DNA of 32,000 nucleotides from a virus. The DNA is taken from positions 1-32,000 of IMG/VR virus record IMGVR_UViG_3300035670_013237; one strand, written 5' to 3'. Of this stretch, positions 1 through 32,000 are shown in pieces; positions within the stretch are counted from its first letter, which is position 1; the number at the start of each line of letters is the position of its first letter. A program made the position numbers and the translations under genes. The notes below the pieces were generated by a model. It made no database searches. It was not told the DNA's origin and saw nothing but the letters and a program-made list of their open reading frames with translations.

Positions 1-180
1 ATGTCGGCTACAACAGAAATTATCACAGAACAACTTCATAAGCTCAAGGAGCAAATCGACACTGGTCGTAAGAATGGACAGGACGTCGGTGCGCTTATTT
101 CACGCTATGATGCGCTATCAAAGCAGCTCACCGCTGCGGCGAGTGCCCTGAATGAGAGCAAGCAAATCCTAAAGGGATGA
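1..180 (+). CDS. hypothetical small protein (59 aa; could be the 3' part of an ORF that begins upstream of the window)
   Basis: Frame 1 is open from nt 1 (ATG) to TGA at 178-180. The stop overlaps the next ORF's ATG (ATGA at 177-180), as in coupled phage genes. It is below the ORF-track length cutoff and has no recognisable motif. Confidence 0.35.
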   Translation: MSATTEIITEQLHKLKEQIDTGRKNGQDVGALISRYDALSKQLTAAASALNESKQILKG

Positions 181-407
181 ATACACCTATGCAACAAGTC
201 GATCTATATTCACCCATTCAGGCAACTCGCAAGGGCCCAGCACCTCTCATCCTGAGAGCCACCACACAACCTGCTGATGTCTACACGGCAGGGGGTGCCA
301 TGTCGGCTCCACCCAAGAATGAAATCTACATTCTCCTGTCCGCCCTGCCTGAAGAGCTCCGACGACGGGTGGAGACTGCGGTACAGGCTATAATTGCAGG
401 CATGTGA
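177..407 (+). CDS. hypothetical protein (76 aa)
   Basis: ORF-track entry. The ATG overlaps the upstream stop (ATGA), and strand and orientation match the neighbouring genes. No motif recognised. Confidence 0.45.
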   Translation: MNTPMQQVDLYSPIQATRKGPAPLILRATTQPADVYTAGGAMSAPPKNEIYILLSALPEELRRRVETAVQAIIAGM

Positions 408-415
408 GGTGAACC

Positions 416-610
416 GTGCGCAGAAAAATCAGAGATAATGAGCCAAATATTATTGATGACGTTTTTGCGTACCGGCCTCCGTCATCACGCGGGGGCATGA
501 TGAAGAGTGGGGCTGAGCCTGAAGGAGAAGAAATTCTTGAAGATTCTCCCATGGAAGAGGCGGCACTTCGGGCTCTCATTCGACACGAGGTATCGAAGCT
601 GAGGGCCTGA
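416..610 (+). CDS. hypothetical protein (64 aa) with a C-terminal LRALIRHEV amphipathic motif
   Basis: GTG start at 416 is preceded by GAGGTG at 405-410. The C-terminus (AALRALIRHEVSKLRA) resembles the N-terminal motif of ORFs 12617, 27425 and 29336. Confidence 0.45.
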   Translation: MRRKIRDNEPNIIDDVFAYRPPSSRGGMMKSGAEPEGEEILEDSPMEEAALRALIRHEVSKLRA

Positions 611-685
611 CCAACCATAAAATGAGCGGATAATTCTTATGTGTGAATTGGGGTTGTCTGCTCCTATTTATTGCGGGAAGGTAAT

Positions 686-1870
686 ATGCCGAGCTTCGTA
701 CAGACACTACAGCCAACTCCGTTCGGTTTCTTCGACTCCGATCCGCAGTTCCAGCAGGAGGCGGACTCGATGGTCACCTTCGTCAAGCGCAAGTTGGGCG
801 ATGATGTGCTGTCGGTCGAGCTCACCCGCAAGGAGATCTGGGCATGCTTCGAAGAAGCATGCTGCGAGTACTCTCGCAAGATACACGAGCTGAAGATCCA
901 GTCCGAGCTCGCCAACGTCCTGGGCATGCCCACAGGCAGCACGAACGATCTCACGAATAAATACCCTTTCCAGACGCTCGAGTTCCTAATGCGTCAGGCG
1001 TCCCCATATTCAACTTACGCGGGGGTCGGTGGTAACTATGATGCGACGTTAGGATATTTCGACCTGCAGGCAGGCAAGCAGGATTACAACATCTACACTG
1101 ACCTGAAAGATGCTGTGTCTGGCTCAGTCATCTACCAGAGCATGACGACGAAGTCGCCCATTCGGGTCATCGAGGTCTTCCACGTTGAACCCCTTGCTGC
1201 ACAGCACTTTCTGCTCAACGCGAGCAACGTCACAAACTTCTTGGCCACGAACTTCAACTATGAATCGTACGTCAACTCGACCCTCTTCTACGTCCTCCCC
1301 ATCTTCGAGGACGTGCTCCGCCGTGGTATGTTGGAGTCCGCGTTCCGGGTGCGGCGCTCGAACTATTCATATGAGATTTTAGGCGGAAATGTTCGCATCT
1401 ATCCGGCGCCCGTCACGGACCTCCAGGTGGGTAAGTTGTTCGTCAAGGTGCAGGCAGGTATGCTTGATCCTCTCAACCCGACGGCGCTTCAGGGACAGGA
1501 CCAGTCGATCTACGGGGTCTCTGGTCCACAGAATGTGCCTCTCGGCAACATCCCATTCTCGAGTGTGACGCAGCCTGGGCGGCAGTGGATCCGTCAGTAC
1601 ACTCTCGCCCTGTCACGTGAATTACTTGGCTTGATCCGTTCAAAGTTTCAAAACATTCCAATTCCCAACGCTGACCTCCAGCTCAACGGTGAGAACCTGA
1701 TCTCGACGGCACGGGAGGACAAGGAGAAGCTCCAGACACAGCTGAAGGAGTTCCTTGACAATCTGACGAACGCGAAGCTGATGGAGCAGCAGGCCACGAT
1801 GGCCGAGTTCATGCAGAAACAGTTGAAGTACGTTCCGATGCCCCTCGGCCGAAGCGTCATCATAGGATAA
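686..1870 (+). CDS. neck protein, T4 gp13-like
   Basis: I prefer ATG 686 (GGAAGG 5 nt upstream) over the track's TTG at 671. The N-terminus KRKLGDDVLSVELTRKEIWACFEEACCEY matches the gp13 pattern ([28 protein letters not shown]). The C-terminus WIRQYTLALSRELLG...AREDKEKL...IIG parallels T4 gp13 WVKDYATALAKELNG...ARLEKEAL...LVG, recalled from memory. Confidence 0.75.
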   Translation: MPSFVQTLQPTPFGFFDSDPQFQQEADSMVTFVKRKLGDDVLSVELTRKEIWACFEEACCEYSRKIHELKIQSELANVLGMPTGSTNDLTNKYPFQTLEFLMRQASPYSTYAGVGGNYDATLGYFDLQAGKQDYNIYTDLKDAVSGSVIYQSMTTKSPIRVIEVFHVEPLAAQHFLLNASNVTNFLATNFNYESYVNSTLFYVLPIFEDVLRRGMLESAFRVRRSNYSYEILGGNVRIYPAPVTDLQVGKLFVKVQAGMLDPLNPTALQGQDQSIYGVSGPQNVPLGNIPFSSVTQPGRQWIRQYTLALSRELLGLIRSKFQNIPIPNADLQLNGENLISTAREDKEKLQTQLKEFLDNLTNAKLMEQQATMAEFMQKQLKYVPMPLGRSVIIG

Positions 1871-1882
1871 TAGGGGGACAAC

Positions 1883-2551
1883 ATGGCACGGCTCTTCATC
1901 ACACCCAGAGAACTCAACTTCATCAGTGATATCACGAAGGAGCTAATCAAGGACGTCGTCGGTCAAAAGATCTACTACTATCCGATCTCCGAGCACAAGA
2001 CACAGACACACGGGGTCTATAACGAGGCGCTCAAGAAAGTGTTCGACAACCCCATCGCGATTGATGCCCTCATCGACAATAACTTCCAGTCCGACACGAA
2101 GATCGATCAGTTCGGCGTCGATGCGCAGTACAAGATTGAGGTCTTCATCCAACACCGTGACCTCGTGGAGAAGGGCATAAATGTCGCCATTGGTGATTAC
2201 TTCTCATTTTCTGAGATTTTTTATGAGATCACCGAGAGGTCGTTCATGAGGAACATCTACGGCATGCCCGAGCACAAGGACGGTGTCAAGCTCGTGGGGG
2301 CCCGAGTTCGTGAGAGCCAATTCAAGGCTCTGGTCATCGGGCCTACCGACATCTCGCGGCCAGAGGCAGATGCCGTGCAGACGACCTTCGTGCAGCAGCG
2401 GGGTGCCGCCGTGAATAAAGAGGGTGACACAGCTGACGTCCGTGACCTTGTCAGGAATGGCGTCCTGGATGAGCCCCTGACTGGCCCCCGTGAAGTGTCG
2501 AGCCTGGGCGATGGTCCAGGCGTGGGTTCTGCATTCTACGACGAGGAGTGA
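1883..2551 (+). CDS. neck protein, gp14-like (assigned mainly by position)
   Basis: RBS AGGGGGA lies upstream of ATG 1883. The gene sits between the gp13-like and gp15-like genes, as gene 14 does in T4. Its own sequence pattern is only weakly recognised. Confidence 0.5.
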   Translation: MARLFITPRELNFISDITKELIKDVVGQKIYYYPISEHKTQTHGVYNEALKKVFDNPIAIDALIDNNFQSDTKIDQFGVDAQYKIEVFIQHRDLVEKGINVAIGDYFSFSEIFYEITERSFMRNIYGMPEHKDGVKLVGARVRESQFKALVIGPTDISRPEADAVQTTFVQQRGAAVNKEGDTADVRDLVRNGVLDEPLTGPREVSSLGDGPGVGSAFYDEE

Positions 2552-2554
2552 GAC

Positions 2555-3853
2555 ATGGCCAATAGATTCAACGCAAAAGGCAAGATTAGACAAGGCCAAC
2601 CGCCGCTCCCGACAGGATATCCCACTGACACCACGTCTGATCTAGTCATACCCCCTGTGGGGCTCGAGGACGTCGACGTGGCACTCTTTAATCTCTTCGA
2701 TAAAGAACTGCCCCTCGCTGTCGGGGGACCTGCCGCTGTCGACCTGAAGAAAGTTCCTGTCGTCTTTGCGGGCGGTGAAAAGTGGGCGATGCTTAAGAAG
2801 AACCGGCCGCTGAGGGACAAGACGAACTCTCTGATCCTGCCCATCATCACGATCGGGCGCCCGAGTTTTACACAGGACCCGACGTCGGACATCACGGGGC
2901 GCGGAATTAACCAGCGCACAGGTGAGATCGTCATTAGGAGAAGGTTGGATCGCTCAGACCGTGGATATCAAAACCTGATCAATAAATTACTCCTGAAACA
3001 CCAAGGGAATCTGGCTGTCAATCCGGCGCTGGCTGATCCTGGGCAGCTGACGACCTTGAATGATGTGGGAGAGCTCGAGGTGGATCCCACCATAAAGAGG
3101 GGCGGATTGTTATTGGCTGACAGGCACAATAATGTCTTTGAGACTCTCGTCGTGCCGAGCCCACAATTCATCACTCTCAGTTATGAAGTGATAATCTGGA
3201 CCCAGTACACCCACCACATGAACCAGATCAATGAGACCCTCATGTCATCTTTTCTGCCGCAGACTCGGGGCTGGAAGCTGGACACTCCTAAGGGTTATTG
3301 GTTCATTGCCCACATGCAAGAGGGCGCTTTCACGGCAGAATCAAATTTCGATGACATGTCACAGGGCGAGCGCATCATCAAGCAGAAATTCAATATTGAA
3401 GTTCCTGCCTACATTCTAGCGTCGAGCGCCCCAGGTGTGCCTGTGCCCGTGAAACGTTATGTGAGCGTTCCTAATATTTCATTCGATGTCGGCATTCCAG
3501 ACGATCGTCAAAATAGTGCACCCCAAGCTGACATTGTCACTGGTCCATTCCTGGGTGCGGATGATCCAACACTGCCCCTAGACAAGAAGAGAAGTCCGCG
3601 CAGGGACGCGAGAGACCCTGGTTCTTCGCGGTACTTCACCTCAGGCGAAATTAATCCAGAGGACCCCGCCCTACTGGCGCAGCCCAGGGGCACGTCTCCT
3701 GAGCGCTATAGAAAAGTCATGACTCGCGGAGCTAACGGGGGGCTCATGACGAGCTATATTAGAATTGCTAATAAGAACCCACACACAGGTGAGACTGTCT
3801 TCGTTCCGAGCGCGGACCTGGGTGAGCTATCGATAGTGGCAATTGAAGAATGA
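2555..3853 (+). CDS. tail sheath stabiliser / tail completion protein, T4 gp15-like, with a long C-terminal extension
   Basis: RBS GAGGAG is present. FITLSYEVIIWTQYTHHMNQINETLMSSFLPQ parallels T4 gp15 IKMIYELSIFTRYEDDMFQIVEQILPYFQP. The gene lies directly after the gp13/14-like genes and before the sheath genes. Confidence 0.6.
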   Translation: MANRFNAKGKIRQGQPPLPTGYPTDTTSDLVIPPVGLEDVDVALFNLFDKELPLAVGGPAAVDLKKVPVVFAGGEKWAMLKKNRPLRDKTNSLILPIITIGRPSFTQDPTSDITGRGINQRTGEIVIRRRLDRSDRGYQNLINKLLLKHQGNLAVNPALADPGQLTTLNDVGELEVDPTIKRGGLLLADRHNNVFETLVVPSPQFITLSYEVIIWTQYTHHMNQINETLMSSFLPQTRGWKLDTPKGYWFIAHMQEGAFTAESNFDDMSQGERIIKQKFNIEVPAYILASSAPGVPVPVKRYVSVPNISFDVGIPDDRQNSAPQADIVTGPFLGADDPTLPLDKKRSPRRDARDPGSSRYFTSGEINPEDPALLAQPRGTSPERYRKVMTRGANGGLMTSYIRIANKNPHTGETVFVPSADLGELSIVAIEE

Positions 3854-3924
3854 TAGTAAAAAATAATTTTGGGCTCGCCACGAAATACTTATTCTAGCGG
3901 TTTTATACCATAAGGAGTGCAGCG

Positions 3925-6900
3925 ATGCCCGAGCAGACTTTCAGGTCTCCCAACTTTTACGAAAGAGAAATTGATCTTACAGCCCCGCGCCCCGAAGGCC
4001 CGAGCGGCACACCAGCTGGTGTGATTGGAACCGCCAACAAGGGACCGGCATTTATCCCGACGATCGTCGGCAATTTTGATGAATTTGTGTCCAAATTCGG
4101 CAACTTGGATCCGAAGTGCTTTGGACCCTATGCTGTCAGTGAATTCTTGAAGCACAAGAATTCACTGACATACCTTCGCACGCTCGGTGCAGGCGCCAAC
4201 CTGTCTGAGTCACAAATTCAAACGACAGTTGCCACTGGCCGAGTGACAGGTGCAGGTCTCTATCTCGATGGTGTGCCCGCGCCTGATGACGCCATCGGTC
4301 GCCACAACGGTGTCGTGCAGTTCTTGGTGGCAACCCATGATGCGACGACCGATGAGGCGTTCGGCATGCCGATGTTCACGGACAATGACTCGATCAACAA
4401 CCCGAATACAGCTCGCCTCGTCCGCGGCATCTTCATGACACCCGAGACCGCGCGCATCATGATCGCGGCTGATCCCACGACACCGAATGCCTTCGACGGC
4501 ACGGACGCTGACGAGACGAACATTTCTTCGCTCACTTTCAACGGCAAGTTCAAGTTGATCGTGTCGTCGACCCTCGGCAATTCTTTTGCCAACACCGATG
4601 GTAGCCCAGGTGTACGGATCTTCACTGCGTCGCTCAACCCGACAGACCCTGACTATTTTGTCAAGGTGATGAACACTGATCCTGACAGGTTCGTCCAAGA
4701 GCAGCACTTCGTCTATGCGGACTTTCCAGTCGACGCTGAGGTCGCGGTCGCCGCAGGCCCTGCTGCGATTCTTTCAGGCTCGAACAACACGTCGGCTGAC
4801 TCAGGTGACCCCGCTCTGGAGTTCCGCAAAGCATTCGGTGCATATGACACACGCTTCCGCGCGCCTGCCTCACCCTGGTTCATCTCGCAGCCCTTCGGCG
4901 TCACCGAGTACGATCTATTCAAGTTCGAGTCTCTCGATGACGGTGAGTATGCCAACAACCTCTACAAGATCGCCATCACGGACCTGAAAGCCTCGATGGA
5001 TGACTCTGATCGATTTGCGACTTTCACAGTTCAGATTCGCGACTGGAACGACACGGACAACAGCCCCCTTGTTCTTGAGTCATTCCCGAACTGCACACTC
5101 AATCCGAGGTCAGCTAACTATGTAGCGAGGCTAATCGGTGACTTGAAGTCCTCCTTCAACTTCGATGCGGCCATTCCAGAAGAGCGTCGCATCCTCACCG
5201 TGGGCAGCTATGATAATGTCTCCAAGCTCGTTCGGATTGTGGTGCATGAGAGCGTCGAGCGTGGGCTCGTCCCTGAGAACGCGATGCCCTTTGGCTTCCG
5301 CGGATTTGAATTGCCAAAGACGAATGACTTGTTGACTGATGGTGCCCCGGGCACGCCTCGCCTCACTGGTGAGATTACGACCGCAGCCCTTGAGGGCGCG
5401 ATCCTCCCGCCCATTCCATTCCGCTTCAAGATCACGAAGGGAGAAATTCTTGCAGGAGGCACCTGGGCGGGTGAACCAGGCAAGAATGAGCTCACATTCC
5501 CATCATACCACTGGGGTGTTAAGTTCGAGCGCAATACTGTGCCCCTCAACTCGAATGTCATCTCTGAGAAGAACCTGCTCCTCAACAACTACACGAAGTT
5601 CCTTGGAATTTCGAAGCTCGACACACTTGTGACAGGCTCCGGTGCAGACACACTCAACCACAATAAGTTCACACTCGCGAAGGTCGCCCTGTCGAACTTG
5701 ACAGCGCTGAATGTCAGCTCGGTCATCACAGGCTCAGCGGCCCAGCACATGCGCGAAGCCGCCTACATCCGGGATGCTGCGATCAACCCAACCGATTATA
5801 CCATCAACGACGGTGTCCTCGGCAATCGTTTGACCCTAGCATCTCTTCTCAGCAAGCTGACTCCGGCTGAGTTCAACAAATTCTCGTCGTATTCCAAGTT
5901 CGTCACATTCATGGGCGGCGGCTGGGATGGCCTCAACATCCTCGATCGCGATGCTCGGCGTATGAATGATAAATCGACATCTTTCGACATCGGCGGTGCC
6001 GCGGTCTCCTACGTCTCGCCTGGATTCTCGGTCTCGGCCGTCAACTTCGCAGGTGATGGACAGGACAACTCGACCGTCGCGGCGTACAAGGCTGCGGTTG
6101 ACATCATGACCGATCCACTCCTTGTCAACACGAACGTGCTGGCGATCCCAGGCATCCGTGAGCCCTTCATCACAGATTACACGATGAACAAGGTCCGCGA
6201 TTATGGTCTCGCCTATTTTGTAATGGATATCCCTGCGTACGACGACTCAGGCAACCGGCTCTTCGATGACTCGACAGCACGCCCAAACGTTGAACAGACC
6301 GCAACCTCCTTCGATGCACGCGGGATCGACAATAACTACGCAGGCACCTACTTTCCTGATGTCTTCATCGACGATGCGACCAATAGGCGCCGTGTCAAGG
6401 TCCCTGCCTCCATCGCAGCATATGGTGCCCTTGCGTTCAACGATCTCGTTGCGTACCCATGGTTCGCGCCTGCAGGCTTCAACCGTGCAGCCCTCGATTT
6501 CGTCAATAACGTCGGTGTGCGCCTCAGCGTCACTGACCGGGATAGGCTCTACGAGTCCAGGATCAATCCAATCGCAACTTTCCCCCGGTTGGGCTTCGTC
6601 ATCTATGGTCAGAAGACCCTGCAGGTCAACAAGTCAGCACTCGATCGTGTTAACGTTCGCCGACTGCTCCTTGAGGTGAAGAGGGTCATCATCAACATCG
6701 CGAACGGTCTCGTCTTCGAGCAGAACACACCTGTTGTTCGTAATCGCTTCGTGGCGGATGCAACACTGCAGCTGGGTCTTATTCAGGCTCAGGCAGGTGT
6801 CGAGGCCTTCCAGGTCGTCATGAATGAGACCAACAACACTGCCGAAGATGTCGAGCTTAATCGCTTGAACGGCCGCATCGTCGTCGTGCCGACGCGGGCG

Positions 6901-6957
6901 ATCGAGTACATTGCGATCGACTTCATCATCACGAACAGCGGTGTCGCCTTCGTCTGA
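3925..6957 (+). CDS. tail sheath protein, paralogue 1 (T4 gp18-like, 1010 aa)
   Basis: Strong RBS AAGGAG. The N-terminus reads GTPAGVIGTANKGPAFIPTIVGNFDEFVSKFG. The mid region reads SPWFISQ...LYKIAITD...VQIRDWNDTD...NYVARLIGD. The C-terminus reads AYPWFAPAGFNRAAL...YGQKTLQ...SALDRVNVRRLLLEVKR. All three are canonical contractile-sheath signatures. Confidence 0.9.
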   Translation: MPEQTFRSPNFYEREIDLTAPRPEGPSGTPAGVIGTANKGPAFIPTIVGNFDEFVSKFGNLDPKCFGPYAVSEFLKHKNSLTYLRTLGAGANLSESQIQTTVATGRVTGAGLYLDGVPAPDDAIGRHNGVVQFLVATHDATTDEAFGMPMFTDNDSINNPNTARLVRGIFMTPETARIMIAADPTTPNAFDGTDADETNISSLTFNGKFKLIVSSTLGNSFANTDGSPGVRIFTASLNPTDPDYFVKVMNTDPDRFVQEQHFVYADFPVDAEVAVAAGPAAILSGSNNTSADSGDPALEFRKAFGAYDTRFRAPASPWFISQPFGVTEYDLFKFESLDDGEYANNLYKIAITDLKASMDDSDRFATFTVQIRDWNDTDNSPLVLESFPNCTLNPRSANYVARLIGDLKSSFNFDAAIPEERRILTVGSYDNVSKLVRIVVHESVERGLVPENAMPFGFRGFELPKTNDLLTDGAPGTPRLTGEITTAALEGAILPPIPFRFKITKGEILAGGTWAGEPGKNELTFPSYHWGVKFERNTVPLNSNVISEKNLLLNNYTKFLGISKLDTLVTGSGADTLNHNKFTLAKVALSNLTALNVSSVITGSAAQHMREAAYIRDAAINPTDYTINDGVLGNRLTLASLLSKLTPAEFNKFSSYSKFVTFMGGGWDGLNILDRDARRMNDKSTSFDIGGAAVSYVSPGFSVSAVNFAGDGQDNSTVAAYKAAVDIMTDPLLVNTNVLAIPGIREPFITDYTMNKVRDYGLAYFVMDIPAYDDSGNRLFDDSTARPNVEQTATSFDARGIDNNYAGTYFPDVFIDDATNRRRVKVPASIAAYGALAFNDLVAYPWFAPAGFNRAALDFVNNVGVRLSVTDRDRLYESRINPIATFPRLGFVIYGQKTLQVNKSALDRVNVRRLLLEVKRVIINIANGLVFEQNTPVVRNRFVADATLQLGLIQAQAGVEAFQVVMNETNNTAEDVELNRLNGRIVVVPTRAIEYIAIDFIITNSGVAFV

Positions 6958-6978
6958 TCAGGCCGGCTGAAGTAGGAG

Positions 6979-7008
6979 CGCGGCGGCAATCCCGCCGCGT
7001 TCTTGCTT
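6979..7008 (+). terminator. intrinsic terminator-like hairpin after sheath paralogue 1
   Basis: CGCGGCGG (6979-6986), loop CAATC, CCGCCGCG (6992-6999), then TTCTTGCTT. It begins 22 nt after the stop codon. Confidence 0.55.
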
Positions 7009-7149
7009 AAGAGAGACAATTTCGCGGTCCCACGCTTCAAATGTGACGAGGAGAAATAGTTACTTGGAGATGTGGGAACGCTTTATAACAAAACCAGTTC
7101 ACGTATTTGCGGAGAAGAAAATAGTTAGTGCTAGACAGGGAGCAGAATA

Positions 7150-10100
7150 ATGGCACAGGTAAATCAAGGAAGCGCTGGAGTAACAGCAACAGAGATCGAC
7201 TTTTCAGGTCCTCTAACACAGACACCCACAGGCGTGCCTGCGGGGGTCATCGGCACGGCGCTGAAGGGTCCTGCATTCGTTCCGGTCACGGTTGGGACGA
7301 TTTCGGACTTTTATGCTAAGTTTGGCACCACCGATGGGAAAAAGTTCGGACCCCTTGCTGTCGCTGAGTGGATGCGCAATGCAAACGCAGTGACATATTT
7401 GAGAGTGTTAGGCGCGGGCGAGGGCGGCGCTCGCGATGTCGATGGATCTGTCGCTCGAGCAGGTTTTGCCGTCGGTGCGGAGCTGCCCGACAGTGATGGT
7501 GTCATTACCAGCAATTCATTCGCGAATGCGGGCGGGCCTGATGGGCGCACATATTTCCTCGGCGCCTTCATGTCCGAATCACTCGGCTCGTCGGTCTTCT
7601 CGTCCGCAGGGCTCCAGGGCGTTGGGGGCGTAACACCAAATCCCCAATCAGCTGTTCCCATCATCCGCGGTGTCGTCATGGCACCCTCAGGCGTCATCCT
7701 GCGCCTATCGGCATCATTCGACACCACGAACACGAGCGATGCGCCCGCCTCCAGCTATGTCGCTGACGATGCGACGGCACAAGGCAATATCGTCGGTGAC
7801 GTGCGGCTCGAGGAGGGCGGCCTCGCGAAGCAAGAGTTCGTCATGATCCTCAACGGTCACATCGGCGCGGACGTGAACTACTCCAATGTCATCACTGCCT
7901 CATTCGACCCGACGGCCGGCAATTACTTCGCCAATATCTTCAACAAGGATCCGTATAAGATCCAAGACGCTGGGCACTTCCTGTATGCGAACTGGGATAT
8001 CCATCCCTCGACAGCAGCTGTCACAGGCACTGTCCTCGTTGGTTCCGCATATGGTGCGGATCTCCAAAATGGTCTTGAGCCCTCGGCATTCTTGACGACC
8101 AGCTCGCTGACATACAACTCAGGCTCCACAGAGGTGCCTAATTACGAAGGGTTTGAGGACAGGTTTGGGCATGCCAGGTCACCGTGGGTCATCTCACAGC
8201 GCTTTGGTGGCTCTCCTGCCAATCTCTTCAAGCTCCATGCCATCGACGCCGGTGCAGGAGTCTCTAACCTCTACAAGATCTCAATTGAGAACATCACACC
8301 CAGCCCCGATGCTACCAACAAGTTTGGATCCTTCGACATCATTGTGCGCGACTGGCGGGACCGTGACGGCGCGCTGCAGCCGCTTGAAAAGTTCCGCGGC
8401 GTCAACCTCGATCCGCGCAGCGACCGGTACATTGCGAAGGTCATCGGTGACGCACATGTCTTCTTTGACTTCGACCGTGACATTGGAGCCCAGGCAGTCG
8501 TCGTCGAGGGCAACTACCCGGCCCGCTCCAACTACATTCGTGTGGAGGTTGACTCCGGCGTCGAGACTGGGACCGTCGATCCAACGGCACTGCCACTGGG
8601 CTTCCGGGGCATTGCACACCTCGTCACCTCAGGCAGCATGCCCCTGGCGAGCAACGATTGCGATAGCACACTGTCTTCAGCAGACCTCGTCAAGCGTGCG
8701 GTCACACCTCCGCTCCCAATGCGCTCCAACATCACGAGGGGCTCAGGCGGCCGGGTCCAGGCGAGCCCATCATTCTTCTGGGGCACGCAGTTCGAGCACG
8801 TCGTCACCTTGACTGACACGAACTCCTCGACCCTCAAGAATGACTCGCTGAATTCTTTTGTCAAGTACTTCCCGGACTATTCGACGCAGTACGCCAATTT
8901 CGTCGCAGGCGACAACACCGGTGCGGTCGACACGGCTGCCCTCGGCATCATCGATGCTGACAGATTCTGTAACAACCTCTTCACACTGGAGAACGTGCAG
9001 GTCGTGACGGGCTCGAACACCCTCGCCGACGTCAACAAGTGGGCGAACGCGACCTACGTCCGCCGCGGCAACATCGTCGCCGACGCCGCAGCCAAGACTC
9101 GAGCCCTCAAGGTCGACGATCTTACCTTGCGCGTAAATCGCCGGCTTGCGAAGTTCACATTCCCGCTCCAGGGCGGCTTCGACGGTGTCAACCTGTTCAA
9201 CCGTGAAACTGCAGAGCTCACCAACAACGCGGTCACGGCCGACATGGACAACACTGCGCGGGGCCTCCAGGACGGTGCGACTGTGAAGGCGTACACGAAG
9301 GCTCTGGAGATCATGAAGAACACGGTGAACACCGATATCCAGCTCCTCGCCATCCCGGGCATCAGGCATGAATCAGTCACTGACCGTGCGGCTGATGCCG
9401 TCAGGGATCGCTTCGACGCCCTGTATATCATGGATGTGAGACAGTACGACGACAACGTCACCGAGGTAACGTCATCTGCCCAGACTCCTTCGGTCACGTA
9501 CACGGCACAGGAGTTCAGCAGCCGGACCCTCGATAATAGCTTCGCGGCCGCGTACTTCCCAGACGTGGTGTTGCAGGATCCCACGACCAGAGAGAGTCTC
9601 GTCGTGCCCCCCTCGGTTGCCGTCCTGGGTGCCCTCGCCCTCAATGATCGTGTTGGGTATCCATGGTTTGCCCCTGCTGGCACGACCCGTGGTGCTCTGC
9701 CGACCGTCACCCGTGCGAATGTCCCACTCTCGAAGCTGAACATGGACACCCTGTACGACGTCAACATCAACCCCCTCGTCGCGCTGCAGCCTGACAGCGG
9801 CGTGGTCGTGTGGGGCCAGAAGACCTTGCAGGCTGCTGCGTCTGCCCTCGACCGTGTCAACGTCCGCCGCCTCCTCATCGAGATCAGGCGCCAGGTCCGT
9901 GACATCGCACAGACGATCCTCTTCGAGCCCAACCGCGCCGCGACCCTCGCCCGCTTCACTGCGGCGGTCACGCCGAGGCTCCAGAGGATCCAGGCCCTGG
10001 CGGGCCTCGATCGGTTCAAGGTCATCATCGATTCGTCGACGACGACCCAAGCCGACGTCGAGAACAACACGGTCCGGGGCAAGATCTTCGTCCAGCCCAC

Positions 10101-10158
10101 CCGGTCCATCGAGTTCGTTTCGCTCGACTTCGTGGTGACCAACAACATCGCCGAGTAA
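7150..10158 (+). CDS. tail sheath protein, paralogue 2 (T4 gp18-like, 1002 aa)
   Basis: RBS AGGGAG. It carries the same three signature blocks as paralogue 1: GVPAGVIGTALKGPAFVPVTVGTISDFYAKFG; SPWVISQ...LYKISIEN...IIVRDWRDRD...RYIAKVIGD; and GYPWFAPAGTTRGAL...WGQKTLQ...SALDRVNVRRLLIEIRR. Confidence 0.9.
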   Translation: MAQVNQGSAGVTATEIDFSGPLTQTPTGVPAGVIGTALKGPAFVPVTVGTISDFYAKFGTTDGKKFGPLAVAEWMRNANAVTYLRVLGAGEGGARDVDGSVARAGFAVGAELPDSDGVITSNSFANAGGPDGRTYFLGAFMSESLGSSVFSSAGLQGVGGVTPNPQSAVPIIRGVVMAPSGVILRLSASFDTTNTSDAPASSYVADDATAQGNIVGDVRLEEGGLAKQEFVMILNGHIGADVNYSNVITASFDPTAGNYFANIFNKDPYKIQDAGHFLYANWDIHPSTAAVTGTVLVGSAYGADLQNGLEPSAFLTTSSLTYNSGSTEVPNYEGFEDRFGHARSPWVISQRFGGSPANLFKLHAIDAGAGVSNLYKISIENITPSPDATNKFGSFDIIVRDWRDRDGALQPLEKFRGVNLDPRSDRYIAKVIGDAHVFFDFDRDIGAQAVVVEGNYPARSNYIRVEVDSGVETGTVDPTALPLGFRGIAHLVTSGSMPLASNDCDSTLSSADLVKRAVTPPLPMRSNITRGSGGRVQASPSFFWGTQFEHVVTLTDTNSSTLKNDSLNSFVKYFPDYSTQYANFVAGDNTGAVDTAALGIIDADRFCNNLFTLENVQVVTGSNTLADVNKWANATYVRRGNIVADAAAKTRALKVDDLTLRVNRRLAKFTFPLQGGFDGVNLFNRETAELTNNAVTADMDNTARGLQDGATVKAYTKALEIMKNTVNTDIQLLAIPGIRHESVTDRAADAVRDRFDALYIMDVRQYDDNVTEVTSSAQTPSVTYTAQEFSSRTLDNSFAAAYFPDVVLQDPTTRESLVVPPSVAVLGALALNDRVGYPWFAPAGTTRGALPTVTRANVPLSKLNMDTLYDVNINPLVALQPDSGVVVWGQKTLQAAASALDRVNVRRLLIEIRRQVRDIAQTILFEPNRAATLARFTAAVTPRLQRIQALAGLDRFKVIIDSSTTTQADVENNTVRGKIFVQPTRSIEFVSLDFVVTNNIAE

Positions 10159-10165
10159 TGGCAGT

Positions 10166-10186
10166 GCGGGGTCCTTGTGGCCCCGC
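10166..10186 (+). terminator. GC-rich hairpin directly after sheath paralogue 2 (no U-tract)
   Basis: GCGGGGTC / GGCCCCGC forms an 8-bp stem including one G-U pair, with loop CTTGT. It is followed by GGTTCAAAGC, so it may be a stability or processing hairpin rather than a strong terminator. Confidence 0.4.
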
Positions 10187-10200
10187 GGTTCAAAGCACAC

Positions 10201-10251
10201 CCAATGAAAATTTCCAAAAAATTCTTTGAGGTTTTCATTGGTTGATTTTTT
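10201..10251 (+). terminator. long AT-rich inverted repeat followed by a T-run
   Basis: CCAATGAAAA (10201-10210) and TTTTCATTGG (10232-10241) form a perfect 10-bp inverted repeat. Partial extra pairing is possible inside the 21-nt spacer. TTGATTTTTT follows. Confidence 0.4.
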
Positions 10252-10342
10252 AGAAATATTCCTAGAGCGCCCGGATGCCCAACGTTAATAACCACATTTT
10301 CAAGTTTGAAGATATTTAGAGACAGGTGACAGGAGATAACAA

Positions 10343-10837
10343 ATGCCAGCAGAGACACTTGACGTAGCCAGCATGCTTCCCAATAAGTTCGAGCCCAAGC
10401 GCAAAACGCGGTGGGTTGTCATGATCGAGGGCATCGACGCGTACATCGCGAAGACGGTCCAGCGTCCCACGATTAATACCGAAGAAGTTGAAATTCCATT
10501 CATCAACAGCCGCCGTTACATCGCAGGCAAGACCAACTTTAACACAATCAGCGTCACGCTCCACGACCCCATCGCCCCCTCGGGCGCCCAGCAGGTGATG
10601 GAATGGGTCCGGACGTGCTATGAGTCGGTGTCAGGCCGCGCAGGCTACGCCGACTTCTACAAGCGTGACATTCAGTTGAAGTTGCTCGATCCCGTCGGCA
10701 CGGTCGTCGAGCTCTGGGATATCAAGGGCGCGTTTGCCACTGAGGTGAATTTTGGCGAGCTCACTTATGAAGGAAACGCGGACCCCGTCGAAATTTCACT
10801 CACACTGAGATTCGACAATGCGGTGCTCCAGTTCTAA
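10343..10837 (+). CDS. tail tube protein, T4 gp19-like
   Basis: RBS AGGAG. At 164 aa it matches the gp19 size. EVEIPFINSRRYIAGKTNFNTISVTL and IKGAFATEVNFGELTYEGNADPVEISLTLRFD parallel T4 gp19 KIPVGFMNRKINVAGDRTFDDWTVTV and IKGLWPTNVGELQLDWDSNNEIQTFEVTLALD. It lies directly downstream of the sheath genes. Confidence 0.8.
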   Translation: MPAETLDVASMLPNKFEPKRKTRWVVMIEGIDAYIAKTVQRPTINTEEVEIPFINSRRYIAGKTNFNTISVTLHDPIAPSGAQQVMEWVRTCYESVSGRAGYADFYKRDIQLKLLDPVGTVVELWDIKGAFATEVNFGELTYEGNADPVEISLTLRFDNAVLQF

Positions 10838-10856
10838 TCTGGAACTGTGCTTCCCC

Positions 10857-10886
10857 AAGGGCCCCTTCATGGGGCCCTTGTTTTTA
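10857..10886 (+). terminator. rho-independent terminator after the tube gene
   Basis: AAGGGCCCC (10857-10865), loop TTCAT, GGGGCCCTT (10871-10879), then GTTTTT. Confidence 0.75.
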
Positions 10887-10933
10887 ATGTGCAGTGATGC
10901 TTCACTCTGGGTTGAACAACTTCTAGGAGTGTA

Positions 10934-10941
10934 CATAAATA
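10934..10941 (+). promoter_or_regulatory. T4-late-type promoter-like box CATAAATA, 6 nt upstream of ATG 10948
   Basis: It matches 7 of 8 positions of the T4 late consensus TATAAATA. No Shine-Dalgarno sequence lies between the box and the ATG. Confidence 0.35.
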
Positions 10942-10947
10942 AACACC

Positions 10948-12600
10948 ATGAGTTATAGCAGAATCGCTTGTCCAATGTGTGATAAGAGCTTTGGGCAAGA
11001 AGCAAGATTCCTGTCACATCTTGCAGGTGAGCATGGGGTGCATGATAGCCTCCAGTTGTACCTAGACACGCACTGCTCTGGGCGACATCCGACATGCAGC
11101 TGCAATCCTGAGTGCCTCGAACGATTAAAGTGGTTGGGCTGGAAGCAAGGATTCACCTCAAAATACGCTCGGGGGCACAACGCGAGGGTGGACTCAATAT
11201 TCTTCAGTGATACACTTCAAAAAGAAATGGCACGAAAGAGGAGAGAAGCCTGCAGCAGTCCGTGGAATGCAGGCCTTACGAAGGAGACATCTGAAAAAGT
11301 TTTGGAGATGAGCAGAAAGATCTCCAGCTCTCTTCTTGAGGGCCACAGTACTGGAAAGATCCAGGATTGGCGCGAGCGGGACCCAACGAGAGCTGTGCAT
11401 GCCGCAGAGAAGATATCGGCAACGAAGAAGAAAAAATTCGCTCTGGGCGCCCTTGTGCCATGGAACAAAGGCTTGTCGAAGGAAACATCTCCCAGCATTG
11501 TGCATGCGGCCCGCAGAATTTCTGAGAGATATGGTTCACCTGGAGCAGGTCGCCGCCTGAAGCCCACTGAGCTGAGGGAGAGGATTGACAGGTTTTCTGA
11601 TAAGTTCCAGCTCGTTTCTTCACTCGAAGACTACAAAACGAGGCGGGTCGATAGGTTGGAATTCTTGTGCAAGAGCTGCGGTGCCCAACAAATGAAGAGT
11701 CTCGCGATGCTGGAGGAGTCGCCTGTTTGCTTCGTGTGCTCGCCCAAGGAGTCTCGCGGGCAGCTAGAACTCTTTGAGCTCGTCAAGGCACTTGCACCTG
11801 ATGCCGTCCTCTCCGACAGAAGTGCCATTTCTCCTAAAGAGCTGGATGTCTGGATTCCCTCAAGACGGTTGGGCATAGAGTATAATGGCCTATACTGGCA
11901 CTCTGCAGCCAACCTGAGTGATCCAGAATATCACGTGAAAAAGATGCATGCCTGCTATGGGGCGAATATCAGCCTTTTTTCAATATATGAAGACGAATGG
12001 CGGAGCAAGAGGCACATCGTCGAGGGCATGATTCGACACAGGCTTGGCCTCCCTGCGAAGAAGCTAGATGCTAGAAAATTGGAGGTCGTGGAGCTGGGCC
12101 CGTCTGTTGCGAGGACCTTCTTTGATGAGAATCACCTCGAGGGCCATGTCGTAGGGATGAAATACTTCGCGTTGCTGGACCCCGCATCTTCAGAGATCAT
12201 GGCTGCGGTCTCCTTGAGAAAGCCCTTTCACAAGAAGTACGAAGGTGCGCTCGAGCTCGGACGGTGCTGCACCCGCGTTAATTACTCAATCAGGGGATGG
12301 CTGGGTAAGCTGACACGTGCAGCCAGGGATTACGCCAAGAGTGTGGGAGCCAACAAGTTAATAACGTATGTTGATCTTAGAGTTGGGATAGGATCAGGAT
12401 ACCAGGCCGCGGGCTGGACTCTCGTGTCAGCTGGAAGTGAACCGCGCTTCTGGTGGACAGACTACACGACGAGGTATAATCGGTTCAAGTTCCGCGCAGA
12501 TTCTAAGAATGGCCTGTCACAAGCCCAAGTTGCGGCCGCAGCAGGCGTTTCACAGATTTTTGGACTTCCAAACTCTTTGTATGCGCTAATCCTCGACTAG
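10948..12600 (+). CDS. free-standing homing-endonuclease-like multidomain protein (C2H2 finger, NUMOD3-like repeats, Vsr/PD-(D/E)XK-like core, unknown C-terminal domain)
   Basis: It contains CPMCDKSFGQEARFLSHLAGEH, a classical C-X2-C-X12-H-X4-H finger. Two repeats, PWNAGLTKETSEKV and PWNKGLSKETSPSI, fit the NUMOD3 DNA-binding pattern. CKSCG...CFVC is a zinc-ribbon-like motif. ELDVWIPSRRLGIEYNGLYWHS fits a Vsr-like nuclease core pattern. GC is lower than in the flanks (42-53% on sample lines) and AGA/AGG Arg codons are frequent. The gene is inserted between conserved tail genes. Confidence 0.7.
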   Translation: MSYSRIACPMCDKSFGQEARFLSHLAGEHGVHDSLQLYLDTHCSGRHPTCSCNPECLERLKWLGWKQGFTSKYARGHNARVDSIFFSDTLQKEMARKRREACSSPWNAGLTKETSEKVLEMSRKISSSLLEGHSTGKIQDWRERDPTRAVHAAEKISATKKKKFALGALVPWNKGLSKETSPSIVHAARRISERYGSPGAGRRLKPTELRERIDRFSDKFQLVSSLEDYKTRRVDRLEFLCKSCGAQQMKSLAMLEESPVCFVCSPKESRGQLELFELVKALAPDAVLSDRSAISPKELDVWIPSRRLGIEYNGLYWHSAANLSDPEYHVKKMHACYGANISLFSIYEDEWRSKRHIVEGMIRHRLGLPAKKLDARKLEVVELGPSVARTFFDENHLEGHVVGMKYFALLDPASSEIMAAVSLRKPFHKKYEGALELGRCCTRVNYSIRGWLGKLTRAARDYAKSVGANKLITYVDLRVGIGSGYQAAGWTLVSAGSEPRFWWTDYTTRYNRFKFRADSKNGLSQAQVAAAAGVSQIFGLPNSLYALILD

Positions 12601-12603
12601 GTT

Positions 12604-12611
12604 GATAATTT
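12604..12611 (+). promoter_or_regulatory. weak late-promoter-like / -10-like box GATAATTT, 5 nt upstream of ATG 12617
   Basis: The geometry is the same as at 29323 (box, 5 nt ending in ACC, then ATG), and no SD is present. Confidence 0.25.
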
Positions 12612-12616
12612 CAACC

Positions 12617-12922
12617 ATGAAGCTAACAATTACCCAACTAAGAAAGATCATCAAAGAAGAGCATGCACTCGCCCTCGCCCACGCGGGCGGCAGGGACCCA
12701 CAGAGATTCTTGCACGGGGAAGATCCGCAAGACAGTGAGGGGAGCATGGCGAAGTCGAAGCTCCTGTCGCTCCGGAGCATGTCACAGAATGTATGTGATA
12801 TTCTCCAGGGAGATGACCAACTTCCAGGTTGGGTGCAAGACCACATCTCGGTGGCACACGAGAACCTGCGCCAAGTTCATGGTTATTTGATGGGCGTCGC
12901 AGGTGGCGCTGACGAGGGTTGA
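12617..12922 (+). CDS. hypothetical protein (101 aa), N-terminus MKLTITQLRKIIKEE
   Basis: I prefer ATG 12617 over the track's TTG at 12602. The pattern MK..T..QLR.IIKEE ... LPGWVQDHI...V.GYL resembles a small-protein family of unknown function that I recall from marine T4-like phages; this rests on memory only. Confidence 0.55.
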   Translation: MKLTITQLRKIIKEEHALALAHAGGRDPQRFLHGEDPQDSEGSMAKSKLLSLRSMSQNVCDILQGDDQLPGWVQDHISVAHENLRQVHGYLMGVAGGADEG

Positions 12923-12989
12923 TAGATATGGGTGCTGGGGATCGCTAATTCTCCCTGTCACCTAAATTGGCGATGGCGATTTTTCCGGC

Positions 12990-13016
12990 AGGCTCCCGCG
13001 GTGGGAGCCTTTTTTA
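12990..13016 (+). terminator. rho-independent terminator
   Basis: AGGCTCCC (12990-12997), loop GCGGT, GGGAGCCT (13003-13010), running into TTTTTTATT. Confidence 0.8.
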
Positions 13017-13069
13017 TTGGTTTACGTTTACGCCGCTAAAATTACTATTCTTGTCATAAGGAAGTTAAA

Positions 13070-13939
13070 ATGGCAGAAGAACGCGAGACACGTAATGAAA
13101 TTTTTAGAGGCAACCATCAGGGCATCGACCCAAGAATCCAGCAGGTGTCGTCCGCCGATCGGGCTCGAATGGACTTCGGCCTCGACATTCCGGTCGAGAC
13201 GATGCCCCTGCCCTCGAATGGTCTGGTCTATCCCGTCGACAGCACACTCCACGGCCGTGAGACTGTGGACATCAAGGCAATGACGGCCCGTGAGGAGGAC
13301 ATTCTCACTTCAAAGGCGTACCTAAAGAAGGGCACGGTCATCACAGAGCTCATCAAGTCGTGCCTCCTCGACAAGAGCATCGATCCTCGTGACCTCCTGA
13401 CGGGCGACAGAAACGCTCTCATGGTGGCAATCAGGATCACTGGGTACGGATCAGACTACGACGCCGAGATCGAGTGCAACGAGTGCTCGACGAAGGCACA
13501 GCACAAGTTCGACCTTGCGGGGTTGCCCCTGAAGCGCCTCCAGATCGCGCCCGTCGCACAGGGCCAGAACATCTTTGAGTTCCTCCTGCCGTACAGCAAG
13601 AAGATCGTCAAGTTCCGCTTCCTGACTGGGCGCGATGAGGAGGAGATCGTCGCCACTGCCGAGAAGCAGAAGAAGCTGGGCCTGTCGGCCGAGGCGAGCG
13701 TCACTACGTCACTGCTGTACTCCATCGTGTCGATCGACGGTGTCGAGGACCGTGCCAAGATTGCGTCATTCGTGAAGATGATGCCGGCCCGAGACTCTCT
13801 GGCACTCCGGAATTACATCAAGGACAATGAGCCAGGCATCCTGATGAGGCAGGAAACGTCGTGTCCTTCATGCGGACACAGCGAGGAGGTGAACATGCCG
13901 CTCGGAGTCACGTTTCTTTGGCCTTCGGCCGGAAGATAA
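13070..13939 (+). CDS. baseplate hub protein, T4 gp26-like (T4_baseplate family pattern)
   Basis: RBS AAGGAAG. LPSNGLVYP...VDIKAMTAREEDILTS...ITELIKSCLLD...IDPRDLLTGDRNALMVAIRITGYGSDYDAEIECNECS fits the gp26/gp51-type hub pattern as I remember it. A second CxxC (CPSCG) lies near the C-terminus. The gene is upstream of the tape measure. Confidence 0.6.
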   Translation: MAEERETRNEIFRGNHQGIDPRIQQVSSADRARMDFGLDIPVETMPLPSNGLVYPVDSTLHGRETVDIKAMTAREEDILTSKAYLKKGTVITELIKSCLLDKSIDPRDLLTGDRNALMVAIRITGYGSDYDAEIECNECSTKAQHKFDLAGLPLKRLQIAPVAQGQNIFEFLLPYSKKIVKFRFLTGRDEEEIVATAEKQKKLGLSAEASVTTSLLYSIVSIDGVEDRAKIASFVKMMPARDSLALRNYIKDNEPGILMRQETSCPSCGHSEEVNMPLGVTFLWPSAGR

Positions 13940-13973
13940 GGCACAGCTCACCCTTGAGCCCATCTTCCTCCTG

Positions 13974-14189
13974 ATGTACTATGGTGGCTTCCTGTACGAG
14001 GAGGCCTACTGGCTCCCCGTGCCGTATCGCACATGGTTCATTGAGAGGATTAGCAAGGAGCTCAATAAGGGCAAAGATGAGGGCGGCGACCCACCATCAA
14101 AGGCACTGCACCACAACACACCTGATGTTAGGGCCTTGCAGGACCGTGCCCGAGCCCAAGTTCCCTCGAGGCTGAGAAGATTCACCTGA
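13974..14189 (+). CDS. hypothetical protein (71 aa); possibly continuous with the gp26-like ORF (see findings)
   Basis: Codons are GC3-rich like the neighbouring genes. No SD is present; the upstream sequence is TTCCTCCTG. The same frame stays open back to 13893, overlapping the 3' end of ORF 13070-13939. Confidence 0.45.
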   Translation: MYYGGFLYEEAYWLPVPYRTWFIERISKELNKGKDEGGDPPSKALHHNTPDVRALQDRARAQVPSRLRRFT

Positions 14190-14192
14190 TGT

Positions 14193-14214
14193 TCACGCGG
14201 CAAGAGCCGCGTGA
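14193..14214 (+). other. perfect 9-bp stem-loop without a U-tract
   Basis: TCACGCGGC (14193-14201), loop AAGA, GCCGCGTGA (14206-14214). It starts 4 nt after the TGA at 14187-14189. Confidence 0.4.
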
Positions 14215-14290
14215 GGCATTAAAGTGTGCTGAAGTTGCGACCCGGGGCATACATAAAAATGAAAACAGCGACATTTTAGGGGTATCCAAC

Positions 14291-14560
14291 ATGGGGAAAG
14301 CTGGCAGCACAAATCTCTTGGGAGAAATTTTTTACGTGACCCTGGGCGCGTGGCTCGTGGGCAGACAACCTGTCACAAAAATTCAGGGCACGCGGCTGCA
14401 GGTCGAGACTGTCACACGCGCGATGGTGGCCACGAGAAATTTTCAAAATGAGCTCCAGCGTCCTGGTGCGACCGTGGGCACGATCTCTGAGAGGCTCGAG
14501 GCCAAAAACGTTGCCGCAATGGAGTTTGAGAAGGTGTTTGGAACATCCTGGCCCCTGTGA
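14291..14560 (+). CDS. hypothetical protein (89 aa) immediately upstream of the tape measure
   Basis: ATG 14291 has AGGGG 10 nt upstream. The track's longer start (ATG 14189, a TGATG overlap) adds 34 codons rich in A/T-ending codons and contains the hairpin, so I prefer the shorter form. The start remains ambiguous. Confidence 0.45.
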   Translation: MGKAGSTNLLGEIFYVTLGAWLVGRQPVTKIQGTRLQVETVTRAMVATRNFQNELQRPGATVGTISERLEAKNVAAMEFEKVFGTSWPL

Positions 14561-14568
14561 GGTAATCT

Positions 14569-17500
14569 GTGGCAACCCCATCCCAAGACCAGCTCGACGC
14601 GGCCAAAGCACTTCTGCCCCTCATGGAGAAGATGGCCGACGCCGCGGACGAAGCGAGCCAGGCCCTAGGTGAACAGCTCGACGCCATGCGTGAGATGGTG
14701 AAGATCTCGAAGCAGCTGTCTGACTCTCCGGGCATGGGTGCAGGCATCAGCGAGACCTCTGAGAGTGTCAGGGAGCTGATCGACGACCTGGAGGACCTGA
14801 ACAGCGAGTCTGCCACATCTTCTTCGAAGCTGGAAGAGATCGGCGAGTCAGCCGGCAAGGCGGAAAAGAAGCTGGGCCTCTTCGGCAAGGCAGCTTTGTA
14901 CGCGACATCTTTCGGGCGCGGGTTCTGGCAGGGCCTGAAGATGACAGGCTCAATCCTGCGGTCAGTCACAGGCCTCATCGGCGGTGCCATTGGCTCGATT
15001 TATAGATTAGGCAAGTCGATTTTGGCGATTCCCTTCAAGCTCTTCAACATTCTGGGCAACATGGCCTCCCAGGGCGGCTCCAATGAGCTCGCTGAACAGA
15101 TTGAGAAGCTCAGAGATCACTTTGGAGCCCTGGGCCAGACTGCGCCTCAAGCCGTCCTCTCCACCGCCAAAGAGATGAGGGGCTTCGCGGCGACAGGCCT
15201 CAGTGCATATCGGATCTTCGGCAACATGGCGGAGCGCCTCCAGCACCTCAACGAGCTGTCGCAGAAGATGGGCCCAGTCTTCCAGAGTTTCACGGAAGAA
15301 TTTAAGAAGAGCGGCGGCGCCCTCCTGGGTTACCAGAAGGGCTTGGGGCTCACTGACGAGGCCATGAGAACTTTCGGCGAGCGCGCCAAGACGATGGGCG
15401 GCACCCTCGAGGGTGAGCTCAATAGTGTGTACAAGCAGGTGGATGCGCTCGGTGCACAGTTCAACATCGCCACGAAGGACATCTCGCGCGACCTGCAGAA
15501 GGCCGCCGCGGACGTGAAGCACTTCGGCGGGGCGACGATCAAGCAGATGGCGACAGCATCGGTCTACGCCAGAAAGCTGGGCCTCGAGCTCGACAAGATC
15601 GTGGGCACATTGGACACATTCGAGACATTCGAGGGTGCTGCTGAGAACGTGTCGAAGCTGTCGCAGTCGTTCGGCATCCAGGCAGATGCGTTCAAGCTGA
15701 TGGAGATGCAGGACCCAGCGCAGCAGGTCGACTACCTGCGCAAGCAATTCGCCGCAGCAGGCGTCGACGCCTCCAAGTTCAACCGCCAGCAGCTCAAGCT
15801 GCTGTCTTCGACGACAGGCCTCGACGAGGCGACGGCCCGGCAGGCTTTCTCACTCAAAAACCAGGGCGTCAGCCTCGACAAGATCTCGTCGGCGAGCGCC
15901 AAGGCCGAGAAGAAGCAGGTGTCGCAGGCCGAGGCGATGAATAACCTCGCGGACGCCATGAAGCGCATGATCAAGTCGGGCAGCGCCGAAGAGGGCTCAT
16001 TCCTCGACAGGTTCTTCAGGGGCATCGCCCGGGGCGTCATGGCAGGCAAAGAATTCCGCCAGGTGATGATGAATCTCCGGATTGCGTTCAGGACCGTCCT
16101 CCTCGAGGGTGTCAGGTTGGGCCGTGCCATCGCGCAGATGCCTGCCGTCAAAGAATTCTTCGGAGGGATCGCCGAGTTCTTCAACCCTGCCAGGTTCAAG
16201 GCCCTCGTCGGCGGCGTCACCGGTGAGCTCATCAAGTTCGTGAAGGGTGAGCAGTCATTCCCTGTCATGATGGAGAACATCAAGAAGAGGTTCTTCGACC
16301 ACTTCGATGCGTCCTCAGGTGCAGGACAGAAGTTCCTGTCGGGGGTCAAGAGGCTGTTCCAGGGCGCGATGACCCTCGCGGCGGACGCGATCAGGTGGAT
16401 CGCCGAGAAGATGGCGATTGGTGTCAAGATCCTCATCGGACTCCTGCAGGGCAAGGGCCTCGACTTGTCGGGCCTCGCAGGCGGCGGTTTCTGGGGCGAG
16501 GCCCTGGCACCTCTCTTCGCTGCCTTCAAGGATGCCTGGAAGACCCTGTCCCCCGTCGTGGGTGAGCTCCTGTCCCTCATCGGTGATAAGCTGATGAACT
16601 GGCTGGACATGACGGTGCTCCCATTTCTCGAGGAGAAGGCGCCTATCCTTGCTGCTGCCCTCTTGGGCCCAGCCTTCATCAAGGCAGGTCTCGCTGTCCT
16701 CGCCGAGCAAGTGGGCCCTGGGATCCTGAAGGGCTTCCGGAGGCTCCTGCCCACATGGCTCGGGGGGCTCCCAAAAGTCATTCCTCCCGTTCCGCCCATT
16801 CCACCCATTCCGACTGGACCACCATTGCCCCCTGCGCCAGATTCAGTCGCGGCGGTTGCGGCCGCCAAAGCGTTGGGGCTAAAGCTCGTTGCCATCGCAG
16901 GAGCCCTCGCGGTTGGCGGTGTTGCACTGGCTATTGCCATCTGGGCGATGAAAGGAATTTTAGGTGATATGACCCTTGAGCAGGCAGAGCTGCCTCTCTA
17001 TATTATTGGTGCTGTGGCACTTGCATCTTTGCCCCTGATGGGCGCTCTTGCACTGGGGAGCGCAATACCCCCGAGCCAAATTTTTCTAGGCGGTCTAGCT
17101 ATCGCAGCAGCACTGGGCATCGGAGGCTTAATTGGTGCGGGGGTGATCGCACTGATGGGAACAATATCTAAAGAACACGCTGACAAGGCAGTCTCAGCGA
17201 TGTGGGCCGCCACCCAAATACTCTTGATGGCTGTGCCTGTGGGTCTCGCAGCAGCCGCGATGGGCGCGATGGTGCCCTTCCTGCTGCTCGGTCTGATAGG
17301 TTTTCCCGTGATGTCTGAAGTCCTTGAAGAGATGTCTGATGCGATCATCAATATCATGACAGCCCTCGATAAGGTAAAGATGGGCGCAGACATCGGGGCC
17401 AAGGTCGACGCCTTCGTCAAGATCCTCACCGCAGTGACAGAGTTCACCAATGTCATGGTCGAGGTGATGGAAGCCACCGCACCCTCGCTCGACAGCCTGC

Positions 17501-19302
17501 TCTTCGGCGGGCGCAGCTTCGAGGAGCAAATCGCAGATTCGACAGCGATCATGGGTGCGCTCATCGGTGAGCCCGGCGGCGGGGGCATCATTGGCATCAT
17601 GGAGACGATCACCGAAGCACTGTCTTCCATGGCTCAATTCCCCGGTATTGAGACCGCTGCTACCGTCTTCAAGGATGTGCTCACTGCCGTGACTGCGGCT
17701 GTGCAGGGGCTGATGCCCCCGGAGGACCTGCTCGAAGAGATCATCGATGACCCTGAGGACGCCGCAAAGATGATCGCGAAGACGAAGGATTTCGTCGACA
17801 TCATGTCTACGCAGATGACGGACCTGATGGCTTCCGTCAAGGGCACGGTCGCTGAATTCATCAAGATGGCAGTGCCCAACCCGGAGCAGGCAAAAGTTGT
17901 GGCAGAGATCGTGGCTGCGACCGCGAGCCTCTTGAATGCCGTCGCCCCCTCACCGCAGCTCATCGAGAGTTTCAAGACACACCTGAAGGAGGACGGCACC
18001 TTTACCGACCTTGACATGTCGTTTTTGAACATTACCCAGATGAAAGATTTTATAACGGAATATATCGGTGCCGTCACGCCCCTCATCAAGACCCTCGCGA
18101 GCGGCATGATCACCGAGATCCTCGCCGCCGTGAAAGACGTGCCCGTCGAGCAGCTGTCGAAGCTGAGCGGGGTGGCTGATATTCTGAAGGTGGTGGTGGA
18201 CCTCGTGAAGGCGATCAACGACACATCCAAGGGTGAAGACATCAAGGTCGACGCGGGTGGCTACAACAACACGGTCATCGTCACGAAGCAGATTCCTGAC
18301 GTGATCGGCATCATCGACAAGATCGGCGACAAGTTCGGCATCCTCGTGGGCAAGCTGAAGACCGCCGCCGAGCAGATTCCCAATGACGACGGATTCTTCA
18401 AGCGGGTCGACGCGATGAAGAAGCTCTTCGAGATGCTCGCGTCGATCCCCCAGCTCGTCAACGCGATGAAGGAGGTCCCCCCTGTGCAGACGATGTCAGG
18501 CGGCCCCGCGAGCATGATGGAGAGGTTCGAGCAGATCCAGACCTTCCTCCATGACATCACGGCGTCGAGCACCCTGGCGTCGATCATCGCCAGTGTCAAT
18601 GAGATCGGGAAGCTCCTCCTCGCAGACAAGGTGACCATGAAGAACGTCGAGAACCTGAAGAATTTCTCGACGAACATCAAGGAGACGATCGACGCCTTCA
18701 AGGACATTTCTAATGAGCAGAAGTCCCTCGAGGGCCTCGACGTCGCGGGCACCTTCTATAAATTCAACAACATCCTGGTGTCACTCGTGAGCGGCTATGG
18801 TCCCTCCGTCGGCAAGGGCGTCCTCGAGGAGCTCAATAAGACCCTCGCGTCGAAGGCACTGGGCCAGCTCGGTGCCCTCGCGGCGAACATGAAGTCCTAC
18901 TCGACGAAGATGTCCGCGGTCGCGAAGGCGACCACCGAGGGCAACATGGCCGACGCGATGACGGCCGTCGTCGTGATGATCGACTCCGCGAAGGCCCTCC
19001 ACACGAGCCTCACGACCCTGCCTGACATCAACCTGGATCCGAAGCTGAAGGCACTCGCGAGCGGCATCGGCCTCGGGGGCAAGTTCAACTACAAGATCAC
19101 GAACGAGCGGGTGCAGATCAACATCGACCTCGCGGTCGCGATGGACGCGGGCGACGTCGAGGCTGCCATCATCATGCGCAGCCAATCCATCATCCGTGAC
19201 CGCGTCAACGCTGCGACAGCAGGAAACACCGTCACGTTCGAAGAACCAATCCCACCCCGGCGCACTAAGGGCTTCCAGGTTCCAGGAAAATACACGAAAT
19301 AA
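14569..19302 (+). CDS. tail tape measure protein (1577 aa; functional analogue of T4 gp29)
   Basis: GTG start with GAGGT 5 nt upstream. The protein is long, Ala/Leu/Gly/Lys-rich and predicted helical. It has a proline block VIPPVPPIPPIPTGPPLPPAP (16777-16839) and 4-5 hydrophobic membrane-like segments (about 16850-17313). It lies between hub and tube-cap genes. Size and composition are typical of tape measures. Confidence 0.85.
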   Translation: MATPSQDQLDAAKALLPLMEKMADAADEASQALGEQLDAMREMVKISKQLSDSPGMGAGISETSESVRELIDDLEDLNSESATSSSKLEEIGESAGKAEKKLGLFGKAALYATSFGRGFWQGLKMTGSILRSVTGLIGGAIGSIYRLGKSILAIPFKLFNILGNMASQGGSNELAEQIEKLRDHFGALGQTAPQAVLSTAKEMRGFAATGLSAYRIFGNMAERLQHLNELSQKMGPVFQSFTEEFKKSGGALLGYQKGLGLTDEAMRTFGERAKTMGGTLEGELNSVYKQVDALGAQFNIATKDISRDLQKAAADVKHFGGATIKQMATASVYARKLGLELDKIVGTLDTFETFEGAAENVSKLSQSFGIQADAFKLMEMQDPAQQVDYLRKQFAAAGVDASKFNRQQLKLLSSTTGLDEATARQAFSLKNQGVSLDKISSASAKAEKKQVSQAEAMNNLADAMKRMIKSGSAEEGSFLDRFFRGIARGVMAGKEFRQVMMNLRIAFRTVLLEGVRLGRAIAQMPAVKEFFGGIAEFFNPARFKALVGGVTGELIKFVKGEQSFPVMMENIKKRFFDHFDASSGAGQKFLSGVKRLFQGAMTLAADAIRWIAEKMAIGVKILIGLLQGKGLDLSGLAGGGFWGEALAPLFAAFKDAWKTLSPVVGELLSLIGDKLMNWLDMTVLPFLEEKAPILAAALLGPAFIKAGLAVLAEQVGPGILKGFRRLLPTWLGGLPKVIPPVPPIPPIPTGPPLPPAPDSVAAVAAAKALGLKLVAIAGALAVGGVALAIAIWAMKGILGDMTLEQAELPLYIIGAVALASLPLMGALALGSAIPPSQIFLGGLAIAAALGIGGLIGAGVIALMGTISKEHADKAVSAMWAATQILLMAVPVGLAAAAMGAMVPFLLLGLIGFPVMSEVLEEMSDAIINIMTALDKVKMGADIGAKVDAFVKILTAVTEFTNVMVEVMEATAPSLDSLLFGGRSFEEQIADSTAIMGALIGEPGGGGIIGIMETITEALSSMAQFPGIETAATVFKDVLTAVTAAVQGLMPPEDLLEEIIDDPEDAAKMIAKTKDFVDIMSTQMTDLMASVKGTVAEFIKMAVPNPEQAKVVAEIVAATASLLNAVAPSPQLIESFKTHLKEDGTFTDLDMSFLNITQMKDFITEYIGAVTPLIKTLASGMITEILAAVKDVPVEQLSKLSGVADILKVVVDLVKAINDTSKGEDIKVDAGGYNNTVIVTKQIPDVIGIIDKIGDKFGILVGKLKTAAEQIPNDDGFFKRVDAMKKLFEMLASIPQLVNAMKEVPPVQTMSGGPASMMERFEQIQTFLHDITASSTLASIIASVNEIGKLLLADKVTMKNVENLKNFSTNIKETIDAFKDISNEQKSLEGLDVAGTFYKFNNILVSLVSGYGPSVGKGVLEELNKTLASKALGQLGALAANMKSYSTKMSAVAKATTEGNMADAMTAVVVMIDSAKALHTSLTTLPDINLDPKLKALASGIGLGGKFNYKITNERVQINIDLAVAMDAGDVEAAIIMRSQSIIRDRVNAATAGNTVTFEEPIPPRRTKGFQVPGKYTK

Positions 19303-19338
19303 AGCTGATGGGCTCATAAAAAATAATAAAATGGTGCC

Positions 19339-19602
19339 ATGAAGACCAAGCAGCAAATTTGGGAATTTTTGTCGGGCAATCCAGCGTACCAAAAAGCCAT
19401 ATCTGGGGTCACACCCGAGGAGCGTGCAAAGATCGAGGGCTTCCTGCAGGGCGAGTTCCTCGACACGCTCCACAAGTTCGAGGTCGCCCTCGAGGGGGCC
19501 GCAGGGGATCCCGGCCTGCAAAGTAAAATAGCGCAGGCATTATCGGGGGGGAAGCAGGTAGTTAGTAGTACTGAATCGCCCAAGCCCGATTCAGCAGGCT
19601 GA
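19339..19602 (+). CDS. hypothetical protein (87 aa)
   Basis: ORF-track entry between the tape measure and the tube-cap gene, preceded by the A-rich CATAAAAAATAATAAAATGG. No motif recognised. Confidence 0.5.
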   Translation: MKTKQQIWEFLSGNPAYQKAISGVTPEERAKIEGFLQGEFLDTLHKFEVALEGAAGDPGLQSKIAQALSGGKQVVSSTESPKPDSAG

Positions 19603-19604
19603 AG

Positions 19605-22600
19605 ATGGTCGACAGAATTGTTCCCCCACAGAATCAAGGTGTGCAGCCCGAAGCGCGGCCCGATGAGACACGAGAGCTGACGGTCACTCCTGAGGGCGGA
19701 GGCGCCCGGTTGTGGACTGGCATGCCAGGCTTTGAAATCGACGGTCTAGGCTACACGTATGACGTGGGAGACCCAGATCGGGGAGACATTCCAGGGTATC
19801 CATTTGCTCTTGATTCTGGCATGGTCAATGTCGAGCAAAATGATCCTCCCCGCAAGGACCTGAGCCGGACGACGAAGGACACGCTGGCGAAGTATTTGGG
19901 CCAGAAGACTGCACAGAACTATTTCCCAGTCGATGGAGGTACAGGATGGACCTCAACCAGCATTACCTCTGAGACACCTGGGCTGACACCGCCTATCCCT
20001 AGCCCTAATGAACCAACCAAAAATTCCAATTGGTTCACAAAGGGAACGTATAGCACAGATGGAACATCTAATGTCTCAGAGCCTCTTAGAGGATGGAAGC
20101 CCCGCCAAAAATTCGAACCCCCAGAGACTAGTATAGGGTCAAGATCAGATCAACTAGATCTAAAGAAGGGAAAAGATCCCGCGGGCGATCCCGATTTAGA
20201 TGGAAATGATCTCCTCTCAAAGAATGAGAGCCTCGAGAAAATTGAGCGTTATTCTAATGCTGTTTTAAAAAATAATCGCTTTACTCGTGAAAACAAATAT
20301 GTCGATTTTGATGTGTCAGATTCATCCAGCAACGTTAGAAGTGAGCCCGTCGTTTATCATCCCGAATATGGGCCATTCACAATTGATAAATTGGCACAAA
20401 TAGCACCAACACTTCTCCTCCGTGCGTCAGATTCTGAAATAGAAAAACTCCCAGGACAAGAGAGATTTCCAGGGGAAGAAAAACTTGTGCTAAAAAAGAT
20501 CGAGCTTGTTAAACTCGAAGCAAGGGATGCAATTGAGTCCCTATCTGATGCTGAGGCTTCTTCAGCTGATTTTTTTAGTATTGCAGATGGATCTTGGGGT
20601 ACATTCACAAATTTTGAAACCCAATTTGATGGATCATCTTTGAGTGCCATGGAAGCATTGGCTATAGTGCTTACAAAGGGCATTTTCAAAATAATGGACA
20701 GTCTTCTTGACTTGGTCATTACAACAAATAAAAGTTTTAACCCAAATGAAGAGCCTGACCGTTTAGGTCTCCAGCTTGGCAAATCATTTGCAACTGCACA
20801 AATAAGTGGTGACCCAAGCACATTAGAATTTTGGGATATTTTGTATTACCTGACAGGGCTTTTTGGAATAGTCCCAACTAGAAATTCTTACACGCTTTGT
20901 GTATTTCAAGGGCTGAAGGCTCTTTTTGAGAGCAATAATACAGATTCTAATCTTTTTGGAATTGAGCTTCCATCAATTCTATCTGCCACAGCAGGTGAGC
21001 GAGGATTTTCACAGGCTACACCTGGCTACATTTCAACTCTTGCTCGGGCGATTCTTCGGGCTAATCTTATTTTCTATGACACATTTGCAAAAATTCCAAA
21101 AAATGATATGATCATGGGCACAATCAGCGTGATTTCAAATTCTAAGATTTTAAAAATCTTGAATGCGATCGCTGCTATTGGAGATGGAATAATCTCGAGC
21201 TATGATTATAAAGCCAAGTTGAGCAGCCTAAGTGAAACAAGCAGCATGTTCGATGCAACACCTCGGCAATTCAAGTCAAATGGTCGCTCAATTCCATATG
21301 CTGCAGGAGCGGCACCCTCTTATTATTTATTGCCATCATCAATTTTGCAACTCAAAATTGACAACCCTAATCTGGGAGGTGATTTACCAATTTCTTCTAT
21401 GACTGATAGAATTAAGATATTGGAATCTGGTGCAAGAATGTTCAAAACGAACAGATCAGATCCTGAGCAAGTCTCTAAAATAGAAAATATTCTTGAAGCT
21501 GCCTATGTTCCATTCTATTTCCATGATCTGCGCACGAATGAGATCATTTCATTCCACGCATTTTTAGATTCCATCACTGACGGATTCTCAGCTGAATATG
21601 AGTCTGTGTCAGGCTTCGGTCGCATTGACCCTGTCCAGATCTATAAGGGCACGCAGCGCAGGATGGGCCTGTCATTTTACGTCGCTGCCCTCGATGATGC
21701 TGACTTCGATGAAATGTGGACCAAGATCAATAAGCTCGTCACCCTCGTCTACCCGCAGTACACGGAGGGGCGTGTATTGGCTAAGGGCGGCTATAATTTT
21801 GTGCAACCCTTCAGTCAAATGGTCGGAGCCTCACCCCTGATCAGGCTGAGGCTGGGCAATCTGTTCCGCAGCAATTATTCCAAGTTTGCACTTGCACGCG
21901 TCTTTGGCGCTGGGCTGTCAGGCAAAAGTTTCCAAGACACGTCGCCTGCAGCACCAAGTCAGGCTTCGCCTGCGCCAGCTCAAGCTCCCCCGCCCGCAGC
22001 AAATTCTAGCCCTGCTACAGATAGTGAGAGTATTCAAGATCCCCTTGAGCAAGAGATTTTTGAACTTGCTGTAGAACGTAAGACAGCATTTACTTTTAAA
22101 AATCTAGATGTGCTAAAACAAAAACTTTATCCTTTGCTCACGAATGGCTTGAGCGCATTCAGCGGCCTGACTGAAGATGATGTTCAGAGATTACAATTTT
22201 CTATTATAAATCATAATAAAGATGCTTCATCTGCCGAAATCATGTGGCAGAGTTGGAATTATGGGCTTGACACCATATCCATTTTCAATTTCAAAGAGCG
22301 TCTAACAAATGAATATGGATCTGCAGGCAGTTATCCTATTTTTTTTGAAAAAATTAGTGATTTCAAGATTGTTGACAGAGAACCTTTAGTGCGTCAAATA
22401 TTAGCTAATAGGCAAAAAACTGCGCCAGGAGTTGGTACTCCTGTGCCAGCTACATCATCAGCCCCTGTGGGTGCTGTTTCGCCATCGTCAGGAAGTTTAG
22501 AATCTACTAATGTGAATCAAAATGCAGACCCTGAGAACCTCTCATCCATTGAAAAATTTATGCAATCTAGTCAAAACTCTGTCGTGAAGTCTTTTGAATC

Positions 22601-22805
22601 AGCGGGTGGCCGGGGTCTCGCAGGCGTCATCACGAACCTCGACTTTGATTGGTATGATAAGGTAACATGGGACACTAGAGACGGCCGCAAGGCCCCGATG
22701 ATGTGCAAGGTTACGATAGGCTTCACGCCCATCCACGACATCTCTCCCGGCATCGACTCGCTGGGCTATAACAGGGCGCCTGTCTATCCGGGAGGAAAGA
22801 AGTAA
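19605..22805 (+). CDS. baseplate tail-tube cap / initiator, T4 gp48-like core embedded in a 1066-aa protein
   Basis: AYVPFYFHDLRTNEIISFHAFLDSITDGFSAEYESVSGFGRIDPVQIYKGTQRRMGLSFYVAALDDADFDEMWTKINKLVTLVYPQY and the C-terminal GRGLAGVITNLDFDWYDKVTWDT...KVTIGFTPIHD fit the gp48-type tube-cap pattern as recalled. It lies directly after the tape measure, as gene 48 does in T4. The N-terminal 630 aa and a roughly 200-aa internal insert are not recognised. Confidence 0.6.
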   Translation: MVDRIVPPQNQGVQPEARPDETRELTVTPEGGGARLWTGMPGFEIDGLGYTYDVGDPDRGDIPGYPFALDSGMVNVEQNDPPRKDLSRTTKDTLAKYLGQKTAQNYFPVDGGTGWTSTSITSETPGLTPPIPSPNEPTKNSNWFTKGTYSTDGTSNVSEPLRGWKPRQKFEPPETSIGSRSDQLDLKKGKDPAGDPDLDGNDLLSKNESLEKIERYSNAVLKNNRFTRENKYVDFDVSDSSSNVRSEPVVYHPEYGPFTIDKLAQIAPTLLLRASDSEIEKLPGQERFPGEEKLVLKKIELVKLEARDAIESLSDAEASSADFFSIADGSWGTFTNFETQFDGSSLSAMEALAIVLTKGIFKIMDSLLDLVITTNKSFNPNEEPDRLGLQLGKSFATAQISGDPSTLEFWDILYYLTGLFGIVPTRNSYTLCVFQGLKALFESNNTDSNLFGIELPSILSATAGERGFSQATPGYISTLARAILRANLIFYDTFAKIPKNDMIMGTISVISNSKILKILNAIAAIGDGIISSYDYKAKLSSLSETSSMFDATPRQFKSNGRSIPYAAGAAPSYYLLPSSILQLKIDNPNLGGDLPISSMTDRIKILESGARMFKTNRSDPEQVSKIENILEAAYVPFYFHDLRTNEIISFHAFLDSITDGFSAEYESVSGFGRIDPVQIYKGTQRRMGLSFYVAALDDADFDEMWTKINKLVTLVYPQYTEGRVLAKGGYNFVQPFSQMVGASPLIRLRLGNLFRSNYSKFALARVFGAGLSGKSFQDTSPAAPSQASPAPAQAPPPAANSSPATDSESIQDPLEQEIFELAVERKTAFTFKNLDVLKQKLYPLLTNGLSAFSGLTEDDVQRLQFSIINHNKDASSAEIMWQSWNYGLDTISIFNFKERLTNEYGSAGSYPIFFEKISDFKIVDREPLVRQILANRQKTAPGVGTPVPATSSAPVGAVSPSSGSLESTNVNQNADPENLSSIEKFMQSSQNSVVKSFESAGGRGLAGVITNLDFDWYDKVTWDTRDGRKAPMMCKVTIGFTPIHDISPGIDSLGYNRAPVYPGGKK

Positions 22806-23099
22806 ATGCCATTCAGTAGATACACGAGAGCCCCTGTCCTCGCTTTCGGCGCACAGTACGGCACATCAGAAGCGTGCAGGATCGTCCGGGCCGCAATTGC
22901 TGACGGCCGTCTCGCTGTTCAAGAGTTTTATCTGCGGGGTGCCGAGCGTCTCGACGCCCTCGCGGGCAGGCTGTATGGCGATGCGAGGTACTGGTGGGTC
23001 CTCGCCGCCGCCTCTGACATCGGGTGGGGCCTCCAGGTGCCCCCTGGAACGATCATAAGATATCCGAGCTTGGCCGACGTCGGCCGGCTCGTCGGGTGA
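22806..23099 (+). CDS. LysM-like baseplate protein (T4 gp53 / P2 gpX-like)
   Basis: RBS GGAGGAAAG. LDALAGRLYGDARYWWVLAAASDIGWGLQVPPGTIIRYP fits the LysM pattern; compare T4 gp53 ANAIYGNPQLYWVLLMCND. A small LysM protein next to the tube initiator is typical of contractile-tail modules. Confidence 0.55.
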   Translation: MPFSRYTRAPVLAFGAQYGTSEACRIVRAAIADGRLAVQEFYLRGAERLDALAGRLYGDARYWWVLAAASDIGWGLQVPPGTIIRYPSLADVGRLVG

Positions 23100-23106
23100 G
23101 GATCCA

Positions 23107-26091
23107 ATGGCTGATTTCACGAAGCTGCAAGACATATACCGCATGTTCTCCTCCACCGACGAGCTTGTCGCGGAGAGGCTGAATGCGGGCAGCAATCCGA
23201 CACAGGAAAACTCGCTGGTTCGCCAGTTGATGAGGATTCTCATCGAGGGCACGGGCTCCGGTGCCCTCGGTGTCGAGGAGCTTCAGAGAGATCTAAAAAA
23301 CTTACTCAAAAACGCCAAGGATGAGGACAAAAAGGCGTTTAACGAGCTCATCAGTTTTTATTGCAGCACAGGAGATGGAGGTTTAGATCTTACGCACTTT
23401 CCCTACATGTACCAGGATGAGAAGTTTAACCCCCAGACGGGCATCAAGATGCACCAAATTCTGGGTGTGCCTGAGGATGATCTCAGGGACAAAAAATTCA
23501 GCATCTGCGCCTCGCGCAGCGCATTCATTTCTCCCGCGCTTCGCAATTCCTCGAAGGCCGAGACGTTCCTCAACTACATGCCCTCGCTGTTCATGTCACA
23601 GTGCACGCCCTACCTCGAGCTCGAGTTCATGTACGACCGCAAGTACGACCCGGCGGTGGGCCACAAGCTCACCTCCGCAGGGCTCTTGAAGTTCTTGTTG
23701 GGAGGAGCAAAGATCGAAGAGAATTCAAGCTCCGCGGACTCCGCAATGTACTTTTCGCGCGCGGCGACCGCTAAGGAGGGCACCGATGATAACAGCAGTG
23801 AGAGGCTCCACACGACCGCGGGCATGGAGCTATTCACGTCACCCCAGACCCTCATCAACCTCGATCCCGCGGCCAATGCGAATAGGTACATCCCAGTCCT
23901 CGATCCCATGCGACCCTTCGCGACCCTCGAGAGCGCGACGATTAACGTGAAGGGCACGACAGGTGTCATGTCGTTCAAGACAGCGCAGGTCGTCTTCAAG
24001 GTCCACGACCGGTCGCGCCTCAGTGAGATTGGAGACCTCATCCAGCCTGCGACGTATCCGCGGACGAGCCTGTGGCTCACGTATGGCTGGAGATATCCGT
24101 CTCTTCCAGGCGCGGGGCCCGAGGACACGTCATTTGGCGAGTTCATCAACAATAACATGCTGATAAAGGAAGCATACGGCATCAATAATTCTTCATATTC
24201 TTTCGATGCATCTGGGCAGGTGACCGTGACGCTGGAGCTCTACACCAAGAGCGCGAACGAGCTCCGCGAAATCAAGCTCCAAGACAACACAGAATATGCT
24301 AGAATCGTGAAAGAGTCGCAGGACCTGATCGAGCGAATCTCGCAGTTGAGCCTGCGACTCAGGGGTTCCAACCAGGGTGGGGACGGCGAGGGCCCGAAGA
24401 AGGTGATTGCGTATGAGCTCATCGATGCGGCTGCGAACGGCATCTACGTCGATTACGAGCCTGCCGAGGCCCAAAGGGCCCTGACGAACCTAAAAGCACA
24501 ATTCGAAAAAACAAAAAATGATCCTGTTGCTGCACTGCCTCCAAACGTCAAGTCTGACATGGACCAACTCATAGCGGCGCTCGAAAAATTTTTCCAAAAG
24601 GGTACCAAGGATTTTTCCTTCAGGGAGAGGCGCGCGGAGGCCGCAGACCAGGTCATAAAGCAGAGGCTCGACCAGCTCGCGGAGGGCTATGATCCCTTCA
24701 TCTACTTCAAAGAAAAACATGACGCATTTTTGAGTCAGGCAGGCCTCCAGGGCGCGCACCCGTACGCCGACGCGATCGAAAATTATGACGACTCCATCTT
24801 TAAGCAGAAGGACAAGGCAGCGCTGTCGAAGTACAAGCGCAAGGTCGTGTCGTTCGGCAAGCTGTTCTCCGTCTTCATGGGCCGTGCGCTCCTGTCGATC
24901 GACACTGTCGAGGAGTTCCAGGTCTTCTTCTATAACATCAACGCGCTGGCGGGCCATGCGTCTCTCACCAACATCGCCGAGTTCGCGATCGACCTGCCCC
25001 TCTTCATGCAGCAGTACAAGGAGTACATCCTCCACAACGAGTCGACGATCATGACTGTCGAGCAGTTCATCAAGCTCGCGGTGGACGCACAGTTCAGCGA
25101 CCACGTCTCCATCCCGTACGGCTTCCGAAAGAAGGGGCGCAACACATTCGTGCCGGGCGAGGACGATAAACCTCCACAGTTCAATGAGAAGCTGAAGGAC
25201 GAGATTCCGGGCATCGAGCTCGCGATCAACAGGGGCCGGGGTGCCTTCCAGCTCCCCCAGGTCGAATTTTACCTGGAGACACTCATCCTGTCCGGGCAGT
25301 CCAGGACAAGCGACCTTCTGCCCTACTATTCATCCCCCCAGTTCAACAAGCCGGGGAGCAGCGGCGGCCTCAAGAAGGTTCTCAGGATACACATCTTCGA
25401 CAAGGGCCTCAATCCCTTCAAGGAAGCCGCCAACATCATCAATAGTGGCACGGTCACCACCATATCGCCCGCGCCCAATGAAGCGAACAGTCCGTACACA
25501 CGCAGGCGTGATACAGACACCCCCTCGACAGCACAGGCTGGGGGTACCATCACTGTGACGGATGCGGATCTCGATGCCCGCACGAAGATCACAGCCCAGG
25601 TCTCGAGGATGGTGCCCTCCCTCATCCCGGGCATGAATGCGTCTTCAATCTATGAAGTGAGCCTCGCCTCGAACCGTGACGCCCTCCTCGCGTCAACGCA
25701 GATGATGGGCATGAACAAGGGCCGTGACGTCCAGGGCACGCCCCGGGGGTCCACACCTGGGGGCCTCCCGCTCTACGTCATCCCCGCCAAATTGTCGATG
25801 CGGACGCTGGGGTGCCCGCTCCTCTCGTTCGCGCAGATGTTCTTCGTCGACATGAACACGGGCACGACGATCGACAACATCTACGGCGTCACGGGCATCA
25901 CGCACTCTCTCACGCCCGGGCGCTTCGAGACGAACCTCGACTTCGCGTTCTACAACGCCTATGGCAGATACCAGCCCAATGCAGATCCTGTGGAGGCAAT
26001 CAAAGAAACCACGGAAGCACTTCAAAAGAAAAATGAAACTCCGGGTCCATCCACCAACAGCTCTAAAGGTAAACCCCCGGCCCCCAAGTGA
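23107..26091 (+). CDS. large tail/baseplate structural protein, possibly the central hub (gp27/gpD-like); function not firmly assigned
   Basis: RBS GTGAGGA. This is clearly a real gene (994 aa, GC3-rich). Two beta-rich blocks (TLESATINVKGTTGVMSFKTAQVVFKVHDRSRL...LWLTYGW and LSMRTLGCPLLSFAQMFFVDMNTGTTIDNIYGVTGITHSLTPGRFETNLDFAF) resemble tube-like hub domains. The position after the LysM protein fits a hub protein. The functional call is weak. Confidence 0.45.
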   Translation: MADFTKLQDIYRMFSSTDELVAERLNAGSNPTQENSLVRQLMRILIEGTGSGALGVEELQRDLKNLLKNAKDEDKKAFNELISFYCSTGDGGLDLTHFPYMYQDEKFNPQTGIKMHQILGVPEDDLRDKKFSICASRSAFISPALRNSSKAETFLNYMPSLFMSQCTPYLELEFMYDRKYDPAVGHKLTSAGLLKFLLGGAKIEENSSSADSAMYFSRAATAKEGTDDNSSERLHTTAGMELFTSPQTLINLDPAANANRYIPVLDPMRPFATLESATINVKGTTGVMSFKTAQVVFKVHDRSRLSEIGDLIQPATYPRTSLWLTYGWRYPSLPGAGPEDTSFGEFINNNMLIKEAYGINNSSYSFDASGQVTVTLELYTKSANELREIKLQDNTEYARIVKESQDLIERISQLSLRLRGSNQGGDGEGPKKVIAYELIDAAANGIYVDYEPAEAQRALTNLKAQFEKTKNDPVAALPPNVKSDMDQLIAALEKFFQKGTKDFSFRERRAEAADQVIKQRLDQLAEGYDPFIYFKEKHDAFLSQAGLQGAHPYADAIENYDDSIFKQKDKAALSKYKRKVVSFGKLFSVFMGRALLSIDTVEEFQVFFYNINALAGHASLTNIAEFAIDLPLFMQQYKEYILHNESTIMTVEQFIKLAVDAQFSDHVSIPYGFRKKGRNTFVPGEDDKPPQFNEKLKDEIPGIELAINRGRGAFQLPQVEFYLETLILSGQSRTSDLLPYYSSPQFNKPGSSGGLKKVLRIHIFDKGLNPFKEAANIINSGTVTTISPAPNEANSPYTRRRDTDTPSTAQAGGTITVTDADLDARTKITAQVSRMVPSLIPGMNASSIYEVSLASNRDALLASTQMMGMNKGRDVQGTPRGSTPGGLPLYVIPAKLSMRTLGCPLLSFAQMFFVDMNTGTTIDNIYGVTGITHSLTPGRFETNLDFAFYNAYGRYQPNADPVEAIKETTEALQKKNETPGPSTNSSKGKPPAPK

Positions 26092-26128
26092 AAAAACCAC
26101 CTGCAGAGTGGCTTCCGCCTATCCCAGG

Positions 26129-26136
26129 TATAAATA
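26129..26136 (+). promoter_or_regulatory. perfect T4 late-promoter consensus TATAAATA in an AT-rich spacer
   Basis: An exact TATAAATA lies in the 89-nt spacer 26092-26180, which is roughly 25% GC by eye. It is followed by two TAAATTT copies spaced 10 bp apart (26139-26145 and 26149-26155). Confidence 0.45.
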
Positions 26137-26180
26137 AATAAATTTGTGTAAATTTTATTTTTGCTTTTTATATTCATCTT

Positions 26181-27389
26181 GTGACTGACCCACTCTGCAT
26201 AGATGCATGTATCCTAGGCACTGAGCGCCATCTCCTTATAGGTGACGGTTTCTCCTGGACATCCACAGTCCCACAAGGCACCTGGCACCTATCAGGCGCT
26301 CCTAAGTCCCATAGCCCCATGTGCCTCGACACTCTTGCTCGCCTCGAGGGCGTCCCACTTCCGGTCGAGCCCCCGAAGAAGTACACGACTGCGATGTCCC
26401 ACCTCATGTCAGGCTCGGTCCCACCCCCGTGGGCACTTGTGATGACACCCCGGGACCACAGGGCCCACGTAGAAAATATCGTAAATGCGGCCAATGGTGT
26501 CCTGGCCACAATTTCCAAGAATTATTACGTGAACACATGGGTGCCGCAGAGCGTGGTCCTGGGGAGTCTCCAACCTCCCCGAATATCAGAGGAGCGCTAT
26601 GGCGCCATTCTCGCTGAGGGGGGCACGAACTTCCGCCTGGTCGAGGGATTCAAGCCTGACAGGACAGGCCATGCACCTCCGATCGCCTATGATCGGTTCG
26701 GCACGCGGACTGGGCGCCTCACGGTCGCCTCAGGCCCCAACATCCTCACCTTGAAGAAAGAATATCGGGACATGATTGTCCCCTCGCACCCGGGCGGCAA
26801 GATCGTCTACTTGGACTTCGCCGCTCTGGAAGCCCGAGTTTTGTTATATGAGGCAGGAGGCCGGTGTGACAATCCTGACCTGTACTCGCACATTAATGAC
26901 GACTTGTTTGGGGGCAGCGCTCCCCGGAAGTCCGTCAAGGCCGCCGTCATCTCTGAACTGTACGGTTCGAGCAAGGCAGCCCTGGGCGCCGTTCTTGGCA
27001 TCGCGGGTAGGGAGCTCGACGACTTCGTGGGCCGGGTGAAGGGCTACTTCAAGATCGCCGAGCTCCGGAAGCGCCTGAAAGATGAGTTCGTGAAGACTGG
27101 TGCCATCACCAACCGGTACGGCCGCAGGGTGCCCATCGATGAGCCCCTCGATCATATTCTCGTCAATTCATACGCACAATCCACAGGGGTCGACGTCAGC
27201 CTCCTGGGTTTCAGCGACATTGTGTCACGCCTGGCCGATCGAGAGGGTGTCCGCCCCCTCTACGTCCTCCATGACGCGCTCATTTTAGATGTTCCACCTG
27301 AACATTTGGATGCGGTAATGGAGATTAAGCATGTCACTGTGCCAGGTTATGTTCAGAAATTCCCCATAAGCTGTGACGTTAGGGGCTAG
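26181..27389 (+). CDS. minimal family-A (Pol I-like) DNA polymerase core with palm and fingers only and no exonuclease domains
   Basis: TGRLTVASGPNILTLKK parallels PolA TGRLSS..PNLQNIP. Motif A is IVYLDFAALEARVL (about 26808-26840). Motif B, the O-helix, is RKSVKAAVISELYG versus Klenow RRSAKAINFGLIYG (26925-26966). Motif C is VLHDALILDV (HDA at 27270-27278). The start is uncertain: GTG 26181 has no SD, and the first roughly 130 aa are Pro/His/Ser-rich. Confidence 0.75.
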   Translation: MTDPLCIDACILGTERHLLIGDGFSWTSTVPQGTWHLSGAPKSHSPMCLDTLARLEGVPLPVEPPKKYTTAMSHLMSGSVPPPWALVMTPRDHRAHVENIVNAANGVLATISKNYYVNTWVPQSVVLGSLQPPRISEERYGAILAEGGTNFRLVEGFKPDRTGHAPPIAYDRFGTRTGRLTVASGPNILTLKKEYRDMIVPSHPGGKIVYLDFAALEARVLLYEAGGRCDNPDLYSHINDDLFGGSAPRKSVKAAVISELYGSSKAALGAVLGIAGRELDDFVGRVKGYFKIAELRKRLKDEFVKTGAITNRYGRRVPIDEPLDHILVNSYAQSTGVDVSLLGFSDIVSRLADREGVRPLYVLHDALILDVPPEHLDAVMEIKHVTVPGYVQKFPISCDVRG

Positions 27390-27424
27390 ACCATTTACTT
27401 ATGGCCACAGCACAGAGAAAGTAA

Positions 27425-28459
27425 ATGAACGAAATTCACCTAAGAAATTACATAAAAGAGGTACTGATGGAATCCCTCGTGGTGGTCGACGATGTCGAGT
27501 ACGACCTTACTCCTGACCAGATCAAGCTGATCAAAGATTACTTAAATGGTGAGCTCAAAGCTGTGGTCTTCAATCTCGAAGACAAGTTCGAGATGTTCCT
27601 GAATGATCTCGCGGCTGCAGGCGGAGATGCCGCGGGAGTCAAGGAGAAGGTGAGCCTATTTTCTCCCTCTGCCATGCGCTTCGTCAAGAGGTTTCTTGTG
27701 AAGTCGGACGTCATCAGTGCGCCTGATGTTTTCTTTAGTAAGCCCCCGCCGCCCCCTAATTCCGAGACGACTGTTGACGTGCCCGCGGAGCTCCTGGGAC
27801 TTGCGAGTTATAAGACTCCTAATAAAGAAGCAGGTGAGCAGCACGGCAGCGGTGAGCTCGTCATTCCGTTGCTTTTCCAAAAAGCTTCGATGCACGGGGG
27901 CACGAACCCCCCGTATGATGTCCAGATTAACGAAGTTAATTGGCATGTGAAGGGACACTCATCCAAAGAATCAGTCAGGATGGGAGAAGCCACAGGCTTC
28001 ACTTTCGATGCAACTGACATCTACCATGACCTTGTGAAGGCGGGCATAAGCCCTGCTGACCTTGGAACCCTGGGCTTCTATAAGCTGACCGAGCGCCTTC
28101 CCGAGTTCCTCGACGTCCTGCAGGAAAAATTTCCTGCCAAGTACCGCGACCTAAAATCGCCTGCAGACCTCTATGTTGTAATGAATAATCAAGCTGTCGA
28201 AAAGTCGATTGGGGCTGCAGCGGGTGTGTGCTTCTACTACACGGGCATCCTACAGTTCGTGCCTGCGTCGCAGCTGAGCTTCATGGGGACGACACAGAGC
28301 GGTAGGATTAGGCTCTCAATGGAGGGCAAGGAGAAGGTAGAGGGTCGAGTTGCACGTCTCGCTGTAGAGAAAGAGAAGGCGGCCGCGAAGGAAAAGAGAG
28401 CAGCTGAGCGTGAAAAGAAGAAGAAGGCTGTACAGCCCCCGCCTGATGAAGTAGTGTAA
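27425..28459 (+). CDS. hypothetical protein (344 aa) with a possible PD-(D/E)XK-like signature and a Lys/Glu-rich tail
   Basis: GSGELVIPLLF...PYDVQINEVNWHVKG is loosely nuclease-like (GxGE ... D ... xVK). The C-terminus reads EKEKAAAKEKRAAEREKKKKA. An alternative in-frame start exists at ATG 27467 with a strong GAGGT SD. I keep the longer form because its N-terminal motif (LRNYIKEVLMES) recurs in ORF 29336. Confidence 0.5.
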   Translation: MNEIHLRNYIKEVLMESLVVVDDVEYDLTPDQIKLIKDYLNGELKAVVFNLEDKFEMFLNDLAAAGGDAAGVKEKVSLFSPSAMRFVKRFLVKSDVISAPDVFFSKPPPPPNSETTVDVPAELLGLASYKTPNKEAGEQHGSGELVIPLLFQKASMHGGTNPPYDVQINEVNWHVKGHSSKESVRMGEATGFTFDATDIYHDLVKAGISPADLGTLGFYKLTERLPEFLDVLQEKFPAKYRDLKSPADLYVVMNNQAVEKSIGAAAGVCFYYTGILQFVPASQLSFMGTTQSGRIRLSMEGKEKVEGRVARLAVEKEKAAAKEKRAAEREKKKKAVQPPPDEVV

Positions 28460-28463
28460 TTAC

Positions 28464-29057
28464 ATGTCACTAACTCCTGAAGAAATTGAGTCAAATTTTA
28501 ACAAATTTCGATCCCTGTGTGAGAAGCTCGGAGATCGAGCGCCTGCCGCGCTTCACCTCATTGACAGTCTTGGAGAGCGTTTAGCCCTGTGCCCTGCGTC
28601 TGGAAAGAAAGATTATCACAATGCTTTTCCAGGCGGGCTCGTGGATCATTCTCTTCGCGTCTTGCAGAATGCGATGACACTGGCGAAGGCATTCGGCTGG
28701 AAGATCCCCAAGGATTCTCTCATCATTGGCTGCCTCTTCCACGACCTCGGCAAGGTGGGTGATCATAAACATGATTACTACGTCCCTGCGGAAGCCTGGC
28801 GTGCCGAAAAAATGGGTGAAATGTACACCTACAATAGAGACATGCAATACATGTCGGTCCCACACAGGAGCATTTTCTTATGCCAGCACTACGGCCTGAA
28901 GCTGACCCAAGAAGAGATGACGGCCATCCTCCTGAATGATGGGTTTGTCGTCGACGAAAATAAGCCGTATTGCCTCAAAGAGCCCATCCTCTCGCATGTC
29001 GTCATGACCGCGGACTACATCTCCACGAGGCAGGAGAAGGGAGACTTTCAGTCATGA
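28464..29057 (+). CDS. HD-domain metal-dependent phosphohydrolase
   Basis: H...FPGGLVDHSLRV...IIGCLFHDLGKV...TADYIS matches the H..HD..D signature of the HD superfamily. The gene starts 4 nt after the upstream stop. Confidence 0.8.
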   Translation: MSLTPEEIESNFNKFRSLCEKLGDRAPAALHLIDSLGERLALCPASGKKDYHNAFPGGLVDHSLRVLQNAMTLAKAFGWKIPKDSLIIGCLFHDLGKVGDHKHDYYVPAEAWRAEKMGEMYTYNRDMQYMSVPHRSIFLCQHYGLKLTQEEMTAILLNDGFVVDENKPYCLKEPILSHVVMTADYISTRQEKGDFQS

Positions 29058-29314
29058 CAAAATCAGTCGAAGTGAGGGTCGAGCTCCTCAAGGAAGTCAG
29101 TAAATCTTCTGATCCACTGACACTGCAGGCTGCCCTGCAGGAAGCTATTGATCTCATTCAGTACTTGCATGATGAGAACTTATCGGCCTGGGCGATGCTC
29201 GACGAGATGAAGGCATCAGACGTCGAGAACCACAAGAAGGTGCTGAAGAAGAGCATCGACGACAAGATCGACGAGGTTCTGCGCCTGGCGACGACAAAGA
29301 TCGCAAAAGCTTGA
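29054..29314 (+). CDS. hypothetical protein (86 aa, predicted helical)
   Basis: ATG 29054 overlaps the HD gene stop (ATGA), with AAGGGAG 12 nt upstream. I prefer this to the track's upstream non-ATG start at 28970, which lies inside the HD gene. Confidence 0.5.
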   Translation: MTKSVEVRVELLKEVSKSSDPLTLQAALQEAIDLIQYLHDENLSAWAMLDEMKASDVENHKKVLKKSIDDKIDEVLRLATTKIAKA

Positions 29315-29322
29315 GACAGGCA

Positions 29323-29330
29323 TATAATTA
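29323..29330 (+). promoter_or_regulatory. late-promoter-like / -10-like box TATAATTA, 5 nt upstream of ATG 29336
   Basis: It matches 7 of 8 positions of TATAAATA and also contains TATAAT. No SD is present, and the ATG falls at the predicted transcription start. Confidence 0.3.
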
Positions 29331-29335
29331 TCACC

Positions 29336-29569
29336 ATGAGTAAAACACTGCTCATGAGGTATGTAAGGATGGTCCTCGAGTCGGATCGGAGCGCCCACGT
29401 TCCGAACCAGCTTGTTGACGATGATGACACTGAATCGGAAGGGGATGACAAGGAAGAGGCTCACGGAGTTACTGAGTTCTCAGGCGTCGGAGCGATCGCA
29501 GGGTACACTGGACCCCTCGGCATTGACCCTGACAGCATGGGTAGGAAGAAAAATTCTTCCCGAAAATAA
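29336..29569 (+). CDS. hypothetical acidic protein (77 aa), N-terminus MSKTLLMRYVRMVLES
   Basis: ORF-track entry. It has the N-terminal motif shared with ORF 27425, the acidic run DDDDTESEGDDKEE, and the motif GAIAGYTGPLG. Confidence 0.5.
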   Translation: MSKTLLMRYVRMVLESDRSAHVPNQLVDDDDTESEGDDKEEAHGVTEFSGVGAIAGYTGPLGIDPDSMGRKKNSSRK

Positions 29570-29615
29570 AGTAACGAGCGGTTTGAACTTGTCCCAAGGC
29601 TAGGCATAAGATGGC

Positions 29616-29638
29616 AAGGTTCGCACGGTGCGGACCTT
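29616..29638 (+). other. stem-loop in the leader of the gp32-like gene (terminator or translational operator element)
   Basis: AAGGTTCGCA (29616-29625), loop CGG, TGCGGACCTT (29629-29638). This gives 10 bp including one G-U pair. It is followed by ACCGTTTAT and a purine/A-rich leader, GGAAAGAGGAATAGGAATTAGAAAC. Confidence 0.4.
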
Positions 29639-29675
29639 ACCGTTTATCGCGGAAAGAGGAATAGGAATTAGAAAC

Positions 29676-30539
29676 ATGGCAATTGATCTAGAAGCAATTC
29701 GTCGCCGTATGGCGGAACTTAATGGCACTAAGAAGACCTCATCTGTCCAGCTCTGGAAGCCTGGAATTGGTGAATACAAGATCCGATGCCTTCCTTGGAA
29801 GGACGCCGCTGAAGGACAACCGTTCCACGAGCGCTGGTTCTACTACTTGGGCAACAACGCAGGCATCCTTTCGCCGAAGCAGTTTGGAAAGCCGGATCCC
29901 ATCGATGACCTGATTCGCAAGCTGTACAGCTCAGGCAAGCCTGACGATCGTAATCTTGCGAAGAATCTGCAACCTAAGATGCGAGCCTATGTGCCTGTCA
30001 TCGTTCGTGGGCAGGAAGATAAAGGCGTCATGGTCTGGGCCTTCGGCAAGATCGTGTATCAGCGCCTCCTTGGATTCTTCATTGATGAAGATTATGGTGA
30101 TATTCTCGATCCACTCCAGGGCTTCGACCTGAAGGTGACGATCTCTCAGCAGCCCGGAAAGCAATTCCAGGACACGGTGGTCGACTGCAAGGGTCGCCCC
30201 AGCAAGCTCCATGAAGACTCTGCCACGATCAAGAAGTGGCTCGACGCTGTCCCCAACCTCGATGACATGTACCGTCTCAAGTCGAGGGATGAGATCGAGG
30301 CCGTGCTCAATAACTGGCTCAATGGCGGTGATACATCAACTGTCCAGGAAACGGGCACTGCGAAAGGTGGGTCCGGCGGGGTCGATGTCCTTGATGACTT
30401 TGTGAAGGAAGTGAAGCAGGCAAAGCCCGCTCCGAAGCCAGGTGCGACGAAGAAGTCATCCTTTGATGATGACGACGCCCCTGCGCCCAAGAAGCAGTCG
30501 CTGGATGAAGCTTTCGAAGACCTGATGAACGACGACTGA
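29676..30539 (+). CDS. single-stranded DNA-binding protein, T4 gp32-like
   Basis: I prefer ATG 29676; the track's GTG at 29628 lies inside the hairpin. MAELNGTKK...WKPGIGEYKIRCLPW parallels T4 gp32 MAKLNGNKG...WKLKLDNAGNGQAVIRFLP. The acidic C-terminal tail DDDDAPAPKKQSLDEAFEDLMNDD parallels T4 ...DLDDLLNDL. Confidence 0.85.
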   Translation: MAIDLEAIRRRMAELNGTKKTSSVQLWKPGIGEYKIRCLPWKDAAEGQPFHERWFYYLGNNAGILSPKQFGKPDPIDDLIRKLYSSGKPDDRNLAKNLQPKMRAYVPVIVRGQEDKGVMVWAFGKIVYQRLLGFFIDEDYGDILDPLQGFDLKVTISQQPGKQFQDTVVDCKGRPSKLHEDSATIKKWLDAVPNLDDMYRLKSRDEIEAVLNNWLNGGDTSTVQETGTAKGGSGGVDVLDDFVKEVKQAKPAPKPGATKKSSFDDDDAPAPKKQSLDEAFEDLMNDD

Positions 30540-30547
30540 GGTAAAAC

Positions 30548-31798
30548 ATGGCAAAGGTATCCAATAAGGGCTCTACCTCTGCAGACCTCCCTGAGAAGCC
30601 TAGCAAGAAGAAGTCAGGGGATGAGATCGACGATCTTACCTCTGACCTCATCAAGCAGCTCAACAAGGAGTTCGGGCAGAGAATTGCTTACAATTTGAGC
30701 GAAGACGAAGCGCCCACGATCGTGAAGCGCTGGATTGACACTGGTTCCATTCAACTCAACTATGCAATTCGTAATGCAGCAAATGGCGGATATCCGGAAG
30801 GTCGAATCATCGAAATTTCGGGCCTTCCATCTTCAGGCAAGTCGCATCTTGCTTACCATGCTGCGGCGGTGACACAGGCATTGGGCGGTCTTGTCGTCTA
30901 TGTCGACACCGAGAATGCGACTCCCATTGAGAAGTTGAAGCACATGGGCATCAATGTGGCAAAGAAGTTTGTGTACTGCGATACGCATTGCACGGAAGAA
31001 GTCTTCGCCATCATTGAGAGCACAGTGACGAAGGCAAAGCAGATCATTGAAAAGAATGTTCCCATCCTTGTGATCTGGGACTCTGTGGCTGCCACATCAC
31101 CCAAGGCTGAGCTTGACGGTGATTATGACCAGAACACTATTGGTCTGCAAGCTCGTGTCATTAGTAAGGGCATGCGCAAGTTGACGGGTGTGATTGGGCA
31201 AAACAACGTAACGCTTCTGTGCATCAATCAGGTCCGCGAGAAGATTGGCGTGCTCCACGGAGATCCCATCACAACGCCGGGTGGCAAAGCGATTCCCTTC
31301 CACGCCTCTGTACGCATTCGCCTCGGCTCTGGTAGCCCCATCAAGGACAAGGCGGGTAATGTGGTGGGCATTCACACGACTGTTTCTATCAAGAAGAACA
31401 AGGTGGCTCCTCCCTTCCGTAAGTGCGAATTTGACATTCACTTTGGCAAGGGCATTGTGGAACACGAGTTCCTCTTCGATGAGTGCAGGTCTTGGTGCGA
31501 CAAGAACAAGGTCCTGATGGATTACGCTGGTGCTAAGGGACAAGCAAGGAAGGTCGAGGTGAGCGTTTCAGGAACTGGTGCTTGGAAAGAGCTCACTGTG
31601 TCAGACGCGGAGACAGGAGAGGTCGTGCTCGAAAAGAAATTCTATAAGAATGACTTTGGCGACATGCTCGTCGATCCTGTGTATAAGCCCTTCCTCGATA
31701 AGGTGATCGATGATGCCTTGACACTGCAGTCCGGCGCCCCGGCAGGCGACGGAGAATCACCCAGCGACGATGAAGATGAGGTGCTCAATGACGATTAA
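30548..31798 (+). CDS. RecA-family recombinase (the UvsX role), with N- and C-terminal extensions
   Basis: RBS TGAGGT. Walker A is GLPSSGKSH and Walker B is [71 protein letters not shown] is very close to the bacterial RecA core pattern. The tail is acidic: [11 protein letters not shown]. Confidence 0.9.
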
Positions 31799-32000
31799 GA
31801 AGATCAAGTACATGGGTGACTTCACACCGGCTTATCAGTCCGATGGTGCAGCAGGTTGTGATCTCACGTCATCGATGGATCAGGTCATTGAACCCCAGTC
31901 ATGGGGTGTCGTGCCTACGGGGCTCTTCCTGGAAGTTCCCCCGGGCCATGAGGCACAGATCAGGTCACGCTCTGGTCTTGCTGTGAAGCACGGTGTGTTC
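31788..32000 (+). CDS. dut: dUTPase, 5' partial (runs off the window)
   Basis: ATG 31788 has GAGGTG 5 nt upstream and overlaps the recombinase 3' end. SDGAAGCDL...VVPTGL...[13 protein letters not shown] matches dUTPase motifs 1-3; compare E. coli SGSAGLDL...LVPTGL...PRSGLGHKHGI. There is no stop before nt 32000, and the ORF is absent from the track. Confidence 0.85.

Follow-up and report, generated by a model that had tools for sequence, protein, structure and literature searches.

Introduction

In phages, the contractile sheath is regarded as a homopolymer built from a single protein. In extracellular contractile injection systems (eCIS), Pvc3/Pvc4 and Afp3/Afp4 form specialised end discs, and the sheath paralogues of Afp and PVC are adjacent, yet their copy numbers are very different. 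The contractile sheath of the T6SS is made from two gene products, TssB/TssC (VipA/VipB); these are not mutual paralogues but different chains which jointly make up one protomer.

A two-component sheath has been described for the Pseudomonas phage PaBG (Kurochkina et al. 2018, Virology 515:46, as cited in PMC7412058), whose sheath proteins of 58.5 and 57.9 kDa were both found as bands of the virion (PMC7412058). As reported in PMC7412058 and PMC6357053, the PaBG group, which includes Lu11, resembles the locus studied here: these are jumbo myoviruses whose two full-length sheath paralogues are almost the same size and about 35-38% identical, which is explained by gene duplication. We found no other phage exception to the homopolymer sheath described besides the PaBG group and, in the literature searched, no atomic structure of a PaBG-group sheath.

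Here we analysed 32,000 nucleotides of viral DNA (IMG/VR record IMGVR_UViG_3300035670_013237, positions 1 to 32,000; hereafter the window), in which a sequence-only reading had noticed two diverged tail-sheath genes in tandem and had proposed either a heteromeric sheath or a specialised layer. Of the precedents that it named, Afp/PVC stands and has solved structures, while TssB/TssC falls away for the reason given above. It had missed the direct precedent among phages, namely the PaBG sheath with its two components (PMC7412058).

The sheath genes and their neighbourhood

The two sheath genes, designated A and B, lie among the following genes:

671..1870, + strand: gp13-like neck protein (head-tail adaptor); PHROG 211 'head-tail adaptor Ad2', E 1.3e-9
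1883..2551, + strand: 222-aa protein in the T4 gp14 position, placed by gene order only
2555..3853, + strand: gp15-like tail sheath stabiliser / tail terminator, single copy; Pfam T4-gp15_tss, E 5.4e-5, below the curated cut-off
3925-6957, + strand: sheath paralogue A; ATG start, 1010 aa, T4 gp18-type
7150-10158, + strand: sheath paralogue B; ATG start, 1002 aa, T4 gp18-type
10343..10837, + strand: tail tube protein, gp19-like; Pfam Phage_T4_gp19, 30.2 bits, over the cut-off; PHROG 4542 'tail tube', E 3e-28
13070..13939, + strand: baseplate hub / tube-initiator-like protein, T4 gp48/54 family; Pfam T4_baseplate, E 3e-16; PHROG 150 'baseplate hub', E 8e-20

A and B gave a single collinear BLASTP alignment (A 15-1004 with B 15-998, 34% identity, E 4e-164). 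This similarity is far above chance and confirms that the two are full-length paralogues. The coordinates, lengths and end-to-end collinearity reported in the sequence-only reading proved exact, and all the signatures which it described as shared were found again (PAGVIGTA.KGPAF, SPW.ISQ, YPWFAPAG and GQKTLQ...SALDRVNVRRLL). Unlike TssB and TssC, A and B each carry the whole sheath fold; a split protomer of the TssB/TssC type was rejected, since both chains are complete and homologous over their full length. Both proteins matched PHROG 23 'tail sheath' (E 7e-51 for A, 1.5e-52 for B), and the Pfam family Phage_sheath_1C was matched by B over the cut-off (29.0 bits) and by A under it. When the PDB was searched with phmmer, T4 gp18 was the best solved sequence relative (E 5e-26 for A, 1e-25 for B). 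We assign A and B to the T4 gp18-type contractile tail sheath proteins, for which polymerisation and contraction are predicted. Codon bias does not separate the two genes (Nc 45.5 for A and 46.6 for B), so it does not inform on their relative abundance.

When the window was searched with tblastn, neither a third copy of the sheath gene nor a fragment of one turned up. A megablast comparison of the region with 50,697 phage records gave no match, so that there is no isolate or close genome for comparison, and no record of the phage collection covered at least 80% of protein A or B. The clade to which A and B belong is without a cultured member, which is a practical limit.

The order gp13-like, 222-aa ORF, gp15-like, A, B, tube resembles the neighbourhood of gp13, gp14, gp15, sheath and tube in T4, although T4 has a single 659-aa sheath gene and its terminase genes lie between gp15 and gp18. 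The family Phage_T4_gp13 (Pfam) is annotated for the gp13-like gene on the source contig, and T4-gp15_tss also on the gp15-like orthologue in the related locus L006. The 222-aa ORF had no family match (Pfam, PHROG, NCBIfam), but it occupies the same place between its neighbours as gene 14 in T4. The tube gene and the gp15-like gene each occur once in the window. ORFs of 1577, 1066 and 994 aa had no match in Pfam, PHROG or NCBIfam; the 1577-aa ORF matched the corresponding protein of phage Mel-JY01 marginally (E 0.004) and, going by gene position only, it may be the tape measure of a long tail. Neither the Rfam scan nor the tRNA scan of the window gave a match.

The window also encodes gp32-like, UvsX/RecA-like and DNA polymerase genes. 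Because of these and of the gp13-like and gp15-like neck genes, an eCIS locus was rejected. On the best reading, the source appears to be a jumbo myovirus, uncultured and with a tail module like that of T4. Contigs which bear the sheath gene reach 271 kb.

Fold and conserved parts of the two proteins

Confident AlphaFold2 models, with T4-type sheaths as their best matches along the entire chain, were obtained for A (pLDDT 87.2, pTM 0.84) and B (pLDDT 82.2, pTM 0.82). In Foldseek searches of the PDB, the sheaths of Klebsiella KP1 and T4 were the top matches of A, and T4 gp18 was the top match of B (E 7.9e-19). T4 gp18 was among the best matches of both (E 1e-16 to 1e-19, about 1030 alignment columns), in the company of the KP1, phiKZ, P1 and phi-Kp24 sheaths, with a TM-score of about 0.5 per target. 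Among solved structures, T4 gp18 (PDB 3J2M, 9MKB) is nearest in sequence and at or close to the top in fold; the enlargement of the insertion domains makes A and B about 350 aa longer than it. The enlarged segments are common to A and B, relative to the Mel-JY01-like and LR756508 sheaths, which speaks for a duplication within the lineage. Afp2/3/4 and Pvc2/3/4 were also among the PDB matches in both sequence and Foldseek searches, and their matches to the C-terminal domain of A/B were weak but significant.

The C-terminal part of A (817-1010) was placed by hhalign on gp18 459-652 with a probability of 99.5%. The N-termini of A and B align in register with gp18 residues 1-55; for A 4-98 against gp18 1-95 the score was 54 versus 26 +/- 4 for shuffled sequences, none of 300 being as good, and for B it was weaker (38; 8 of 300 shuffles as good). 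In both models residues 1-22 form a free, low-confidence, unstructured arm. Anchor residues 30 and 88 are spaced by 58 residues in most sheaths compared, including T4, and anchor residues 913 and 1000 by 87 residues in nearly all of them, including PaBG. Identity between A and B peaks at residues 19-48 (77%) and 824-853 (67%). The polymerisation elements are retained in both copies: each has a gp18-like N-terminal arm, including the GPAF linker, and a C-terminal domain. The sequence-only reading had raised the possibility that one copy lacks these strand-exchange parts; no such loss was seen.

It had also asked whether the surface insertion domains differ, and this is mostly where the differences between A and B sit. 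Identity falls to 9-27%, with indels, at residues 107-232, 587-654 and 685-707. Because the hhalign match of the A/B profile to T4 gp18 covered the C-terminal 194 residues only, these middle segments can be equated with the outward-facing domains of gp18 only tentatively; we infer that the divergent insertion domains face outward.

One paralogue could lie outside the contractile lattice, either as an outer layer or decoration round the sheath or as a collar. Extra tail structures do occur in some jumbo phages, such as the hairs on Y3 and CBB and the coil round the sheath of phage G (PMC13282480; PMC5259590), and B orthologues tolerate insertions of 150-215 aa in an outer loop. However, the arm and the C-terminal core have the highest conservation of the whole protein in both copies (0.85-0.94 per column), which is not expected of a protein that has left the handshake lattice, and we consider this reading improbable.

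A further possibility is that one paralogue makes up the bulk of the sheath and that the other is confined to a single specialised disc, or to a few of them, either at the baseplate or at the neck, where the lattice joins the sheath initiator or the gp15-like terminator. The 24 sites that are fixed differently between A and B, three of them within the first 18 residues of the arm, would fit position-specific contacts of this kind.

Conservation and origin of the pair

We examined the related metagenomic loci with at least 1 kb downstream of A (n = 73). B followed A in 72 of them, and the 73rd (L053) has an intact B with an inserted domain. Retention of both copies spans 57-66% sequence divergence among the loci. 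For 38 matched pairs, dN/dS computed with our own Nei-Gojobori code was 0.044 for A and 0.053 for B, showing that purifying selection is equally strong on the two. The reading of one copy as decaying was rejected on these grounds. The data support an ancient, intact pair of sheath paralogues, as claimed from the sequence, and the two copies are kept clade-wide, with neither a dispensable nor a decaying copy among the relatives.

These results also bear on whether A and B are redundant or alternative sheaths, interchangeable or used under different conditions, one of them being dispensable. Recombinant sheath proteins of other phages form polysheaths alone (PMC6357053), so a homomeric sheath of A or B is conceivable. 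But if the copies were redundant, loss or decay of one would be expected in some lineages, whereas both are kept in 73/73 loci with dN/dS near 0.05 each; moreover, no inversion or switching element was found between A and B. We regard redundancy as very improbable.

A third paralogue, C, is present in about half of the relatives; it is faster-evolving and derived from B. The sheath of phage Mel-JY01, a single-copy relative, is equidistant from A and B (214 and 211 bits). In a neighbour-joining tree, A was monophyletic with a bootstrap of 92.5%, B+C with 91.5%, but A+B+C with only 60%. A grouped with B and not with PaBG gp076 or gp093, which fell outside the A/B/C group, although the tree is crude and the PaBG branches are long and unstable. 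The PaBG proteins are without the middle domains altogether. As in the PaBG-type sheath, two full-length sheath paralogues are found here in one genome, but A and B do not appear to descend from the duplication behind gp076 and gp093; judged from the sequences, the resemblance is convergent and the duplication independent. The PaBG subunits have 528 and 541 aa, compared with about 1000 aa for A and B. The PaBG genes are 15 kb apart, with gp076 beside two tube paralogues, whereas A and B are tandem neighbours accompanied by a single tube gene. In some relatives of A/B there are three paralogues and not two as in PaBG.

The uncultured 484-kb phage LR756508.1 also has a pair of full-length sheath genes, which lie in the same orientation with about 1 kb between them and encode proteins of 824 aa with 29% identity. 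Their divergence is asymmetric: identity to the single-copy sheath of Mel-JY01 is 42% for the downstream copy but only 28% for the upstream one. In the tree they group neither together nor with A/B, and therefore they probably represent another separate duplication.

Upstream motifs and the spacer

The following elements were found around the sheath and tube genes:

3885..3891, + strand: promoter-like motif ATACTTA, 40 nt 5' of the sheath A start codon
3912..3917, + strand: Shine-Dalgarno AAGGAG of sheath A, read from the sequence
6970..7008, + strand: 17-bp hairpin in the A-B spacer, U-rich run inside the stem
7056..7062, + strand: extra motif copy ATAGTTA in the A-B spacer, from the motif scan
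7121..7127, + strand: promoter-like motif ATAGTTA, 29 nt 5' of the sheath B start codon
7137..7142, + strand: Shine-Dalgarno AGGGAG of sheath B, read from the sequence
10312..10318, + strand: promoter-like motif ATATTTA, 31 nt 5' of the tube gene
10856..10880, + strand: intrinsic-terminator-like hairpin and T-run (10-bp stem with 8 GC pairs, then TTTTTAATGT), closing the sheath-tube block

Each gene thus has its own ribosome-binding site, as had been read previously. The motif ATA[CGT]TTA occurs four times on the + strand of the window, each time a short way 5' of A, B or the tube gene. Among distinct relatives it was found 37-51 nt 5' of A in 57/59 and 22-44 nt 5' of B in 51/51; it also precedes C in all seven relatives checked, against a background of 0.33 per kb. 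A first promoter candidate, TTTATAMC, was dropped in favour of this conserved motif. Since the faster-evolving C and some other genes are also preceded by it, the motif marks late transcription and not high copy number.

The A-B spacer is unusually long, 192 nt compared with 44-62 nt in most relatives, and has a folding energy of -67.8 kcal/mol (z -4.28). The hairpin at 6970..7008 is not a canonical terminator, because its U-rich run belongs to the stem. A role for it as a terminator lowering the expression of B was dropped; in addition to the position of the U-run, the hairpin is specific to this genome and the spacer of the relatives has 44-62 nt.

Discussion

The pair is old, equally well preserved and kept by all relatives, and so the sheath is probably made of two different subunits. 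That A and B are working subunits of one contractile sheath, both in the lattice, has in our estimation an even chance. A gp18-type sheath gene of about 1000 aa would have been duplicated in tandem early in the clade; both copies would have kept the parts which bind the sheath together and keep it on the tube, namely the arm with its GPAF linker and the C-terminal domain, and the large, presumably outward-facing insertion domains would have diverged. Late transcription of each copy probably starts at its own promoter-like element, and A and B may then assemble together round the single tube protein. The resulting two-component lattice, arranged as alternating discs, mixed hexamers or blocks, would expose two different outer domains on the tail surface. 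The full-length sheath folds, the polymerisation elements kept in both, retention of the pair, symmetric divergence, equal constraint, similar size and codon bias, own motifs, single tube and gp15-like partners and the PaBG precedent all speak for such a lattice. The sequences suggest co-assembly in one sheath at roughly comparable abundance. On the other hand, operon adjacency and shared promoters do not fix the stoichiometry of A and B, and strong purifying selection is just as much to be expected of a minor but essential ring protein.

The arrangement with specialised discs has a solved parallel. Afp2/Afp3/Afp4 and Pvc2/Pvc3/Pvc4 (PDB 6RAO, 6J0N), which were among our PDB matches, include end-specific layers; like A and B, they are adjacent paralogues in one module, and a third paralogue, present in Afp and PVC, occurs in a subclade here as well. 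The Afp/PVC paralogues are assembled into one contractile sheath. Afp and PVC are capsid-less tail-like particles whose paralogues differ in length and domains and hold specific layers (Afp3/4 and Pvc3/4 differ from the main sheath, 354 versus 451 and 417 aa), whereas A and B are equal-sized and collinear, and their genome is that of a phage, with genes for the neck, the baseplate and replication. Because divergence from the single-copy relatives is symmetric and constraint is equal, A and B are not an obvious pair of a main and a derived protein. In PaBG, moreover, the two sheath proteins were each identified among the gel bands of virions. The evidence leans to two bulk subunits over a specialised ring, which seems unlikely but deserves serious consideration. 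A stricter form of the two-component sheath, an obligate ordered heteropolymer with A and B in fixed alternating positions set by paralogue-specific arms, and with C added in a subclade, is somewhat more doubtful still.

Duplicated sheath genes are already known in the PaBG group, and A/B are an independent instance from a clade of jumbo phages that is uncultured. With a second such case, heteromeric sheaths would become a recurring solution and not an oddity. If the ordered heteropolymer were true, heteromeric sheaths would have arisen at least three times in giant phages (PaBG group, LR756508, A/B clade), which would point to a general advantage, for example in tuning long tails, either their stability or their contraction wave, or alternatively in the display of two kinds of surface domain. 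With its strictly conserved pair, its wide distribution in metagenomes and its two or three subunits of about 1000 aa, the A/B clade offers a natural system for the transition of a homomeric helical machine to a heteromeric one after gene duplication.

Two tail-sheath paralogues in a T4-like tail module

Two long open reading frames lie between the neck genes and the tube gene of the window, and each has its own Shine–Dalgarno sequence, as the sequence-only reading had described.

Features of the tail module in the window
671-1870, gp13-like gene
1883-2551, 222-aa ORF in the gp14 position
2555-3853, gp15-like gene
3912-3917, Shine–Dalgarno sequence of sheath A, AAGGAG
3925-6957, + strand, sheath A, long ORF of 1010 aa
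7137-7142, Shine–Dalgarno sequence of sheath B, AGGGAG
7150-10158, + strand, sheath B, long ORF of 1002 aa
10343-10837, gp19-like tube gene, single
10948-12600, + strand, HNH homing endonuclease (phrog_3339, E 4e-55), after the tube gene and before the baseplate-hub gene
13070-13939, T4_baseplate-family gene

The collinearity of the two proteins, which the sequence-only reading had pointed out, was borne out by BLASTP: residues 15-1004 of A and 15-998 of B form a single collinear alignment with 34% identity (E 4e-164). A tblastn search with several sheath proteins as queries found no sheath copy beyond A and B in the window. Both proteins matched PHROG 23 'tail sheath' (A, E 7e-51; B, E 1.5e-52), and for both the best solved relative by sequence was the C-terminal domain of the T4 sheath protein gp18 (E about 1e-25); in a profile alignment of both families, A 817-1010 was placed on gp18 459-652 at 99.5% probability. 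The AlphaFold2 models of A (pLDDT 87.2, pTM 0.84) and B (pLDDT 82.2, pTM 0.82) were confident. When they were compared with the PDB using Foldseek, T4 gp18 and the Klebsiella KP1 sheath came first, followed by other phage sheaths including those of phiKZ, P1 and phi-Kp24; the alignments covered the whole chain, with a lowest E of 7.9e-19. Nearly all named top matches among predicted viral structures were also tail sheaths.

The neighbourhood of A and B is a T4-like tail module. Farther downstream in the window are genes for gp32-like, UvsX/RecA-like and family-A DNA polymerase proteins. The polymerase match is partial: a 402-aa ORF (26181-27389, + strand) covers positions 112-355 of the 381 in the Pfam DNA_pol_A profile, suggesting that the polymerase gene of this phage with a T4-like tail module is split or truncated. 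Protein A is present on a 271-kb contig and the contigs of relatives reach 357 kb; the source is an uncultured jumbo phage. No close record was found among 50,697 phage genomes, and the best cultured relative was Microcystis phage Mel-JY01, with 58-72% coverage of the A and B proteins at 33-35% identity.

Two other large ORFs of the window had no family match. The first, of 1577 aa (14569-19302, + strand), occupies the position of the tape measure gene in Bacillus phage SP-15 and Flavobacterium phage immuto; if its position truly indicates that function, an unusually long tail would follow. The second, of 1066 aa (19605-22805, + strand), has a clearly foreign composition, with a GC of 0.448 where neighbouring genes have about 0.55 and a GC3 of 0.40 where theirs is about 0.73, and its codon usage is uncorrelated with that of the sheath genes (r 0.04). 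Because it lies within the baseplate/fibre block, it probably encodes a tail fibre or receptor-binding protein and was acquired recently.

Both paralogues keep the elements of sheath polymerisation

In the models of both A and B, residues 1-22 form an unstructured arm, as would be expected of a strand that becomes ordered only within the polymer. The N-termini aligned in register with gp18 residues 1-55, the GPAF motif included, significantly for A and marginally for B. We compared 58 A and 39 B sequences in one alignment. Identity between the paralogues peaked at residues 19-48 (77%) and 824-853 (67%) and fell to 9-27%, with indels, at 107-232, 587-654 and 685-707; internal conservation was about equal within the two families, and 143 columns that were at least 95% conserved carried the identical residue in both. 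The spacing of the core was also kept: A, B, Mel-JY01 and T4 all have 58 residues between anchors 30 and 88, and nearly every sheath in the comparison has 87 from anchor 913 to anchor 1000. Since arm and core are conserved in both paralogues, neither copy lacks the strand-exchange parts, a lack that the sequence-only reading had named as evidence against its view. Going by the published layout of gp18, to which the profile alignment extends in the C-terminal domain only, the divergent segments would face outward. Twenty-four sites were fixed differently between A and B, three of them among the first 18 arm residues.

Both genes are retained across relatives

A scan of IMG/VR yielded 80 loci with A orthologues at 57-66% identity, and this set was enlarged by the source contigs and a single contig from NCBI. 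Of the 73 loci having at least 1 kb after A, 72 had B immediately 3' of it, and in the apparent exception, L053, a domain of about 215 aa is inserted into an intact B, so that B accompanied A in all 73. The dN/dS ratios, calculated with our own Nei–Gojobori code on pairs with dS <1.5, came to 0.044 (A) and 0.053 (B) in the 38 matched pairs. Neither copy is decaying or dispensable, and the relatives thus answered in favour of two functional genes on the point where the earlier reading had seen a possible refutation. A role for one paralogue outside the lattice is unlikely, and simple redundancy of A and B even more so; the conservation of the core and the universal retention of the pair speak against both.

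The A–B spacer measures 44-62 nt in most relatives, which makes the 192 nt of the window unusual. In three loci the two genes were separated by an insertion of about 0.8-1.2 kb; because such insertions are tolerated, the pair does not depend on translational coupling. Two of the three insertions were inspected (L040 and L059) and both contained endonuclease-like ORFs. Free-standing homing-endonuclease-like genes recur in the sheath–tube block, in the window as well as in L006 (19413-21071, - strand), L040 (11239-12352) and L059 (10907-11671); in some relatives they separate A from B, or C from the tube gene.

A few B orthologues carry an extra 150-215 aa (L080, 12166-15717; L074, 3035-6631; L053, 4452-5921), verified by alignment in L080 and L053 and deduced from ORF length in L074. 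The additional residues sit in a loop that follows B residue about 128-165 and belongs to the segment of greatest A/B divergence, and length varied much less among A orthologues than among B orthologues.

Each paralogue is preceded by a promoter-like motif

The motif ATA[CGT]TTA occurs at only four sites on the + strand of the window (3885, 7056, 7121 and 10312): they stand 40 nt in front of A, 94 and 29 nt in front of B and 31 nt in front of the tube gene. Among relatives it preceded A in 57 of 59 distinct upstream regions (37-51 nt), B in 51 of 51 (22-44 nt) and C in 7 of 7 (24-31 nt), against a background of 0.33 per kb. It is reminiscent of TATAAATA of T4. We take it for a late-promoter-like element, which may be the late promoter of the clade, and each sheath paralogue is probably transcribed late as a separate unit. 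As the motif also stands before C and some other genes, it does not settle the copy number of the proteins. Codon bias was alike in the two genes (Nc 45.5 for A, 46.6 for B) and typical of structural genes.

The spacer of the window (6958-7149), whose predicted fold has a z of -4.28, contains a 17-bp hairpin (6970-7008), a second stem-loop and the duplicate promoter-like motif. The hairpin, which is confined to this genome, is no canonical terminator; the long spacer may be the remnant of an insertion.

Origin of the duplication and a third paralogue

All 80 Mel-JY01-like loci had a single sheath gene, from which A and B are equally distant (214 and 211 bits against the Mel-JY01 sheath). By neighbour joining (200 bootstraps), A was monophyletic at 92.5% and B+C at 91.5%, while the clade of all three received 60%. 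The third paralogue, C, followed B in 14 of 30 loci with room for it, with 45-49% identity to B.

Paralogue C in relatives
L006, 16291-19416, third sheath paralogue; also in 13 further loci, e.g. L017, L021 and L047

C was nested within B, beside the B copies of the genomes that carry it, and its rate of evolution is three to four times higher (dN/dS 0.17). The window has no C. Relative to the sheaths of Mel-JY01-like phages and LR756508, A, B and C share enlarged segments, for example those from anchor 88 to anchor 236 (148-171 residues versus 81-89) and from anchor 582 to anchor 666 (63-84 versus 33-50). In the likeliest history, a sheath gene that already had ~1000 aa duplicated once at the base of the clade, A and B diverged at similar rates, and a subclade duplicated B again.

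The main rival explanation makes one paralogue a specialised terminal ring, in the style of the Afp/PVC contractile injection systems. Such a ring would be in keeping with the tandem genes, with the arm residues that are fixed differently in each paralogue and with the presence of a third copy, but the equal size and symmetric divergence of A and B fit it less well, and we hold it to be possible rather than probable.

Known two-sheath systems and the composition of the sheath

Duplicated phage sheaths are already a known kind: some phage genomes encode two sheath copies derived by duplication (PMC9230969), and in Pseudomonas phage PaBG both sheath proteins were identified as virion bands, according to PMC7412058. 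The sequence-only reading had cited T6SS and Afp/PVC as precedents and missed PaBG; its example of TssB and TssC was mistaken, as these are not paralogues.

Features of other two-sheath phages
L175 (NC_022096 45000-90000), 662-1165 and 1226-1732, - strand, tube paralogues of PaBG
L001 (LR756508.1, 195000-225000), 7464-9938 and 10953-13427, sheath pair

The PaBG sheath genes, gp076 and gp093, are 15 kb apart, whereas A and B are in tandem, and two adjacent tube paralogues (gp074 and gp075) lie beside gp076 where the window has a single tube gene. The 484-kb uncultured phage LR756508.1 carries a pair of its own, two sheath genes of 824 aa with 29% identity and a gap of about 1 kb; this pair diverged asymmetrically, the downstream copy being similar to single-copy relatives (42% to Mel-JY01) and the upstream copy much more diverged, and it also occurs on a related IMG/VR contig (L089). 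Neither pair grouped with A/B in the neighbour-joining tree. The literature that we searched yielded no structure of a two-component sheath from a phage.

The tandem sheath feature is real, conserved and functional, and the sheath is most likely heteromeric. Specifically, A and B would both polymerise on the single tube protein to give a two-component sheath, a reading to which we give an even chance because both copies keep a complete, highly conserved lattice-forming core, because size, constraint and divergence are all symmetric and retention is strict, because the tube and gp15-like partners are single-copy, and because PaBG provides a precedent. A/B is a further case of a duplicated phage sheath, set apart by its independent origin, its T4-like module, its tandem genes and its subunits of ~1000 aa, by the clade-wide survey and by the subclade with three sheath paralogues.
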